Assembly (NCBI GenBank): GCA_037439785.1
Contig: JBBIVJ010000001.1
Location: 97,207-161,206 of the forward strand
Length of the DNA: 64,000 bases
Reading direction: 5' to 3'
Source: Verrucomicrobiales bacterium
GTDB lineage: Bacteria > Verrucomicrobiota > Verrucomicrobiia > Limisphaerales > J093
The notes beneath the pieces were generated by a model. The model made no database searches, was not told the DNA's origin, and worked only from the letters and a program-made list of their open reading frames with translations. Each line of letters starts with the position of its first letter. The stretch's first letter is position 1. The translations under genes and the position numbers were made by a program. This document shows, one piece after another, positions 1-64,000 of this stretch.

Positions 1-1904
1 TTGAGGAAGTACCGGGTGCCCAGTTCGCCGAAGACGTGCGGGCCGTACCAGTAGTTCCACTCGGTCATGGCGATGCGGATGTCCTTGCCCTTGAGGGAGG
101 GCAGTTCGGCCCGCATCCGGCGGTGGAATTCGGCCTTGGCCCGGATGTTGTCGGGAATCTGCCGCACGTGGGCCATGAGGCCGGGCCGCTCCTGACAGTA
201 GAAGTGCTCGGCGATGGCCTCCATGTGGTCGGCGCAGCGGCGCAACAGGCCCTCGCTCCACGGGCCGGCGTTGCCGGAGGAGATGCAGATGATGTGCGGG
301 TCCACCTCGCGCATCTTGTCCACCACCCAGTTCTGTTTGAGGATGTAGTGGTCCAAGGACATGTAGCCGAGCTGCCAGTTGCCCCACATTTCGTTGCCGA
401 TGCCCCAGAAGCGGATGCCAAAGGGCCGGGGCGCGCCGTTTTTCACGCGGCGCGCGCCCCAGTAGGTGTCGGGGCCGCCGTTGCAGTACTCGAGTTGCGC
501 GGCGGCGGAGTAGGCATCGCCGAAGCCGGTGTTGACCGTGATCCACGGCTCGGCGCCGACCAGTTGGCAGAAGCGGATGAACTCATGCATGCCGAAGTCG
601 TTGTGCTCGACGCCGGTCCAGGCGGGGTTGGTGCGCGGCGGCCGGCGGTCGCGCTCCCCGATGCCGTCGCGCCAGTCGTAGCCGCTGACGAAGTTGCCGC
701 CCGGCCAGCGGTAGATGGGGGCCTTGAGCTCGCGCAGCAACGCCAGGGTGTCGGCGCGCATTCCCTCCACGTTGTCCCCCGGCATGAGCGAGGCGGTGCC
801 GATGAACACTGCCCCCTGGTCCACCTTCAACTCCACCCAGCCCTTGTCCGAGGTGCGGGTGGCGGTGAAGTCGAAGGGGTAACGCCGGTACTCGCCGTCC
901 AGGCCGGCCACGGTCATGGAATCGCCCAACCCACGTTCGTCGCCCCAGCTCAAGGTCACCCGGGCATCGGGGCCGGCGGCGGGGTCGGCCTTCAGCCAGA
1001 CGTAGCCGGTGTAGGATTTGCCTTCGCTGAGACCAAGGTCGTTTTGCCGCAGCCCGCTGTCGGCCTGCACCCGCGGGGAGTGGCGGCCCACGAACGGCTT
1101 GTTCGTGCTCATGGTGACGCCGGCCGCGTCGCCGGTGATCTGCCACGGCGAGCGGCCCACCACTGGAAAGGGGGTGTCGCGCAGCGAGGTGTACGGCCGG
1201 TATTCCGGCGTGATGGGGTGGTAGAACTTGCGGTCCTCCAGCATCTCCGCCCAGATGCCGCCGTAGATGCAGCGGCCTAGGTGTTCGATGAACTGGCTGT
1301 ACACGTAGGCGGAAAGCGGCTCGCCCACCCGCGCGGCGTCCACCGTGATCCGCGGCGCGGGCGGCTCGCGCTGGGAGAGTTTCTCGAGGCTGACATCGTC
1401 AAACCAGGCCCGCCCCGTGGCGCGGCCCCAGCCGCCCAGCAGACAGTTCAACTGCACGCTGGTCTGGTCTTCGGTCTCGAATTCGGTCTCGACCCGCGTC
1501 CAGTCACGTGTGCCGGTGACCGCCGGCGTGGCCACGCCCTGGAGGTTGTGCAGGTTGAACAGCGCGCCGCGCCCCCCGCCCTGGGGGGTGACGTTCTCGG
1601 TCTTGATCCAGCCGGAGAGGCGGTAGCGGGCGTAGGGCTCGACGGGAACGTTGGCTGCCCAGCCGATGTCCGCGCCGGACTGCGAGGCCAGCTCGACGCT
1701 GCGCTCGCCGGTACGACCCTGCCGCGCGTGGGTGAAGGTCCCCTCCCCGCCCCAGGTCTCTGTCCGCCAGCCGCGCGGCCTTCGGCCTTCGCGGCCTTCG
1801 GCCTGCTCGAAGGAGGGATTGGGCACCGGATTCTGGGCCAGGGTTACATGGACGGCCAGCAGCCCCAACGCGGGCAGCAACCAGCGTGCAATGGAAGTGT
1901 GCAT
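1..1904 (-). CDS. alpha-L-arabinofuranosidase, GH51 family, with signal peptide and N-terminal CBM4_9-like module (3' end runs off the window)
   Basis: Absent from the ORF track because it has no stop codon inside the window. Reverse-complement translation from the ATG at 1904-1902 is open for all 634 codons. It begins MHTSIARWLLPALGLLAVHVTLAQNP. It contains FWGIGNEMWGNWQLGYM (GH51 acid/base GNE motif) and IRIAMTEWNYWYGP (nucleophile EWN motif). The listed + ORF 36..1280 is an antisense shadow. Confidence 0.85.
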   Translation of the reverse strand, partial: MHTSIARWLLPALGLLAVHVTLAQNPVPNPSFEQAEGREGRRPRGWRTETWGGEGTFTHARQGRTGERSVELASQSGADIGWAANVPVEPYARYRLSGWIKTENVTPQGGGRGALFNLHNLQGVATPAVTGTRDWTRVETEFETEDQTSVQLNCLLGGWGRATGRAWFDDVSLEKLSQREPPAPRITVDAARVGEPLSAYVYSQFIEHLGRCIYGGIWAEMLEDRKFYHPITPEYRPYTSLRDTPFPVVGRSPWQITGDAAGVTMSTNKPFVGRHSPRVQADSGLRQNDLGLSEGKSYTGYVWLKADPAAGPDARVTLSWGDERGLGDSMTVAGLDGEYRRYPFDFTATRTSDKGWVELKVDQGAVFIGTASLMPGDNVEGMRADTLALLRELKAPIYRWPGGNFVSGYDWRDGIGERDRRPPRTNPAWTGVEHNDFGMHEFIRFCQLVGAEPWITVNTGFGDAYSAAAQLEYCNGGPDTYWGARRVKNGAPRPFGIRFWGIGNEMWGNWQLGYMSLDHYILKQNWVVDKMREVDPHIICISSGNAGPWSEGLLRRCADHMEAIAEHFYCQERPGLMAHVRQIPDNIRAKAEFHRRMRAELPSLKGKDIRIAMTEWNYWYGPHVFGELGTRYFL

Positions 1905-2109
1905 GGCCACATTGGAATGGGGGGACCGGCCACCGGTCAAGGCTGAGCCGTCTGCGCGGCGGCACTTTTCCGCGCCCGGCCCACACAGCGCCGGCGCCGG
2001 CTGGCCGGTGGGGGTGGCCGGAGCCCCGGGCGGGCCGGGCGGGTGCGCCGCACCGCACCGCCCCCACCGCGAGCTTTCGGCCGGGCGGGCGGGCGCTTAG
2101 AGTGCCCGC

Positions 2110-3144
2110 ATGAACGCCGCATTGAGCCGCTTTCCCTTTTACCGTCCCCGCCGGCTGCGCCAGTCTGCTACGTTGCGGCGGCTGGTGGCCGAAACCCGGC
2201 TGAGCGCCGAACAACTGGTGCTGCCGTTGTTTGTGCGCCCCGGCCGCAAGCTGCGGCGGCCGGTGGCGTCCATGCCCGGCGTCCACCAACTTTCCCCGGA
2301 TGAACTGGTCGGGGAGGCGCGGCGGGCGTGGGAGGCCGGGGTGCCGGCGGTGCTGCTGTTTGGCATCCCGGACCGGAAGGACGAGCGGGCCAGCGGGGCC
2401 TACGCCCGCCGGGGCATTGTCCAGCAGACCGTGCGCCGGCTCAAACGCGAGCTGCCGGAGTTGCTGGTGATCACCGATGTCTGCCTGTGCGAGTACATGA
2501 GTCACGGGCATTGCGGGCTGGTTGAGCACGGCCCCCGCGGGGCCCGCATCGTCAATGACGCGACGTTGAAGCTGCTGGCCCGGACCGCGGTCAGCCACGC
2601 CGAGGCGGGGGCGGACCTGGTCGCGCCCAGCGACATGATGGACGGCCGGGTGGCGGCCCTGCGGACGGCGCTGGACGCGGCGGGCTTTGCCGAAACGCCC
2701 ATCATGGCGTATGCGGCGAAATTTGCCTCGGCCTTTTACGGGCCGTTCCGCGAGGCGGCTGAGTCCGCGCCGCGGTTCGGCGACCGCCGCAGTTATCAAA
2801 TGGCGCCCCCCAACGCCGAGGAGGCGCTGCGCGAGGTGGCCCTGGACCTGGCCGAGGGGGCGGACATTGTCATGGTCAAGCCCGCCCTAGCGTACCTGGA
2901 CATCCTGTACCGGGTGAAGGCGGCCTTCGGGTACCCCACCGCGGCCTATGCGGTGAGCGGGGAGTACGCGATGATCAAGGCGGCGGCGGCGCAGGGCTGG
3001 CTGGACGAGCGGGCCGTGCTCCTGGAGAGCCTCCTGGCCCTGCGCCGGGCGGGGGCGGACATCCTGATCACGTACGCGGCGGTGGACGTGGCGCGCTGGC
3101 TGCGCGAGGAGGCAGCGGCGGGCCTCAGTTCTGCACGTTCATGA
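2110..3144 (+). CDS. hemB: porphobilinogen synthase (delta-aminolevulinate dehydratase)
   Basis: 344 aa. Begins RPRRLR. Contains DVCLCEYMSHGHCG, VAPSDMMDGRV and MAYAAKFASAFYGPFREA, all typical HemB blocks. Confidence 0.95.
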   Translation: MNAALSRFPFYRPRRLRQSATLRRLVAETRLSAEQLVLPLFVRPGRKLRRPVASMPGVHQLSPDELVGEARRAWEAGVPAVLLFGIPDRKDERASGAYARRGIVQQTVRRLKRELPELLVITDVCLCEYMSHGHCGLVEHGPRGARIVNDATLKLLARTAVSHAEAGADLVAPSDMMDGRVAALRTALDAAGFAETPIMAYAAKFASAFYGPFREAAESAPRFGDRRSYQMAPPNAEEALREVALDLAEGADIVMVKPALAYLDILYRVKAAFGYPTAAYAVSGEYAMIKAAAAQGWLDERAVLLESLLALRRAGADILITYAAVDVARWLREEAAAGLSSARS

Positions 3145-3640
3145 TCGAGTACACGATCAGGGCGATGATGATCAGCCCCAGCGCCAGCCCGCCGTAGAGA
3201 AAGAGCTTGTTGGCGCTGTCGCTTTTCCTGGCGAAGCCGGGGCCGACCACCGGTTTGCCGGTCTTGTCCAGCTCCCCCAGTTTCACTCCGCCGATCGGCA
3301 TGGTCTGCTGCGCCGGCTTGCGGGCCGCCGGCGGGGCGCCGGGCGGAGGTTGGCGACCGTCTTCCAGGCGCAGTTCCACCTTGCCCAGGCGCAGAATCTG
3401 GCCCGGTTTGAGCGGGGCCTCGGCGATGGGCTGGTCGTTGATGTAGGTGCCGTTGGTCGAGTTGAGGTCTTTGACCAGCACCTCCTCCCCCTTGAGGATG
3501 ATCTCGCAGTGATGGCTGGAAACCGAGGGCTCGGCGATTTGAAAATTGTTGTCCTCCAGGCGCCCCACCGTGGTCCGTTCACGACTCAGTTCGTGGACGG
3601 TGCCGGTAAACCCTTCTGTCAGGACAACAAGCTTGGCCAT
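3125..3640 (-). CDS. FHA-domain protein with C-terminal transmembrane anchor
   Basis: Start trimmed to the ATG at 3640 (MAKLVVLTEG). FHA core is TTVGRLEDNNFQIAEPSVSSHHCEIILKGEEVLVKDLNSTNGTYIND. C-terminal hydrophobic stretch is LFLYGGLALGLIIIALIVYSI. The 3' end overlaps hemB convergently by 20 nt. Confidence 0.85.
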   Translation of the reverse strand: MAKLVVLTEGFTGTVHELSRERTTVGRLEDNNFQIAEPSVSSHHCEIILKGEEVLVKDLNSTNGTYINDQPIAEAPLKPGQILRLGKVELRLEDGRQPPPGAPPAARKPAQQTMPIGGVKLGELDKTGKPVVGPGFARKSDSANKLFLYGGLALGLIIIALIVYSIMNVQN

Positions 3641-3878
3641 GGACGCAGGTAACTGTCGGGCGATTATTCGGCGGAAGGGGGGCAAGTCAAACGGTTTCTG
3701 CCCGCGCCCCGCGCGCACGCCGCTTCTCCCGCCGCGCCTGCAGGTCTCACCCTGACACGCCAACCCGCAAAGCCCCGGCGTGGGTGACTCCCGCCTCCCG
3801 CGTGGTGGCCACGCTCCGACCACTGGGCCGATGTGTTTCCGGTTTGCCACGGCGCCGGCCGCTGGTTACCAGTGCCCC

Positions 3879-5210
3879 ATGCAAATGTCCTCCATCGTCT
3901 CCCGCCGCGCCTTCCTCCGCCGCCTGACCGCGGCCTCCCTCGCCGCTCCCTGGGTCACCCACGGTCTGCGCGCCGCCTCTCCCAACGGCAAACTCCGCCA
4001 CGCCAGCTTCGGCGCCGGCGGCATGGCCTGGGCGGACGTGAACGAAATTGCGCGCCACCCCCGGGTCGAAGTCGTGGCCGTGGCGGATGTGGACCTCACC
4101 CGCACCGCCGAGTTCCGGAAAAAGTTCCCCCAGGCCCGCGTGTACCAGGACTGGCGCGAGCTGCTCGCGCAGGAAAAGGACCTGGACACCGTGAACGTCT
4201 CGACGCCCGACCACATGCACGCCCCCATCGCCATGAGCGCCCTCCAGCGCGGTCTGCACGTGCACGGCCAGAAACCGCTCACCCACGACCTCTACGAGTC
4301 CCGTCGCCTGACCGAGGTGGCCCGCGAGAAACGCCGCGTCACCCAGATGGGCATCCAGATTCACAGCGCCCGCGAATACCGGCTGGCCGTACGGCTCATC
4401 CGGGACCTGGCCATCGGCAAGGTCCGCGAGGTCCACACCTGGAGCGGCAAAAAGTGGGGCGACCCCGGCCCCATGCCGCAACGCACCGACCCCGTGCCCG
4501 AAGGGCTGGATTGGAACGGCTGGCTGGGCGTCTGCGCCGAGCGGCCCTTCATTGGCGAGGGCTGGTACCACCCGGGCAACTGGCGCCGGCGCCTCGACTT
4601 CGGCACCGGCACCTTCGGCGACATGGGTTGCCACATCTACGACCCGGTCTTCAAGGCCCTGGCCCTGACCGCCCCCCGGAGCGTGCGCTCCGAAGGCCCC
4701 GCCCCCAACGAACACAGTTGGGCCGTGGACGCCGTCATCCCCTACGTCTTCCCCGGCACCCCCTATACCGCCGGCCCGACCGTGAACGTGACCTGGTACG
4801 ACGGCGACGCCCGCCCGCCCCGCTCCGTGCTGGACCTTCTGGGTGAAACTCCCGTCCCCGACCAGGGCACGATCTTCATCGGCACCGACGGCGTGATGCT
4901 GCTGCCGCACATCGGCCCGCCGGTGCTGCTGCCCGAGGCGAAGTTCGAGCACTACCCCCTGCCCAAGGTCCAGGGCGAAAACCACTGGCTTCAGTGGGTG
5001 GACGCCTGCCTGGGCCAGGGCACACCCGCGGCGAACTTCGACTACGCCGGCCCGCTCACCGAGGCGGTGCTGCTGGGCAGCGTGGCCACGCGCTTCCCCA
5101 GGACCACCCTGGAATGGGACGCGCGGGCGCTGAAATTCACCAACCTCCCCGCCGCCAACGCCCACGTCCGCCGCACCTACCGCCAGGGCTGGGAAGTGGC
5201 GGGGCTCTGA
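3879..5210 (+). CDS. Gfo/Idh/MocA family oxidoreductase with twin-arginine signal
   Basis: Start trimmed to the ATG at 3879 (MQMSSIVSRRAFLRRLTAASLAAP, a Tat motif). Rossmann N-terminus is ASFGAGGMAWADV, followed by VSTPDHMHAPIAMSALQRGLHVHGQKPL. Confidence 0.9.
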   Translation: MQMSSIVSRRAFLRRLTAASLAAPWVTHGLRAASPNGKLRHASFGAGGMAWADVNEIARHPRVEVVAVADVDLTRTAEFRKKFPQARVYQDWRELLAQEKDLDTVNVSTPDHMHAPIAMSALQRGLHVHGQKPLTHDLYESRRLTEVAREKRRVTQMGIQIHSAREYRLAVRLIRDLAIGKVREVHTWSGKKWGDPGPMPQRTDPVPEGLDWNGWLGVCAERPFIGEGWYHPGNWRRRLDFGTGTFGDMGCHIYDPVFKALALTAPRSVRSEGPAPNEHSWAVDAVIPYVFPGTPYTAGPTVNVTWYDGDARPPRSVLDLLGETPVPDQGTIFIGTDGVMLLPHIGPPVLLPEAKFEHYPLPKVQGENHWLQWVDACLGQGTPAANFDYAGPLTEAVLLGSVATRFPRTTLEWDARALKFTNLPAANAHVRRTYRQGWEVAGL

Positions 5211-5286
5211 GCCCGGGTGTGCACCCGCCAGGGCGGCCCCCCGCCGCCGTCACGCCCGCGCGTGGCGGCCCGCGCCGCTCCGCCAC

Positions 5287-6225
5287 TCAAAACACCCGCG
5301 ACATGCCCTCTTCGAGGATGCACAGGTGCGAGGCCTGACCGACCCGGCGGGCCAGCTCGCGCAGGCGCCGCGGCGGCTCCTCGAGGTCCTCGAAGGAGAG
5401 CCGGAACGTGCCATAGTGCATGGGCACCAGCCACTGCGCCCCCAGCTCGCGGAAGGCCTTCAGCGCGTCCTCCGGCCCCATGTGCACCTGCCGCAACCCT
5501 TCCGGGTGGTAGGCGCCAATGGGCAGCAGCGCAATCTCCGGCCGCCCGCGCCGGCCGATTTCCTGGAAGCCGTCGAAGTAGGCACTGTCCCCGGCGTGAT
5601 ACAAGCGGCGGCCCTGATGTTCGATGAGGAAGCCGCCGTAGCCGCGGTGGTGGTCGCCCAGGGTGCGTGCCCCCCAGTGCTTCGAGGGGGTCAGGGTCAC
5701 CTGGAGCCCGCGCCGGCTGAAGGTCTCCCACCACTCCAGCTCCAGCACCCGGTCAAAGCCCAGGCCGCGGGTCAGCTCGGCCACGCCCCACGGCGCCACC
5801 CCGATGCGGGGGCCGGGCAGCCGGCGCAGCGAGGGCTTGTGCAGGTGATCGAAATGGGCGTGGGAGATGAGCACCACCTCCGCCGCCGGCAGGTCCTTCA
5901 GGTGCAGGCCGGCGCGCCGCAGCCGCTTGAGCAGAAACAGCCAGTTGGCAAAGTTCGGGTCAATCAGCAGGTTCAGGTCGCTGAACTGGATCAGAAACGA
6001 CGCGTGGCCGATCCAGGTCACCGCCACCTGCCCGGGGCGCAACTGCGGCGGCACAAACAGCCGCGGTTCGCCCCGCCGCCGCGTGCGCAGCGATTTCCAG
6101 ACGACCTCGCGGAAAAAGCTACGGGGATCGAAGGTCCGGCTGGGGGTCAGGTCCTTGAAGGAACGGGGCAGGCGGCGGGCGGGGGAGGCGCCGGCGGCGC
6201 CCGGGTCTGGATCGGCGGCGCTCAC
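5287..6225 (-). CDS. MBL-fold metallo-hydrolase
   Basis: Contains [12 protein letters not shown] and [12 protein letters not shown] (HxHxDH zinc motif). The GTG start overlaps the ruvB stop (GTGA), suggesting co-transcription. Confidence 0.85.
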
Positions 6226-7328
6226 AACAGGCGGCCCTGGCTGCCGGCGGGGAGCAGGCCCAGCTTCCGGTAACTGAGCTCGGTGGCCACGCGGCCCTGG
6301 GGTGTGCGTTTGAGGTATCCCTCCATGATCAGGTACGGCTCATACACCTCCTCGAGGGTGTCGGGCTCCTCACCCACCGCCACCGCCAGCGAGCCGATCC
6401 CCACCGGCCCGCCGCCGAACTTCACCAGCAGCGTCTCGAGGATGCGTTTGTCCATGTCATCCAGCCCGTCCCGGTCAATCTCCAGCAGCGCCAGCGCGCG
6501 GTCGGCCAGGGCGGCATCCACCCGGCCGTCCCCGCGCACCTGGGCGAAGTCCCGCACCCGGCGCAGGAGGTTGTTGGCGATGCGCGGAGTGCCGCGGCTG
6601 CGCCGGGCGATCTCGAACGCCCCCGCCTCGTCCATCGTCACTCCCAGCAGCCGCGCCGAGCGGAGCACGATGCGCTGGAGGTCCGCCGCCGCGTAGTAGT
6701 CCAGCCGCTCGCGCATGGCAAAGCGCGTCAGCAACGGCGCGGACAGCAGGCCGCTGCGGGTGGTGGCGCCGATGAGGGTGAACCGCGGCAGGTTCAGCCG
6801 CACGCTGCGCGCGTTGGGCCCCTGGTCAATGATGATGTCCAGCTTGAAGTCCTCCATCGCCGGGTAGAGGTACTCCTCGATGGTCTTCTGCAGGCGGTGG
6901 ATTTCATCAATGAACAGCACATCCCCCGCCTCGAGGTTGGTCAGCAGTCCCGCCAGATCGCCCGCCTTCTCGATGCTCGGTCCGCTGGTCGCCTTCAGGT
7001 TGGCGCCCATTGCCCTGGCCAGGATGTGCGCCAGCGTGGTCTTGCCCAGCCCCGGCGGCCCGCTCAACAGCAGGTGATCCAGCGGCTCGCCCCGCTGCCG
7101 GGCCGCCTGCACCGCGATCTCCAGCCGCTCCTTGACCCGCCCCTGGCCGGTGAACTCCGCAAACAGCGACGGCCGCAGCGTCACGTCCAACGCCACGTCG
7201 GGCTTGCTGAGGGCTCCCGAAATCAACCGCTCGGCCACGACCGGAAGGTTGGGAAAAGCCCCCCCGCCCCACAAGGGAAAACCCGGGGCCCGCCGCCCCT
7301 CACTTGTCACTGGTTCGGCCCCGGCCAC
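6222..7328 (-). CDS. ruvB: Holliday junction branch migration helicase RuvB
   Basis: Contains [12 protein letters not shown], Walker [15 protein letters not shown] and Walker [11 protein letters not shown]. The longest ORF starts only 18 nt from the divergent DUF971 gene. An internal GTG at 7238 (AERLISG...) is a plausible true start. Confidence 0.9.
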
Positions 7329-7346
7329 CCACTATCCTTCCCCTCC

Positions 7347-7664
7347 ATGCAACCGCTGGATGTGCAGATCATTGGCGAGGAACTCGCCCTCAAATGGCCC
7401 GACGGCACCGAAAGCTACCTCCGCCTCGAGGCCCTCCGCCGCGCCTGCCCCTGCGCCGGTTGCCGCGGCGAACCGGACGGGCTCGGCCACCTCCACCGCG
7501 GCCCGCCGCCGGTCCTGATCGCCGCCTCCTTCCGCCTCCGCCACCTCGGCCGCGTCGGCCACTACGCCCTCCAGCCGGTCTGGGAAGACGGCCACGACGC
7601 CGGCATTTACCCCTTCGACTACCTCCGGCACCTGGCGGCCGCCCACGACAACCCCCGCGCCTGA
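7347..7664 (+). CDS. DUF971 (gamma-butyrobetaine hydroxylase-like N-terminal) domain protein
   Basis: 105 aa from the ATG at 7347. Contains LALKWPDGTESYLRLEALRRACPCAGC and YALQPVWEDGHDAGIYPFDYL, the typical DUF971 pattern. Confidence 0.8.
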   Translation: MQPLDVQIIGEELALKWPDGTESYLRLEALRRACPCAGCRGEPDGLGHLHRGPPPVLIAASFRLRHLGRVGHYALQPVWEDGHDAGIYPFDYLRHLAAAHDNPRA

Positions 7665-7675
7665 TCCCCACCCCC

Positions 7676-8404
7676 ATGCACGTGCTGACCTTCCCCACCC
7701 CCGCCGCCGTCCACCAGGCCGCCGCCGACCTTCTGGCCGGCACGCTCACCGCCCCGGACACGCGCAACGTGGTGCTGGCCGGCGGCAACACCCCCCTGCC
7801 GGTGTACGCCGCGGTCGCCGCCCGCCGCCTCCCCCTGCGCCACCTCCGGCTGTTCGTGCTGGATGAGTACGTGGGTGTGCCGGCCGGGGACCCCCGCACC
7901 TGCTCGAACCTCCTCCGCCGCACCGCCGCCGAAGCCTGGGGGATGTCGCCGGACCGGTTCTTCGCGCTGGACCCCGACCCCGCACGGGCGGCCGACGCGG
8001 TGCGCGCCCACGAACAGGCCCTCGCCGCCGCGGGCGGCGCGGACCTGGCCGTGTTGGGGTTGGGCACCAACGGCCACCTTGGCTTCAACGAACCCGGCAC
8101 CCCGCCCGATGCCTCCGCACGCGTGCTCGGGCTCGAACCGGAGTCCGTCGAAGCCAACCGCCGCTGGTTCGGCGGCAAATTCGCGCCGGCCCGCGGCGCC
8201 ACCCTCGGCCTCGCCACCCTCCTGGCCGCACGCCGCGTCCTGGTGCTGGCCTGCGGTCCCGCCAAGGCCGCCGCCGTCGCCGCCATGGTGCGCGGGCCGC
8301 GCGACGGCCGCTGCCCCGCCGCCTGGTTGCAAATCCATCCCGACGCCTGGCTGTTCACCGACACCGCCGCCGCCAGCGCACTGGACCGCGGCAGTGGGAC
8401 ATAG
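7676..8404 (+). CDS. glucosamine-6-phosphate deaminase-like (NagB/Pgl superfamily) protein
   Basis: Start trimmed to the ATG at 7676 (MHVLTFPT). LGLGTNGHLGFNEPG resembles the NagB motif LGxGxNGHxxFNEP rather than the Pgl motif DGHTASLFP. Confidence 0.8.
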   Translation: MHVLTFPTPAAVHQAAADLLAGTLTAPDTRNVVLAGGNTPLPVYAAVAARRLPLRHLRLFVLDEYVGVPAGDPRTCSNLLRRTAAEAWGMSPDRFFALDPDPARAADAVRAHEQALAAAGGADLAVLGLGTNGHLGFNEPGTPPDASARVLGLEPESVEANRRWFGGKFAPARGATLGLATLLAARRVLVLACGPAKAAAVAAMVRGPRDGRCPAAWLQIHPDAWLFTDTAAASALDRGSGT

Positions 8405-8647
8405 GCCTCCGGCTTGCCTGCTCGCGACAGTGTGGTGCGGGCCTCCGGCCTGCATTTGCGCGCCCCCCCGGCCGCCGCCAGCGGGGGGAGCCTGACAGGC
8501 CGGTAATCAGGCGGGCGCCTCTCCGTTTCTTGCCGTGGCCGGGGTGGAACCCCGCGCCACGGCCCCAGCAATCAATGGGAATGCGCCCCCATCCCGCCCG
8601 GCGGTTCCGGCTTCCCGCCTCCGGCAGCGTTTGTCAGACTCGCGCCC

Positions 8648-9511
8648 ATGACACTGACCGAAACCCGCGCCCTGCTCGAGCGCCTCCGCCGGGGCGAGAC
8701 TTCGCTGGAGGCGGTAGTGCGCGCCCTCCAGGCCGCGCCGTTTGCTGACCTGGGCTTTGCGAACGTGGACACCCACCGCGCGCTGCGGCAGGGCTTCCCC
8801 GAGGTCATTTTCGGCGCCGGCAAAACCGCCGCCCAGGTGGTGGGCATCGCTGAGCGCCTGTTTCAACAGCATGGCCGCGTGCTGGTCACCCGCGCCACGC
8901 CCGAGCACGCCCGCGCCCTGCGCCGCCGGTTCCGCGCCGCCCGGCATCATGAGGTGGCGCGCTGCATCACGCTGGCCGAGACCCCCCTGCCGCCGCGGCC
9001 CGGCTACCTGGCCGTGCTCTGTGCCGGCACCAGCGACCTGCCCGTGGCCGAGGAGGCGGCGGTAACGGCCGAGTTCATGGGCAACCGCGTCGAGCGGCTC
9101 TTTGACGTGGGTGTGGCGGGCCTGCACCGGTTGCTGGGACGGCTGGAACTGGTCCAGGGCGCGCAGGTGCTGGTGGTGGTGGCCGGCATGGAAGGCGCCC
9201 TGCCCAGCGTGGTGGCCGGGCTGGTGTCGCGGCCGGTCATCGCCGTGCCCACCAGCATTGGTTATGGCGCCAGCTTCGGCGGCCTGGCGGCGCTGCTGGG
9301 GATGCTCAACAGTTGCGGCAGCGGGGTGACGGTGGTGAACATTGACAACGGCTTCGGCGCCGGCTACGCCGCCAGCCAGATCAACGCCCTGGCTGCCGAA
9401 ACCGCCGCCGGCCGGCAGTCCGCGCCCGCACCCACAGAAACTGCGCCTGCGCAGCCGGCAAGCCCTTCCTCCACCTCCCGCCCGGCCCGCCTCCGCCGCC
9501 GCGTCCGATGA
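8648..9511 (+). CDS. larB: nickel-pincer cofactor biosynthesis protein LarB (AIR-carboxylase-like)
   Basis: Contains [51 protein letters not shown] and PTSIGYGAS. Confidence 0.9.
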
Positions 9512-10836
9512 AGACGCTTTACCTCGACCTGTTCAGCGGCATCAGTGGCGACATGCTGGTGGGCGCCCTGCTGGACCTGGGCGCGGACCTCGCCCGGCTG
9601 GAACGCGACCTGGCCGGGCTGGACATCGGCGGCTACCACCTCCACGCCACGCGCCGGCCCAGGGCCGGCATCAGCGGCACCCGGTTCGAGGTGCACCTCG
9701 AAGCCGGGCCGGCCGCGGCCCACGCGACGCCGCCCGGCCACGACTCTTCCCACCCTCATGACCCGGCCGGGGCCGGCCACCCGGCGCATCCTGCCCCCGC
9801 CGGGCACGCGCACGCCGAACCCCCGGCCCACGCCCACGGCCGGGACTTCGCCACCATCCGGGACCTGCTGGCCGGCAGCGGGCTCTCCCCCTGGGTCAAG
9901 ACCACGGCCCACGCCGTGTTTCGCCGCATCGCCGAGGCCGAGGGGCAAATCCACCAGCAACCGCCGGAGCGCGTGCATTTCCACGAGGTCGGCGCGGTGG
10001 ATTCGATCGTGGATATCGTGGGCGCCTGCCTGGCGCTCGAACAACTGGGCCGGCCCCGCGTGCTGGCCTCGGCGGTCGTGGACGGCACCGGGTGGGTGCG
10101 CTGCGCCCACGGCCGGTTTCCTGTGCCCACGCCGGCCACGGTGGCCATCCTGGCCGCACGCGGCGTGACCGTCAGCCAATGCGCCGAGCCGCACGAGCTG
10201 GTAACGCCCACCGGCGCCGCCCTGCTGGCCGAGCTGGTCGAGTCGTTCGGCCCCCTGCACGAGTTCCGCCTCGAACGTGTCGGCTACGGGCTGGGCACCC
10301 GCGAGCTGTCGAGCCGACCCAACGTGTTGCGGGCCTTGTGGGGCGAGACCGCCGCGACCACCGCCGCCCCCCACGATTGGGAAACCGACACCGTGGCGGT
10401 GCTGGAAACCAACCTGGATGACGTCACCCCCGAACTGCTCGCCCACGCCGCCGCGCGGGCCCTCGCGGCGGGGGCGCTGGACGTCTTTCACGTGCCGGCG
10501 CAGATGAAAAAAGGCCGACCCGGCACGCTGTTTACCGTGCTCTGCCCGGAGGCGGAGGCCGACCGGCTGACCGGCCTGCTGCTCACCGAGACCAGCGCCT
10601 TCGGGGTGCGCCGCAGCCGGGCCGAGCGACGCAAGTTGCGGCGCGACGTCGTGACGGTCCCCACGCCTTTCGGGCCGGTGCAGGTGAAGCGCGGGTGGCT
10701 GGACGGGCGGGTGGTCCAGCGCGCGCCCGAGTTCGAGTCGTGCCGCCAGGTGGCCGAGCAGGCGGGCGTGCCGGTGAAGCAGGTGTTTGAAGCAGCGCTG
10801 GCGGCAGCCAACCTCGCCGCGCCCCCCGCCGAGTAA
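9508..10836 (+). CDS. larC: nickel-pincer cofactor nickel insertion protein LarC
   Basis: Begins [16 protein letters not shown]. Contains [16 protein letters not shown] and a His-rich tract [30 protein letters not shown]. The start overlaps the larB stop (ATGA). Confidence 0.9.
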
Positions 10837-10953
10837 GCCGGGCCTCCTCGCCCGACCCGGCCCTTTGTCCTGCCCACGGGGGGACGATTGACGCGGGAGG
10901 ATTGACGATTGACGTGTCCGCCGGAGCACGGGGAGGGAAGCCCGTGCCCGCGA

Positions 10954-11141
10954 CCTTCTGGCTTCTGACTTCTGGCTTCTGACCTGACTTTGCCCTTCGA
11001 CCTTCTGTTTGTGCTGCAGGCCTCCGGCCTGAACGTCATGCATCCGGGACGGCTCCACCACCACTCTCCGGCCTCCGGCGCTTCCTCCGTTCCTGAGTTC
11101 CCAATTATCCTCCCTCGACCTTCGACCTTCGGACTTCGACC
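10954..11141 (+). repeat. intergenic modular repeat: heptanucleotide arrays plus hairpin
   Basis: CTTCTGG/CTTCTGA units at 10954-11007. Hairpin ctgcaggcctccggcctg at 11014-11031. Array cctcgac-cttcgac-cttcgga-cttcgac at 11113-11141. The 3' part aligns with the elements at 54.9 kb and 60.7 kb. Confidence 0.8.
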
Positions 11142-11211
11142 GGCCTGCCGCCACGCGCGGGCTTTGGGCTTGGCCGGAGCCGGCACGCCGCCAAGACTCC
11201 CGTCCATACAC

Positions 11212-11760
11212 CTCCGGTGCTTTCTCCTCGGGGCTGCCCTCCTGTCCGGGGCCGCGGTTGTCGAGGCGGATTACGAGTTGGGGCCGGATTCGCTGGCGCG
11301 GGCGCCCGGCGTGCCGGCCGGCCGGATCGAGGCCTTCCACTTCAACAGCTCGCGCATCTTCCCCGAGACCGGCCGCGACGGCTGGGTGTACATCCCGGCA
11401 CAGTACCGGGCCGGGGAGCCGGCGGCCCTGATGGTCTTTCAGGATGGCCACGCCCACGTCTCGACCAACGGCCAGATGCGCGTGCCGATCGTGTTCGACA
11501 ACCTCATCGCCCGCGGCGAAATGCCCGTGACGGTGGGGGTGTTCCTCAACCCCGGCCACCGCGGGCCGGGTGTACGTGACCTCGAGGGCGGGCATCCACG
11601 TGTTTGATGCCCGGGGCCGGTTCAGCGGCCTGATCCGGTCACCGGCAGGGGCCGGCACGCCGGTCAGTTGCGCCCTGGCCGGACCGGACCGGGTCTGGCT
11701 GTATGTCTGCTGCGGTGAGGGGGTGTTCCGACGCCGCACTCTCGCCAGCGGTGTGGTCCC
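11212..11760 (+). pseudogene. remnant of an esterase / SMP-30-gluconolactonase-type secreted protein (internal deletion plus frame change)
   Basis: Frame 1 carries a signal-like LRCFLLGAALLSGAAVVEA with no in-frame start nearby. It continues with an esterase-like N-terminus (GWVYIPAQYRAGEPAALMVFQDGHAH...VTVGVFLNPGH) and stops after about 110 aa of that domain. From about 11565 a different frame reads VYVTSRAGIHVFDARGRFSGLI...PDRVWLYVCCGEGVFRRR, which looks like the last blades of an SMP-30/LRE propeller. Confidence 0.5.
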
Positions 11761-11843
11761 CGGAGACGTCGCGCCCGGCATTTCGGGATTGCCTTCGTCA
11801 CAGCAGCGGCCTACCGTGAGGGCGCTCTTTGACACGCGCCGGT

Positions 11844-12007
11844 CGAGTGACCGGCGGAACACGCTCCGGCGTCCGGGAACCCCGTGTGAATCGGGGACGG
11901 TTGCGCCACTGTGACGGGCTACAAGCTCCCCAGGCCACTGCGACAGCGGGAAGGCGGGAGCGAGGTTTGAAGCCCGCGAGTCAGGATACCGGCCGGGGCG
12001 TGCTCGT
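11844..12007 (+). promoter_or_regulatory. cobalamin (B12) riboswitch
   Basis: Contains GGGAACCCCGTGTGAATCGGGGACGGTTGCGCCACTGTGA (11875-11914), GCCACTGcgacaGCGGGAAGGC (11934-11955) and a B12-box-like GAGTCAGGATACCGGCC (11978-11994). All three match conserved blocks of the cobalamin riboswitch consensus in the correct order and spacing. A possible P1 pairs cgag/ccggc (11844-11855) with gccgg/ctcg (11991-12007). A strong hairpin follows at 12010-12035. Confidence 0.8.
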
Positions 12008-12250
12008 CGGATGCCGCCCCGGGTGGGGTGGCATCGCTTCTCCGCAAAGAGAAGGATGAGGCCAGTTCGCCGGGCCGGCCCTGCCGGCTCGGTGGAATTT
12101 CACGGGAACGCCTTCCTTCGTGATTTGCCGGAGGAAGGCGTTGGCGTTTACGGGACGGCCGTCCCCGCCTACGCCGGCCCCGGTCTGGTCTCGCCGCACA
12201 CTCCAACCCGGCGGGGTGCTCCTGCGCGCCCCGCCACGCCGAGATCAGAC

Positions 12251-12955
12251 ATGAACGCTGCCACATACCTCGTTCGTTCCCTGACCGCCGCGGGTGCGGT
12301 GGTCGCCCTTGTCCCCTCCCAGTCCGCCGCCTCCTTCGACGACATCGCGTTCTGGGCCGGCACCGGCGCCCACCGCGCCGCCCTGGTGATTGACTGGCAG
12401 GACGCGCAGGCCCCGCCATCCCTGCTCTGGGGCTTTCGTTGGGACGGCACCGCCACCGGCCTGGACATGCTCACCGCAGTGATCCAGGCCGACCCCCGCC
12501 TCTTCGGCCACCTGGGCCAGTTCGGCTGGGGCACGGCCGTCTTCGGCCTTGGCTACGACTTGAACGCCAACGGCGTGTTTGCCGTGGCCCCGCCCCTGGC
12601 CTTCGACAGCGGCGGGCTGGCCGTGGACACCAATCCCGATGATGCCCGCGCGGCGGTGGATGACGGCGACCACTGGCGCGAGGGCTGGAACACCGGCTTC
12701 TGGGCCTACTACCTGAAGGGCTCCAGCGGCGAGGCCTGGGAGTCGGCCATGACCGGCGCTGCCGACCGCGTCCTGAGTGACGGCGCGTGGGACGGCTACA
12801 GCTTCGCCGCCGGCTTCGTCAGCGCGGCGCCGGGCGAACCGATGCCGGCGGCCGTGCCCGAGCCGGGCACCCTGGCCTTGCTGGCCCTGGGCGCTCTGGC
12901 GCTGGCCCGGCACTGGAAAGCGTCAAGCCGCCGCGATACTTCTGGCGTTTCATGA
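12251..12955 (+). CDS. PEP-CTERM-anchored secreted protein of unknown function, first gene after the B12 riboswitch
   Basis: Start trimmed to the ATG at 12251, giving signal peptide MNAATYLVRSLTAAGAVVALVPSQSAA. The C-terminus is VPEPGTLALLALGALALARHWKASSRR (PEP motif, TM helix, basic tail). Confidence 0.8.
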   Translation: MNAATYLVRSLTAAGAVVALVPSQSAASFDDIAFWAGTGAHRAALVIDWQDAQAPPSLLWGFRWDGTATGLDMLTAVIQADPRLFGHLGQFGWGTAVFGLGYDLNANGVFAVAPPLAFDSGGLAVDTNPDDARAAVDDGDHWREGWNTGFWAYYLKGSSGEAWESAMTGAADRVLSDGAWDGYSFAAGFVSAAPGEPMPAAVPEPGTLALLALGALALARHWKASSRRDTSGVS

Positions 12956-14544
12956 TCCGGGGGACGTTCAGCCGACTTACCCGAATCGTCCTCCGCGCCC
13001 GCTCGCGGCCGGTCCGGCGCCGGTTCTCCCGGTCCGGCCCGGTCGCGGGCGGTGCACTGTTGCTGGGTGCGCTGGTCGCGGGGCGCGCGGCGGCCCAAAC
13101 GACGCCGCCGGCCGGCGCCGCGTTTGCCGCGGAACTCGTCGCCGCCCAAGGTCCGTTCGGGCCGGCGCCGTATGACGACCCCGCCGCCGTGCTGGGCCCG
13201 CCGGCAACGGAGTTTTTCGACCCGCTGGGCGCATGGTCCGGGGGCTCACCGGTTCGGCGCGTGAAACTGGTCGAGCCGGCCTACCATTTGGACCCCACCC
13301 GGACCCACCCGCTCCTGCTCACCTTGGAGGAGGGCGCGGAAGTGGTGGTGCGGCTGGACCGGGAGGTCCGCGACGAGCCGGCGCATCCCTTCGGCGTGGA
13401 CCTGCTGGTGTTCGGCAACGCCGCCTTCACCGCCGCCGGCATGGTGACGGACGCGACCGATCTCAACACGCTGCGCCTGAGCGGCGGCGGTTTTTACGAG
13501 CCGCTCCAGGTCTCGGTCAGCCCCGGCTACACCGGCCGGCCGGGCGAAGACCCGGACCGCTGGGAAACCTGGGCCTGGTACCGCTACGAAACCGGGCCGT
13601 TCGCCGACACGCCCTTCCCCACCCAGGCCCACGCGTGGGACGCCGACCGTGCGGCCTGGACCGACCGGCTCATGGACTTCACCAAGCCGGCGAACCCCGC
13701 GCTGGTGGCATGGTTTGCGCCGGGTGCGAGGCGGGCATTGACCGCGGCCGAGGCCATCGCGCTTTACGATGGCGCCGGCGGCGGTACGGGCTTTGACCTG
13801 CGCAAGTCCGGGTTCGCGGCGGTTCGCTACGTGAAAATCACCGGCCGTCCGGGCTTCAGCGGCGGCGAGGTGGACGCGGTGGCGGCGGTCCGACCACTGC
13901 GTGTGGGCGACAGCCTTACGCTCGTGCCGGAGAACGTGCAGAACGGGCCGTTCGAGCAGGTGTTTCTGGGGATCGAGCCCTCAACGGCGCCGGCCTTGAA
14001 GGTGACGTGTCACGCGGTGGACGCGGCATTGCGGGTTGTCACCCGACCGCTGCCCGCGAACGAACTCCCCCCCGGCCTGCCCGGCACGGTGCTTCAGGCC
14101 CTGGCCCTGGACGCTCAACCCCTTTTCGCGGAAGCGCCGGCTTCTTTCGCGGCCGACCTGACGTTGTTCCTCCCCGCGGACGACGCCGGTGATGGCGGGA
14201 ATTTGGGTCTGTGGCAGCGGACCAGCGAGGGCTGGGCGCCGGCGCCGTTTGCCCATGACCCCGGCCAACACGCGGTGCTGCTGCGTGGCCTCACCGCGTT
14301 GACGGACCTGGTGTTGGTGCAGGTGCGGCCGCCGGCACTGGAACCGTCTGTCTCGGGCGACGGCCCGGGCGTGCGCTTTACGCCCTGGCCGGGCTGGCGA
14401 CATGTGCTGGAACGCAGCGAAGACCTGCGCACCTGGCGGTCCGTGGCCGAGATGACGCCGTCGGAGGCCGCGCCGGTCCGCTTGAGCGATTCGGCGCCGC
14501 CGGCGGCGGGGGCCTTTTATCGGTTGCGAATCGAGCGGCCATGA
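12952..14544 (+). CDS. secreted hypothetical protein (530 aa)
   Basis: The ATG at 12952 overlaps the upstream stop (ATGA). The N-terminus is basic then hydrophobic (GGALLLGALVAGRAAAQ). No domain recognised. Ends in ...AAGAFYRLRIERP. Confidence 0.75.
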   Translation: MIRGTFSRLTRIVLRARSRPVRRRFSRSGPVAGGALLLGALVAGRAAAQTTPPAGAAFAAELVAAQGPFGPAPYDDPAAVLGPPATEFFDPLGAWSGGSPVRRVKLVEPAYHLDPTRTHPLLLTLEEGAEVVVRLDREVRDEPAHPFGVDLLVFGNAAFTAAGMVTDATDLNTLRLSGGGFYEPLQVSVSPGYTGRPGEDPDRWETWAWYRYETGPFADTPFPTQAHAWDADRAAWTDRLMDFTKPANPALVAWFAPGARRALTAAEAIALYDGAGGGTGFDLRKSGFAAVRYVKITGRPGFSGGEVDAVAAVRPLRVGDSLTLVPENVQNGPFEQVFLGIEPSTAPALKVTCHAVDAALRVVTRPLPANELPPGLPGTVLQALALDAQPLFAEAPASFAADLTLFLPADDAGDGGNLGLWQRTSEGWAPAPFAHDPGQHAVLLRGLTALTDLVLVQVRPPALEPSVSGDGPGVRFTPWPGWRHVLERSEDLRTWRSVAEMTPSEAAPVRLSDSAPPAAGAFYRLRIERP

Positions 14545-15314
14545 ACGCGAAGACCCGCGCGCACCGGGCATGTTGGGGGTGGCGAAGCCGGGGCTTCACG
14601 CTGGTCGAGTTGCTGGTGGTGGTGGCGGTGCTGGCGGTGCTGGTGGGCCTGCTGCTGCCGGCGCTGGCCCGCTCGAAAACCTCCGCCCGCAGCGTCGCCT
14701 GCCTGAATCACCTCCGCCAGATGGCCCTGGCGGCGCAGATGTACACGGATGCCCACCGGCAGTTCTTCCCGCCGGCCTACGCCCAGGCGGTCGAGGACGG
14801 CGTCACGGTGCTGCGGGCCTGGGATTTCACCACCCGGCCGGGACCGACGCCGCAGGTCACCGCCGGTCTGCTCTGGGAAGGCCTGCCGCCGCAGCAAATC
14901 CAGCAATGCCCGGCCTATCGCGGTCCGGCCAACTGGCTGGCCGATCCGCACACCGGCTACAACTACAACACCAGCTACCTCGGCCACGGCCAGCTCGAGA
15001 GCATCCCCGAACCGGCGCGCCTCTCCGACGTCAAGCAACCCGCCGCCACCGCCCTGTTCGGCGACGGTGAGTACGCCAGCGGCGCGAACAAATTCATGCG
15101 CGCCCCCTGGCCCAACCCCGGCGACGCCGGCTTCCGCGGCCGCTGGGCCGGGACGCAAGGGTACCGGCACGGGGGACGAAGCAACGTGGCGTTCTGCGAC
15201 GGCCACGCCGCGGCCTGGCGCGCGCGCTTCGCGGAGAATCAGGACGGCGCCGACCGCGTGGCGGACGGGACCGGTTTCCTGTCGGCGGACAACTCCCTGT
15301 ACGACCTGGATTGA
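14541..15314 (+). CDS. prepilin-type N-terminal cleavage/methylation protein, DUF1559 (HX9DG) family
   Basis: Contains GFTLVELLVVVAVLAVLVGLLLPALARSK and C-terminal HGGRSNVAFCDGH (H-X9-DG). The ATG overlaps the upstream stop (ATGA). Confidence 0.9.
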   Translation: MNAKTRAHRACWGWRSRGFTLVELLVVVAVLAVLVGLLLPALARSKTSARSVACLNHLRQMALAAQMYTDAHRQFFPPAYAQAVEDGVTVLRAWDFTTRPGPTPQVTAGLLWEGLPPQQIQQCPAYRGPANWLADPHTGYNYNTSYLGHGQLESIPEPARLSDVKQPAATALFGDGEYASGANKFMRAPWPNPGDAGFRGRWAGTQGYRHGGRSNVAFCDGHAAAWRARFAENQDGADRVADGTGFLSADNSLYDLD

Positions 15315-15347
15315 GCGGCCGCGTCCGACGCGCCGCCGGCGGGGCGC

Positions 15348-18300
15348 TCAGCGCAGGCGCATCCAGAAGCGGTAGAACCGGGTGGCGCCCGCGGGCCGTG
15401 GCAGTTCGACCTCGAACTCGTCGTTGCCCAGCGGGGTGGGGCCGATGCCGGTGGGGGCAAAGCCGCTGCTCAGGGTGTCCGCCGCCTCCACCACGAACTG
15501 GAAGTGGCCGGCGTAGGCGGCGGGGAACTTCCACTTCACGCCCAGCTTGCCGGCCGGTTTGAGCACCAGCTCGAGCGCCGGCGGCTGCAGCACCACCACG
15601 GGCCCGGTGCCCTTGATGGCTTTGTCATTGGGATCGGTGCCGTCGAGGAACTCCTGCAGGTTCGAGTAGCCGTCCCCGTCCTTGTCGCCGTGGGCGCCCT
15701 CGGCCAGGCCGCCGAAGAAGGCGCACTCGAAGTTGTCGGGCAGCAGGTCGCCGTCCGCGTCCACGACCGGGAGGGCGGGGATGGCGAGCACAATGGCGGA
15801 GAGGACTTCAAGGCCGCGGTCGGCGCAGTCGCCGGCGTCCCCATCGGCGTAGCCCACGACCTGGATCGTCGTGCCCGGCACCAGCTCGAAGTCGGGGAAG
15901 AGGTAGTTGCCCCCCTCGGCGAACCAGAGGCTCCAGGTCTGGGTACCATCGCTGAGCACCGTGCAGCCCTCGGGCATGGGATCGGGCAGGACGGTCAGGT
16001 GGAGCGTCACCTTGGGCCGGCTGAAATCGAGAGCCATCAACTCGGCGACGGCGTTCGCGGCGGCGAGGCGCTGCGCGGGGGTGAGCGTGGTGGCGGCCAG
16101 GTAATTCGAGTGCAGGGTGCCGGCGAACAGGAAATGGCGGAGCACTTCCACCGGCAGGGGGTACTGGCCGGGCGCGGCGTTGTTCGAGAGGCTGCTGATG
16201 CGGTACACGTCATCGGCAAGGGCGCGCAAGGCGGCGACGTTGGCGCCAGCGCCACCCACCGCGGCCAGCAGGCCCTGATGCACCGCGACCAGGCGGTGGG
16301 CCGGCTGGCCGGCCTGCTCCCGCTCGAGGGCGAGCAGGGCCGCACTGCCGGGGAAGTGCCGGTCCACATCGCCCGGTCGGGCGGGGAACAGGGTAAGCTG
16401 GTTGGTGGGCGGCAGGCCGCGCGCCTGCAGCAGCAGCTCGAACTTCCGCTCGGTGAGCAGGGCCACCAGCGTGTCCAACGGGCCGGGGGCGGTGATGACG
16501 CGGGTGCGCGGGCGGGCGGCGGCGGCGGCCTGGGAGGCGGCCCGCCAGGCGGCGGCCTGGGAGGCGGGCGTGCCCGGGCCGGGCGTGAAGTTCACCTCCA
16601 GTCCGGCGTCCTGCGAGGGGATGGGCTCAAGGGCGAGCAGTTCGCGGCCGAGGTTCTGGTCCGCCGCCGCGGTCTGGATGGGGAAGTGGGGATCGGTGGC
16701 CAGGGCCAGCAGGCGCTGGCGGTCGTCCACGCCGAGGTTGCGAAGGCGGGCGGCGGGGTTGAGCACGCCGGGCACGCCCAGGTTGGCGGTGAGGGCGGAG
16801 CCGAGGAGGTCGCCGGCCAGGTTGAAGGCGCGCACGGTCACCCCGGTGCGGGCCAGGGCCGGGCCGGGCACGGTACCGTCCAGCGGGCGCGGGGTAACGT
16901 ACAGGTCGAAGCCCGAGCCATCGTCCAGGCGCGGGCCGGCCGGGTGGCTGGCGGCGGCGTAGGGGTTGGAGCCGGCCACCAGTTCCTCGAGGTCATTGAA
17001 ACCGTCGCCGTCGGCGTCCTTGCCGCTGCTGACCGGGTCGAGTCCGGCCCCCAGCTCGAGGTAGTCGGGTGTGCCGTTGTTGTTGGCGTCCAGACCCACC
17101 TCGACGAAGTCCGGCACGCCGTCGTGGTCCGAGTCCAGTGTCCATTGGTCGGCCGGGAAGGTGTAGGTGGCGTGGCGGACGGGAGACTTGCGGGTGCTGC
17201 CGCCACCCTGCTGGGCGAAGTAGCTGACGGTGGTGTCGAAATAGACCGGGAAGGGCGCGGTGTAGGTGGACCAGGCGGCCACGGGGTTGGTGCGGTAAAA
17301 GATCGTGGCCCCGGCGAGCGAGGCGGTGAGGGTGATCTGGACCGCGGCGGGTTGCGGGCCGGGTGGCGGGCTGATGGTTACGTCGGCCACTTCATCGCCG
17401 CTGGGGGGCAGGAAGCTGAAGACCGAGATGGCCTCGTGGTACTGGTTGGCCAGACCGAAGGCCGCCGGCGGGGTGACGCGGGCCACGGTGCGGGGGGTGG
17501 GATTGCGCAGGCCCTGGGTGGTGCCCTGGAAGGTCTCCACCCGCACAGAGATTTGCGGCGGCGCCCCGCTGATCTGCGGCTGGGAGGTCCAATCCCCCGC
17601 CGCCAGCCGCTGCACCAGATTCGGCGCGGGCGCGACAAACGGCTCGAACTGGAACAGGAAGACGTTCGCCCCGCCGGCATGGCGGTTGAGCGTGTCCAGC
17701 GCGCCGCTCTCGGCCAGGGTGTACGGTCCGCTGCCCGCGCTGGTGTACCGGTGGAAACGCGCCGGGCGCCCCTCCGGACCGGAGAAGGCCACGAAGCCGT
17801 CCGCCGTGGCCACGGCGCCGCCGAAGCGTTCGCCCGCCGGCGCGGCCAGGGCCTGGAAGAGCGTGGGCGCGCTCGCGCCGTCGAAGTTCAGGATCACCGC
17901 CGTGGCGCCGCCGTGGCGCAGGGCCAGCAGCCGCCCGCCGCTGGCGGTGGGGATCACGAACAGCGCCTCGGCGTTGAAGCCCAGCGGGAAGGTCGAGCCG
18001 CCGCTCAGATTGAAGGAGCCCGGGGTGGGCTCGGCAACACGGCGATGGTGGATGCTGGCGGACCCCGCCGTGTGAAAGACGAAGTCGAAAAGGGCCGAGG
18101 CGGAGAAGCGGTGATTCAGCACCTGCGCGACATCGGGCACCCCGGCGATGGTGGCGACGTTGACCGGTGCTCCGGTGGCGAGGCTGACCAGGCGGAACTC
18201 ATCGCCCGCGCCGGCCGTGGCGACCAGGAGGCCGAGCACGTCGGCCACGCCGGTCATGAGCTGCGCGGGCTGGGCGCGCAGGACTTCGGCGGCCTCGGCG

Positions 18301-18848
18301 GCCTCGCCCAGGATGGAAAAGGCCGCGCCGGTCGAGCGCACCAGGGCGCGGCGGCGCGGGGCGGGCGGGTTGTTCAGGGCGGTGAGGATGTAGAGGTCGT
18401 GGTGGGCGGTGTTGCCGGCGCCGCCGATGTCCAGGGCCGCGACGTGGGCCGGGCCGATGCCGCCCATGTACACCTCGCGCGGCACGCCGTTGACCAGCGG
18501 ATCGTCGCAGGGGATGACCAGCACGCGGTTGGCGTCCGGACCGGCCAGCACCAGCGCGTCGCGCGCGGTGTCCAGCACCCGGCCGGCACTGACGCCGGTG
18601 ACACCGGTGACGCCCCCCGGTCGGGAAGCGGTCCATTGATGGCCGCCGCCCGCCTGGCCGTAGCCGATGAGGTAGGCGCCGGATTCGAGGTCCACCACGG
18701 CGGCGTCGGGCCGGCCGTCGCCGTTGAAGTCGGCGCTCAAGTAGGCGGAACCGGCGGAGAGAACCGGGTAAGCGGGTTGCGCGAGCAGCGCCGGCGACGC
18801 CAGCACGGCGGCGATCATCACCGTGGACAGGAAACGCAGCGTTCTCAT
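15348..18848 (-). CDS. giant secreted protein C (1166 aa): FG-GAP/VCBS-like, chitobiase-C-like and thrombospondin-type-3 Ca-binding repeats
   Basis: Start trimmed to the ATG at 18848 (MRTLRFLSTVMIAAVLASPALLAQP), which overlaps the stop of the upstream gene (ATGA at 18848-18845). Motifs are DFNGDGRPDAAVVD, ATIFYRTNPVAAWSTYTAPF, DSDHDGVPDFVE..DADGDGFNDLEE and DKDGDGYSNLQEFLDGTDPND. Ends in ...ATRFYRFWMRLR. Confidence 0.85.
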   Translation of the reverse strand: MRTLRFLSTVMIAAVLASPALLAQPAYPVLSAGSAYLSADFNGDGRPDAAVVDLESGAYLIGYGQAGGGHQWTASRPGGVTGVTGVSAGRVLDTARDALVLAGPDANRVLVIPCDDPLVNGVPREVYMGGIGPAHVAALDIGGAGNTAHHDLYILTALNNPPAPRRRALVRSTGAAFSILGEAAEAAEVLRAQPAQLMTGVADVLGLLVATAGAGDEFRLVSLATGAPVNVATIAGVPDVAQVLNHRFSASALFDFVFHTAGSASIHHRRVAEPTPGSFNLSGGSTFPLGFNAEALFVIPTASGGRLLALRHGGATAVILNFDGASAPTLFQALAAPAGERFGGAVATADGFVAFSGPEGRPARFHRYTSAGSGPYTLAESGALDTLNRHAGGANVFLFQFEPFVAPAPNLVQRLAAGDWTSQPQISGAPPQISVRVETFQGTTQGLRNPTPRTVARVTPPAAFGLANQYHEAISVFSFLPPSGDEVADVTISPPPGPQPAAVQITLTASLAGATIFYRTNPVAAWSTYTAPFPVYFDTTVSYFAQQGGGSTRKSPVRHATYTFPADQWTLDSDHDGVPDFVEVGLDANNNGTPDYLELGAGLDPVSSGKDADGDGFNDLEELVAGSNPYAAASHPAGPRLDDGSGFDLYVTPRPLDGTVPGPALARTGVTVRAFNLAGDLLGSALTANLGVPGVLNPAARLRNLGVDDRQRLLALATDPHFPIQTAAADQNLGRELLALEPIPSQDAGLEVNFTPGPGTPASQAAAWRAASQAAAAARPRTRVITAPGPLDTLVALLTERKFELLLQARGLPPTNQLTLFPARPGDVDRHFPGSAALLALEREQAGQPAHRLVAVHQGLLAAVGGAGANVAALRALADDVYRISSLSNNAAPGQYPLPVEVLRHFLFAGTLHSNYLAATTLTPAQRLAAANAVAELMALDFSRPKVTLHLTVLPDPMPEGCTVLSDGTQTWSLWFAEGGNYLFPDFELVPGTTIQVVGYADGDAGDCADRGLEVLSAIVLAIPALPVVDADGDLLPDNFECAFFGGLAEGAHGDKDGDGYSNLQEFLDGTDPNDKAIKGTGPVVVLQPPALELVLKPAGKLGVKWKFPAAYAGHFQFVVEAADTLSSGFAPTGIGPTPLGNDEFEVELPRPAGATRFYRFWMRLR

Positions 18849-21800
18849 GGCGTGGCCTCCACGACGTTGGTGGGGATGACCTCCTTGATCTCGCCATCCG
18901 GCCCGAGCCGGACGATGAGATAGACATACCGCGCGCCGGTGACCACAGGCTGAGTGTCCACGAGCCATAGGGCCCCGGGCAGTTCTCCGCCGCCAACAAT
19001 GACTCCATCAGTCACCCGGATGAACGGATCATGGATCACGGTCACCGGTCCGCGCTGCGGGTCGTTGGCAAACGCATGGGCGATCTCCTCCATCAGCGGC
19101 GTGACCTGGATCAGGTCGTAACCAACCTGCGGGTACTCCGGCGAAACGGCCTGGACGCGATAGACCACCGCCGGGAAGAGCTTTTCACCGAACTTGTTGG
19201 TGTACAGGTGGAACATCGGGTCGCGATGCAGGCGCAGGCTGGGCAGGTTCACCTCGGGCCGTTCCTTGGGCACGTTGACCAGGTCGCGGCGCGGCACCTC
19301 GCCAATGCGGATGGCCAGACCGGGGAAAATGTTGTCCGGCATCCGCGCGGCCTGGAGCGAGGGATGGAAGAAGTTCAGGTCCGGCAGCGGGCGCGCCGGC
19401 CAGGGCACCTCCGGACCGACCAGCGGCGGCACGTGCCAGCTCAGGGACTCGGCGTTGCTGTCCGGCCCGGGCACGCCATCGGGGCCGACGGCGGCCACCA
19501 TCACGGTGTATTCCTGGCCAAGGGCGATGTTGACGGTGACCTCGAACTGCGCGCCGTTGCCGAAGGCCGGGCCGACCGGCGGGGTGCGGTACAGGAAGAA
19601 GACGTTGGTGCGCGGTTCGTTGCCGACGAGGTACTGCTTGACCCGATTGGTGATCAGGGTGCCGAGGTCCGGCGAGGGATTGGGCGGCATGAAGCCGAGG
19701 GCGTTGGCGATGGAGACCTCGAAGCGGCTCACGCCGTAGGGCGGGCAGAACCAGCGCACCTTCATCTTCGGGCTGGACTCGTCCCCGACCGGCTCCAGGG
19801 GCGCCAGCAGGGGCACGGCCATCGGCATCTGGATTTCGATGCACTCGTCAATCTGCACCAGCGGGCTGGCGTTGCCGTGCTCGTCGAAGAGCTGGGCAAA
19901 GTAGCAGATGACCGCGGCGTTGGCCGGCATGTCCGGGTCCTGCACGGTGATCTGGGACACGTCGTCGAAGTTCGCCGGCCCCTGCTTGATGAGGGTGAGC
20001 GGGCCGTTGTCCACGCGGCGGTAAAGGCGGTACTCCTTGGTGCCGGGGGTGAGGGTGATGACAATGTCCGGGCCGACCACGCCGCCGTCCGGACCGTTGG
20101 GCTGCGGGTTGTGGGCGCCGCGGCAGGGGCCGAACTGGCCGGTGGCGGCGCTCCGGCGCGGGATTTTGCGGCAATCCACGCGCACGGCGAAGGGCACGCG
20201 GCGGATGGTGGTGGTCTTGGGGTCGCGGATGGTGGTAACGAAGACAAAGTCGGAAGTCTGGCCCTGGTCGTCCCCAGCCCGGCACCAGAACAGGATTTCC
20301 CCCTCCTGGACCTGGACGCGCGGGACGGTCCAGCGCCACACCAGCAACGGCTCCTGGGGCGGGAAATAAACGCGGCCCAGGAAGTTCGATTCCGTCAGGT
20401 CGCGGAAGTAGAACTCGGCCCAGCGGACCTCCGGCCGCTCGCGGCGCACCTCGAATTCGTAGTAGGCCAGGGCCGGGTCCTGGTTGCGGCCATCCGGGTC
20501 GTTGAAATCCACCGGGTCGCGCGGCACCACGGCGTAGGCGCAGCACATCACATCAATGCGCCCGCCGGGACCGTCCGGCCCGGTGCGGTCGCGCAACACG
20601 CCATAGACCGGCCGGCTGTGGGGGGAAAAGTTGCCGCCGCCGCAGGCACCGTTGTCCACCGAGCGGATGGTGTACCAGAAGGTCTTCGAGTAGTCGGCCG
20701 GCGCGGTGGGCGAGCCGGCGCCGTCGTCGAGGTAGCTGTACAGCGTTTGGCCCGGCACGTGAGGGAAGGGGCCGGCGATGCGGTTGAGCAGGGGGTTGCC
20801 GCCGGCGGCCTGGACGTCGTCCGGCGCGGCCCAGCGGTACACGTAATAGCCGGTGACGGTGTCGGTGGTGTTGGTGTTGGGGCGCCAGAGCACCTTGAGC
20901 TTCTGCTTCGCCGCGCCGCCGGTATAGGTGTAGTCGTTTTCGACCCGCACGGCGAGGGGGGCGTCCGGCGGCAGGCGGTCGCACACGGTCACCAGCAGGC
21001 CGGGGGAAGGGCTCCAGTCGCGGCCGAGCACGTCCCGGGAGGTGACGAAGTAGTAGAACTGCGCGCCGTTCTCGAAGGGGACGCCCCCGGGCTGGTAGCG
21101 GCCGTTGTCGTCGGCCAGAAAGGCGGTCCTGGGGTCGAGCGCAAAGTTGGCGACATCCGCGGCGGAGAAGTCCCGGGTCTTGAGCACGGGCAGTTCGTTG
21201 ATGCGCTTGACGGCGGGGTGGGACTGAGCGGCCTGCCGCAGCACGTCGGCCGATGGCGGGGTGGTGTGCCAGCCCTGGGCCTCGGCGTGGGCCTTGGTCA
21301 CGCGATAGACGTTGAAGCCGTGGTTGAGCAAGGTGAGCCGGCGCAGGGCGTCCGGCGCGGCCCAGCGGAGCTTGACGTTGAGGTCGCCGCGCGGGTCGGT
21401 CTCGGGCACCTGGACCACCGGGCCGGGACGGGGCAGGGCCACGGGGACGCCGGCGGTGACGGTGACGCGGCCGACCACGCCCAGGTCGCGGTCGTTGGCC
21501 TTGTCGTACTCGCGAATCTCGAAGGTGGTCTGGCCGGCGGGGATGACCTCGGCGTGGGCGTAGCCGAGGCAGAAGTTCACGCCCGGATGCAGCCGACCCA
21601 GCAGGACCAGGTTGTTGAGCCGGGCCGGGTCCTCGAGACTGCCGCGGATGGCGGCGGAGAGTTTCACCTCCAGCGGGCCGGCCGGCGGCTGGAGGGCGGC
21701 GAAGAGGTTGTTGACCCGCACTTCGAGCCGGGGGAGGTCCTCGCCGATCGAGACCGCGCGGTTGAGGAGGGCGCGGATGACCGGCGGCTCGGTCTGCAGG

Positions 21801-22084
21801 CTGGTGATGGCGCGGCGCTCGAAGGGCTGGGTCGAGTCGGCCGCCCCGGCCTTGGCATAGACGGCGAAGCTGCGGCCCAGGACCAAATGGTTGTCCGAGC
21901 CGACCCAGAGCAGGTAGGCCCAGTGGCGGCCGGCGGCGTCGGTGGTGGTGGTGCCGACGGTGAAGATGGTGTCGGGCAACAGGGCCGGTTGGGCCAGGCC
22001 GCGGCCGGCGCCGGCACCCGACAGCAGCAGCGCGGCGAGCACCGCTCCGCGCATCCCAACCCGACTGAATCGGCTCCGGCACAT
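18845..22084 (-). CDS. giant secreted protein B (1079 aa) with several Fn3-like modules
   Basis: Start trimmed to the ATG at 22084 (MCRSRFSRVGMRGAVLAALLLSGAGAGRGLAQP), 2 nt after the stop of gene A. The longer listed ORF would overlap gene A. Fn3-like signatures are KLRWAAP...GFNVYRV, KVLWRPN...VTGYYVYRW, KEYRLYRRVDNGP and KVRWFCPP. Confidence 0.85.
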   Translation of the reverse strand: MCRSRFSRVGMRGAVLAALLLSGAGAGRGLAQPALLPDTIFTVGTTTTDAAGRHWAYLLWVGSDNHLVLGRSFAVYAKAGAADSTQPFERRAITSLQTEPPVIRALLNRAVSIGEDLPRLEVRVNNLFAALQPPAGPLEVKLSAAIRGSLEDPARLNNLVLLGRLHPGVNFCLGYAHAEVIPAGQTTFEIREYDKANDRDLGVVGRVTVTAGVPVALPRPGPVVQVPETDPRGDLNVKLRWAAPDALRRLTLLNHGFNVYRVTKAHAEAQGWHTTPPSADVLRQAAQSHPAVKRINELPVLKTRDFSAADVANFALDPRTAFLADDNGRYQPGGVPFENGAQFYYFVTSRDVLGRDWSPSPGLLVTVCDRLPPDAPLAVRVENDYTYTGGAAKQKLKVLWRPNTNTTDTVTGYYVYRWAAPDDVQAAGGNPLLNRIAGPFPHVPGQTLYSYLDDGAGSPTAPADYSKTFWYTIRSVDNGACGGGNFSPHSRPVYGVLRDRTGPDGPGGRIDVMCCAYAVVPRDPVDFNDPDGRNQDPALAYYEFEVRRERPEVRWAEFYFRDLTESNFLGRVYFPPQEPLLVWRWTVPRVQVQEGEILFWCRAGDDQGQTSDFVFVTTIRDPKTTTIRRVPFAVRVDCRKIPRRSAATGQFGPCRGAHNPQPNGPDGGVVGPDIVITLTPGTKEYRLYRRVDNGPLTLIKQGPANFDDVSQITVQDPDMPANAAVICYFAQLFDEHGNASPLVQIDECIEIQMPMAVPLLAPLEPVGDESSPKMKVRWFCPPYGVSRFEVSIANALGFMPPNPSPDLGTLITNRVKQYLVGNEPRTNVFFLYRTPPVGPAFGNGAQFEVTVNIALGQEYTVMVAAVGPDGVPGPDSNAESLSWHVPPLVGPEVPWPARPLPDLNFFHPSLQAARMPDNIFPGLAIRIGEVPRRDLVNVPKERPEVNLPSLRLHRDPMFHLYTNKFGEKLFPAVVYRVQAVSPEYPQVGYDLIQVTPLMEEIAHAFANDPQRGPVTVIHDPFIRVTDGVIVGGGELPGALWLVDTQPVVTGARYVYLIVRLGPDGEIKEVIPTNVVEATP

Positions 22085-22086
22085 GG

Positions 22087-25000
22087 CTAGAAGTCCACCT
22101 CCCAGGAGTTGTTGTGATATTCGAGGCCCACGCTCTTCGAGAACGAGATGCAGAACGGGCACCAGCCGATCTCGCCGTAGAGCTTGCCCGAGCCCTTGAG
22201 GCGCAGGCCGTCGGCGTTTTTCACGCCCACCAGCTTGATCTCGCCGCCCACGCTGACCAGGCAGAGCACATCGCCGTTGGCCCCGAGCAGCATCTTGCCC
22301 ACAAAGGTCGGGCCCTCGACGAAGTAGCCCACGCCCGCCCCGGCGCCGGCGGAGACCTGGAAAAAGCAGGTGGCCGGGATGCCCAGCAGGGCCTCGGAGA
22401 CCGGAATCCACACCTCGACGTACACGTAGGCCCCGGTGAAGGGCGGGTTGCCGAGGATGCCCTGGACGTCCGGGTCCCAGAAGAACGGGTCCAGCGTGCA
22501 GGTCTTGCCAAAGAACAGGCCGCCCATGCCCTCGTACTTGTTGATGGCCACGCGGGCGGCGCAGGAGAAGAAGTTCTCGAGCTGGCCGAAGCCCATCGAG
22601 GCACCGAGGTACTTGATCTTGAAGGCTTCGAAGTTGATTTCTCCGGTCAGCTCGATGCCGCCGCCCAGGTTGATCAGTCGCGGCGGGGAGAACGCCGGGT
22701 CAAAGGTGAACTTGGCGCCCACGTTGGCGCGCACGCCATCGCTGATCCATTTCACCTCCACGTCGGTCGCGCCCATGGTGACCTCGGTGGCGCGGCCGCT
22801 GGTCGGCAGGCAGGCGGCGGGCGTGCCGTCCGAGTCCAGTTCCTTGATCTGGAAGAAGGCGTTGAACTCCATCTCCGACGGCACCTTGAGCTGGGCGTAA
22901 AGGTCCAGGCGCAGGAGCTTGAGGGCGTCGCCGTTGATGTGGGCGTAGCCGTTGATGCGCCCGGCGCCCAGCACGCTGTTCACGTCGTCGGCCAGGCCGT
23001 TGATCGTGTTGTCCACCTCGGCGAGTGATTCGGAGATGATGTCACGGATGACCTGGTTGACCTGCTGGAAGAGCGAGTCCACCCCCTCGCGGATGGCAGC
23101 CTCGACGTCGTAGAGCCGGTGCTTGATGGTTTCCTGGAAGGTCTTGGCGACCACCGAGGCGAAGAAGCGGTCCTCGAGCTTCTGCCGCATGTAGGCGCGC
23201 AACTCGGCCTTCGAGTAGTGCACGAAGGGGTGGTCGCCGAGGCTGAGCATCTGGTTGAAGCGGGCGTTGATGTCGTTGCGGAGCTGGTTGGCCACGCCGA
23301 TGACCTGGGCGTTGAGGGCGTTGAGCTGGGCCTTGAGTTGCTGGCGGAAATCGCCCGGCAGGGCCAGGGCCTCGCGGATGTTGCCCACCACACCGCGCAG
23401 TTCGGCCAGCGCGGCCTCGATCTGGCTGAGGGTGGGGTCGAGCGTGGCCAGGAACTCGTTGAGCTTGCTGTCCACAAAGGCGCCGATGAACTGAGCGGCC
23501 AGCTCGCCGACCAGATTTTTGATGAGCTGGGCCACGATCTGGCGGGAGCCGTCCGGCGCCTTGGCGAGTATCTGGTCCAGTTTCTGCAGCGCGTCCTCGA
23601 CCTGGGCCAGGCTCGTGTCGAGCTGCTTGACGATGTCGAACTGGCCCGCGCCCGCGCCGTCCACCAGGTTGTTCAGGCGGTTGACCACCGAGTTGCCGCC
23701 GCCGGTGAGGAAGGCCGCGATGGTGGTGCCGGGTTCGCCGGCCGGGAAGCTGTTGCCGTTGGCCTGATAGATCGCCTTGAGCTGCTCATAGAGCGCGTCG
23801 AAGACCGGGTCGAGCAGGGTGTCGAAGGCCTGGTCGTAGAAGACATGCATCTGGTCCTGCAGCATCTCGTTGAACCGCTCCATGCCGGCATCGAGGGCGT
23901 CCCGCGCCGGGGCCAGCACCGCGCCGGTGAAGGCGTCCTGCACGCCGCCCAGCTCGTTGAAGACCATGTTGGCCAAGTTGATCTTGGGCAGGCCCTCGTA
24001 CTCGATGCCGAACTTCAATTCGGCGTTTTTCGCGCTGAGGTACTTGGCCTGGTGCTCGACGGTGACCACCAGCAGCTTGTTCTCCACCGGCTTGAAGATG
24101 GTGAAGGCGCGGGTGGTGGTGCTCCACTTCAGCGGGTAGTCAAAGTCCACGACTCCCAGCCAGTTCCGCTGGGCGCGCACGAGATACTTCAGGTTGCCGT
24201 CGGTGTTGCCCTGCCGGTAGCCGGCCACGGTGGTGTCAGTGGGGAAGCCGCGGTTGTCCGGGTCGGCCGGGTTGGCGTTGAAGAAGTTCTGGCCGCCGAT
24301 TTCGAAGCCTTTGCCGGGCCAGCCGCCCATCAGATAAATGGGCGCGCCGGTGCCGTCCTTGTCCGCGCTGGTGTGCAGGTGGACCTTGAGGTCCTCGAAG
24401 AAGGGCACGTCCAGTTTGCCGGCGATGTTGATGAAGCCGGGGGCGGTCTTGTAGAAATCCCAGTTGTTGTAGTAGGCGTCGTTGACCGGGGTGAAGGTGT
24501 ACTGCTCGCTGCCCGGGCCTTTCAGCTTGAAGCTGTTGGGCAGCTTGAGCCGCGAGTCAAACGGCGGGTCCAGCGCGTTGTCCTCGCGGGTGATGAGGTT
24601 GCCGTTGGGATGCCAGCCCAGTGTGCCAAACAGCGGGGCGTCCACGTGCTGCGCCCAGGCCATCACGCCCACGGTGAGAAAGCCCTCGCCCGGGTTGCAG
24701 GCGGCGGCGGCCTTGCGATCGAACTTCATCGTCAGCGGCGTGAAGTCCGCCTGCCAGAAGGCCAGCACCTTGTTCTCCTGGCCGGGGACGACCTTGGCGT
24801 CGTCCAGCGCGCCCAGGCAGGTGAACCTGAGCTCCTCGAAGGCCAGGGTGAAGTCCGAGGGAGGCTTGATCTTCACCGAGCCCTGGGTGCGGCTGTCCAC
24901 GTTGCGGCTGTCCAGGAACGACAGGCCGAAGTTCGAGAACTGGAAGTCGTAGCCGTAAATCTGCGCCGTGGGCGGGAAGGCGCCGAAGACCGCCTCGTGG

Positions 25001-27399
25001 ATGCCGCTGACGCCGGCCTTGCGCACGTAGTACTTGGCCCGGCCCCTTAGTGGGTAGGTGCCGGTGGGCTTGCCGCCCAGCACGCTCTCGCCGTTCTTCG
25101 CGCCATCGGTGCCCACGCGGAAATTCAGGCCGGGATAATCCCCCAGACCCACCTGGTAGGCCGGCTGGCCGGGACGCTCCACCTGCCCCGGGTCATCCGG
25201 TCTGACGCCGGTGAAGAGCAGCACCCCGGGACGCAGCAGTGCGTTGAGGGTGGTGTCATCGCCGCGCAGGAACGAACCGGCCATGGCGTAGGTCGTGGCC
25301 GTGAAAGGCTCCGTGCGATGGGCGTACTTCTGGATGGCGGGCAGGCCGATCCAACCCCAGGTCAACGGCGCGGCGGTGGTGAGCGTGCCCGGGCGGGTCA
25401 GACCGGCGTCGCGCGTGATGTGGAGAATATCGCCGTCAGGCTTGAATTCGAGCGTGGCTGGCCCGGCACCGCCGCTGCACAGCGGCTCGGCGCAGTCACG
25501 GGCATATTGGAGGGTCAGTGGCTGCGCTCCGTTGACCCGGCTGACCGCACTGTCCACCAGATCGTCCTTGACCGACAGCACCCCGCCGCCGTGGCGCACC
25601 CCGGAGTCGTAGGGGAAATGTGTCGCGAACCCGCCGGGCCCGAGGTCAAACTCCGCGAACAGCCGGGCCGAGCCGTCGGTGTGCGTGCGGATTTCCACGG
25701 TGCTCGAGGTGACGGCGCGGACAGCCTGGAAGAGCCGCTCGTTTGACCGCTTGGACCGCTGCGCGGCCGGCACCGGAGCCGCGGCCAGGCGGGCCCATTC
25801 ATTGCTGCGGACATACTCGCAGCGGCCGGTGGGTTTGAGCGCAAACCGTCCGTTGGCGACGGTCCAGCCCAGCTCCTGCCCCTCGATCCAGACCGGCTTG
25901 GTCTCCTCGGCGCCCCAGAGACCCGTGGGCGTGGTGAAAACCAGGCTCGCCGAGGCGGGCCGTAGATTCTGCGCCAGCCTGATGTTGCTGAACTCGATGA
26001 ACCCGGTGGTCATGCGGGAGTTGGGCGCCGGCCGGATGCCAAAGCCCGCCGGCAGCCAGACCTTGAAGTTGGCGAAGCCCCCGCCGGTGTTCAGCACCAT
26101 GCCCGAGCGCTGGAAGCGCACGTTGGCCACGGAGTTCGTGTCCGGCGCAGGGCCGCTGACCGCCACGTTCGCAGCACCGGTGTACTCGGCGTTGCCGTTG
26201 TTGCGCAGCAGCACCGACAGCGCCGCGCCGGTGCCGTAGGTGTGTGCCGGGCCGCCCTCGATGAACCCGCCCCCTGCCGCCACCGCCAGGGTGCTGGCCA
26301 CGCTGGTGGCGGTGACCGCGCCGGCGGCGGGGTTGTTGTTGATGGCGGCGACCTGCGTGGCGATGTCGCCGAAGAACAGCCGGCCGTTGAAGTGCAGCAT
26401 CCGCTGGTTGGCCAGTGTGACCTGGTTGGCCGCGACGAACGGCAGCAACGGCGTTTCCTCGTGAGCAAGCTGGACCTGCACCCGGTACAGCCGCCCGGGA
26501 GAGTCGAGCTGGCCGGCGGGCTTGAGATTCAACACCTCATTGCCCGTGACCACTGTGGGCGGAATGGGGTTCCCCAACAGCGCGATCCCGTGCGAGGCCA
26601 CGGTGCGCGAGGCGGTGAAGTTGCTTTGCACCAGCGGCACCGGCAGGCCGGTGGTGGCGTCAACGAGCGTGGCCGTGAACCGCAACGGGATGGAGGTGTT
26701 GACCGGCGCCGCCGCGAAGCCGTCGTAGCGGCGCAGGGTGAAGTCCGCCCGCACCTGAAGGGTGTCCCGGCCGGGGATGGTGTTGACCAGGTAGGTGCGC
26801 TGGTAGGTGCCGCTGTCCAGCACGGCAAGGACATTGCGGGCGGCGTCCGCGCTGTCGGTGCTGGGGAAGTGGTAGTAGGTGCGCAGGCTGTCCTGGCCGG
26901 TGGCGGCGATGGAGGAGTACCGCCCGCCGGCGGTGCTGGCCTTCTGCATGGTCACCCCCACCCGGTACTGGGTGAAGGGGCTGAGCCGGTTCACCGGCAC
27001 CAAGGGAGCGTCGTAGGTGCCCAGGGTCGTGTTGATCGTGATGCCGAAGATCGTAAAAGGCAGGGTGATCGAAGTGCTGACCCGGTACACGGTGTTGCTG
27101 AGCCCGTTCTCGTCCAGGACCGGCACGACATTCCCCGCCGCATCCTCCAGGCGGAACAGGATGCGGTAGTAATAGGTCTGCGTGGTGGCGCTGGCGGCGG
27201 TGAACCGGATTTGCGCCCGGGCGGCGATGTTCTCCCGGTTGTACTCCGGCCCCAGACCGGCGTTCGCGTCCGAGGCAATCAGGTAGCCCGTGTAGTTGGT
27301 CACCGTGACCGACTGCACCAACTCGGTGTGGGCCCACCCTGCTAACGTGCCCAGGAGGGCCACACAGACCCTCCCCGCCGGGTGGAACGCGCGCTTCAT
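22087..27399 (-). CDS. giant secreted protein A (1770 aa), no recognisable domain; long helical segment and Gly/aromatic-rich C-terminus ending in Phe
   Basis: Uninterrupted 5.3-kb ORF with signal peptide MKRAFHPAGRVCVALLGTLAGWAHT. Residues about 1130-1440 are alanine/leucine/glutamine-rich and look helical (LNNLVDGAGAGQFDIVKQLDTSLAQVEDALQKLDQILAK...). The C-terminus is ...GWCPFCISFSKSVGLEYHNNSWEVDF. Confidence 0.85.
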   Translation of the reverse strand: MKRAFHPAGRVCVALLGTLAGWAHTELVQSVTVTNYTGYLIASDANAGLGPEYNRENIAARAQIRFTAASATTQTYYYRILFRLEDAAGNVVPVLDENGLSNTVYRVSTSITLPFTIFGITINTTLGTYDAPLVPVNRLSPFTQYRVGVTMQKASTAGGRYSSIAATGQDSLRTYYHFPSTDSADAARNVLAVLDSGTYQRTYLVNTIPGRDTLQVRADFTLRRYDGFAAAPVNTSIPLRFTATLVDATTGLPVPLVQSNFTASRTVASHGIALLGNPIPPTVVTGNEVLNLKPAGQLDSPGRLYRVQVQLAHEETPLLPFVAANQVTLANQRMLHFNGRLFFGDIATQVAAINNNPAAGAVTATSVASTLAVAAGGGFIEGGPAHTYGTGAALSVLLRNNGNAEYTGAANVAVSGPAPDTNSVANVRFQRSGMVLNTGGGFANFKVWLPAGFGIRPAPNSRMTTGFIEFSNIRLAQNLRPASASLVFTTPTGLWGAEETKPVWIEGQELGWTVANGRFALKPTGRCEYVRSNEWARLAAAPVPAAQRSKRSNERLFQAVRAVTSSTVEIRTHTDGSARLFAEFDLGPGGFATHFPYDSGVRHGGGVLSVKDDLVDSAVSRVNGAQPLTLQYARDCAEPLCSGGAGPATLEFKPDGDILHITRDAGLTRPGTLTTAAPLTWGWIGLPAIQKYAHRTEPFTATTYAMAGSFLRGDDTTLNALLRPGVLLFTGVRPDDPGQVERPGQPAYQVGLGDYPGLNFRVGTDGAKNGESVLGGKPTGTYPLRGRAKYYVRKAGVSGIHEAVFGAFPPTAQIYGYDFQFSNFGLSFLDSRNVDSRTQGSVKIKPPSDFTLAFEELRFTCLGALDDAKVVPGQENKVLAFWQADFTPLTMKFDRKAAAACNPGEGFLTVGVMAWAQHVDAPLFGTLGWHPNGNLITREDNALDPPFDSRLKLPNSFKLKGPGSEQYTFTPVNDAYYNNWDFYKTAPGFINIAGKLDVPFFEDLKVHLHTSADKDGTGAPIYLMGGWPGKGFEIGGQNFFNANPADPDNRGFPTDTTVAGYRQGNTDGNLKYLVRAQRNWLGVVDFDYPLKWSTTTRAFTIFKPVENKLLVVTVEHQAKYLSAKNAELKFGIEYEGLPKINLANMVFNELGGVQDAFTGAVLAPARDALDAGMERFNEMLQDQMHVFYDQAFDTLLDPVFDALYEQLKAIYQANGNSFPAGEPGTTIAAFLTGGGNSVVNRLNNLVDGAGAGQFDIVKQLDTSLAQVEDALQKLDQILAKAPDGSRQIVAQLIKNLVGELAAQFIGAFVDSKLNEFLATLDPTLSQIEAALAELRGVVGNIREALALPGDFRQQLKAQLNALNAQVIGVANQLRNDINARFNQMLSLGDHPFVHYSKAELRAYMRQKLEDRFFASVVAKTFQETIKHRLYDVEAAIREGVDSLFQQVNQVIRDIISESLAEVDNTINGLADDVNSVLGAGRINGYAHINGDALKLLRLDLYAQLKVPSEMEFNAFFQIKELDSDGTPAACLPTSGRATEVTMGATDVEVKWISDGVRANVGAKFTFDPAFSPPRLINLGGGIELTGEINFEAFKIKYLGASMGFGQLENFFSCAARVAINKYEGMGGLFFGKTCTLDPFFWDPDVQGILGNPPFTGAYVYVEVWIPVSEALLGIPATCFFQVSAGAGAGVGYFVEGPTFVGKMLLGANGDVLCLVSVGGEIKLVGVKNADGLRLKGSGKLYGEIGWCPFCISFSKSVGLEYHNNSWEVDF

Positions 27400-27618
27400 G
27401 GCCTGGTCGGGTTGTTTAGGAATGCCAGAACACTAAGTAGTGAGGGGAGACCATTCGCATCTTGATTGCAAGCGAAAAATCGGCCTGCTGCATTGCAACC
27501 GGCAGTGACCAAGGTCGGTCCACGGTTTGCCGGCGGTCCAGCAGCGGCCGGGTGGAGGGCGCCGCGGGCGGGGTGGGCGTGGTTTGCAGTGGCCGGGCGG
27601 GGCCGCTAGCCTGCGCGC

Positions 27619-30018
27619 GTGAAACATCCCTGGCTCTGGCTGCTGGCGGGCTTGGCGGCCTCCGTGTTGGTGTTCGTGGGCTGTCGCACCGCCGGTCCGG
27701 CCCCGGTGGCAACCCCGGGCGTGAAGGCGTTCCACCCGACGAAGCTGGCGGAAATGGATACCGCCATCCAACAGGCCATAGCCGAAGGCCGGCTCCCCGG
27801 CGGGGTGTTGTGGCTGGAGCGTGAAGGCGCGGTGTACCACCGGGCTTACGGCCGCCGGGCGGTGCTCCCCGCTCCCGAGCCGATGACCGGAGATACGATT
27901 TTCGATCTGGCCTCGCTGACCAAGGTGGTGGCCTGCACACCGGCGGTAATGTGGCTGGTTGAGCGGGGCCGGTTGGGGCTGGACGATCCGGTGTGCCGTT
28001 ACCTGCCCGAGTTCACGGGCGAAGGCCGGGAAGCCGTGACGGTGCGGCATCTGCTCACCCACACCTCCGGGTTGCGGCCGGACATCAGCCTGAAAACGGA
28101 CTGGTCAGGCTACGAAGCGGGCTTGCGGTTGTGTCTGGTCGAGCGGCTCACGGCGCGTCCGGGGGAGCGGTTTATTTACAGCGACACCGGCCCGATCCTG
28201 CTGGGGGAGGTGGTGCGGCGGGTGACGGGCCGGCGCTTGGATGAACTGGTCACCTCCGAGATTTTCCGCCCCCTGGGGATGAAGGACACCGGCTTCAATC
28301 CTCCGCCCGCCCTGCGGGGCCGCATCGCCCCCACCGAGGTCGAGAACGGCGTGCCGCTGCGCGGGGTGGTGCACGACCCGCGCGCGCGCCGCCTGGGCGG
28401 CGTGGCGGGCCACGCGGGGCTGTTCTCCACGGCGGCGGACCTGGCGCGGTTTGCGCGGATGATGCTCCACGGCGGAACGCTCGACGGGGTGCGCCTCTTC
28501 CGGCCCGAAACGGTGCAGCTCATGACCTCGGTCCAGACCCCGCCGGGGCTGCCGCGCCGCGGCCTGGGCTGGGACATTGACTCGGCCTACGCCGGCCCGC
28601 GGGGCGAGGTGTTTCCGCAGGGGTCGTACGGCCACACTGGCTGGACGGGCACCTCGCTGTGGATTGACCCGTTTTCACGCACCTTCGTCATCTTCCTCTC
28701 CAACCGAAACCATCCGGACGAGCGGGGCAGCGTCAGCGCGCTGCGCCGCCAGCTCGGCACCCTGGCCGCCCAGGCGGTGCGGGATTTCAACTTCAGCTAC
28801 GTGCCCGGCGCCCTGGCGCCCGCGGCTGAGCCGGGCGCGTCCGCTGTCTCCACCCCCGCCGCGGGGCCCGCTCGCCGCGGTTCGGCGGCGGGGACAACGG
28901 TGCTCAACGGCATTGACGTGCTGGTCCGCCAGCAGTTCGCGCCGTTGCGCGGCCTGCGGGTGGGGTTGATCACCAACCACACCGGCCAGGACCGGGAACG
29001 GCGCTCCACTCTGGACCTGCTGCACGCGGCGCCGGAGGTGACCCTGGTGGCGGTGTTCAGTCCCGAGCACGGCCTGCGCGGCACGGCGGACGAAAAGGTG
29101 GGGGACAGCGTGGACGAGCGCACCGGCCTGCCGGTGTACAGCTTGTACGGCGAGACGCGCGCCCCCCGGCCCGAGCACCTGGCCGGGCTGGACGCGCTGG
29201 TGTTTGACATCCAGGACATCGGCTGCCGGTTTTACACGTACATCTCGACGATGGGCCTGGCGATGGAGGCCGCCGCCCGGGCCGGCAAGAAGTTCTTTGT
29301 GCTGGACCGGATCAACCCCATCACCGGCGCGGTGGTGGAAGGACCGGTGCACGCAGGGGCCTCGACGTTTGTCGCCTTCCACGCCCTGCCGTTGCGGCAC
29401 GGCATGACGGTGGGCGAGCTGGCGCGGCTGTTCAACGCGGAACGCGGCTGGAACTGTGACCTCACGGTCATCCCGCTGGAGGGGTGGTCGCGCCGCCAGT
29501 GGGCGGATGAAACCGGCCTGCCCTGGACCCACCCCTCCCCCAACATGCGCAGCCTGACCGCCGCCACGCTCTACCCGGGGGTGGGACTGCTGGAAAGTGC
29601 GGTCTCCGTGGGCCGCGGCACCGACACACCCTTCGAGGTGGTCGGCGCGCCGTATGTGGAGGACGTGCGGTTCGCCGCCGAACTGCGCCGGGCCGGCCTG
29701 CCGGGGGTGGGCTTTGTGCCCATCCGCTTCACCCCCCGCGCCAGCACCTTCAAGGACCAGCCCTGCGGCGGGGTGCACCTGCTGGTCACCGACCGCCGGG
29801 CCCTGCGGCCGGTGGACCTGGGGCTGACCCTGGCCCTGACCCTGCAGCGGCTGTATCCGGGGCAGTTCGCCCTCGAAAAAATGCGGCCGCTGCTGACCGA
29901 CGCCGCCACCCTGGAGGCCCTCCGCGCAGGCCGGTCGCTTGAGGCCATCAGGCGTGCCTGGGTGCCGGCGCTGGCCGAATTCGAGCGCCGCCGTGCCCCG
30001 CATCTGCTTTACCGCTGA
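27619..30018 (+). CDS. lipoprotein fusing a beta-lactamase-fold serine hydrolase with a DUF1343 (NamZ-like exo-muramidase) domain
   Basis: Lipobox is LVFVGC. The SxxK motif is [10 protein letters not shown]. The C-terminal half contains [28 protein letters not shown] and [18 protein letters not shown], typical of DUF1343/YbbC/NamZ. Confidence 0.85.
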
Positions 30019-30911
30019 AGGGCCGGCAAGGGGGGCGGGACCACCGGCACGCTGGCGCGTTCGGCGATCCAGCGCCGGTCGCGGTTGGCGTACAGCCAGA
30101 GGGTGAGGTGATTGGGCAGCCAGTTGGTGCGGGCCAGGGCCACCGTTTCCTCCTCGACCCAGCGGTGGCTCTCGACATGGCCATCGGCAAAGGCCACTCC
30201 GCCTTGGCCCAGATGTGAGGCCGCGGGCAGGTGCATGAAGCAGCCCTCCCACACCCCCACGCCCACCAGGTAGGCGGGCATGCAGACATGGCCGGGGGCC
30301 GTGTCCATGAAGCTGAGCAGCTCGGCGGGCCGCGCCCGGGCCAGGTCGGCGCTGGTGCGGAAGGTCACGTGGGTGCCGCTGTTGAACGAACCCAGCCCTT
30401 CCAGCCAGCCGAGGTAGGCGTTGAGGGCGTAGCTGCGAACGTGCGGGAAAAGGCGTCCCTCCAGTTCAACCCGGCCGCGGTCCGAGGGGCACTTGTAAAG
30501 TCCGGCCGAGGGGAGGTAAGGCGCGAAGGCGGCCAGCCCCGGATCGGTCAGGTAGCCGCGGTTGGTGAAGGCTTCCGGATGGAGGTGTTCCTGCCCCGAG
30601 ACCCAGAGCTTCTCGCCGCCCAGGAGGTTGGGGGTGCCGTAGCCATTCAAGGCAAGGGCCTCCCGGTGGTCGGAAGGGTACAGGGCCCAGGCGAGGTTCA
30701 ATTGCCGCAGATTGCTCAGGCAGGTCAGCCGCCGCGCCCGTTCCCGGGCCTGGGACAGCGCCGGCAACAACAGGCCCAGCAGCAGCACGAGGATGGCCAC
30801 CACTACCAGCACCTCGATGAGGGTGAACGCCCGCCATGCCCCCCCTGGCTGCCCGCGCGGGCAGCCACCGGGCCCCGGCAGAGCCGGGCTGGGTGGACGG
30901 GCCGGTTTCAT
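30009..30911 (-). CDS. prepilin-type N-terminal cleavage/methylation protein, DUF1559-like
   Basis: Start trimmed to the ATG at 30911 (MKPARPP...). Contains [30 protein letters not shown] and C-terminal [15 protein letters not shown]. Confidence 0.85.
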
Positions 30912-31051
30912 GGCCGACCCAAGGTAGCAGATGCCGCGTCCGTAAACCAGCGCGGTGGCGGCGGCCCGGGCGGGGGGCGCGGTCATGGTTTTGTCACTGG
31001 ACGACCCCGGCGGGGAGGATTATCATGTGCGTTGTCAAGCGGACGTGTACC

Positions 31052-32157
31052 ATGAAACCCCGCTCCCTGACCGGATGGACTGCCCTGACGCTGTTGACCA
31101 GTGCCCTGCACGCCCAGTGGACGCCCGGCCACCTGGTCGTGCTGCGGGTAGGTGACGGCGCGGCCCCCTTGAACAACGCAGCCCACCCCCTGTTCCTCCA
31201 GGAATACAACCCCCTCACCGGGACGCCGGCCGCCTCCGTCCTGGGCATTCCGGGCTCGGGCGCTTCGGCCCTGACCCTCAGCGGCACGGCCACCTCCGAG
31301 GAGCGCTCAACCTCTCGGCCGACGGCCGTTTTCTGACCTTTGCCGGCTACGCGACCGATACCGGCACGGCCAGCGTGGCCAGCACGGCCGCGAACCTGGT
31401 CCACCGCGCCGTGGGCCTGGTGGATTACGCCGGCGCCTACAGCCTGGCGGCCCGCACCGACCAGGGATTCAGTGCCAACAACGTTCGTGGGGCGGTGACC
31501 GTGGACGGCTCGGAGTTCTGGGTAACCGGCGCCGGCTCGGGCGGCACCGGCGGGCTCTGGTATCTGGCCGGCGACACGGACACCCAGGTGTACACGACCA
31601 TCGGCAACCTCCGCGTGCCCGTGCTGGCCAGCGGCAGCCTATACTTCTCCACCAGCTCGGGCACCACCACCCGCGGCGTGCACGTGGTGGACGGCGGCCG
31701 GCCCACCATCCCCGGCGCCACCGCCACCCAGGTCCTGGCCACCGGCGGCAGCTCCTCGCCTTACGACTTCGCCGTCAGCCCGGACGGCAACCTGATCTAC
31801 GTGGCCGACGACGCCGGCGAGGGCATTCAACGCTGGGACCTGGTGGGGGGCACCTGGACGCTGAGCTACACCCTGGGCACCGGCACCGCCGGCGTGGGCG
31901 CGCGGGGCCTGACGGTGGACTGGTCGGCCCCGGACCCGGTCCTGTATGCCATCACCGAGGAAACCACCGCCAACCGCCTCATCCGCATCGCCGACACCGG
32001 AGCCGCCTCGACCGCCACCACCCTGGCCACGGCGGGGGCGAACACCCTTTTCCGGGGCGTGGACTTCGCACCGGTGCCCGAGCCGACCCCGGCAGCCTTG
32101 CTGGCTCTGGGCGGGATGGGGTGGCTGCTGGCCCGGCGGCGCACTGCCCGCTCCTGA
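31052..32157 (+). pseudogene. PEP-CTERM secreted protein with a single frameshift near 31297-31305 (or a sequencing indel)
   Basis: The N-terminal frame reads MKPRSLTGWTALTLLTSALHAQW...LSGTATSE. The downstream frame continues ...ALNLSADGRFLTFAGYATD... to PVPEPTPAALLALGGMGWLLARRRTARS. Restoring one G in gaggGagcg would join the two frames as TSEGALNLS. Confidence 0.65.
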
Positions 32158-32265
32158 ACCGGCGGCAGAAACCGCCCACCGCAAGGGCCCCGCCGGTGGG
32201 CATTGGACTTGTGCGGGCCGTCCAAAAGGGGCACAAGCAGGGTCACGCCCCGCGGGCGCGTCATC

Positions 32266-34968
32266 ATGCACAAAGTTTCCCGCCCTCCCCTGACCCTGCC
32301 CCGCCGTGAACGGCTGGCCGGCCTGCTGGTTTGCAGTGTGCTGGCCGCAACCTCCGCCCACGCGCAAACTCTGACCCTGCGCGCGGGGTCGGCCGAACTG
32401 ACCGCATCCCCACAGACCGGGGCCTGCCTGTTGACTGACCGCGCCTCGGGCGTGGTCTGGCGGACGGCGGAGGAATCCCCGCGGCTGGGGCTGGCCGAGT
32501 GGTCGGCCGGCGGCCGGCGCTTCGCAGTGGAACTCCGGCAGGGCGCGGTGCGCCGTACCGCCGGCGGCCTGGAATGGACCTTCCCCCTGCCGCCGGAGCA
32601 GCCGGAGGGCTCGCTGCGCGTGGAGGCGCGCCCGGGCGCGGAGGCCAACACGATCGAGTTCACCCTCGAGGCGGCGCCGGCACTGGGTGCGGTGCGGGTC
32701 CGCCTGCTGGACCAGGTGTTCGCGGTGCGGGGCGACGAGGCCGGGGCGGTGCTGGTGCCGTTGCGGCGGGGGCTGCTCATCCCGGCGGACAGCGGCCGGA
32801 GCTTCCGGCACGTGTTCGACACCTACGCCTACGAGGGTTGCCACCTGGCCATGCTGGGGGTGCTCAAGCACGGTGCGGCCGCGCTCCTGACCTGGCGCGA
32901 CCCGTACGTGCAGGTCGAGCTGGAGAGCGTGCTCACCGAGCTGCCGGGCCGGGGACCGGTCCAGCGGCTGACGCCGGTGGTGGTGCTTCAGGGCAGCGCC
33001 CGGCGGCTGGCGGTGGCGCTGCTGGGCCGGGGCGATCACGTGGCCGTGGGCCGGGCCTACCGGCAGGTGGCGCGCCGGGAGGGCTGGTGGGTGCCGTGGT
33101 CGGTGAAACTGGCCGAACGACCGGAGCGGGCGGCCCTGCTGGGCGCCTCGAATTTCAAGCTCTGGAGCCTGCTGGACCGCCGCATGAACGCCGAGAGCAC
33201 CCGCGAGGAACGGGTGACGGTGAACTGGACCTTCGACGAGGCCGCGCAGGTGGCCGAACACCTGCGGCGCGACCTGGACCTGGACCGGGTGCTGTTCCTG
33301 ATGGGCGGCTGGATTCACCGCGGCTACGACAACCAGCACCCGGACATCCTGCCCGCCGCGCCCGAATGCGGCGGCAATGAGGGCCTGGCCGATTGCGTGC
33401 GCCGCATCCGGGCTGCCGGCTACCTGCCCGGCCTCCATGACAATTACCAGGACCTCTATCGCGATTCCCCCTCCTGGGATGAGACCCTGCTGCTCAAACA
33501 CCCGGACGGCTCCCCCGTGCGCGGCGGGCGCTGGGCCGGCGGCCAGGCCTGGTTGACCTGCTCGCAGGCGGCCCTCGGCCTGGCGCGGCGCCCCCAAAAC
33601 CTGCCGGCCGTGCACCAGTGGGTGGGAGACCTGGCGTACTTCATTGACACCACCTACGCCAGCGGGCTGCTGGAGTGCTTCGACCCGCGCCATCCCCTGA
33701 CCCGGCACGGGGACCTGTACTGGAAGCAGGCCCTCTCGGACTACGCCCGCTCGCTCTTCGGCGTGTTTGGCAGCGAGTGCGGTCGGGAATGGGCCCTGCC
33801 GCACAGCGACTTCTTCGAGGGCCTGACCGGCGTCAGCGGCCGGCACTTGCACCACGCCGAGCTCGAGGAGCGCCTGGGCGCGGTGAGCGTGCCGCTGTTC
33901 GAGCTGGTTTATCGCGACTGCATCGCCGCCTACGGCAAGTACGGCTACGACATCCACCAGGCCGCCGGCTACGTGCTGGACCACCTGGTGATCGGCCGGC
34001 CGCTGCATTACCACCAGGTGCCGCCGCACCTGTACTGGCGCGCGGCCGGGGAGGGGGAGGAGGACCTCGTGCCGATGATCGGGGAATTTGAACCGGCCGG
34101 CCCGCGCCGCTTCTGGATCAGCTACCGGTGGCAGGTCCGCCGCGTGCCGGAGCGCGACTGGCGCGTGTTTGTCCACTTCACCACTCCGGACGGTCAGATT
34201 GCCTTCCAGGATGACCACGACCCGGCCACGCCCGCCTCCCAGTGGAACCGGGGGGTGATGGAGTTCGGCAGCTTCGGCCGCGAAGTGCCGGCCGGGGTGC
34301 GGGGCGTGTTCGACATCCGCATGGGCCTCTACGAGCCGGCCAGCGGCCGGCGCGCCCGCCTGCCGCTGCGCGACGACGGCGAGCTGCGGTACGTGGTGGG
34401 TCGGCTGGTCTGCAGCGCGGAGGGCGTGCGGCTGGAGCCGGCCTCCCCGGCCGCGCGGCCCGACGGCGACCCCGCTGTCTTCGTCCGCGGCGACGGGGGC
34501 TGGACCGACGGGCTGCATCCGCTGGACCGGTTCGTGAAAAACACCCACGAGGTGCTCGCGCCGCTGCATGGGTTGACCGCGCAGAGCCCGCTCACCGCCC
34601 ACCAGTTCCTCAGCGCCGACCGCCGGGTGCAGCGCTCGGTCTTCGGGGAGGGCCGGGACGCGGTCACGGTGACCGTCAACGCCGGCGACGGCCTGCACCG
34701 CGTGGAATCGGCCGGGGGCGGCACGGTGGAGCTGCCGCGCTTCGGGTTCCTGGTCGAGTCGCCCCGGTTCGTCGCGTTCCATGCGCTGAGCTGGGGTGGG
34801 CGACGCTACACAGCCCCGGTGCTGTTCACGCTGCGGAGCCTGGATGACCGGCCTTTGACCCGCTCGTCGCGGGTGCGGGTTTTTCACGGCTGGGGCGAGC
34901 CGGAGGTGCGGATCGGTCCGCGGGAGTTCACGGTGCAGCGCGAGGCCGTGGTGTCGCCGGGGCGTTGA
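32266..34968 (+). CDS. secreted hypothetical protein, possibly a glycoside-hydrolase-like TIM-barrel protein
   Basis: Start trimmed to the ATG at 32266 (MHKVSRPP...LLVCSVLAATSAHAQ). The central region GGWIHRGYDNQHPDILPAAPECGG...PGLHDNYQDLY...AYFIDTTYA...ECGREWALPH looks like a carbohydrate-active barrel. That function is an inference only. Confidence 0.65.
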   Translation: MHKVSRPPLTLPRRERLAGLLVCSVLAATSAHAQTLTLRAGSAELTASPQTGACLLTDRASGVVWRTAEESPRLGLAEWSAGGRRFAVELRQGAVRRTAGGLEWTFPLPPEQPEGSLRVEARPGAEANTIEFTLEAAPALGAVRVRLLDQVFAVRGDEAGAVLVPLRRGLLIPADSGRSFRHVFDTYAYEGCHLAMLGVLKHGAAALLTWRDPYVQVELESVLTELPGRGPVQRLTPVVVLQGSARRLAVALLGRGDHVAVGRAYRQVARREGWWVPWSVKLAERPERAALLGASNFKLWSLLDRRMNAESTREERVTVNWTFDEAAQVAEHLRRDLDLDRVLFLMGGWIHRGYDNQHPDILPAAPECGGNEGLADCVRRIRAAGYLPGLHDNYQDLYRDSPSWDETLLLKHPDGSPVRGGRWAGGQAWLTCSQAALGLARRPQNLPAVHQWVGDLAYFIDTTYASGLLECFDPRHPLTRHGDLYWKQALSDYARSLFGVFGSECGREWALPHSDFFEGLTGVSGRHLHHAELEERLGAVSVPLFELVYRDCIAAYGKYGYDIHQAAGYVLDHLVIGRPLHYHQVPPHLYWRAAGEGEEDLVPMIGEFEPAGPRRFWISYRWQVRRVPERDWRVFVHFTTPDGQIAFQDDHDPATPASQWNRGVMEFGSFGREVPAGVRGVFDIRMGLYEPASGRRARLPLRDDGELRYVVGRLVCSAEGVRLEPASPAARPDGDPAVFVRGDGGWTDGLHPLDRFVKNTHEVLAPLHGLTAQSPLTAHQFLSADRRVQRSVFGEGRDAVTVTVNAGDGLHRVESAGGGTVELPRFGFLVESPRFVAFHALSWGGRRYTAPVLFTLRSLDDRPLTRSSRVRVFHGWGEPEVRIGPREFTVQREAVVSPGR

Positions 34969-35044
34969 GCTCCGGCGGGGGGCGCCGGCCCGGCAAGGGC
35001 CGCGCTTCCTGCCGCCGCGGGCGGGCGTGACGACCCGCCGGCGG

Positions 35045-35611
35045 CTACCAGTTCCGCAGGTGCTCCAGAACCCGCTCGACCGGCAGGCCGACGACGTTCG
35101 AGTAGGAGCCGTTGATCTCCGCCACGAGGAGGTCGCCGTGTTCCTGGATGGCGTAGGCGCCGGCCTTGTCCAGGGGCTGAATGCGGCTGAGGTACTGCCG
35201 GATGGCCGCCTCGTCCAACGGCCGGAAGGTCACCTCGGTGCTCTCGGCAAACAGGACCTCGCGGTGGGGACGCAGGTGCAGCAGGCACACGCCGGTGACC
35301 ACCCGGTGCGTGCGGTCCTGCAACGCCTCGAGCATCTCGAACGCCTCGGCCAGGTCGGCCGGTTTGCCCAGGACGCGGCTGTCCAGCGTCACCAGCGTGT
35401 CTGCGCCGAGCACCAGGCGATCGGGGTGGCGTTTGGCCACGACGCGTGCCTTGCGGTGGGCGTTGATCAGGCACAACTCGCGCGCGGTCAGGGCGGGGTC
35501 GTGGACCTCGGGCACTTCCGCCGGCACCACCTTGAAATCCACCCCGCACTGGCGCAACAACTCCCGGCGACGCGGCGAGGCCGAGGCAAGGATGAGTGGA
35601 GGGCACATCAC
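35045..35611 (-). CDS. maf: Maf-like nucleoside triphosphate pyrophosphatase
   Basis: Contains LILASASPRRRELL, GADTLV and DKAGAYAIQ. Confidence 0.9.
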   Translation of the reverse strand: MMCPPLILASASPRRRELLRQCGVDFKVVPAEVPEVHDPALTARELCLINAHRKARVVAKRHPDRLVLGADTLVTLDSRVLGKPADLAEAFEMLEALQDRTHRVVTGVCLLHLRPHREVLFAESTEVTFRPLDEAAIRQYLSRIQPLDKAGAYAIQEHGDLLVAEINGSYSNVVGLPVERVLEHLRNW

Positions 35612-35767
35612 GCCGTCATGATGCCCAAAAGCGGGCCGCCGGGCCAGCGGCTGCCGGCCAGGGCAGACGGCGGGACCAGGCGGGCCGCGCAGCCGCGCAA
35701 ATGGTATTGCCGCCGCGACGGCCGGCTCCTACCCTGTCGAGCGTCGGCGTCACCCGACGCGGCCGGG

Positions 35768-35842
35768 GCGCGGTTAGCTCAGTGGTAGAGCACTTCCTTG
35801 ACACGGAAGGGGTCAGAGGTTCGAGTCCTCTATCGCGCACCA
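35768..35842 (+). tRNA. tRNA-Val (anticodon GAC), CCA encoded
   Basis: 75 nt. Acceptor stem GCGCGGT/ATCGCGC has one G-U pair. D arm is TAGCTCAGTGGTAGAGCA. Anticodon stem-loop is CTTCC-TTGACAC-GGAAG. T arm is AGAGGTTCGAGTCCTCT. Discriminator is A, followed by CCA. Confidence 0.9.
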
Positions 35843-35858
35843 TTTCCCCCACCACGCC

Positions 35859-36641
35859 ATGACGTCTCTCCTCGCAGATAAATGGGTCCTCATCACCGGT
35901 GCGTCGGCCGGCTTTGGCGCGGCCGCGGCGCGGGCCTTCGGGGCGGGGGGGGCCCGGTTGCTGCTGGGGGCGCGGCGGCTGGAGCGGTTGAGCGCGGTCG
36001 CCGCCCGGGCGCGCGAGGCCGGCTCACCCCAGGTGTTGTACCGCGAGCTGGACGTGACACAGACCGCGAGTGTCTCGGCCTACGCCGACTGGGTACGGGC
36101 CATGGCCGGGCGGGTGGACGTGCTGGTGAACAACGCCGGCGGCGCGCACGGCCTGGACCCGGTGGAGCAAGGCAGTGACAGCGACTGGGAGACGATGTTC
36201 CAGACCAACGTGCTGGGCACCCTGCGCATGAGCCGCGCCATCCTGCCGCTGATGAAGTCCCACCCCGGCGGCATCCTCATCAACGTGGGCTCGATTGCCG
36301 GCCGGGAAGCCTACGAGGGCGGAGCGGCCTACTGCGCCGCCAAGGCCGGCGTGCTGCAGATCACCCGCGCCCTGCGCCTGGAACTGCTGGGCACCGGCCT
36401 GCGCGTGGCCACCGTGGACCCCGGCCTGGCGGAAACCGAATTTTCCCTGGTCCGCTTCAAGGGCGACCGCGCCCGCGCCGCCAGGGTCTATCAGGGCATG
36501 ACCCCGCTCACGGCCGAGGACGTGGCCGAGGCCCTGGTCTGGGTGGCCAGCCGCCCGCCCCACGTCTGCGTGGACGAACTGCTCCTCAAGCCCACCAACC
36601 AGGCCTCGATGCACAAAATCCACCGGCGCCCGGCGGCGTGA
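35859..36641 (+). CDS. short-chain dehydrogenase/reductase (SDR) family oxidoreductase
   Basis: Contains ITGASAGFG, NNAGG and YCAAKAG (YxxxK). Confidence 0.9.
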   Translation: MTSLLADKWVLITGASAGFGAAAARAFGAGGARLLLGARRLERLSAVAARAREAGSPQVLYRELDVTQTASVSAYADWVRAMAGRVDVLVNNAGGAHGLDPVEQGSDSDWETMFQTNVLGTLRMSRAILPLMKSHPGGILINVGSIAGREAYEGGAAYCAAKAGVLQITRALRLELLGTGLRVATVDPGLAETEFSLVRFKGDRARAARVYQGMTPLTAEDVAEALVWVASRPPHVCVDELLLKPTNQASMHKIHRRPAA

Positions 36642-36644
36642 GCC

Positions 36645-37538
36645 ATGCGCGCCTGCGCCATCTACAACCCCGCCGCCGGCCCCGCCCGCCTGCGGGCCCA
36701 TCGCCGGGCGCTCCACGACCTGGGCCTGCCCTGCGAATGGCGCCCCACCGCCGCCCCCGGACATGCCACCGACCTGGCCGCCCACGCCGCGCGGGAAGGC
36801 TTCGACACCGTGATCGCCGTGGGCGGTGACGGCACGGTGGGCGAAGTGGTGGAAGGCCTGGCCCGCACCCCCGGCGGCCTCGAGGCCTCGCGCCTGGCGG
36901 TGTTGCCGCTGGGGACCATGAACGTCTTTGCCCGCGAACTGGGGCTGCCGCTTCATCCCCGCGCCGCCGCGGAGACGATTCGGGCCGGCCGGGAACGCCG
37001 GGTGGACCTGGGGCGGGTGGAAGGCACCATCGGCGCCGGCCGCCAGGTGCGCCACTTCGCCCAAATGGCCGGAGCGGGGCTGGATGCCCGCGCCATCGCC
37101 CGGGTGAGCGGGCGTTGGAAACAGCGCGTCGGTCCGCTCGCCTACGGCTGGGCGGGCCTCCAGGCCCTGCGCGGCCCGCAACCGGTGCTGGAACTGCACG
37201 CCGCCGGCCGCACGTGGCGGGGCACGCTGGTGGTGCTGGGTAACGGCCGGCTCTACGGCGGACGCGTGCGGATGTTCCCCGCCGCGCGCCCGGATGATGG
37301 CCGGCTGGACGCCCGCCTGTTCGAGCGGGTCACGCTCGGGACCCTCGCCCGCTTTGCCCGGGCCTGGCTGAGCGGCCGCGACCTTTCCGCGCCGGGCACG
37401 ACCTACCTGCAGGGCGAACGCTTTGAAGTGACCGCCGCCGAACCCCTGCCCGTGGAGACGGACGGCGACAACGTGGGCTTTTTGCCCGCCGTATTCACCG
37501 TGCTCCCGCAAGCCCTGCGGGTGGTGGCGCCGCCGTGA
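36645..37538 (+). CDS. diacylglycerol kinase-family lipid kinase (YegS/BmrU-like)
   Basis: Contains VIAVGGDGTVGEVVEGL, LPLGTMNVFAREL and ETDGD. Confidence 0.85.
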   Translation: MRACAIYNPAAGPARLRAHRRALHDLGLPCEWRPTAAPGHATDLAAHAAREGFDTVIAVGGDGTVGEVVEGLARTPGGLEASRLAVLPLGTMNVFARELGLPLHPRAAAETIRAGRERRVDLGRVEGTIGAGRQVRHFAQMAGAGLDARAIARVSGRWKQRVGPLAYGWAGLQALRGPQPVLELHAAGRTWRGTLVVLGNGRLYGGRVRMFPAARPDDGRLDARLFERVTLGTLARFARAWLSGRDLSAPGTTYLQGERFEVTAAEPLPVETDGDNVGFLPAVFTVLPQALRVVAPP

Positions 37539-37614
37539 GCGCCGCGGCGGTACGCGGGGCGGCGGCAAGGTCGCCTTGCCCGGGCCCGGCGGTCCGCGTT
37601 AGGCTGCCCGCCTC

Positions 37615-37995
37615 ATGCAGATCAAGAACTACACCTTCGAGAACGAGCCGGTGCTGATGGATTTCCACTTCTTCCAGGGCTGCACCTTCCGGCACTGCCG
37701 GCTCGTGTACTGCGGCTATTCACCCCTCCAGTTCGAAGGCTGCCGCTTTGATGACTGCCGCTGGGAGTTCTCCGGCCCGGCCATGACCACGCTGCACGTG
37801 TTGTCCTCGCTCAACCAGCGGGGCGGCGAGATGGGGCGGCTGATCGTCCAACAGGCGCTGGCGCTGATCCAGAATCCGCCCCCCACATCCGCCACCGGCC
37901 CCGCAACGCCCCCGGCCACCCCGCCGACGGGAACCCCCCCGCCCACCCCGCCCGCGCCGCCGCCGGCCCCCGGGGATCCGCCGGCGGGTATTTGA
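37615..37995 (+). CDS. hypothetical protein with Pro/Thr-rich tail
   Basis: 126-aa ORF with coding-like composition (MQIKNYTFENEPVLMDFHFFQGCTFRHCRL...). No domain recognised. Confidence 0.5.
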   Translation: MQIKNYTFENEPVLMDFHFFQGCTFRHCRLVYCGYSPLQFEGCRFDDCRWEFSGPAMTTLHVLSSLNQRGGEMGRLIVQQALALIQNPPPTSATGPATPPATPPTGTPPPTPPAPPPAPGDPPAGI

Positions 37996-38178
37996 AGGCG
38001 CGCCGCGGCGAAGGCAGCCAGCTCACCCGAGTAAGGACGGTCTTGTCACCAGTTTTGGTGACTGGTGAGAACGGGGAAGGCAAGTAAGCTGGTGCCGTTG
38101 TTGGGATGCAAAAGCGCAGTGAACCGTGTGTGAGCAGGGCGTAAGGCTGCGGCGCCGCATCGGATTTGTTCTCGGAAC

Positions 38179-38210
38179 AGGCCGGACCAAAAGTCCGGCC
38201 TTCGTTCTTT
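38179..38210 (+). terminator. putative intrinsic terminator
   Basis: Perfect 9-bp stem AGGCCGGAC / GTCCGGCCT with loop CAAAA, followed by TCGTTCTTT. It lies about 185 nt downstream of the 37615..37995 gene. Confidence 0.4.
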
Positions 38211-38301
38211 CGGGGTCGGTTCCGCCGCCGGCGGGGGGGAGTCCGCCACGGCCTGGAAGCGGCCGCCGATGCGGCCGCGCCGGCAGGGGCTTGGGCCGGG
38301 C

Positions 38302-39309
38302 TCAGAGTTTGAGCAGTTCCTCGGCAATCTGCACGGCGTTGAGCGCCGCGCCCTTCAGGAGCTGATCGCCGGAGACCCAGAAGCAAAGGCCGTTGTCTAG
38401 GGCACAGTCTTTCCGCAGGCGACCGACCGCGCAGGCGTCCTTGCCGGCCTGGTACAAGGGCAGGGGGTAGGCACACCGGGCCGGGTCGTCAACAACCTCC
38501 AAACCCGGTGCCCTCTGGAGCACCTCGCGCGCGGTCTCGACGCTGACGGGGCGTTCGAATTCGGCGCTGAGCGCCACCGAGTGGGCCCGGTACACCGGCA
38601 CCCGCACACAGGTCACGCTGGCCCGGAAGGTGGGGTGGTGCATGATCTTACGGCCTTCGTTTTCCAGCTTCATCTCCTCGCGGGTGTAGCCGCCGGGCAG
38701 AAAGGCGTCCACGTGCGGCAACACGTTGAAGGCGATCTGGTGCGGGTACACCTCCCGCGTTACCGGCTCTCCGGCCACGATCTGCCGCACCTGCCGCTCC
38801 AGCTCGGCGATGGCCCGGGCCCCGGTGCCCGAGACCGCCTGGTAGCTGGAGGCAAAGATGCGGGTGCACCCAAAAGCCACGTGCAAGGGGTACAGGGCCA
38901 TGAGGGTGATCGCGGTGGTGCAGTTGGGATTGGCAATAATGCCCCGGTGGCGGCGCAAATCCCCCGCGTTGATCTCGGGGACCACCAGCGGCACCTCGGG
39001 CTCCATGCGGAAGGCGCTCGAGTTGTCCACCACCACGCAGCCCGCCCGGACCGCCTGAGGGGCAAACTCCCGCGAGATGCCGCCCCCGGCACTGAACAAC
39101 GCCAGGTCCACCCCCCGAAACGCCTCCCCGGTCAGCTCCCGCACCGGCACCGCCTGCCCCCGAAAAGGCAGGGTCTTGCCCGCGGAACGCGCCGAGGCCA
39201 GCAGGGTCAATTCCCCCACCGGAAACTGGCGGCGTTCGAGGGTCCGGATCATCTCGAGACCAACCGCGCCGGTCGCCCCGACGATGGCCACATGCGGAAG
39301 ACGATTCAT
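38302..39309 (-). CDS. asd: aspartate-semialdehyde dehydrogenase
   Basis: Start trimmed to the ATG at 39309 (MNRLPHVAIVGATGAVG). Contains NPNCTTAITLMALYPL (active-site Cys) and SSYQAVSGTG. Confidence 0.95.
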   Translation of the reverse strand: MNRLPHVAIVGATGAVGLEMIRTLERRQFPVGELTLLASARSAGKTLPFRGQAVPVRELTGEAFRGVDLALFSAGGGISREFAPQAVRAGCVVVDNSSAFRMEPEVPLVVPEINAGDLRRHRGIIANPNCTTAITLMALYPLHVAFGCTRIFASSYQAVSGTGARAIAELERQVRQIVAGEPVTREVYPHQIAFNVLPHVDAFLPGGYTREEMKLENEGRKIMHHPTFRASVTCVRVPVYRAHSVALSAEFERPVSVETAREVLQRAPGLEVVDDPARCAYPLPLYQAGKDACAVGRLRKDCALDNGLCFWVSGDQLLKGAALNAVQIAEELLKL

Positions 39310-39607
39310 AAAAAAGTGGCCGCGAGGCTGCCCGAAAATGCCGGGGGTGTCAAATCGGCTACTAACTCGGCAATGGAGTACAATCCAATTTGAAACCCTA
39401 CGCACCAAAACACGCTGGCGGTTAATCCCCGATGTCTGCCCGTCCCCTGCACCGCCGCAGGGCGTTGGACTCGGATGGCGGGTGGAGAGCCCGGGCAGTT
39501 TCTGTGAGACCCCCAGAGTCCGGCCTGTGCGGCGAAACAACCGGGCCGCGCGGCGGGCCGTTGTCTTGGCAGGGCACCCCACCGGTGGTAAGGAATCGCA
39601 GACGACG

Positions 39608-40474
39608 ATGTTGGGCTTTGGAACCAGGGCGAGGCAGGTGGACCCCGAGGGCCGGCGTTTGCCCGGACCTTTCGGGCGTTTTTACCTGCGGGAGCTGATC
39701 AACAGCGGCGGCATGGCCGACCTGTGGCTGGCCACTGACGAGCACCACATGACCTGCGCCATCCGCTGCCTGCGCGCCGGGGCCGGGTACACCTTCTCCG
39801 CCCGCCGGCGGTTCCAGCGCGGCTGCGAGGTGCTGGCGGCGGTCCAGGACCACGAACACATCATCGGCTACCTCGAACACGGCAAGATTGACGGCACGTG
39901 GTACGTGGCCCTCGAGTACGTCGAGGGGACCAATCTCAAGGTCCTCATGGCCCACAGCGACCCCCAGCTCGAGGAATTCGCCGGGCACATCCTCATTGAT
40001 TCGGCCCGCGCCCTCGAACACGTCCACGACCGCAGCTACATGCACCTGGATTTCAAGCCGGAGAACCTCATGGTCACCCGCAACGGCAGCGTCCGGCTGG
40101 TGGACTTCGACCTCGCCCGGCGCCGGCCCGAATTCCCGGAAAAGCTGTCGGACAACCCCGGCACCCCGGCCTACATGGCCCCCGAGCAGCTCCAGCGCGA
40201 GCCGGTGGACCACCGGGTGGACATCTTTGCCTTCGGCGTCACCGCCTACGAGCTGCTCACCTTCCGCAAGCCGTTTCCGGGCGACAGCCCGGCGGAAATC
40301 CTCGCCCGGCAACTGGACCGCACCGCCGACTTCCTGCCCCCGCGGGCGCTCAACGAGGCCATCCCCCCCGCTCTCGAACGGATCGTGCTCAAATGCCTCG
40401 AGGCCGAGCCGGCCCGCCGCTACCCCTTCATGAGCGTGGTCGTGCGCGACCTCCAGGCCGTGTTGTACATCTAG
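39608..40474 (+). CDS. Ser/Thr protein-kinase-like protein with non-canonical catalytic motifs
   Basis: Start trimmed to the ATG at 39608. The kinase fold is clear from HLDFKPENLM, VDFDLAR and GTPAYMAPEQ. VAIK reads AIR (Arg codon 39764-39766), HRD reads HLD and DFG reads DFD. Confidence 0.8.
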   Translation: MLGFGTRARQVDPEGRRLPGPFGRFYLRELINSGGMADLWLATDEHHMTCAIRCLRAGAGYTFSARRRFQRGCEVLAAVQDHEHIIGYLEHGKIDGTWYVALEYVEGTNLKVLMAHSDPQLEEFAGHILIDSARALEHVHDRSYMHLDFKPENLMVTRNGSVRLVDFDLARRRPEFPEKLSDNPGTPAYMAPEQLQREPVDHRVDIFAFGVTAYELLTFRKPFPGDSPAEILARQLDRTADFLPPRALNEAIPPALERIVLKCLEAEPARRYPFMSVVVRDLQAVLYI

Positions 40475-40498
40475 CCCGCCGCCCGGTCCCCGCGGCGT

Positions 40499-43400
40499 TC
40501 AGCGGCTTTCGAGCCGGAGAAACTGCTGGTCCGGTTCGGCCGGGAAGGCCGCCCAGGACTCCGCGCGCCATCCGCCCCAGGGCGTCCAATGACCCGGCCT
40601 CAAATCCCAGGACTGCCAGAGCCGGAAGGGGCCGCGGCCGCCCAGCCAGTTCACCAGCACCCGGTCCTCCTCGAACCGTACCCACAACCGCGACGCCACA
40701 AAGGCCGCCGCCGGCACGACGCCGGCCACGACGTGTTCGGCGTGGGCCACCGGCCAAACCACCAGGTCGGGCCGCTCCGGCACCCTGCCGGTAAATTGCC
40801 CGGCATCCCGGCCCCAGACCACCAGCCGGCCCTCTTCGGTCCAGGCCAGGCTGACCGCCTCCCCCGCGGCAATGGCCACCACGCGGCTCAGGCCCTCCGG
40901 CACCTGGGACTGCCCCCACTCATTGTCCCCCCAGGCCACCACCTGCCCGGACGCGGTCAGCGCCAGGCTGTGATACCCTCCCGCCGCCACGGTCCTGACC
41001 GATTCCAGGCCGGCCGGGGGCGTGGCCTGACCGCGGTCATCCAACCCCCAGCCCACCACCCGGCCATCGGGGGTTAGGGCGAGGTTGTGGAAATAACCGG
41101 CGGCGATGGCCACCACATTGCTCAGCCCGTCTGGCGGTGTGCTCTCGCCAGACATGTTGTTGCCCCAGCCGACCACGCGACCTTCTGCCGTCAGGGCCAG
41201 GCTGTGGTCTCGCCCGGCGGCCACCGCCACCACATTGCTCAGACCGGCCGGAGGACGGCTTTGGCCCATGGAGTTGTTCCCCCATGTCAGGACGTACCCG
41301 CTCTCGGTCACCCCCAGACCGTGCCGTTCACCGGCGGAGACGGCGATCTGATTGGTGGCGTGCGCGGGAATATTTCGTCGCCCATCATTGGTGGAACCCC
41401 AGCCGATGACCCGGCCGTGGTCGAGCAGTGCCAGGCCATACCTGCCCAAACTGCCGGAGAGCGCCACCACATTGGTCAACTGGGGGACCTTGGTCTGCTC
41501 GTCAGCCCCTGACCCCCCTGCCAGCAGTGACTTGACTTCCATGGTCAACCTGGTGCTGGCGCTTCCGAAGCGGTTGCTCAGGCTCAGCGTGACCGGGAAA
41601 TCTCCGGGCTGGACAGCGCGGCCGCGGATGACCGCTGCCTCACGGTCCAGGTACAGGTCGGGGGGCAGCCCGCTGGCCGTCAGGTCCAGCAAGGGGGGAT
41701 TGATCACTTTCAAGGGGTGTTCGACCGCCTGCCCCAGCGCCAGGGACAGCACCGGCTTGGTGAGCTCCAGGCCCGGCAGGGGGGCGTTGATCAACAACGT
41801 GGCCGGCATCTCTGCCAGGCCCCGGGTGTTCGCCGCGCGAATGACGACCGGATAAACGCCCGGCCGGTCGGCGGTGCCGGTCAACCACCCCGTCTGGGGG
41901 TCCAGCGACAACCCGGCGGGCAGACCCTCGGCTTCGAAGTTCCCGCTGCCGGGGCTGGCCAGGATGCGCGTCCGCAGCGGCACATCCGCCGTGCCCACGA
42001 TCAGCTTCGGCCCCGTGATCAGGGGCGGCGCCTTTTCCGGCGGTTCGCTCACTGCGGCCAGGCAGAGCTCGCCGTAAGCGGCAACGGCCACCGCATGGGA
42101 CAGCGTCTCCGTTTCTGGCACCCGACCCTGGCGGGTGCGGCCCCAGCCGACCACCCGGCCATCCGACCGCAGTGCCAGGCCGGTATGTCTCCCGCCGCCA
42201 CGGCCACCACTTGCGACAAATCCGGCGGCAGATCATCCAGCGCCGGGGAGGGGATGCCCCAGACGCGCACGGTCCTGTCGGCCTGCAACACCACCGTATG
42301 GCTGCGTGCGCCGGCGAGGGCCAGGGGTTGATCGGCCGGTCCGGGCGTCACCGCGGTGGGGAATCCATACCCTCCCCTCTCCAAATCTCGGAAGTATGTC
42401 CCCCAGGCTCGAACCTCATCCCGGGCCGTGATCGCCAGGCTGAAGTAATCGCCGGCGGCTATGGCCACCACGTTGCTCCTTGCTCAACCCCGCCGGGATG
42501 GTGGCCCGTCCGTCCCGGTTGTAGCCCCAGCTCATGACTCGCCCCTCTCCGGTCAAGGCCAGACCGTAGGCCCCACTTCCCGCAACCACGGCCACGACAT
42601 CACTCAACCCCAGCGGCCGGCTCTGGCCGTAATCGTATCGCGGTCTCTCTCCCCACCCCCCGACCGAGGTATCACCCCAGGCCACCGCGGCCGGAATTCC
42701 GGCGGGTGTGATTTGGAAGTGGAGGGTGCGCTGCTGCGTGCCCCGGGCGTTCGAGGCCCGGAGGGTGACTTCGTAAAAGCCCCGCTCGGCGGGTACGCCG
42801 GTGATCACCCGTCGGGCCGGTTCGAGAACGAGTCCGGCGGGCAAACCCACCGCCTCAAGCTGGTCCGCGCCGTTGGCCACGGCCAGGGGCACCCGCAAGG
42901 GGAGTCCCTCCGTACCCACGACCCAGTGCGGCGCCAGAATCTGCGGGGGCGCCTGGCCCGGAGGGAAGCCGGTGAGCACCAGGTTGTAATTCTCCGCCGC
43001 CGCCACCTTGTCCAAGCCCTCCGGCACCCGGGCCTGTCCCTGGTGGTTAAAACCCCAAGCCACCACCCGCCCCTCGGACGTCAGGGCCAGGTTGTGCCCG
43101 GCCCCGGCCGCGATGGCCACCACGTGGGTCAGATCGGGCGGCACGTTGGTCTGGCCGTACAAATTGTTGCCCCAGGCGATCACCCGCCCTTCGGCGGTCA
43201 GGGCCAGGGCGTGAGCCCGTCCCAGGGCCACGGCCACCACGTGGGTCAAGCCGGGCGGCACGGCGAGCTGCCCTTCCTTGCTGTCGCCCCAACCCACCAG
43301 CGGCACCAGGTGCACCAGCGCGCGGGCGCTGACCACTTCGCCCGCCGGGTTGCTCACCCGCACCCGGTAACGCCCCATCTGCGTGGCATCGTTCACCACC

Positions 43401-43656
43401 CAGCGCCATTCGGCCCGGGGGCACCCGGCACGGGCTCGTCCACGGAGGTTTCCTCGTTCTGCCTGAGCCACTGGTAGCTCAGCGGCTCATCCCCTTCCGC
43501 CACCACCCGCAAGACCACTTCCGTGCCGGCCGGCACGTACTGGTCCTGGGGCGGCTCGACGATGCGGGGCGGGGCTTGAGCCCGGAGCCCGGGCGAGGCC
43601 GCCAGCAGGACTGCCAACAAACCGCACAGTCGCGGAGGGAGCGTTGAGCGTTTCAT
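40499..43656 (-). pseudogene. secreted Ig-like / RCC1-repeat protein broken into four ORFs by three frame disruptions
   Basis: ORFs 43393..43656 (signal peptide plus Ig-like YQWLRQNE), 42416..43471, 42049..42471 and 40499..42154 read as one protein when joined. RCC1 blades such as VVAIAAGxxHxLALTxxGRVVxWG recur throughout. Junctions are at about 43411-43425, 42472-42485 and 42188-42196. Confidence 0.7.
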
Positions 43657-44400
43657 GGCTTGGGTGGTTGAAAATCAGCAAAACGCAGGCCAACCCTCTC
43701 GCCTCCCACGGCCGCTGCGATGCCGGCCCTCACCCTTGGAAGGGTGCCCCCGACCGTGGGACTTGCCGTCAAGCCCCAGACACGAGCTTCCCCCCCTTGG
43801 GTGAGTTCATGACCCGCTAGCTGAGACTGCGGCAAATTAATCTGACGCGCCGACGCCGGCAAGCCAAATGCCGGTGACAAAACCGCGATCCCCACCATCC
43901 TCGTGTGGGATGGACGATTGCAGATTGCCGATGGGGGGTTGCCGGGCGGCCGCCCGGGCCAGCCTGCCCCCTACGGAAGGCGGAAAGAATCGAGAATGGT
44001 GAAGCGAGAATGGAGCGATGAGGATGCGGCTCTCCGGCACGGCGGCTCCGATCCGACGTCCCAAGGCCCAATGGAGGGCCGCGCTGCGCCACCGGGCAGG
44101 TAGCCGCCGGCGGCTGCCGGCGGAGAGCAGGTCCGCCACGTCGCCGCAGCATCTGCCGGGGAAGCAGGCCGGGTCGGCGGGGACGCCGCCCCTCCGACGA
44201 TTTCACGGAGCGAGGCTCGTGCCTGGGAGGGGCCGCGTCCTCGCGGTCCCGGCTGGAAGAGGCAGGTCACCCGTTCCAGCCCCGACCCGAATGCGGAACG
44301 CCGATTGCGGATCGGAATGACCTGACAGCAGGCTGATCCGGCTTTCCCAGTCTCGGAACTCGGCGCAGGGAACGCAGGACCCGGAACCCCTCCGTCTGCT

Positions 44401-44436
44401 CCTTCTGACTGCTGCCTTCCGGCTCCTGACTCCTGC
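44401..44436 (+). repeat. degenerate heptanucleotide array
   Basis: Sequence ccttctgactgctgccttccggctcctgactcctgcc has 7-nt periodicity (CTTCTGA / CTCCTGA). It lies about 275 nt upstream of gdhA and is co-oriented with it. Confidence 0.5.
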
Positions 44437-44672
44437 CCACTGTTCCTTGCCCCGGCTCCGGACGTGACAGCGTCGCCGCCTTGGGGTCGGATTGCGGGGA
44501 CAGCCACGCTGCGCGCTTGAACTCCGCGGCCGCCACCGCCTACAAAAGCGGCCCTGCAAATGCAGGCGACACAGCCACCCTTCCGAGCTGATTCGGATCG
44601 GAGCCTCTTGCGCTCCGGCCGCGGCCGGGGCGTCTGCCGGCCCGGCAGGGGTGTGGCGGCGATCGCACCTGA

Positions 44673-46049
<1,377 letters not shown>

Positions 46050-46221
46050 AACGGCTCGTCCCCCCGTCAGGCCGGCTGGCTGCGGCCAGCAGCCTCGCCC
46101 GATTCTGGGGCGGAAGCGGCAGGGAGACCCGCGCTGGGCAATCGGAACGCCTTGCGGCCCGGCGCGCGTGCCGGTCAATTCGTGTCGCCCGGCCGCCTTG
46201 GCTGCTGTCTTGTCTTGCCGC

Positions 46222-46999
46222 TCAGCCTTCCAGCGGCTCGAGGTGCACGGTCACGTCGTTGATGCGGTGGGCCGAAGCCAACAGGCAATCCTAGACCCGA
46301 TGTGCGATGCGGTGGCTGTCGCGCACGCTCATCTCGCCGGGCACCAGCACGTGGATGTCCAGCACCAGTCCGCGGCCGCTCTTGCGGATGCGGCACTTCT
46401 CGATGCCCCGGACCCCCTGGACCTCCCCCGCCAGGCGCCGCACCTGAGCGACCAGTTCCGGGGCCGACCGAGGCATCCATGATTTCGTCGAATGAGACCC
46501 GGAAAAGCCGCAGGCCGTTCCACGCGATCACCCCGCAGGCTGCCAGGGCCGCCCAATCGTCAGCGCTCTCAAAGCCCGGACCGCCCAGCAGGGCGATGGT
46601 GATGCCGACAAAAGCCGCGGCCGAGGTGAGGGCGTCGGAGCGATGATGCCAGGCATCGCTTTGCAGGGTGGTGCTGGTGAGCGAGCGGGCCACCCACAGC
46701 GCCCGCCGGTAAAGCGTTTCCTTCAGGACCACCACCAACGCCAGCGCCACCACGCCAGCGGCAATGGACTCGGCCTTGCCGTGGCCGAAGGGATGGTTGG
46801 TGTCGGCCGGCCTGGCCGCCCACCGCAACGCGCCCCAGACCACGAACGAGCTGAACACATCCGCGGCCGACTCGATGCCGTCGGACACCAGTGCATAGGA
46901 GTGGCCAACCAGACCGGTGACAATCCCGACGGCCGCCAGCAGACCGTTGACCGCAATGGCCAGTTTCAAGACGAGCCATCCTGAATCGAGGCTCGGCAT
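46222..46999 (-). pseudogene. cation diffusion facilitator (CDF) transporter with one frameshift and one in-frame TAG
   Basis: The N-terminal frame reads HSYALVSDGIESAADV...HPFGHGKAE...DAWHHRSDALTS...FDEIMDAS. After an indel in the C/G run at 46458-46465 the frame continues PELVAQVRRLAGEVQGVRGIEKCRIRKSGRGLVLDIHVLVPGEMSVRDSHRIAHRV. A TAG follows at 46293-46291. The same frame then continues DCLLASAHRINDVTVHLEPLEG to the TGA at 46224-46222. Confidence 0.75.
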
Positions 47000-47142
47000 G
47001 ATTCGGCTGCGGCCCAGCCGGACCAACCGCCTTCCGGCTCGTGCGGCGCCCTGCGCCTTCTTATCGCCGCCACCGCCGCCGGGCAACCGCCAAATCCGCA
47101 GCCCGGCCGGGGCGCAGGCTGCTCCAGACCCGGCGTAAGACA

Positions 47143-47184
47143 GGCCAAGGCGAAGGCCGAAGCCCGAAGCCCGAAATCCGAACC
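47143..47184 (-). repeat. heptanucleotide array (reverse orientation)
   Basis: The reverse complement reads gttcgga-tttcggg-cttcggg-cttcggc-cttcgcc. It lies about 145 nt upstream of the minus-strand CDF start and is co-oriented with it. Confidence 0.7.
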
Positions 47185-47496
47185 GCAACACCAGCGGCCG
47201 CTCATAGTGCAGGCTTTAGCCTGTCTGCCCTTGCTGGTAGGGCACGCACTCCGCTGCGCGCCGCCAGCCGTTCGTAGTCCAAGCTTCGGCCTATCGGGCC
47301 GTGCGGCGGGCAGTGGACTGCAGATGCGCCGCGGGCCGGAGGCGCCTGGAGTGTCGAGTTCTCGGGCCTGGGATTCTGGATCGGTCTCGGATTGCCACCT
47401 TTGGAATCCGGAGTTCGGCCCGGCCGATGTGGATTCGGTTGCCTGGGCTGGAGCAGCGCTGCCCGGGCTGTTGGGTCCTGTGACTTAGGGTAATCA

Positions 47497-48057
47497 GGGG
47501 ACATCGTGACCCCGGTGGTAGGGAGGGGCAAGTAGAAGTGGTGGCGTCTGCTCAGGTTCAGCGGGACCCAGTTGAGGACGGCCCCGGCCAGAGCCGGGGC
47601 GGTGGCCTCCAGGATTTGCAGGGGGCTTTGCCATTCCTTGCCCCGATTGGGGCGCACCAGGTTGAAGTAATGCCAGTAGGTGGTCACTTTGCGCCAGAAG
47701 TCGGCCGGGCCGGTGAAGGTTTCGCGGTCGAAGAATTCGTCTTCGACTAGGCGGTGGACGGTTTCGACGTCGCTCTGCCAAGTGTAACGCTTGGGCGGGA
47801 TGTAGCGGTGGTCCGAGCCCAGGGCGCGGGCGGCGGCCTTCAGGCCGTGGTCGCGCGCGAAGGCGACGAGCTTCTGACGGAGCCAATGGCGGTCGGTGCG
47901 CATACGATACAGGTTCAAAGTAGGTGCTGTGCACCGGCCGAGGATGGCAGATTCTTCGCGCCGTTGCTCCGGCTCCTCCGGAGGAGCCGGAGCAACTGGT
48001 CCTTGCGGCCGGTGCTCATCACTTTAATCTTCACCACAAGGGGGTCACGATGTCCCC
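47497..48057 (-). mobile_element. internally deleted IS remnant (rve/DDE integrase fragment) bounded by perfect 17-bp inverted repeats
   Basis: GGGGACATCGTGACCCC at 47497-47513 and its exact reverse complement at 48041-48057. The enclosed minus-strand ORF joins an HTH-like piece (RQKLVAFARDHGLKAAARALG) directly to the C-terminal end of an integrase core (QSDVETVHRLVEDEFF...YFNLVRPNRGKEWQSPLQIL). Most of the DDE domain is missing. Confidence 0.55.
47963..47996. repeat. perfect 34-bp palindrome
   Basis: GTTGCTCCGGCTCCTCC immediately followed by GGAGGAGCCGGAGCAAC, inside the IS remnant. Confidence 0.9.
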
Positions 48058-48297
48058 AGCCTTTCCCAAAGTCCCTTGACACGCGGCCTGACGGAATTTA
48101 ACCTCCGACTTAGCCGTGAAATGGGGAAGTCCATTTCGCGCTTCCGGCCTGCCGATTTCACGTTGTCAGAGCCGCGATATCGGCAGCCGCCAGTGCAACC
48201 TTGAGGCGCTTCAGAGTACAAGCGCGGAGGAGGAGGAGGAATTATTGTTGTTCCGTGTCTCCCGCCCAAACCAACCAGTCCAAACGAGAGGAATTCC

Positions 48298-48768
48298 ATG
48301 CCGAAACATTCTACCGTCAATCCTGTCGCGTCCGCAGCCGGCTCAGCTCTAACTCAACGCCCGTCGGCCCACAACTCCAGTCGCCGAAGGCCCGCTGATC
48401 CTTGGCGACCAAAGTTGGCGGCCAACAGCACGCTGGCGCTGTGGTGTTCGGCCGCGCTCTTCTGTGGCGGCCTGTCGAGCGGCACGGCTGCCCAGCGGAC
48501 AATTGAATTCGTCAACTGGACACAGGAACCAGTTGATGATCTCCATATCAGGTCCAGGCAGAGCGTGAGCGTCGAGCAAGTCACGCCGTTCACGGGCTAC
48601 GGAAACACACCCTGTGCCGGTAGATGTGAATGCGGAGGCTCCCGTGTTGATTTTTTTGGCGCGAATGTTCCGGGGGATGGGGTTGCGACGGTGAGCGTTA
48701 GTTCGACCGCCCCGCAGATAGAAATTTGGAGCTCGTGGGGGGACCAAAGGAGGCGACAAAGTGGGTGA
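48298..48768 (+). CDS. hypothetical secreted protein (lower-GC segment)
   Basis: 156-aa ORF with a signal-like stretch STLALWCSAALFCGGLSSGTAAQ. A GAGAGG lies upstream of the ATG. No domain recognised. Confidence 0.4.
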   Translation: MPKHSTVNPVASAAGSALTQRPSAHNSSRRRPADPWRPKLAANSTLALWCSAALFCGGLSSGTAAQRTIEFVNWTQEPVDDLHIRSRQSVSVEQVTPFTGYGNTPCAGRCECGGSRVDFFGANVPGDGVATVSVSSTAPQIEIWSSWGDQRRRQSG

Positions 48769-49771
48769 AGCATTTCCTGATCGGGGAAAGAAAATGATCT
48801 GCTACGGTGGGGCTGCCGCCGGGGAGGGGGCGATCTTAGTTTCCGTTGGCGGCCTGACGAATGTATTTCGAACCGAACCGGGCTGGCCACCAATGGAGAC
48901 GATGTGGCGCTTCTCCCTGTTCCTACATTCTTTTGTGCGAGGCGACGGGTTTGAACTGATTTCTTCGCTCAAGGGGCCAGATGGCGTCGAGTTCTGCGGC
49001 AATGTCTTGGGCGTCCCAGCCCTTGAATTGCACGCCGCAATCCTCAGCCCCGACAGCGGCCAGATGCTGGTGTTGGAAGATTTGATTGAGCTAAGTATTG
49101 AGCAAACTGCTGGCGATGAGATAGTGCTTTGGTGGCCTGGCGGCGGCTTTTTGCAGCGTGCGGACCGGGTGAGTGGCCCGTGGGTGGACATCAGCGACGC
49201 AGCAAGCCCTTGGACCAACTGGCTTACCGGCGCCAAGCACGACTTCTATCGCGTCCGCCAAGGGCTTCACCCCGGCACCGGCACGATCACCGGCACATGG
49301 ACAGACACCAACGGCCACCCGCTCCCGGGCGCAACGGTTGGAGTCCGTGGCACGGACAACCGAAGCACGCTCGGGCCTGACGGGAGTTTCACCCTGACCA
49401 ACGTCATGGCGGGCGAGTGTTTCTTCGACGTTTATGTTGAGGTCGAACTGCACTCGCTGCAATTGGTGGGCCTTTCAATCCCGGTTCAGGCAGGTCAGAG
49501 CAACGTCGTCGAGTTGACAGGGCAGACCATTTGTTGCCCGCCGCCCCCCGCTTGCACCAATGTGCCTTGGTGTGGCATCGTGGGGGGAAGCGTAGATGGG
49601 GTGCGGAAAGTCGTGGCCGGTGGAGGAGTGCATGACTCTGGTAACCCGCTTGAGTACCCGCCCCCGCTACCGTCACAATTACGCCGCCTCCTCCTGCTGC
49701 CCCAATCACAAGGGTGGCGCACCGACACCGGCAAACTTTCTCGCCCGCGGCTGCGGGCACTTGGACCGTGA
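48761..49771 (+). CDS. hypothetical protein with carboxypeptidase-regulatory-like (CarboxypepD_reg) beta-sandwich
   Basis: The GTG at 48761 is preceded by AAGGAGG (48747-48753) with a 7-nt spacer. Contains GTITGTWTDTNGHPLPGATVGVRGTDNRSTLGPDGSFTLTNV. An internal ...HDFYRVRQG module boundary is present. Confidence 0.5.
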   Translation: MGEAFPDRGKKMICYGGAAAGEGAILVSVGGLTNVFRTEPGWPPMETMWRFSLFLHSFVRGDGFELISSLKGPDGVEFCGNVLGVPALELHAAILSPDSGQMLVLEDLIELSIEQTAGDEIVLWWPGGGFLQRADRVSGPWVDISDAASPWTNWLTGAKHDFYRVRQGLHPGTGTITGTWTDTNGHPLPGATVGVRGTDNRSTLGPDGSFTLTNVMAGECFFDVYVEVELHSLQLVGLSIPVQAGQSNVVELTGQTICCPPPPACTNVPWCGIVGGSVDGVRKVVAGGGVHDSGNPLEYPPPLPSQLRRLLLLPQSQGWRTDTGKLSRPRLRALGP

Positions 49772-49882
49772 CAGTGACAGTTTGCAGCACCACCCGAACC
49801 TGCTCAATAACCATCCCATGACTCCGACCCTTGATCTGTCAGCGGCACAGAGATCCGAGTTCGAGACACGGGCAGTGACGAA

Positions 49883-50962
49883 ATGATGTGCTATAACACA
49901 CAAACACGACGGGAATTCGTCAGGGATTGTTTGCTGCTGACATGTGGGAGTGCATTGGTTAGCCCAGGTTGCGGGCGGCAATCCACGACCGCACCAACGC
50001 CACAGCCACCGCCACCGACGGCGAATGCCGAGGCCAAGCCGCCCGACCCAGCCTACCTGGGTCTGCACCGCAGCGGCGAACTCAAGCGCCGGGCGGACAC
50101 ACTGTGGGCGCGGATGGAACGGTGCGACTTGCGTCCTCGTCAGTGCCGCGTCAATCGCCTCGGCGGCGACCCCGGCCTGTGCCGCTCGACGGCTGAGTTG
50201 GTAATCAGTTCCCATCACCCGCACTTTGGCGAGGAGCGCGAACTGGTGGGGCGCGGGGGTTCTGGAACGATCTTCTTCAGTTTCTGCAACTCGCGCTGCG
50301 TGTTCTGCATCAACTGGCCAATTAGCCAGGCAGGCGAAGGCCAAGTCGTTTCCGTGGACGCCTTGGCCAACATGATGTTGGACTTGCAACGAAACGGGTG
50401 TGCCAACATAAACGTGGTTACGCCAACCCATCGCGTCGCACACATCCTGCGGGCATTGGACCTGGCTGCGGGACGCGGCCTGCGGCTGCCGCTGGTCTAT
50501 AACACCTGCGGCTGGGAACGGCTTGACGTGGTGAAGCTGCTGGACGGCATCGTGGATATTTATCTGCCCGACTACAAGTGGGGCGAGGCGGCAATGGGGG
50601 TGAAGTATTCGGGATTGGCCGACTATCCGACCATTACCCAGCAGGCACTGTTGGAAATGCAACGGCAGGTTGGCATAGCATGGCCGGCGGCGGACGGACT
50701 GGTGCATCGGGGGCTGATGATCCGCCACCTGGTGATGCCCAATCGCGTCGCTGGCACGCGGGAGGTGCTGAAGTGGATTGCAGAAAATCTCCCCAAGGAC
50801 ACGTACGTGAACCTCATGTCGCAATACACGCCTGCTTACAAGGCCCGTCAGTATCCCGAGATCAGCCGACGGCTCACGCGCGCCGAATATGCCGAGGCTC
50901 TGGAATGGGCCAAAGAGTTTGGCCTCACGCGGGTTCAAATCCAGCCCTTCCGGCTGTTCTAA
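49883..50962 (+). CDS. radical SAM protein, PflX (COG1313) type, with Tat/lipobox-like N-terminal extension
   Basis: CX3CX2C motif is FSFCNSRCVFC (about 50285-50308). Also contains HFGEERELVGRGGSGTIFF, NINVVTPTH and YLPDYKW. The N-terminus is QTRREFVRDCLLLTCGSALVSPGC. Confidence 0.85.
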   Translation: MMCYNTQTRREFVRDCLLLTCGSALVSPGCGRQSTTAPTPQPPPPTANAEAKPPDPAYLGLHRSGELKRRADTLWARMERCDLRPRQCRVNRLGGDPGLCRSTAELVISSHHPHFGEERELVGRGGSGTIFFSFCNSRCVFCINWPISQAGEGQVVSVDALANMMLDLQRNGCANINVVTPTHRVAHILRALDLAAGRGLRLPLVYNTCGWERLDVVKLLDGIVDIYLPDYKWGEAAMGVKYSGLADYPTITQQALLEMQRQVGIAWPAADGLVHRGLMIRHLVMPNRVAGTREVLKWIAENLPKDTYVNLMSQYTPAYKARQYPEISRRLTRAEYAEALEWAKEFGLTRVQIQPFRLF

Positions 50963-51131
50963 AGCAGCAGGCGTCCTCAGGGGAACCGCGCCCCGTTTTC
51001 GGGCAGGTTGTAACGGCTAGAAATGATTGAAAAGGGGCAAATCAATGTTTGAAACGACCGGCCCAAAAGGGTCAAAAGGTGGGGACCGCAGCCGCGCTGC
51101 CGCCCGTGTGCAGAGGGGGTGCCGCCGTCCA

Positions 51132-51389
51132 TCACGGCGGGTCATCCGGGCCTCGCTCGGAAGCCACGCGCGTCTTCGCGGCGATAAAACAGCCACATTG
51201 TTCGCACCGGCTCAAGGTCGTCAGCCCGCAATTGGCTGCGAACTTCGGGTCGGGATTCCGCATCGCGTGTGGGCAAGCGCGGCAAACGTCCCGTCTGCGC
51301 GCGATCACGTCGGGTGATGCGTTGGCGATGTGAAATAGGGCCTTTGTTATCCCGATCGCACCGTCTCGAATTTTTCCGCAGCAGCCCAT
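51132..51389 (-). CDS. small Cys-rich hypothetical protein
   Basis: MGCCGKIRDG...RRRDVCRACPH...SRCEQCGCFIAAKTR carries paired CxxC-type motifs. The start was chosen at the internal ATG at 51389. Its coding status is uncertain. Confidence 0.35.
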   Translation of the reverse strand: MGCCGKIRDGAIGITKALFHIANASPDVIARRRDVCRACPHAMRNPDPKFAANCGLTTLSRCEQCGCFIAAKTRVASERGPDDPP

Positions 51390-51591
51390 CAAATTCCCTC
51401 CTCTGGTTCGCAATCAACGCCGTTGCTGAAATACGCCGGTGCAAATTGACCGTCATTGCGGATGCACAGGCACTGGTTGAGCCACAGATGCCAGATCATT
51501 GCTGATTCCCCTGGCCAGTTTTCGCCCGGCGCGCCCCCCGCCGGATAGTCCGATTGATTGGGCAGAAACGTCACTCCGTCAGGCGGCGCCG

Positions 51592-51864
51592 GGGTTTTTC
51601 CAAGGTCTGTTTGCCCTGTACACCATGTACCTGCCGCCGCTGTTTCCCACCCTGCTGCGCACCACCGGGGCGGGCTTTGGCTACAACATCGGCCGGAGGG
51701 TCTCGGCAGTGGCGGTGGTGTGCTTCGGCCTGTTCGGCCAGGTGGGGGACTACCGGCTGTCGCTGCTGCTGGCCGGCTGCCTGTTTCTGCCCGCCGCCGG
51801 GGTGGCGCTGCTGTTGCCGGAGCGGCGCGACACGCCCGAGCCGCTGGCCGGGCCGGCGGATTGA
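51592..51864 (+). pseudogene. C-terminal fragment of an MFS-type transporter
   Basis: GFFQGLFALYTMYLPPLFPTLLRTTGAGFGYNIGRRVSAVAVVCFGLFGQ...LLLAGCLFLPAAGVALLL looks like the last two or three TM helices of an MFS protein. There is no upstream remainder. High GC resumes here. Confidence 0.5.
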
Positions 51865-52044
51865 GGGACGAGGACGGCGTGCTCCGTACCGTTGCGGGGT
51901 TGGGCCGGGGCCGCGTCCGCGCTTGACTCTTCGGGCGGGCCTGTTAATTTCTTGCATGAACCCATGAGTGATGGAGTCCGCCGGCCGGTCGCGTGTGGCC
52001 GGTGGGAGACGCTCCGCGTGAAAAACCTGAACCCCAACTGAACC

Positions 52045-54528
52045 ATGCACCGCACCGACTCAAATCCTACCCGATTCGGAACCCGCGCCGTGTTGTCGCT
52101 TGGGTTGGTCTGCGCCGCCCTTACGAGCCACACCGCGGAGGTCCTCTACGTCGAGGACTTCAACACCGACGGCTCGGTGGGACCCAACCCCCGCTACACC
52201 GTCACCGGCGGCTTCAAATCCGAGCCCCCGCACGACCCTTCCCTGGTGGGTGCGGACCAGATCGGTCCCGTGTACTGGGCTCGCAACGTCGAGGTCTCCT
52301 TCGTGGGCGTGCCCGCCCTCACCTCCGGGCGGCGGGCGTTGCTGGCCTGGGACGGCGCGATCACCCCGGGCTCGGCGGACACACTCGGCGGCTCGCCCGA
52401 GTTGTTCAGGCTGGTCGAGAACACCATCAAGTGGCTGGCCAGGGACAAGGCCGGCGCCAGCGTGGTGTTCACGCCCAACGCCGCCGCCGCGCAGGGGCTG
52501 GCCGATTACCTGACCCTGCGCGGCTACGTGGTGAGCGACGATGACGGGGTGACCTCCGACACCGCCTACCCGGCCGATGTCATCATCAAGGGGCCTGGCG
52601 GCAGCCCCTCGCGCTTTGCCCGCGCGCCGCAAGGGGTGCTGGTCTTCTCGGCGCTGGACCACGACGACATGCTCACCGCGAGCATCGGCACCACTGCCAG
52701 TTTCCTGCCCGGTAACGGTACGATCGTCACTCCTGCCCCTCCGGTGGCCGCCGGAGTGCCGGCCACCTTCCCCGTGGCGGACATGCCCTACACCTGGAAC
52801 CTGATGGGCAGCATCCTCCCGGGGAACGCCATCACCATTGCCAACTTCGTCCGCCGCATCCCCCCCACCGTGGCCAGCCTGGCCGACGTCGAGGCGATGG
52901 CGGCCGGCACCAAGCAGGCTGACAAAACCTCGGCCACGGTGACGGAACTGGACTTCTCGGATGGCTCGCCGGGTGACTGGTTTGTGGACAACCCCCTCCC
53001 GGGCGGCGCCACCGGTTTGTGGGGCCTGGTGGCCAGAGGCGCGCTCAATGTCTCCGCGCCCGACCGCTACAGTTTCGCCCTGGGCATGGATGACGGCGCG
53101 CGGCTGCGCATTGATGCCAACCGCAACGGCCTGGGCCCCGAGGACAATGTCATCGTGGAAGACGCCGCCGGCGGGCACCGCGCACGGTACGGCGACGTGA
53201 CGTTTGCCACCGCAGGCCAGTACGACTTCGAGGTGCTGGTCTTCAACTCGGGCGGGGCGGGCGACATTGAAATGTCCGTCTCGACCCGGGCCGGCGGCGG
53301 CGACACCAGCCCCATCAACAGCGGCACTTGGGAACTGCTGGGCCTGACCACCGGTGCGGTCAGCCTCGGCGGCTCCGCCCTCTTCCCGACCATCGCGGTG
53401 GACGCGTACGTGCCCACCGGCCCGGATGAGGAGGTCACCGTGCCCTTGTTGGTGCTGCTCAACGGGCCCACCGACACCCCGCCCGGCTCGGTCTTCGGCG
53501 GCGGCCCCTTCTCCGGCTTCGAGGGCACCGGCTTCTTTGCCGGCTCGGGCCTGAACAAGTGGCTGGTGGAAGACATCGGCAGCCTGGGCGGGTACCGCTC
53601 GGTTCAACTCCGCCCCGTCAACGTCGCGGGCAAGACCAACGTGAAGGTGACCGTGGCCCTGGCCGCCACGTTCCTGGACTTCGAGACCAGCGACTTCCTG
53701 GACATCATCGCCTACCCGCAGGGCGTGGGCGGCCCGGAGGTGCGCCTGGCCCGGTTCAGCGCACCCAGCGGCAACGACAAGTTCATGGTGGACGTGGACC
53801 ACGGCAACGTGAACCGGCTCGGCCTCCAGTTCCAGGACGTGACCTACCCCGTGCCCGCCGGCGCCACCACGCTGGTCATCGAAATCCGCGCCGCCACCAC
53901 CTGGTGGAACGAAATTGTGGGCATTGACCACATCCGCATCACGGCGGGTGTGGAAACCACCCCCATCCGCTTCGAAGGCATCGCCCGCTCGGGCAATGCG
54001 GTGGAGCTGACCTGGAGCGGCGGCACCGCACCCTTCTTGGTCCAGGGCTCGCTGGCCCTGCCCGGCAACTTCCAGGACCTGCTGACCACCTCCAGCCGCA
54101 GCGCCCGCCTGCCCCTGGCCGCGCCGGCCACCTTCTATCGCATCCAGGACGCCACCACCAAGACGGTGAGCCTGTTCGCCGCGACCCTGACCGGCGCGGC
54201 CGAACGCCCCACCCCGGTGGACACCCCCGCCCGCGGCGCCGGGTGGGCGACGTTGGAAGGGAACCGGCTGACCTGGTGGATCACCTACCAGGACCTGAAG
54301 GGGCCGCTGACCATGGCCCACATCCACGGGCCGGCTGATGCCAACAGCAGCGCCGGCGTGCTCGTGAACCTGAACCCCACCCCCGGCGCCACCAGCGGCG
54401 TCATCACCGGCACCGCCGAGGTCGGCCAGACGGTCATTGATGCCATCCGGCAGGGCCAGGCCTACTTCAACATCCACTCCACCGTGCACGGCGGGGGCGA
54501 AATCCGTGGCCAACTGGCGCCGCCCTGA
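52045..54528 (+). CDS. large secreted protein with PA14-like central region and C-terminal CHRD domain
   Basis: Signal is TRAVLSLGLVCAALTSHTAEV. A PA14-like block is YSFALGMDDGARLRIDANRNG...YDFEVLVFNSGGAGDIEM. The CHRD block (about 54157-54525) is LTGAAERP...MAHIHGPADANSSAGV...AYFNIHSTVHGGGEIRGQL. Confidence 0.8.
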   Translation: MHRTDSNPTRFGTRAVLSLGLVCAALTSHTAEVLYVEDFNTDGSVGPNPRYTVTGGFKSEPPHDPSLVGADQIGPVYWARNVEVSFVGVPALTSGRRALLAWDGAITPGSADTLGGSPELFRLVENTIKWLARDKAGASVVFTPNAAAAQGLADYLTLRGYVVSDDDGVTSDTAYPADVIIKGPGGSPSRFARAPQGVLVFSALDHDDMLTASIGTTASFLPGNGTIVTPAPPVAAGVPATFPVADMPYTWNLMGSILPGNAITIANFVRRIPPTVASLADVEAMAAGTKQADKTSATVTELDFSDGSPGDWFVDNPLPGGATGLWGLVARGALNVSAPDRYSFALGMDDGARLRIDANRNGLGPEDNVIVEDAAGGHRARYGDVTFATAGQYDFEVLVFNSGGAGDIEMSVSTRAGGGDTSPINSGTWELLGLTTGAVSLGGSALFPTIAVDAYVPTGPDEEVTVPLLVLLNGPTDTPPGSVFGGGPFSGFEGTGFFAGSGLNKWLVEDIGSLGGYRSVQLRPVNVAGKTNVKVTVALAATFLDFETSDFLDIIAYPQGVGGPEVRLARFSAPSGNDKFMVDVDHGNVNRLGLQFQDVTYPVPAGATTLVIEIRAATTWWNEIVGIDHIRITAGVETTPIRFEGIARSGNAVELTWSGGTAPFLVQGSLALPGNFQDLLTTSSRSARLPLAAPATFYRIQDATTKTVSLFAATLTGAAERPTPVDTPARGAGWATLEGNRLTWWITYQDLKGPLTMAHIHGPADANSSAGVLVNLNPTPGATSGVITGTAEVGQTVIDAIRQGQAYFNIHSTVHGGGEIRGQLAPP

Positions 54529-54749
54529 GGCCCCGCACCGCGTGACGTCGCCACGGTAACAGTTCATCCCCCCAGCGCCGGCTGCGGCCGGCGCTTTTCT
54601 TTTGAGGTCCCGGCGCGACGCCTCACGGCGGCGCAGACTTCTGCTCTGCCGACCGGTCCGAAGCAGGGGGCCAACCCCCCGACCGTCAACCGGCAACGCC
54701 GCCGACCTGGTAACCGCCGGCGTGAGCCAGCGGAGGGGAGGTTCGCCGC

Positions 54750-54953
54750 GTCGCCGCGGCGGCTACCGGCAGCGGGCATCCGGCCCGGGCTGTAATCCAG
54801 AACGCTCCCGGGGCACTGAAAAGTTAAAGCGGGTGGAAAGTTGAATGGGGTGAGCAGGCACCCGGACACAATCTCCTCTCGCCCCTCAGTTCCTGATTTC
54901 CGGAGTTCCAAATTCTCCAACCTTCGGACCTCGGATTTCGGACTTCGGACTTT
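54750..54953 (+). repeat. about 200-bp intergenic element, copy 1 (paralog of 60570-60775)
   Basis: Aligns by eye with copy 2 through gtcgccgcggcgg...gggcatccggcccgggc...tgaaaagttaaag...gaatggggt...cctc.cctcgccc...gttcctg... It ends in the heptanucleotide array ccttcgga-cctcgga-tttcgga-cttcgga at 54921-54953. Confidence 0.8.
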
Positions 54954-55257
54954 CCCCGCCGGCAGGTGGCTGTCCCACCCTGGACCGGCTGGAAGCCGGT
55001 GCTCCAGGGTGCCCGCGCCGGCTTTGCGGCGTCTGGGCGCTTGCCAAAACGGATGACTTGCGCCAACTAATTCACTACTCATGCAACCCCCACCTTCCCG
55101 CCCCGGCGAGCGCCCCGCCGCACGCCGCCCCAGGGCGGGGGCCGTTTGCCGCTCGATTGCTCCCCCCGCGGAGGGTTTGTGGGCCGGGGGCCTGAGTGCT
55201 CCGGGATTCACCCCCGGCGTGGCGTTGCTGCGCACGCCGGTTGCTCCGTGATGGAAC

Positions 55258-58200
55258 ATGCCTGACGCCCCGTCCCAGCCCGAGGTCGTGGCCGCCGCCG
55301 CCCCCATCTCCGCGGGGAAGACCCGGGGAGTGGCTCCCTGGTTTTTCTGGCCATTGATCGTGATCGCCGGCGGCCTGACCCTGGCCGCGTACGCGGCGCT
55401 CCTCCACCACGAGGTCACGCTCAAGCAAATGCGGGACCATCTGCGGCTGAGGCTGGAGCCGGTCCGGGGGGCGCTGGCCCGGGAAATGTTCGCCGCCTTT
55501 TACCTCACCGAAGGCATTGCCAGCGAGGTCGCCGTCGAGGGGGACATCCGGGCGGACAAGTTCCACGCCCTGGCGGCGGAACTGATGCGCCGCAACGAGC
55601 TGGTGCGGAATGTGGCGCTGGCGCCCGGCAACGTGGTGCGGCTGGTCCACCCTCCCGCCGGCAACGAGTCGGTCCTGGGCCTGGACTACGCCCGCAGCCC
55701 GGAGCAGTGGCCGGGGGTCGAGCGCATGATGGCCACGCGCCAACTGGTGGTGGCCGGCCCGCTGAAGCTGGTCCAGGGCGGTATGGGGGTGATTGGCCGG
55801 CGGCCCATTTACGTGCGGTCGGGGGACGGGACCGACACCGTGTACTGGGGGCTGGTCTCGACGGTGGTGGAACTGGACCGGCTGCTGGCGCACACGCCAC
55901 TGGCCGAGCTGGAAGCGGAATTCGAGGTGGCCCTGCGCGGTCGCGATGGTCTGGGGGCGGGGGGGCCGGTCTTCCACGGCTCGCCCCAGGTGTTTGCCCG
56001 GCTGCCGGTGGTGGTCGAGGTGCCGTTGCCGGCGGGCACCTGGCAACTGGGCGCGGAGCCCCGGGGCGGCTGGCCGAGGGGCCGGATGTGGACCTCGCCG
56101 GTGTTCCTGACCGGCGGGGCGTTGTCCCTGGTCCTCGGAGCGTTGCTGGGTCTGGTCTTCCGGGCCCAGGGCGCCGTGCACCAGAGTGAAGCGCTGTTCC
56201 GCACCTTGACCGAGGAGTCGCTGGAGGGGGTGTACCTCATTCAAGGGGGCCGCTTCGTGTACGTGAATCCCGCCACCGCGGCCATGCTGGGGCGCTCGCG
56301 GGAGGAGCTGCTCGCCGCCCCCTCCGCGCTGGATTGTGTCGAGCCCGAGGACCGACCTCGCGTGGCGGAAAACCTTGCCCGCCGCTTCCGCGGGGAGGTC
56401 CACGCCGTCCGCCAGCAGTTCTGGATTCAACGCCCGGACGGGGAACGGCGCCTGGTGGAAACCCAGGGCTGCGTCACCCGCTACCGGACCCACCCCGCCG
56501 TGCTCGGCACCGCGCGCGACATCACCGACCGCTACGACGCGGAGCGTCGCCTGGCCCGCCTCAACCGCACCTACGCGGTCCTCAGCGACATCAACCAGTT
56601 GATCGTCCGCAGCCTCGATCCGACGGCAATCCTCGAGGGCGCCTGCCGGGTCGCCACCACCACCGGCGGCTTCCGCCTGGCCTGGGTGGGCTGGGCGGAG
56701 GGTCCCACCGGGCCGCTTCGCATCACCGCCCACGCCGGCGCCACGCCGGACACCCTGGCCATCCTCGAAACCCTCTGCCGCGCGCCGGACCTGGGCTGCA
56801 CCTTCACCGCCCGGGCGCTGGCCGGCGGACAGCCGGCCATCTGCAACGATGTGGCCCGCGACCCGGAGGCCGAGCCGTGGCGCGCGCTGGCGCTGGAGCG
56901 GGGCTACCGCGCCCTGATTTCCCTCCCCTTGCGCCGGGCCGGACACACCGTGGGGGTGTTCAACCTCTACGCGGCCGAGCCCGGCTTCTTCGATGCGGAG
57001 GAGCTGAAGCTGCTGCACGAGCTGGCGGTGGACCTGGGGTTTGCCCTGGACAGTTGTGAACGCGAACGCCAGCGGCGCGAGGCCGAAACCGCCCTGCACG
57101 CCAGCCGGGAACTGTTCCGCGAACTGGCGGAGACCATCGAGGACGTCTTCTGGATTCGCGAGGTCGCCACCAACCGCCTTCTGTACCTGAGCCCGGCCTT
57201 CGAGCGCATCTGGGGCCGGCCCCCTGCCGACCTCTACGCCGGGGTGGCCCACAGCCTGGACGCGGTCCATCCCGAGGACCGCCCGGCCGTGCGCGCCGCC
57301 CTCGAGCAACTGGAACGCGGGGGCGACTATGACCAGGAGTACCGCATCCTCCGCCCCGACGGCCAGGTGCGGTGGATTCGCGACCGGGCCTTCCCCGTGC
57401 GGACGCCGGAGGGCCAGATTGTGCGGCTGGTGGGCGTGGCGCGGGACGTCACCGAGCGGCGCCAACTCGAGGAACAGTTGCGCCAGTCCCAGAAGATGGA
57501 GGCCATCGGCCTGCTGGCCGGCGGCGTGGCGCACGACTTCAACAACATTCTTGCCGTGGTCCAACTCCAGGCCGAGCTGACCGCCGCTCTGCCGAACCTG
57601 CCGCCACGGGTGCAGGAAGGGCTGGGCCAGATCCGCGCCGCCACCGAGCGTGCCGCCAGCCTCACCCGCCAGTTGCTCTTGTTCGGCCGCCGCCAGGTGC
57701 TGCAACCGCGCGTGCTGAACCTCAACCAGGCCCTCACCTCCCTGGCGCGGATGCTGCGGCGGGTCATTGGTGAGGACATCGCGCTGGAGCTGCTGCTGGC
57801 GGACCGACCGCTGTACGTGCGGGCCGACCCCAGCATGGTGGACCAGGTGCTGCTCAACCTGGCGGTCAACGCCCGCGACGCCATGCCCCGCGGCGGCCGG
57901 CTGTTGATCGAGACGGGCGAGGCCATCCTGGAGGCCGACCAGGCCTGCCCGCAACTGGGGCGCGCACCGGGGCGTTACGTCTGGATGCGGGTGCGCGACA
58001 CCGGCCGGGGCATCGTCCCGGAAGTCCTGCCCCACATCTTCGAGCCCTTTTTCACCACCAAGGAAGTCGGCAAGGGCACCGGCCTGGGGCTGGCCACGGT
58101 TTACAGCATCGTCCAGCAACACCACGGCTGGATCGAAGTCCACAGCACCCCGGGCGAAGGCGCCACCTTCACCATCCACCTGCCGGCCGCCGCCCCGGAG

Positions 58201-58620
58201 GAGGTCCCGGGGGCCGCGCCCGCCCCCGCTGCCACGCCGCCGCCGCGCGGCTCGGAGACCATCCTCCTGGTCGAAGACGATCCGAACGTGCGGGAACTGA
58301 CCCAGGCCCTGCTCGCCCAGTCCGGCTACCGGGTCCTGAGCGCCGCGGACGGTTGGACGGCCCTGGCCTTGTGGCAAAACCACCGGGAGAGCGTGGACCT
58401 GTTGCTGACGGACCTGGTCATACCCGGGGGGTGGAGCGGGCGCGACCTGGCCCGGCGGTTCCGGGAGGACAAGCCCGGCCTGAAGGTGCTGTACTTCTCC
58501 GGCTACAGCGCGGAGGTCGCCGGCCGCGAACTGGACCTGCAGGACGACCAGCAGTTCCTGTCCAAACCCTTCACGGCCGCGGTCCTGCTCCAGACCGTGC
58601 GCCGGCTCCTGGACGCCTGA
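55258..58620 (+). CDS. hybrid sensor histidine kinase (CHASE - PAS - GAF - PAS - HisKA - HATPase_c - receiver)
   Basis: An N-terminal TM helix is followed by a CHASE-like region ([24 protein letters not shown]...GPLKLVQGG). The H-box is [11 protein letters not shown], the G-boxes are DTGRGI and GTGLGLATV, and the receiver is [10 protein letters not shown]...[11 protein letters not shown]. Confidence 0.9.
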
Positions 58621-58635
58621 ACCACCCACCGCCCC

Positions 58636-60249
58636 TCACGGCACGGCTCGCAGCACCAGTCGCAGACAGGCCGCCTCGCGGTCGTTGCGCATCAGCAGCC
58701 GGTCCCCGGCCAGGGCGGGCGGATTCCAGGTCTTGGCAGCAAACACCCGCCGCCGGTGCAGTTCGTTCGGTCCGTCCGGCCGGGGCCGGAGCAGGACCAG
58801 CTCCCCGTTTTCCGCCGTGACCAGCAGGTGCTCGCCCACCCACAGCAGTTGGCCGTGACCGTAGCGGCCTTCTTTCCAGCGTTGCGTACCGTCGGCCACC
58901 GCCACGCACACCAACACCCCGTCATCCAGGCCGTAGAGGTGGTCGTCGCGGGCCATGAAGTTGGCGAACTTGGACTTCAACCGCGGCGACTTCCACACCC
59001 GGCGCACGCCCCAGGTGCCGGCGGGGTCGGCCGTCACCTCCAGCAACTCCGCCCCCACGCCGTAGCCGCTGGAAAACACCACCCGGTCCGGCCCCACCGG
59101 CACCGGCACGGCCACGTTGGGATGTCCCACCCCCCACGGGTATTCCCAGAGCACCTGCCCGCTCTCCGGGTCATGGGCCGTGATGAACCGGCTGTTGAAC
59201 ATCACCACCTGCGGCCGCCCCCCCAGGGTCAGCAGCGTGGGCGTACTGTAATTGGCCGCCCGCGTCCCCGCGTGCCAGACCAGCTCCCCGGTCTCAAGCT
59301 GGTAGGCCAAGAGGGAACGGTCCTCCCGCCCGCCGGCACTGACCACCACCTTGTCCCCGATCACCAGCGGCGAACCGGCAAAGCCCCACTCGGGCACCTC
59401 GCTGCCCGCGTCGGCGGTGATCTGGCGGGTCCACAGAAGCCGGCCATCGGCCGGGTCCAGGCAGTGGAGCAGGCCGGTGGCGCCCAGCGCCAGGACGCGG
59501 TTGCTCACCACCGTGGGCGTACAACGCGGGCCCTCCCCGGCCAGGGTGGTGAAATACCGCGCCCGCGCGGCCTGCCGCCACAGCAACCGGCCGGTGGCCA
59601 GCTCGTAACAGGTCACCGCCTCCTCCTCCCCCTCCTGTTCCTGGGTGAAGGCGCGCGCCCCCACCACCGCGAAGCCGGACCACGCCGCCCCAACCGGCCG
59701 ACGCCACACGACCTCGGGCGGATGCGCCGCCCAGTCCGGCTCCAGGTACAGACCGGGGAGAACGCCGTTGCGCTCCGGCCCCAGAAACTGGGGAAAATCC
59801 CTTCCCGCCGGCGGAAGTGCCGCGGCGGGCTCGCCGGCCGCAGACGTGGCGGTCGCCGCCGGTGAAGGCGGAAGCGCGCCGCGGGGTACGGGCGGTTCCT
59901 CCCGGGCGGGGGCCCGGCGCCAGCGCGGTTCGAGGATGGGCATCAGATCGCCGCTGACCCCGCCTATCCGAAACAGGGCCGCGCCCAACCCCAGCACCAC
60001 CAGCACGCCACCGCCGAGGAACAACCGCCACCGTGCCGGCGCCCGCGATCCCGCCACCCACCACACCCAGAGCAGCACCCCGGCCACCAGCAGGGCCATC
60101 ATCGAGGCCAGGTTGCGGCTCTGGTAGGGCAAATGATCCAACTGGCGGATGACCAGCAGGGTCGCGCCCAGCACAGCGACGATGAGGCCGGCCGGCCAAA
60201 GCCGCAGCCGCGGACGCGAGGGTGAAGGGGGGGCGGAACCGGTTTGCAC
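58636..60249 (-). CDS. membrane-anchored PQQ-like beta-propeller repeat protein
   Basis: N-terminal TM helices are LIVAVLGATLLVI, MMALLVAGVLLWVWWV and LGGGVLVVLGLGAALF. Propeller repeats follow (CYELATGRLLWRQ, CLDPADGRLLWT, AYQLETGELVWH, AHDPESGQVLWEY). The start is tentatively the GTG at 60249. The longer listed ORF runs into repeat DNA. Confidence 0.75.
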   Translation of the reverse strand: MQTGSAPPSPSRPRLRLWPAGLIVAVLGATLLVIRQLDHLPYQSRNLASMMALLVAGVLLWVWWVAGSRAPARWRLFLGGGVLVVLGLGAALFRIGGVSGDLMPILEPRWRRAPAREEPPVPRGALPPSPAATATSAAGEPAAALPPAGRDFPQFLGPERNGVLPGLYLEPDWAAHPPEVVWRRPVGAAWSGFAVVGARAFTQEQEGEEEAVTCYELATGRLLWRQAARARYFTTLAGEGPRCTPTVVSNRVLALGATGLLHCLDPADGRLLWTRQITADAGSEVPEWGFAGSPLVIGDKVVVSAGGREDRSLLAYQLETGELVWHAGTRAANYSTPTLLTLGGRPQVVMFNSRFITAHDPESGQVLWEYPWGVGHPNVAVPVPVGPDRVVFSSGYGVGAELLEVTADPAGTWGVRRVWKSPRLKSKFANFMARDDHLYGLDDGVLVCVAVADGTQRWKEGRYGHGQLLWVGEHLLVTAENGELVLLRPRPDGPNELHRRRVFAAKTWNPPALAGDRLLMRNDREAACLRLVLRAVP

Positions 60250-60569
60250 GCCCCAGTTAAGCCCGGTCCCACGACCGCAGCAAGGCAGGGCGGACAGCCG
60301 TCTCGCCGCGGTGCGGCGGCGGCTACGGCGGAGTGCGACTGGCAGTCGGCGATACAGCAGGCTGGAAGCCTGCGCTACGCCGGGGCTGCGGTCAGGGCGG
60401 CAATGCTCCATGCCGCGCTCGCGCGTAAAGGCCGTCAACCGGCTGCGCCTGCGTGTGGAGTGCGCCAGTCCTCTGGCCTTCGACCTCCGGCTTGGGGTGC
60501 AGGCCTCTGGCCTGCAGCCCGGCAGCCGGGACGGCTGCACCACAAGAGGGTGGTGCCGGTACCGCTGGC

Positions 60570-60775
60570 GTCACCGCGGCGGCCGCGGCCATTGGGCATC
60601 CGGCCCGGGCGGCAACCCGGCACGGCTCGGGCGGTGAAAAGTTAAAGGGGGTGAACAGTGAATGGGGTCAACAGGCGTCCCGACACAACCTCCCCTCGCC
60701 CTTCTGTTCCTGTCTTCCTGAGTTTCCGATTGTCCGCCCCTCGACCTTCGACCTTCGGCCTTCGGCCTTCGAGCC
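60570..60775 (+). repeat. about 200-bp intergenic element, copy 2 (paralog of 54750-54953)
   Basis: Same block order as copy 1. It ends in cctcgac-cttcgac-cttcggc-cttcggc-cttcgag at 60739-60775, 77 nt upstream of the FIST gene. More repeat modules lie upstream at 60357-60373 and 60497-60517. Confidence 0.8.
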
Positions 60776-60851
60776 GAGCCCACCAGCGGGCGGGTGGAGC
60801 GGGGCCGGTGGTTCGGTTTGCTTTTGGGCGTTCAATCCCTAGTTTGGCAGC

Positions 60852-62060
60852 GTGAGTGACATCGCCACCCCACACGCCGTGTGTGGTTACTGGGAAGCAC
60901 CCTGCGACGAGGCGCGCTTCCGCGCCTGGGTCGAGGGCCTGCGCGCCGCGTGGCGACCGGGGCGTCCCAGCCTGGCGCTGTTGTTTCTGAGCCCGGCGTT
61001 GGTCGCCCACGCGAGCGAGATTCAGGAGATCATCCAGGTCCACGCCCAGGTGGGGACGGTGGTGGGCTGTTCAAGCCCCAGCGTCATCAGCGGCGGGCGG
61101 GAATGGGAGCGCCAACGCGGCCTGGTCCTCGGCCTCTACCATCTGCCCGGCGCCCGGCTGCAAGCGGTCCACCTCACTCAGGCGGAGGTCGAGGAGGCCA
61201 ACGGCCCCGCCTACTGGCATCATCAAACCGGCGTCGCCCCCGGCGACTGCCGCGGGTGGCTGGCCTTCGCCGACCCGTTTCACCTGGATTGCGAGCAGTG
61301 GGTCGAGCAGTGGAACGAGGCCTATCCGGGCGTGGCCCTGGCCGGGGGCCTGGCCAGCGGCCCGCCGCGCGAGTCGCGCACGCAGGTTTTCCTCAACGGC
61401 GCGGTGCACGAGGAAGGGGCGGTGGCCGTGGCGTTCGGGGGCGGTGTCGAGCTGGCCACACTCGTCTCGCAGGGCTGCACCCCCATCGGCGAGCCGTGGA
61501 CCATCACCAAGGCCGACGGCAATCTCATCCTGCAAATTGGCAACCAGCCCGCCTACCAGGTGTTGGTCGAGACCTTCAGCCGCCTGCCGGAAGAGGAACA
61601 GCGCCGCGCCCAGGGCAACATCCTGGTCGGCTTCGTGGTCAACGAATACCAGGAGGAATACCACCGAGGTGATTTCCTCATCCGCAATCTGCTGGGCGGC
61701 GACCCCGATTCCGGCGTGCTGGCGGTGGGGGCCCGGCCGCGGCCCGGTCAGGCCCTCCAGTTCCAGTGCCGCGATGCCGCCGCCGCCACCGAGGACATGG
61801 CCGCGCTGCTGCGCCGTGCCCGCAAACAGGTGGCCGGGCGCGAGATTTACGGGGCCTGCCTGTGCGTGTGCAACGGCCGGGGCCGCCGGCTTTTTGGCAC
61901 CCCGGACCATGATGCCCGCCTGGTGCAGCAGTACCTGGGGCCGCTGGCGATGACCGGCTTTTTCTGTAACGGCGAGATCGGCCCGGTGGGCAACCGCAAC
62001 TTCCTGCACGGCTACACGGCCTCCCTGGCCCTGTTCCTGCCGGCGAGCGAGGAGGCGTGA
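60852..62060 (+). CDS. FIST-domain signal transduction protein
   Basis: FIST_N-like N-terminus, with FIST_C hallmarks ACLCVCNGRGRRLFG and TGFFCNGEIGPVGNRNFLHGYTASLALF. Confidence 0.85.
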   Translation: MSDIATPHAVCGYWEAPCDEARFRAWVEGLRAAWRPGRPSLALLFLSPALVAHASEIQEIIQVHAQVGTVVGCSSPSVISGGREWERQRGLVLGLYHLPGARLQAVHLTQAEVEEANGPAYWHHQTGVAPGDCRGWLAFADPFHLDCEQWVEQWNEAYPGVALAGGLASGPPRESRTQVFLNGAVHEEGAVAVAFGGGVELATLVSQGCTPIGEPWTITKADGNLILQIGNQPAYQVLVETFSRLPEEEQRRAQGNILVGFVVNEYQEEYHRGDFLIRNLLGGDPDSGVLAVGARPRPGQALQFQCRDAAAATEDMAALLRRARKQVAGREIYGACLCVCNGRGRRLFGTPDHDARLVQQYLGPLAMTGFFCNGEIGPVGNRNFLHGYTASLALFLPASEEA

Positions 62061-62734
62061 CCCGCATTTCCGGCCACGCTCCCGCGGCGGAGGCGCCGGC
62101 GGCGGCCCCCCCACTCCGCCCGGCCGGCAGCTCGCCGGTGCTCCCGCTGGGGCCGGTGCTGGGCCGGCTGACCTCGGTGCTCGAACCGCCGGACCTGGCC
62201 GGGTGGTTCGGCCGGCCGGCACCGCTGGAGGTGGACCTGGGCTGCGGCGACGGCGGCTTTTTGCTCCGCTACGCTCCGCGGCATCCGGAGCGGAACTTCC
62301 TGGGCGTCGAGCGGCTGATGGGGCGCATCCGCAAACTGGACCGCAAGGCGCCGCGGCTGGGCCTGACGAACCTGCGCGCGCTGCGGGTGGACATCCCCTA
62401 CCTGGTGCGGCACCTCCTGCCGCCGGCGTCGGTGGCCGCCGCGCACATTTACTATCCCGACCCCTGGCCCAAGAAGAAACACCGCGCCCGCCGGCTCATC
62501 CAGCCCGGTTTTGTGTCGGACCTGGCGCGGGTGCTCGAGCCGGGGGGTGCCGTGTGGCTGCGGACGGACGATGCAGACTACTTCGCGCAGATGCTCGAGG
62601 TGTTCGGGGCGGCGGCCAGGTTCGCGCCGCTGTCTCCGCCGCCGGAGCTGCTGGCGGTGCCGACCGATTTCGAGGAGGAGTTTCGCGCCCAGGGCCGGGC
62701 CACCCTCCACGCCGGCTACCGCAAGGCGGCCTGA
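62057..62734 (+). CDS. trmB: tRNA (guanine-N7)-methyltransferase
   Basis: Contains EVDLGCGDGGFL, FLGVER and HIYYPDPWPKKKHRARRL. The GTG start overlaps the FIST stop (GTGA). Confidence 0.9.
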   Translation: MTRISGHAPAAEAPAAAPPLRPAGSSPVLPLGPVLGRLTSVLEPPDLAGWFGRPAPLEVDLGCGDGGFLLRYAPRHPERNFLGVERLMGRIRKLDRKAPRLGLTNLRALRVDIPYLVRHLLPPASVAAAHIYYPDPWPKKKHRARRLIQPGFVSDLARVLEPGGAVWLRTDDADYFAQMLEVFGAAARFAPLSPPPELLAVPTDFEEEFRAQGRATLHAGYRKAA

Positions 62735-62745
62735 GGGGGCGGGCT

Positions 62746-63420
62746 TCAGCGTGTGCGGATGTACGGCTCTTCTTCCCAGTTGGTGGCGGGCCAGAGGAAG
62801 CTGTTGACCGCGCCATCATGGCGGAGACAGAGGTCCTTGATGTTGGTCTTCTTGCTGAAGCTTTTTTGCGGGTCGTAGCGCCCTTCGGTCCAGCCGCTGA
62901 ACAGATGCCGATGCCAGGGGCAGGCCGCCACGATGAAGCGGTTGCTCCAGCGGGCGAGCTGGTCTTCGAGCCACCTTTTGCCCTCGGGCGTGGTTTGCTG
63001 CCAGGGCCCCAGGTGGTAGGCGTAACTGGTGGTGAACTCGCCGAAGTATTCCCAGCCCAGATCAATCGGGATGCGCCCGCGGGTGCGGTCCGCCAGGCAG
63101 ATGAAGCTGTTGGTGTTCTCGACGTAGCCCTGCTCCAGGTAAGGCCGGTTGCCGCCGGGGTAGCCGAAGGTCTTGTGGGTGGGGTTGACCAGGTACAACG
63201 GCGGGCGGTCCAGGTGGTCCTGCCGGTACATCATGATGCCCAGGCCTATCTGGCGCAGATTGTTCGTGCAATGCATCCGCCGGGCGTTTTCCTTGGCCCG
63301 GCCCAGCAGGGGCAGAAGCATCCCCGCCAGGATCGCGATGATGGCAATCACCACCAGCAGCTCGATGAGAGAAAAGGCCGCTGGTGGGCGGTCGAGCCTC
63401 TGATGCCAGCCCGGTTTCAT
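62746..63420 (-). CDS. prepilin-type N-terminal cleavage/methylation protein, DUF1559-like
   Basis: Contains [30 protein letters not shown]...[12 protein letters not shown]. Confidence 0.85.
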
Positions 63421-63482
63421 GGGAAAGCGCTTCGGGCGCGGGCAGCCGGCGGCGCGCCGCCCGCTCCCGAAAGTTGTGCCGG

Positions 63483-64000
63483 TTATTTGGCCAGCCGGAA
63501 GAACCGCGTCTCGGTACCGATGGGCAGCGTGGCCACCTGCCGGTCACCTTGGACCTCGATCGCGGCTTCCACCACGCTCCAGGCCGCCGGCACCAGGGTG
63601 GGGGTGGACTGGATGACAAAGCCGGTCGCCGCCGCGGGCCAGCTCAGGCGGATTTGGTCTCCCACCCGCTCGATGGCCAGGGTCACGTCGGTCACCGGTT
63701 TGCAGTCCGCCAGCGGGTTGACGCCGGCCAGTGGGCCGCAGGGGCGGATGACGCCGTAACGGATGCGGGTGACGGCGATCTTGGCGCGCACCTCGCCCGC
63801 GTTGCGGGTAGTGAAACGCGTTGCCGCCTGGGGACCCTGGTTCACGCCGGTGAACTTGACGTTCTGGATTTCCCAGTACGCCGTCTTCCATTCGCCCGAG
63901 CCTTCGAGGGTGACGAAGTAGCTGTCGGGCGTGAACCCGAAGGTCTCCACGCCGTCGACCTCGGTCTTGTACACCTCGGGCTTGATGGCCGTGCCGGCCA
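63483..64000 (-). CDS. secreted hypothetical protein, C-terminal part (5' end off the window)
   Basis: The frame stays open to the window edge (...[15 protein letters not shown]...). Ends in [28 protein letters not shown]...[10 protein letters not shown], the same C-terminal module type seen in other secreted proteins here. Confidence 0.6.

Follow-up and report, generated by a model that had tools for sequence, protein, structure and literature searches.

A three-gene operon in a Verrucomicrobiales bacterium, headed by a cobalamin riboswitch, is probably a B12-repressed corrinoid-acquisition operon of a Verrucomicrobiota type. A B12-scavenging system is the most likely identity of this cassette, because its riboswitch is genuine and because the same genes recur behind B12 riboswitches in ~150 related loci of the Verrucomicrobiota, Planctomycetota, and Armatimonadota. 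The DNA that we analyzed, hereafter the window, is a stretch of 64 kb (GCA_037439785.1, contig JBBIVJ010000001.1). B12 is a keystone shared micronutrient; its acquisition by these three phyla is essentially undescribed in the literature that we searched, and no description of the cassette was found there. The cassette offers a testable three-protein candidate B12 system and raises the question of whether a large cofactor may enter these cells without a TonB-dependent receptor. The original prediction, a surface system of a PVC-type cell that scavenges B12 or responds to it, is supported by the riboswitch linkage, by the fold of the first protein and by the loci that also carry btuFCD or cobT; from these we infer binding and uptake.

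The Riboswitch and Its Operon

An Rfam cmscan places a cobalamin riboswitch aptamer (RF00174 with a peripheral extension) at 11823-12011 on the + strand, as are the leader elements and the three genes described below. At 79.5 bits (gathering score 31.5, E 6.1e-18), the match covers the model in full (positions 1-189 of 189), was seen again in a permissive scan and is the sole riboswitch of the window. This significant match, obtained with the Rfam model that had been proposed, bears out the earlier claim of a cobalamin riboswitch in the leader, with an extent slightly longer than the 11844-12007 first assigned to it. Within the aptamer, the P5 stem (G11899-G11900 / C11906-C11907) carries the loop L5, UUGCG, at 11901-11905.

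Three genes follow. ORF1 (12251-12955, 234 aa) encodes a Sec signal peptide, a transcobalamin-beta-like domain of ~170 aa and a PEP-CTERM anchor; ORF2 (12952-14544, 530 aa) a signal peptide, a beta-rich core and Ig/FN3-like domains; and ORF3 (14541-15314, 257 aa) a prepilin-type protein with a C-terminal DUF1559/H-X9-DG module. Their ATGA overlaps at 12952 and 14541, already part of the original prediction, are read directly in the sequence, and the three genes are translationally coupled. Since the gene 3' of ORF3 is convergent, the unit consists of these three genes.

The Putative Expression Platform

Directly after P1 stands a stable hairpin, GAUGCCGCCCC/GGGGUGGCAUC (12010-12035), with a predicted stability of -23.6 kcal/mol, in which several pairs are changed on both sides yet kept among the eight loci compared with RNAalifold. 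Next comes an invariant 29-nt block, block A (12037-12065), made up of a hairpin, CUUCUC/GAGAAG, with the loop CGCAAA (12043-12048), and then GAUGAGGCCAG. With 0-2 mismatches, block A recurs in 17 of L001-L023 and in L032 and L044, 19 loci in addition to the window; L013 and L018 have it with one extra nucleotide in the loop. The CGCAA of its loop is complementary to the UUGCG of L5, and in two loci (L054 and L055) where L5 reads UCGCG the loop reads CGCGU, so that a U-to-C change is matched by an A-to-G change. As a candidate P13/L13, the block A hairpin could form a kissing loop with L5. Such an L5-L13 kissing loop is found in the E. coli btuB and env8-type cobalamin riboswitches, which belong to the same aptamer family and in which, as here, the loop of a downstream hairpin is complementary to L5. 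Unlike theirs, however, the block A hairpin does not hold the ribosome-binding site of ORF1, which lies ~190 nt further on, and the platform extends over ~240 nt, with blocks unchanged across widely diverged loci and an additional terminator-like hairpin.

The core of this terminator-like element (12106-12156) is invariant in the eight aligned loci. Its hairpin (12106-12146) has a 14-bp stem (12107-12120 / 12129-12142), an 8-nt loop and a predicted stability of -24.4 kcal/mol, and its U-rich tail reads GGCGUUUAC in the window and UGUGUUUCC in relatives. Beyond it lies an invariant block C, GGUCUGGUCUCGCC (12182-12195), that is able to pair with GAGGCCAG of block A in a long-range helix around the terminator-like hairpin. 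The RNAalifold consensus pairs columns 52-62 with 194-204 in 8/8 sequences; because these pairs never vary, the helix is without covariation support. The folding and covariation analysis that had been suggested for the leader gave covariation in the 12010-12035 hairpin and invariance in the long-range helix, and thermodynamic folding of the leader yielded no antiterminator. A terminator and an independent promoter between 12007 and 12251 would uncouple the genes from the leader. Our scan of this gap found no sigma-70-like promoter, a consensus that may not be the host's, and a simple scan that is blind to the large-loop hairpin at 12106-12146 found no canonical terminator; the terminator-like element at 12106-12156 does lie within the gap.

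Conservation of the Riboswitch Linkage

Relatives were assembled as a set of 80 genome loci seeded with ORF1 and a set of 40 metagenome loci seeded with ORF3 that had at least 3 kb of upstream DNA. A first diverse sample had RF00174 upstream on the same strand in 9/9 loci. Among the ORF1-seeded loci a B12 riboswitch lies upstream in 76 of the 80: nhmmer detected 73 and Rfam added three, while three others run into a contig edge, L075 being the only one left without a riboswitch. The ORF3-seeded loci have the riboswitch in 39/40 cases and all three proteins in 34, and the ten nhmmer-positive loci sampled from them are all RF00174 (60-87 bits). Gene order is shuffled among the phyla and the association is kept, the order being riboswitch-ORF3-ORF2-ORF1 in the Armatimonadota and riboswitch-DUF1559-ORF1 in the Pirellulales. 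Judged by these sequences, the cassette belongs to the B12 regulon as a conserved member rather than as a chance neighbor. The same cassette behind B12 riboswitches in relatives, which the original prediction had proposed to look for, is thus there, and the label "non-canonical" that had been given to the operon was overstated: it is unusual when set against textbook regulons, yet a regular B12-regulon member in these phyla.

The Three Proteins

ORF1 had been called a PEP-CTERM protein, and it has the C-terminal PEP motif, transmembrane helix, basic tail, and preceding signal peptide of one, with matches to PF07589 (27.8 bits against 20.7, residues 201-220) and TIGR02595 (21.1 against 16). Its AF2 model (pLDDT 89.9) is a beta-grasp in which a helix (70-80) is followed by an inserted beta-hairpin (strands 84-91 and 94-102), the defining feature of the transcobalamin-like SLBB clade (Burroughs et al. 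2007, PMC1796856), whose bacterial members were predicted in 2007 to scavenge B12 (PMC1796856). The top 19 PDB matches in Foldseek are all transcobalamin, intrinsic factor, haptocorrin, or DUF4430, and those beyond fall to E>2. Against 5NP4, the transcobalamin beta domain with cyanocobalamin, the target-normalised TM is 0.74 with a probability of 1.00; TM values to 5NP4 and 5NO0 are 0.74-0.76, at E-values to B12 carriers that are modest (1e-2). The PF14478 (DUF4430) model does not detect ORF1 (Pfam, E<=0.1), nor does the ORF1 family profile (A2) match any PDB sequence at E<=1. The model suggests that ORF1 shares the fold of the beta domain of transcobalamin, intrinsic factor and haptocorrin and of bacterial DUF4430, post-helix hairpin included, and, like the transcobalamin-like proteins, ORF1 is presumably secreted or surface-located. 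It differs from them in carrying large insertions (152 alignment columns, counting gaps, where the domain has 106 residues), in having no alpha-toroid partner domain, and in its operon partners, which are ORF2 and the pilin instead of CbiO/CbiQ. ORF1 is a predicted extracytoplasmic corrinoid binder; because it is absent from 5/39 riboswitch-bearing ORF3-seeded loci, it is possibly not the essential one.

With 1410 clusters at 50% identity (E<=1e-10), the ORF1 family constitutes a large unannotated candidate B12-binding family, whose anchors (PEP-CTERM, dockerin, or T9SS tail) track the surface-sorting system of the phylum. DUF5074 occurs in nine of 52 multidomain relatives, and five of the 52 also carry DUF4430, at whatever position relative to the ORF1-like domain. 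Bacteroidota carry the ORF1 domain as a fusion with a BtuK-like DUF5074 propeller, in riboswitch-btuB-btuG operons. This architecture of an N-terminal domain plus a propeller merely mimics that of BtuGH. We rejected ORF1 as a BtuH, as 7BIZ was matched by neither profile, single sequence nor Foldseek (E<=10), and as a BtuJ/DUF4465 (PF14717), with no Pfam match and no match to 9I2L at E<=10.

In ORF2 the signal peptide is followed by a beta-rich core of ~260 aa (aa ~55-320) and then by two to three Ig/FN3-like beta-sandwich domains (AF2 model, pLDDT 83). Neither ORF2 nor 23 relatives gave a Pfam or NCBIfam match, and the best 50 of 311 PDB matches include no convincing fold match. Its identification as BtuJ/DUF4465 was likewise rejected, given the lack of a Pfam match and the absence of 9I2L among those 50. 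The core, which is conserved across three phyla, is a putative novel domain and a second unannotated one in the cassette, this partner domain having 552 homologues. In 52/120 ORF2 homologues ORF1 and ORF2 are fused, and these fused forms are without any anchor.

ORF3, as had been predicted, is a DUF1559 prepilin-like protein. Its cleavage site, RSRG/FTLVELL, has Gly-1, Phe+1, and Glu+5 and precedes a hydrophobic helix; PF07963 (N_methyl) scores 29.9 bits against 21.2, TIGR02532 26.9 against 16.3, TIGR04294 (H-X9-DG) 20.4 against 19 at residues 208-223, and PF07596 (DUF1559) 35.5 against 23.3, though over only model positions 6-45 of 268. A profile of the ORF3 orthologues matches solved type IV pilins and GspG in the N-terminal helix only (E 5e-11). 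As far as such motifs and profiles can tell, ORF3 is a true prepilin, and one that would belong to a divergent DUF1559 subfamily dedicated to the cassette operon. It shares the class III signal and the hydrophobic N-terminal helix with type IV pilins and T2SS pseudopilins, but its C-terminal DUF1559/H-X9-DG module has no solved relative. Unlike type IV pilin, T2SS, and competence systems, the cassette has no linked platform genes, and no locus links it to secretin or ATPase genes. DUF1559 proteins form the largest paralogue group of Planctopirus limnophila, with 68 copies, two of them essential and their function unknown (PMC10632474), and no function is given for DUF1559 in the literature searched. 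A riboswitch that names the ligand supplies the first concrete functional lead for this family.

Linked Transport Genes

In six loci (L007, L010, L013, L018, L020, and L023) btuF lies directly 3' of ORF3; L023 and L078 go on to btuD and btuC, with cobT besides in L023. Linkage to btuFCD concerns roughly 15 of the ~150 loci, and the window has none. The earlier claim that the 64-kb window holds no TonB-dependent receptor stands, as tblastn found no BtuB- or BtuG-like sequence in it, and a Pfam scan of ten large window ORFs found no B12 genes. Within 6-8 kb of the cassette, ~150 non-Bacteroidota loci are without a TonB-dependent receptor (blastp, BtuB profile), whereas 6/7 Bacteroidota loci have one. 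Neither the window nor the non-Bacteroidota loci have the BtuB-type arrangement of a receptor under the riboswitch.

Discussion

We propose the following mechanism, in which we infer corrinoid binding by ORF1 (or ORF2), the location of the proteins, the role of ORF3 and the outer-membrane route. When intracellular adenosylcobalamin is plentiful it would bind the RF00174 aptamer, whose L5 (UUGCG) would then probably kiss the loop (CGCAA) of the invariant downstream hairpin, and expression would be shut off, most likely by termination at the strong hairpin with its U-rich tract (12106-12156). Scarcity of B12 would allow the expression of all three translationally coupled genes. ORF1 would be exported, anchored by its PEP-CTERM and capture corrinoids with its transcobalamin-beta-like beta-grasp domain, and ORF2 would be its obligate partner, in one complex or, as in many relatives, in one polypeptide. 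ORF3 would serve as a dedicated pilin-like subunit that connects the ORF1-ORF2 complex with the envelope and hands the ligand on toward the cell interior. Uptake would then proceed by a BtuFCD-type ABC importer, presumably encoded elsewhere in the genome, as it is inside the operon in some relatives.

The Btu relay of Bacteroides thetaiotaomicron (BtuB-BtuG, BtuH, BtuJ/DUF4465, BtuK; PMC13616437, PMC12751083) likewise sets riboswitch-repressed exported corrinoid capturers, which the cassette proteins presumably are, ahead of BtuFCD. In contrast to that relay, the PVC and Armatimonadota loci are without BtuB or BtuG; ORF1 is a beta-grasp, whereas BtuG and BtuK are propellers, BtuJ a jelly roll, and BtuH a fold of its own; PEP-CTERM or dockerin anchors take the place of lipidation; and the pilin-like ORF3 and the ORF2 domain have no Bacteroides counterpart.

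In a narrower reading, possible though in our view rather doubtful, ORF1-3 are only a surface-capture accessory, the counterpart of Bacteroides BtuG/H/J/K, that hands B12 to a TonB-dependent BtuB encoded elsewhere, ORF3 being merely a membrane-anchored or secreted helper. Multi-protein extracellular B12 relays are in use in Bacteroides (PMC13616437), the ORF1 domain is itself an accessory component of Bacteroidota btuB-btuG operons, and our view of the genome is limited to 64 kb; yet the contrast between the receptor-free non-Bacteroidota loci and the Bacteroidota speaks against it, and the linked transport genes are btuF, btuD, and btuC, not btuB. It is unlikely, in turn, that ORF3 is a cargo-specific T2SS pseudopilin that only exports ORF1 and ORF2 across the outer membrane and imports no ligand. 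Its prepilin N-terminus does resemble GspG and type IV pilins, its partners are exported and the ORF1-ORF2 fusions lack an anchor, but L109 has the riboswitch in front of an ORF3 for which no ORF1 or ORF2 was found upstream, in L083 btuF comes after ORF3, and secretin and ATPase genes are nowhere linked.

Two other explanations are less likely still. The PEP-CTERM, dockerin, and pilin-like traits would suit adhesion or matrix proteins, of which they are typical, and the operon might remodel the surface under B12 scarcity, for example for attachment to B12-producing partners, with no import at all; this we hold to be very improbable, given that B12 carriers are the only fold relatives of ORF1 and that in several lineages the genes are embedded with btuB/btuG or btuFCD/cobT. 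That the leader match is a relic or chance resemblance and the genes are expressed independently, as the 240-nt gap and a promoter consensus perhaps foreign to the host might allow, is scarcely credible: the match reaches 79.5 bits, the structured blocks within the gap are invariant and include a loop complementary to L5, and the near-universal linkage in two independent locus sets already contradicts it.

The corrinoid-acquisition reading has a bolder extension, which we offer by analogy and rate as improbable: ORF3 might be the working core of a TonB-independent passage of B12 across the outer membrane, assembled into or capping a type II/type IV-like pseudopilus. The corrinoid would be bound either by an ORF1-ORF2 complex mounted on this pseudopilus or by the pseudopilus directly, and would so be brought to the periplasm, where BtuFCD takes over. 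Were this true, it would provide the first ligand for any DUF1559 protein and would point to the very large DUF1559 expansions in the Planctomycetota and Verrucomicrobiota as repertoires of uptake pilins with specific substrates. The process would be analogous to DNA uptake in competence, where ComEA and a retractile pseudopilus pull the ligand through the outer membrane. An SLBB domain is likewise part of ComEA (PMC1796856).

A Cobalamin Riboswitch and Its Three-Gene Operon

A full-length cobalamin riboswitch aptamer (RF00174) occupies positions 11823–12011 of the forward strand, where an Rfam cmscan of the whole window returned 79.5 bits against a gathering threshold of 31.5 (E 6.1e-18). This significant match agrees with the original prediction, whose diagnostic blocks, GGGAA..GUGUGAAUC, GCCACUG..GGGAAGGC and the B12 box AGUCAGGAUACCGGCC, all fall at conserved positions of the RF00174 model alignment. 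The window contains only one other above-gathering Rfam match, a tRNA at 35768–35839. Three genes follow the aptamer on the same strand: ORF1 (12251–12955, 234 aa), in which Pfam and NCBIfam recognize only PEP-CTERM; ORF2 (12952–14544, 530 aa), in which they recognize nothing; and ORF3 (14541–15314, 257 aa), which carries N_methyl, the N-terminal part only of the DUF1559 model, and H-X9-DG. The ATGA overlaps claimed at 12952 and 14541 are both present in the sequence, and the unit is limited to three genes because the next one (15348–18968) is convergent. A terminator together with an independent promoter would uncouple these genes from the leader; a scan from the aptamer to ORF1 reported neither a sigma-70-like promoter nor a canonical terminator. 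The window had also been said to lack a TonB-dependent receptor, and tblastn indeed found no BtuB- or BtuG-like sequence within it; a BtuB gene may lie elsewhere in this genome, beyond the window.

The neighbors of the cassette are unrelated to it, with LarB and LarC upstream and large secreted proteins downstream. The two Lar genes, at 8648–10836 (+), encode a LarB-like protein of the AIR carboxylase family and a LarC-like nickel insertion protein (E 7e-135); they apparently form a separate unit for nickel-pincer cofactor biosynthesis that has no relation to B12. Farther away, at 27619–30018 (+), an ORF of 799 aa joins a beta-lactamase-family domain to the N- and C-terminal domains of the NamZ exo-beta-N-acetylmuramidase.

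Linkage of Riboswitch and Cassette among Relatives

Searches of relatives, proposed with the original prediction, revealed that the cassette recurs behind B12 riboswitches whether the loci are seeded with ORF1 or with ORF3. The ORF1 homologue profile A2 found 509 relatives on contigs that represent each species by one genome, of which the 80 best loci were kept. In 9/9 phylogenetically spread loci of this set Rfam placed a same-strand RF00174 upstream, and an nhmmer profile built from those nine aptamers matched 73 of the 80. Among the seven misses, Rfam recovered RF00174 in L028, an RF00174 with its 5' part missing where the L035 contig begins, and an AdoCbl-II riboswitch in L050; L010, L019 and L046 are cut by contig edges, which leaves L075 as the only locus without a riboswitch. 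From the other end, a profile of ORF3 orthologues (A4) seeded 80 metagenome loci, of which 40, having 3 kb or more of upstream sequence, were counted. Riboswitch, ORF1 domain, ORF2 core and ORF3 occurred together in 34 of these 40, and riboswitch, ORF2 core and ORF3 in four; in one (L109) the riboswitch stands immediately 5' of ORF3 alone, and one (L083) has no riboswitch and a BtuF-like gene directly 3' of ORF3. All ten of the nhmmer-positive ORF3-seeded loci that were sampled proved to be RF00174 (60–87 bits). The 9/9, the 73/80 with its rescues and the ORF3-seeded counts therefore put the association far beyond chance from both seed ends; riboswitch linkage and cassette conservation are both direct observations.

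Several individual loci deserve mention. The minimal arrangements are L109 5659–6732 (riboswitch and ORF3-type pilin gene) and L083 5557–7618 (ORF3-type pilin and BtuF-like binding protein). In a Fimbriimonadaceae contig (L050), the riboswitch at 4421–4479, upstream of a pilin-ORF1 pair, is AdoCbl-II (RF01689) and not RF00174, so that two classes of B12 riboswitch are seen to precede the same cargo genes. The Verrucomicrobiota-type cassette and leader also appear in MAGs named Bifidobacterium (L010), Pseudomonadales (L032), Bifidobacteriaceae (L044) and Alcaligenaceae (L046), contigs that are probably binning contamination.

Gene Order and Transport Genes

The order riboswitch-ORF1-ORF2-ORF3 is kept in all Verrucomicrobiota-type loci (L001–L023), and the order riboswitch-ORF3-ORF2-ORF1 is found in the Armatimonadota-type L022, L028 and L049 and in the unassigned L078. 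In three Phycisphaerae-type loci (L024–L026) ORF1 and ORF2 are a single polypeptide, and in Pirellulales the riboswitch is followed by a DUF1559 prepilin, then by a dockerin-bearing ORF1 domain and, in some loci, an ORF2-like gene. Blastp pairs the ORF1 homologue with a pilin-like gene in 59/73 non-Bacteroidota loci (64/80 loci by clustering); none of the seven Bacteroidota loci has one. Six of these seven present the series riboswitch, BtuB, BtuG (DUF5074), PKD protein and ORF1-like domain, this last domain being joined in five loci to a DUF5074 propeller that carries a T9SS tail and standing alone in one. The tail was confirmed where tested (L067), and the L067 propeller, the only one tested, matches BtuK1 (9S6C).

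Outside Bacteroidota, neither blastp nor a BtuB profile (E<1e-3) detected a TonB-dependent receptor in any locus from the two seed sets. Transport genes of another kind do adjoin the cassette: a BtuF-like Peripla_BP_2 gene lies immediately 3' of ORF3 in L007, L010, L013, L018, L020 and L023, followed in L023 by BtuD, BtuC (FecCD) and later CobT, and in L078 the cassette is succeeded by BtuF, BtuD and BtuC.

The Leader between Aptamer and ORF1

The expression platform at 12005–12250, the 240-nt interval between aptamer and ORF1, contains three blocks, all on the forward strand, that stay unchanged across loci with proteins only ~60% identical: block A (12037–12065), a hairpin with the loop CGCAA; a hairpin core (12111–12140); and block C (12182–12195). 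Such invariance is unusually strong for a platform of this sort and may reflect additional tertiary or protein contacts. The block A loop is complementary to UUGCG in the aptamer loop L5, as taken from the Rfam alignment, and in L054 and L055 an L5 of UCGCG faces a loop of CGCGU, which is one compensatory change. An L5-L13 kissing loop is the working mode of other cobalamin riboswitches. Directly 3' of P1 there is a covarying hairpin; a long-range helix is predicted between blocks A and C, whose pairs are invariant across the aligned loci and hence show no covariation.

Farther along, a 14-bp hairpin (12107–12142; predicted –24.4 kcal/mol) followed by a U-rich tail looks like an intrinsic terminator. 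Folding of the leader found no antiterminator, and pairing of block A with the 5' arm of the terminator in that role was unsupported by partition-function folding. A leader peptide read from the ATG at 12056 was rejected because the indels between conserved blocks would break the reading frame, their lengths not being divisible by three, and a permissive Rfam scan of the 240 nt revealed no second known RNA family besides RF00174.

The Three Proteins

The AlphaFold2 model of ORF1, built with the family alignment, has a pLDDT of 89.9. When it was compared to the PDB with Foldseek, the best 19 matches were all transcobalamin, intrinsic factor, haptocorrin or the DUF4430 protein 3U7Z, and everything after these had E>2; 5NP4, the beta domain of transcobalamin on its own with cyanocobalamin, gave a target-normalised TM of 0.74 and a probability of 1.00. 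The model contains a helix (70–80) and then a beta-hairpin (84–91 and 94–102), a feature that defines the transcobalamin-like SLBB clade; in 2007 this clade was predicted to scavenge B12 in bacteria, including planctomycetes (Burroughs et al., PMC1796856). Neither the DUF4430 Pfam model against ORF1 nor the ORF1 family profile against PDB sequences gave a match, and as judged from sequence the family stands separate. It comprises 1410 clusters (50% identity, E<=1e-10), and among 52 multidomain relatives that were scanned, T9SS tails occur in 17, PEP-CTERM in 13, DUF5074 in nine, DUF4430 in five and dockerin in two. The tails depend on the phylum, and thus the domain is displayed by each phylum's own surface-sorting system.

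Other identities were considered. Flavobacterium relatives, with an N-terminal ORF1-like domain and a DUF5074 propeller as in BtuGH, prompted the idea that ORF1 is a BtuH domain; it was rejected since 7BIZ, the BtuH structure, matches neither by sequence nor by fold, BtuH itself resembling an alginate-lyase-type globular domain and not transcobalamin (PMC8941943). DUF4465 (BtuJ; PMC12751083) had no Pfam or fold match to ORF1 or ORF2 (for ORF2, among the 50 fold matches listed of 311), and PF28005, flagged on one homologue only, could be traced neither in the Pfam copy nor in the literature searched and was dropped as a family label.

ORF2 consists of a signal peptide, a conserved core of ~260 residues that is kept across Verrucomicrobiota, Armatimonadota and Planctomycetota, and C-terminal beta-sandwich domains (AF2 pLDDT 83). 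Pfam gave zero matches on 24 family members, Foldseek only low-TM, generic and unconvincing beta-sandwich matches in the PDB, and a profile search 552 homologues, of which those listed are "hypothetical" or unnamed and carry no Pfam domains; no function could be drawn from either fold or distant homology. The ORF1 domain is fused N-terminally in 52 of 120 listed ORF2 homologues, the fused forms lacking PEP-CTERM, and this pattern argues that ORF1 and ORF2 would function jointly. ORF2 (14400–14544) and the neighboring 1206-aa protein (15348–15500, –) terminate alike, in a C-terminal beta-sandwich that bears an F-Y-R-L/F motif (AFYRLRIERP in the first, RFYRFWMRLR in the second). ORF2 relatives end likewise, and the motif may mark a shared sorting or surface module.

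ORF3 carries the class III signal RSRG|FTLVELL in canonical form, and its orthologue profile aligns with the solved structures of type IV pilins and GspG (best E 5e-11) over the N-terminal helix only. That helix alone is common to ORF3 and two other prepilin-type genes of the window (~30660–30833 and ~63193–63411, both –). The C-terminal module is 58–67% identical among Verrucomicrobiota-type loci, a conservation that exceeds that of ORF2. The protein may act in display or retraction on a pseudopilus, as a type II secretion cargo adaptor, or as a periplasmic receptor anchored in the inner membrane; the literature searched assigns no function to DUF1559.

A Probable Module for Corrinoid Acquisition

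The best-supported interpretation of the cassette is that of a B12-repressed corrinoid-acquisition module, because ORF1 has the fold of a B12 carrier, ORF1 and ORF2 are fused in many relatives, the ORF1 domain occurs in btuB-btuG operons, and some cassettes extend into btuFCD and cobT. ORF1 is missing from 5/39 riboswitch-bearing ORF3-seeded loci, so that corrinoid binding may also reside in the ORF2 core or in ORF3. Surface capture of B12 under riboswitch control, which the cassette as proposed has in common with Bacteroides BtuG/H/J/K, is already known, as is the riboswitch family. Relative to the literature searched, four features appear to be new: the conserved cassette, the domain of ORF2, a subfamily of DUF1559 pilins devoted to the B12 regulon, and the regular lack, outside Bacteroidota, of any TonB-dependent receptor gene beside the cassette; that the cassette is a categorically new uptake route has a minority chance. 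The ORF1-like/DUF5074 fusions inside riboswitch-btuB-btuG operons (L067 7866–10148; also L064, L068, L074 and L077) are like BtuGH in layout but differ in their N-terminal domain, and this architecture appears to be undescribed.

What the first reader, a model, noticed from the sequence alone, without database searches (positions are those of the whole stretch)
15348..27399. Translationally coupled operon of three giant signal-peptide proteins with no recognisable machinery: candidate novel surface or extracellular system
Three consecutive minus-strand ORFs of 1770, 1079 and 1166 aa span about 12 kb, roughly 19% of the window. A 2-nt gap separates the first two (TAG 22089-22087, ATG 22084-22082). 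The second and third overlap by ATGA (18848-18845). They are therefore almost certainly one transcript with coupled translation. Each starts with a plausible Sec signal peptide. I recognise only generic modules:
- Protein B has Fn3-like blocks (FNVYRV, GYYVYRW, EYRLYRR).
- Protein C has FG-GAP/VCBS-like DFNGDGRPD, a chitobiase-C-like block and thrombospondin-type-3 DxDxDG calcium repeats.
- Protein A has nothing I can name.
No T1SS, T5SS, chaperone-usher, pilus or toxin partner is adjacent. The upstream intergenic region (27400-27618) is the most AT-rich stretch nearby and is shared with a divergent peptidoglycan-recycling gene. A dedicated three-component extracellular assembly of unknown function is the simplest reading.
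Basis: partly seen in the sequence, partly recalled or inferred. Interest (0 to 1): 0.78.

Follow-up and report, generated by a model that had tools for sequence, protein, structure and literature searches.

The report
Conserved three-gene envelope protein cassette
Three very large secreted proteins of unknown function form a strictly conserved, self-contained gene trio in Verrucomicrobiota and Kiritimatiellota, and the largest appears to anchor itself in the outer membrane, so this is probably an undescribed cell-envelope or cell-surface complex.

Summary
Three minus-strand genes, A (1770 aa), B (1079 aa) and C (1166 aa), lie at the stated coordinates with a 2-nt gap (A/B) and an ATGA overlap (B/C).

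The trio is a genuine unit. In every one of about 80 related loci with enough flanking DNA, the order A, B, C is kept on one strand, and no neighbouring gene is conserved. Hosts are Verrucomicrobiota and Kiritimatiellota. A's conserved C-terminal 1020 aa recurs in 721 protein clusters, always at the C-terminus.

No curated family (Pfam, NCBIfam, PADLOC, PHROGs) or PDB sequence explains A or B.

- **A:** variable Ig-like N-terminus, conserved beta-rich core, about 320 aa of helices with 11-residue periodicity, then a 16-strand amphipathic beta-meander ending in WxVxF. Structure search matches outer-membrane barrels, and coevolution analysis confirms the strand order.
- **B:** a rod of about nine Ig/Fn3-like domains.
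- **C:** a weak FG-GAP match, an Ig-like domain and calcium-binding TSP3 repeats.

Best reading (about 0.5): an outer-membrane-anchored three-protein complex, probably surface-exposed and adhesive. Orientation, barrel closure, complex formation and function are untested.

The parts
27400..27618 (.). Intergenic region upstream of gene A, shared with the divergent NamZ-fusion gene. The 100 nt next to A's start (27400-27500) is 51.5% GC. It is the presumed promoter region.
   Evidence: No sigma-70 consensus was found.
22087..27399 (-). Gene A: 1770-aa secreted protein, the predicted outer-membrane-anchored subunit.
27331..27399 (-). A residues 1-23: Sec-type signal peptide (MKRAFHPAGRVCVALLGTLAGWA|HTE).
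   Evidence: Sequence inspection. Conserved in homologues.
25150..27330 (-). A residues 24-750: less conserved, beta-rich N-terminal region. In other family members its length varies from about 700 to 1950 aa and it carries HYR, He_PIG, MAM-like or PPC modules.
   Evidence: Residues 1-570 were not modelled.
23950..25149 (-). A residues 751-1150: the most conserved beta-rich core (motifs SGIHEAVFG, LDSxNVDSRT, DPPFDSRLKLPN, VPFFEDLKVHLHTSA, MGGWP, RAQRNWLGVVD). It matches no known family.
22981..23946 (-). A residues 1152-1473: alpha-helical region with long helices (1152-1213 and 1416-1473) and coherent 11-residue (3.67) hydrophobic periodicity. It gives weak apolipoprotein, phasin and Baculo_PEP_C-type matches.
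22090..22971 (-). A residues 1477-1770: 16 long amphipathic beta-strands, a predicted outer-membrane beta-barrel ending ...SWEVDF.
   Evidence: AF2 model. Foldseek hits to FimD, BtuB, porins, EspP and VDAC. Alternating hydrophobicity. Coevolution of every consecutive strand pair.
18845..22084 (-). Gene B: 1079-aa secreted protein. It has an N-terminal beta domain with a helical insert (residues 100-173), then about nine Ig/Fn3/MG-like beta-sandwich domains. It is the most widely detected of the three.
15348..18848 (-). Gene C: 1166-aa secreted protein. Its start overlaps B's stop (ATGA).
17439..18761 (-). C residues 30-470: region with FG-GAP-like motifs (DFNGDGRPD), a possible beta-propeller.
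   Evidence: Pfam FG-GAP_3 E 0.0013, below cut-off. Partial homologues carry FG-GAP repeats. No structure model was made.
17193..17369 (-). C residues 494-552: chitobiase/hexosaminidase C-terminal-type Ig-like domain.
   Evidence: Pfam CHB_HEX_C_1 20.8 bits against a cut-off of 22. It passes in several homologues.
16944..17156 (-). C residues 565-635: bacterial thrombospondin type-3 calcium-binding repeats (DSDHDG, DADGDG).
   Evidence: Pfam TSP3_bac 30.5 bits against a cut-off of 25. Motifs.
15618..15761 (-). C residues 1030-1077: second TSP3 repeat block (DKDGDG), followed by a C-terminal beta-rich domain.

Best explanation
**What it is.** The three genes are one co-transcribed, translationally coupled cassette. 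It encodes a three-protein cell-envelope complex anchored in the outer membrane by protein A.

**How it would work.** All three proteins cross the inner membrane through Sec.
- **A** is inserted into the outer membrane through its C-terminal 16-strand beta-barrel, which ends in a BAM-type WxVxF signal. The ~320-aa helical stalk, the conserved core and the variable Ig-like N-terminal modules hang from that anchor.
- **B** is a rod of about nine Ig/Fn3-like domains.
- **C** has an FG-GAP-like region, an Ig-like domain and calcium-binding TSP3 repeats.
- B and C are made in fixed proportion with A and bind to it.

**Most likely role.** The variable N-terminal end of A faces outward, and the complex acts in adhesion or capture of particles or polymers.

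**What is shown.** The genes, their coupling and their invariant synteny. The restriction to two related phyla. The lack of any known family. The beta-meander topology of A's C-terminus. The domain make-up of B and, in part, of C.

**What is inferred.** Closure of the barrel and its insertion in the outer membrane. Physical association of A, B and C. Orientation and function.
For: **Gene organisation**
- Junctions are TAG-cc-ATG and ATGA.
- A, B, C order on the same strand is kept in every locus with enough DNA among 89 loci.
- The flanks are unrelated.
- Whole cassettes are duplicated as units in several genomes, for example L026 and L047 on one chromosome.

**Family size.** 721 clusters at 50% identity match A's conserved C-terminal 1020 aa, and in the 150 best, the only ones listed, the match ends at the protein's C-terminus. 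B has 295 or more clusters.

**Evidence for the barrel**
- AF2 predicts 16 strands of 11-16 residues after a 58-residue helix.
- Foldseek returns outer-membrane barrels from both PDB and BFVD, with probability up to 0.99.
- Hydrophobicity alternates with period 2.
- The C-terminal F is nearly invariant, with W at -5 and V at -3.
- An independent coevolution analysis of 167 sequences ranks every consecutive strand pair from 1-2 to 14-15 above background, with antiparallel register.

**Hints of outward orientation.** The N-terminal part of A is the least conserved and varies in length. In longer relatives it carries HYR, He_PIG, MAM-like and PPC modules, which are typical of extracellular proteins.

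**Partner proteins.** The B model has pLDDT 86 and resembles Fn3/Ig/MG arrays. C's TSP3 repeats pass the Pfam threshold.
Against: - Foldseek E-values for the barrel hits are weak (0.007-0.2) and TM-scores are low. The model's pLDDT in that region is only about 55-80.
- The best Foldseek hit is the open amphipathic beta-belt of ApoB100, not a barrel.
- Coupling between the first and last strands, which would show barrel closure, was not detectable because both strands are nearly invariant.
- The barrel region and its loops are unusually conserved and cysteine-rich for an outer-membrane barrel.
- No evidence shows how B and C would cross the outer membrane.
- No direct evidence exists that A, B and C bind each other.
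- TSP3 and Ig-like domains also occur in periplasmic proteins.
Confidence: 0.5

Rival explanations
1. Periplasm-spanning envelope scaffold. A's barrel sits in the outer membrane, but the helical stalk, the conserved core, the N-terminal domains and both B and C stay in the periplasm. The complex would then link or space the outer membrane relative to the cell wall or inner membrane. This is the logic of the OmpM/SlpA connectors, which have a periplasmic domain, a coiled-coil stalk and a C-terminal barrel.
For: - The default topology of an N-terminal domain followed by a barrel with an even number of strands is periplasmic.
- A has a long helical stalk directly before strand 1 with non-heptad coiled-coil-type periodicity.
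- The cassette contains no exporter for B and C.
- The Deinococcus SlpA complex (8agd) is among the Foldseek hits.
- The SlpA/OmpM architecture is described in PMC9388160 and PMC10628300.
- The core and barrel are highly conserved, as expected of internal machinery.
Against: - No SLH, OmpA_C, LysM or other peptidoglycan-binding domain was found in A, B or C.
- The cassette is absent from many genomes of the phylum and duplicated in others, which is unlike core envelope machinery.
- The swapped N-terminal modules (HYR, MAM-like, PPC, He_PIG) are typical of extracellular proteins.
Confidence: 0.25
2. The C-terminal region is not a membrane barrel. A would be a secreted or periplasmic lipid- or hydrophobic-surface-binding protein built like an apolipoprotein. 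Its amphipathic 11-mer helices and open amphipathic beta-sheet would coat a lipid particle, a vesicle or a hydrophobic substrate, with B and C as partners.
For: - The top Foldseek hits are ApoB100 (E 1e-6 and 1e-5), with a faint hit to MTP.
- The helical region gives recurrent weak matches to apolipoprotein A1/A4/E, ApoLp-III and phasin.
- The helical region has a strong 3.67-residue periodicity, as in lipid-binding 11-mer helices.
- Barrel closure is not demonstrated.
Against: - The ApoB100 alignments have TM-scores of only 0.04-0.10 over more than 1300 columns, so they reflect generic 'long strands plus helices'.
- All the apolipoprotein and phasin matches are far below family cut-offs.
- The terminal WxVxF motif, the 16 strands of membrane-spanning length and the many porin/usher/TonB-receptor hits fit an outer-membrane barrel better.
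Confidence: 0.1
3. The three proteins are co-regulated but do not form one assembly. They would be, for example, three independent secreted binding proteins or enzymes kept together only for shared expression.
For: No physical interaction was tested. Multi-domain Ig/Fn3/TSP3 proteins are common as stand-alone surface proteins in these phyla, as in the flanking genes seen.
Against: - Order, orientation and tight coupling are invariant across two phyla down to 33-35% identity, and the flanks are completely unrelated.
- The three genes duplicate together.
- In the top hits of the homologue searches, B and C relatives are full-length and keep the same architecture. Every locus examined carried the whole trio, wherever the contig had room.
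Confidence: 0.1
4. A Tc-toxin-like or other three-component toxin or defence system.
For: There are three large consecutive genes, and one has an FG-GAP-like region, as TcB proteins do.
Against: - No RHS/YD repeats, no TcA/TcB/TcC, SpvB or VRP1 families, no PADLOC hit and no real phage-family hit were found.
- All three proteins have Sec signal peptides.
- The cassette shows no mobile-element context.
Confidence: 0.03

Closest known systems
Type V secretion: classical autotransporters (Va) and patatin-like/two-partner types (Vd/Vb)
   Same: A is a single polypeptide with a Sec signal peptide and a large N-terminal region. A long alpha-helix ends 3 residues before the first strand of a C-terminal beta-barrel that finishes with an aromatic residue. 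The strand count of 16 equals that of the Vb/Vd barrels.
   Different: There is no sequence match to Autotransporter (PF03797), Omp85/Bac_surface_Ag or POTRA families. The barrel has 16 strands, not the 12 of type Va. No beta-helix passenger is present, and the N-terminal part is beta-sandwich-rich and contains conserved cysteines. Two obligatory partner genes, B and C, have no counterpart in type V systems.
OmpM / SlpA outer-membrane-to-cell-wall connectors (PMC10628300, PMC9388160)
   Same: The architecture is similar: a periplasmic N-terminal part, a long helical stalk and a C-terminal beta-barrel. The SlpA complex appears among the Foldseek hits.
   Different: A has no SLH domain and no sequence similarity. 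Its N-terminal part is far larger. Those connectors belong to other phyla (Deinococcota, Negativicutes) and have no B or C partners.
Chaperone-usher pili (FimD usher)
   Same: The best barrel hit in the PDB is FimD (probability 0.99). B is made of Ig-like domains, as pilus rods are.
   Different: No usher, chaperone or pilin families were found. FimD has 24 strands plus plug and periplasmic domains. B is one covalent chain of domains, not polymerised subunits.
Integrin-like and thrombospondin-type-3 adhesion proteins of bacteria (Myxococcus CglD, MtsD; Akkermansia Amuc_1099 family)
   Same: C has TSP3 calcium-binding repeats and an FG-GAP-like N-terminus. It gives weak NCBIfam matches to MtsD, CglD and Amuc_1099_fam.
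   Different: All those matches are far below the family cut-offs and cover only the 20-60-residue TSP3 repeats. No VWA domain is present. None of those systems has A- or B-like partners.
Alpha-2-macroglobulin / complement C3-C5 MG-domain arrays
   Same: The B model aligns with MG/Fn3 arrays of C3, C5, A2M and TEP1 (E 1e-10 to 1e-7).
   Different: TM-scores are low (about 0.1). B has no thioester motif, no thioester, CUB or bait region, and is much shorter. The same model matches titin, MyBP-C and cytokine receptors equally well, so the similarity is generic to beta-sandwich chains.

Membership tests
Classical autotransporter (type Va) | C-terminal 12-strand barrel recognised by Pfam Autotransporter (PF03797) | tested here: not met
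   There is no Pfam hit on the whole protein, on the isolated 294-aa C-terminus, or in 16 family members. The model has 16 strands.
Classical autotransporter (type Va) | Alpha-helical linker immediately before the barrel | tested here: met
   Helix 1416-1473 ends 3 residues before strand 1, which starts at 1477. Whether it lies inside the pore cannot be told.
Classical autotransporter (type Va) | Passenger exported to the cell surface through or with the barrel | not testable with these tools
   This needs surface proteolysis or labelling. There is only indirect support, from extracellular-type modules in relatives.
Two-partner / patatin-like type V (Vb, Vd) | Omp85-type 16-strand barrel with POTRA domain(s) | tested here: not met
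   No Bac_surface_Ag, ShlB or POTRA hits were found. Only the strand number agrees.
Outer-membrane beta-barrel protein (generic) | Even number of antiparallel amphipathic strands of membrane-spanning length in a meander | tested here: met
   There are 16 strands of 11-16 residues with period-2 hydrophobicity. Consecutive-strand coevolution is seen in 167 sequences.
Outer-membrane beta-barrel protein (generic) | C-terminal beta-signal (terminal aromatic residue, hydrophobic at -3 and -5) | tested here: met
   The protein ends ...SWEVDF. F is nearly invariant, V1768 is invariant and W1766 is conserved.
Outer-membrane beta-barrel protein (generic) | Closure of the sheet (first strand paired with last) | tested here: inconclusive
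   Strand 1-16 coupling is at background level (z 2.5). Both strands are almost invariant, so no signal is possible. Model coordinates could not be inspected.
OmpM/SlpA connector | N-terminal SLH domain binding cell-wall polymer | tested here: not met
   No SLH hit in A, B or C.
Chaperone-usher pilus | Usher (PF00577), periplasmic chaperone (PF00345) and pilin subunits | tested here: not met
   None was found in the cassette or in conserved flanks.
Tc (ABC) toxin | TcA pore-former, and a TcB/TcC RHS cocoon with YD repeats | tested here: not met
   No such Pfam or NCBIfam hits were found, and there are no YD-type motifs.
Bacterial alpha-2-macroglobulin | Thioester motif CxEQ and thioester domain | tested here: not met
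   No CxEQ motif in A, B or C. No A2M or TED Pfam hits.
Bacterial TSP3 repeat proteins (PF18884) | DxDxDG-type calcium-binding repeats scoring above Pfam's cut-off | tested here: met
   C scores 30.5 bits against a cut-off of 25, in two blocks. The motifs are at residues 572, 611 and 1055. This is a repeat, not a functional family.
Amuc_1099 family pilus-like system protein (NF042425) | Full-length match above NCBIfam's cut-off of 50 bits | tested here: not met
   The score is 40.5 bits, and the best stretch covers only residues 1054-1076, which are a TSP3 repeat.
FG-GAP / integrin-alpha-type beta-propeller | Seven FG-GAP blades | tested here: inconclusive
   One repeat scores E 0.0013-0.026, below the cut-off.

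The most novel reading that the evidence does not exclude
The cassette is a previously undescribed envelope machine specific to Verrucomicrobiota and Kiritimatiellota. In one version, A's conserved 16-strand barrel, with its invariant lumen-facing loop and disulfides, is a dedicated translocon that also exports and displays B and C, making a self-contained 'three-partner' secretion and display pathway distinct from types I-XI. In the other version, A is a bacterial apolipoprotein-like lipid-handling protein.
Probability: 0.15. Interest if true: 0.85.

Novelty: new variant of a known kind. Interest (0 to 1): 0.56.

Why it matters
About 12 kb and 4000 residues of coding capacity are kept as an invariant trio in hundreds of lineages of Verrucomicrobiota and Kiritimatiellota. 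These are abundant polysaccharide degraders of soil, water, sediment and gut. Yet none of the three proteins belongs to any curated family, and all are annotated 'hypothetical'.

If the trio is an outer-membrane-anchored surface complex, it would be a major uncharacterised determinant of how these bacteria attach to particles, polymers or other cells. It would also add a new architecture to the small set of ways in which diderm bacteria display giant proteins.

The work makes the question testable. It names the probable anchor domain and the conserved core. It also names two cultured carriers: Luteolibacter marinus NBU1238 and Pontiellaceae bacterium B12219.

Tried and rejected
**Family scans**
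- Pfam and NCBIfam on whole proteins, on six fragments and on 16 family members gave only sub-threshold helical noise for A and nothing for B.
- PADLOC and PHROGs gave only helical noise, namely tape-measure and LeoA matches. Defence and phage origins were rejected.

**Sequence searches against solved structures**
- For A, only coiled-coil hits.
- For B, none.
- For C, EF-hand-like hits to the TSP3 block.

**Structure searches**
- Foldseek of the A model against viral structures returned only porin-like hits.

**Conserved neighbours**
- Clustering about 2260 flank ORFs from 83 loci found none. Two-component regulators lie directly beside the cassette in about 9 loci, and DUF1559 prepilin-like genes in 5. 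Both are abundant families.

**Specific families rejected**
- Tc toxin and alpha-2-macroglobulin ideas were rejected by motif and family tests.

**Technical failures and limits**
- The first coevolution run was dominated by gap artefacts and was redone without gapped columns.
- The first representative search failed because the profile exceeded 1200 positions and was rerun with A 751-1770.
- Three literature searches found no description of this cassette.
- A model of C and of A residues 1-570 could not be made because only two structure jobs were allowed.
Full report
**1. The observation**

The window is about 70% GC. Three long minus-strand ORFs occupy 15348-27399, and their third-position GC of 0.84-0.92 marks them as real coding frames.
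- A is 22087-27399 (1770 aa).
- B runs from ATG 22084 to 18845 (1079 aa).
- C runs from ATG 18848 to 15348 (1166 aa).

A's TAG is followed by 'cc' and B's ATG. B's TGA overlaps C's ATG as ATGA. GGAGG motifs precede both internal starts. Longer mechanical ORFs exist for B and C, but homologue N-termini support the shorter starts.

Each protein begins with a basic, hydrophobic, AxA-type Sec signal peptide that is conserved across homologues, and none has a lipobox. This was judged by eye, since no predictor was available.

The 100 nt upstream of A is 51.5% GC against 69.5% for the window. No sigma-70 consensus and no internal terminator stand out.

**2. Is it a unit?**

A's close homologues are few in the word-indexed search: 24 clusters, all full length. 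B has at least 295 clusters.

Nine contexts fetched through A or B homologues all show three consecutive genes of about 1750-1940, 1070-1180 and 1150-1280 aa, with completely different neighbours. The 4-nt B/C overlap is kept in 7 of the 8 distinct loci.

A scan of one genome per species with the B profile gave at least 246 relatives.
- The 80 best are Verrucomicrobiota: Limisphaerales/Pedosphaera, Verrucomicrobiales, Opitutales, Puniceicoccaceae and Chthoniobacterales, including the cultured Luteolibacter marinus NBU1238.
- Others are Kiritimatiellota: Pontiellaceae B12219 and Kiritimatiellales.
- A few bins carry other labels (Bifidobacterium, Cyanophyceae, Rhodobacteraceae and others). These are probably mis-binned. 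For example, L043 gives almost the same hit coordinates and scores as the Verrucomicrobia contig L071.

tblastn of A, B and C on all 89 loci shows A upstream and C downstream of B, on the same strand, in every locus with enough DNA.
- The one variation is a Pontiellaceae MAG (L068). There an unrelated 2124-aa protein with an InlB B-repeat sits between A and B.
- Several genomes carry two complete cassettes, for example L026 and L047 on one chromosome.

Clustering of flank ORFs found no conserved neighbour. Two-component regulators are directly adjacent in about 9 of 83 loci, and DUF1559 prepilin-like genes, which are very abundant in these phyla, in 5. The cassette is therefore self-contained. 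The peptidoglycan-recycling neighbour in this window (beta-lactamase fold plus NamZ) is incidental.

**3. What the proteins look like**

No curated family covers A or B.
- Pfam gives only a sub-threshold Baculo_PEP_C match in A's helical part, and NCBIfam gives nothing meaningful.
- PDB sequence-profile searches give only coiled-coil noise for A and nothing for B.
- PADLOC and PHROGs are negative.

*Protein B.* An AF2 model from 60 sequences has mean pLDDT 86. It shows an N-terminal beta domain with a helical insert (residues 100-173), followed by about nine beta-sandwich domains. Foldseek returns titin/MyBP-C, cytokine receptors, Fn3 arrays and the MG arrays of C3, C5 and A2M, at E down to 6e-15 but with TM-scores near 0.1. 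So B is a generic chain of Ig/Fn3-like domains. It has no thioester motif.

*Protein C.*
- TSP3 calcium-binding repeats pass Pfam's cut-off.
- A chitobiase-C-type Ig domain scores just below cut-off.
- An N-terminal FG-GAP-like motif scores below cut-off.
- More distant relatives share only the N-terminal half and carry FG-GAP and PD40 repeats.
- Matches to Amuc_1099_fam, MtsD and CglD are below cut-off and cover only the TSP3 repeats.

*Protein A.* Conservation along the protein is highest at 751-1150 and 1401-1770. A profile of 751-1770 finds 721 clusters at 50% identity (423 at E<=1e-30). In all of the best 150 this module is at the C-terminus, behind an N-terminal part that varies from about 700 to 1950 aa. 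Long variants carry HYR, HYR_4C, He_PIG, MAM-like and PPC modules there.

The AF2 model of 571-1770 is only moderately confident, with pLDDT 62. It shows three parts:
- a beta-rich part up to about residue 1135;
- long helices at 1152-1473;
- 16 strands of 11-16 residues at 1477-1770, with mostly short connections.

Evidence on the C-terminal sheet:
- After two low-TM ApoB100 hits, Foldseek returns a long list of outer-membrane barrels: FimD, BtuB, porins, EspP, VDAC, SprA and the SlpA complex, with probability up to 0.99 and E 0.007-0.2. Porins appear again in the viral library.
- The strands show alternating hydrophobicity.
- The protein ends ...SWEVDF, with F, V and W conserved. This is the pattern of the signal recognised by the BAM insertase (established knowledge of outer-membrane proteins).
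- To test the topology independently of AF2, I ran a mean-field coevolution analysis on 167 family C-termini (Neff 150). Every consecutive strand pair from 1-2 to 14-15 scored above background (z 3.6-8.6 against 2-3). The top pairs have antiparallel register, for example 1492-1520, 1495-1517 and 1503-1511.
- Closure of the sheet, meaning strand 1 pairing with strand 16, gave no signal. Both strands are almost invariant, so the test is uninformative.
- The conserved loop 1634-1653 couples with strands 8 and 12, and C1530 couples with C1634. Both fit a curved, closed sheet with a loop folded over it, but they do not prove it.

The helical region has a coherent 3.67-residue (11/3) hydrophobic periodicity: power 16 against 2.9 at 3.5. 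It gives recurrent weak apolipoprotein and phasin-type matches.

**4. How it most likely works**

*Shown:* a coupled three-gene unit inherited and duplicated as a whole; three Sec substrates; a beta-meander of membrane-spanning strands with a BAM-type C-terminus in A; an Ig/Fn3 rod in B; calcium-binding repeats in C.

*Inferred:*
- A is inserted in the outer membrane by its C-terminal barrel.
- Its stalk, core and variable N-terminal modules project from that anchor.
- B and C, made in fixed ratio by coupled translation, bind to it.

I favour an outward-facing adhesion or capture complex, for three reasons. The part of A farthest from the anchor is the least conserved. It swaps extracellular-type Ig-like modules. 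The cassette is accessory and sometimes duplicated.

The main rival is a periplasm-facing scaffold built on the OmpM/SlpA logic (PMC9388160, PMC10628300). It is supported by the default topology of N-terminal domains before a barrel and by the lack of any exporter for B and C. It is weakened by the absence of any cell-wall-binding domain.

A third reading takes the ApoB100 hits and the 11-mer helices at face value: an apolipoprotein-like lipid binder with an open sheet. I rate it low because those matches are generic and far below thresholds.

**5. Comparison with known systems**

The nearest analogies are listed below. Every family with a testable defining feature fails membership; details are in the membership table.
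- Type V autotransporters: helix then C-terminal barrel in one chain. A fails on barrel family, strand number and POTRA domains.
- OmpM/SlpA connectors: A has no SLH domain.
- Chaperone-usher systems: no usher, chaperone or pilins.
- Bacterial TSP3/integrin-like adhesion proteins: only the repeat is shared.

Neither is met; the synteny test is passed decisively. Its statement that no machinery is recognisable needs amending, because A carries a probable anchor or pore of its own.

**6. Novelty and verdict**

The cassette is real, widespread within two related phyla, and uncharacterised. All named homologues are 'hypothetical protein', and three literature searches found nothing.

In kind it resembles barrel-anchored giant surface proteins with accessory subunits, so I rate it a new variant of a known kind. 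There is a 15% chance that it is something categorically new, either a self-contained export and display pathway or a lipid-handling machine.

Function remains inferred, and localisation and interaction experiments in Luteolibacter marinus or the Pontiellaceae isolate would settle it. Interest is 0.56.

Noticed in passing
window 22981-23946 (A residues 1152-1473): The ~320-residue helical region of A has a coherent 11/3 (3.67-residue) hydrophobic periodicity: power 16 against 2.9 for the heptad 3.5. The two longest helices peak near 3.8. This points to hendecad/pentadecad-type coiled coils or lipid-surface 11-mer helices rather than ordinary heptad coiled coils.
   Followed up: partly
L068 1435-7806: In one Pontiellaceae MAG an unrelated 2124-aa protein is inserted between A and B. 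It carries an InlB B-repeat domain and glycine-rich repeats, and B-C follow it directly. It is the only break in A-B adjacency seen.
   Followed up: partly
L026 and L047 (both on OZ260084.1); also L025/L049 (JBGATF01), L030/L053 (DITU01), L045/L050 (PXBO01), L078/L080 (REEB01), L081/L083 (JAFIGH01): Several genomes carry two complete, diverged A-B-C cassettes, so the trio duplicates as a unit.
   Followed up: partly
L003, L008, L031, L034, L050, L054, L061, L065, L073 flanks: Histidine-kinase or LuxR-type response-regulator genes lie within about 60-460 nt of the cassette in about 9 of 83 loci. This may be regulation in a subset of lineages, or chance, given how common these families are.
   Followed up: partly
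L023, L033, L042, L043, L055, L060, L063, L024, L036: Contigs carrying the cassette are deposited in MAGs labelled Cyanophyceae, Bifidobacterium, Rhodobacteraceae, Acidoferrum and Limnocylindria. L043 ('Bifidobacterium') gives almost the same hit coordinates and scores as a Verrucomicrobia contig (L071). These labels look like binning or naming errors.
   Followed up: partly
window 11823-12011 (+): A cobalamin riboswitch (79.5 bits) lies upstream of a 585-aa ORF (12787-14544) that has no Pfam match, so it may be an unrecognised B12-related uptake or binding protein.
   Followed up: no
window 14541-15314 (+) and 30009-31019 (-): Two DUF1559/N-terminal-methylation (prepilin-like) genes lie near the cassette, one convergent just 33 nt from C's stop. 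The family is abundant in these phyla and is next to the cassette in only 5 of 83 loci.
   Followed up: partly
window 27619-30018 (+): A single 799-aa ORF fuses a beta-lactamase-fold domain to a complete NamZ exo-beta-N-acetylmuramidase, an unusual peptidoglycan-recycling fusion.
   Followed up: no
window 8507-10836 (+): Adjacent AIR-carboxylase-like (LarB-type) and nickel-insertion (LarC) genes suggest synthesis of the nickel-pincer cofactor.
   Followed up: no
window 48000-51000: GC drops to 58-62% against about 70% elsewhere. The ORFs here include a CarboxypepD_reg-domain protein and a radical SAM protein, followed by an 827-aa CHRD-domain protein (52045-54528). This may be horizontally acquired DNA.
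   Followed up: no
window 62154-62225 (+): ARAGORN calls a 72-nt tRNA-Ser(CGA) that Rfam's tRNA model does not report at gathering score. It is short for a serine tRNA, so it is probably a false positive.
   Followed up: no
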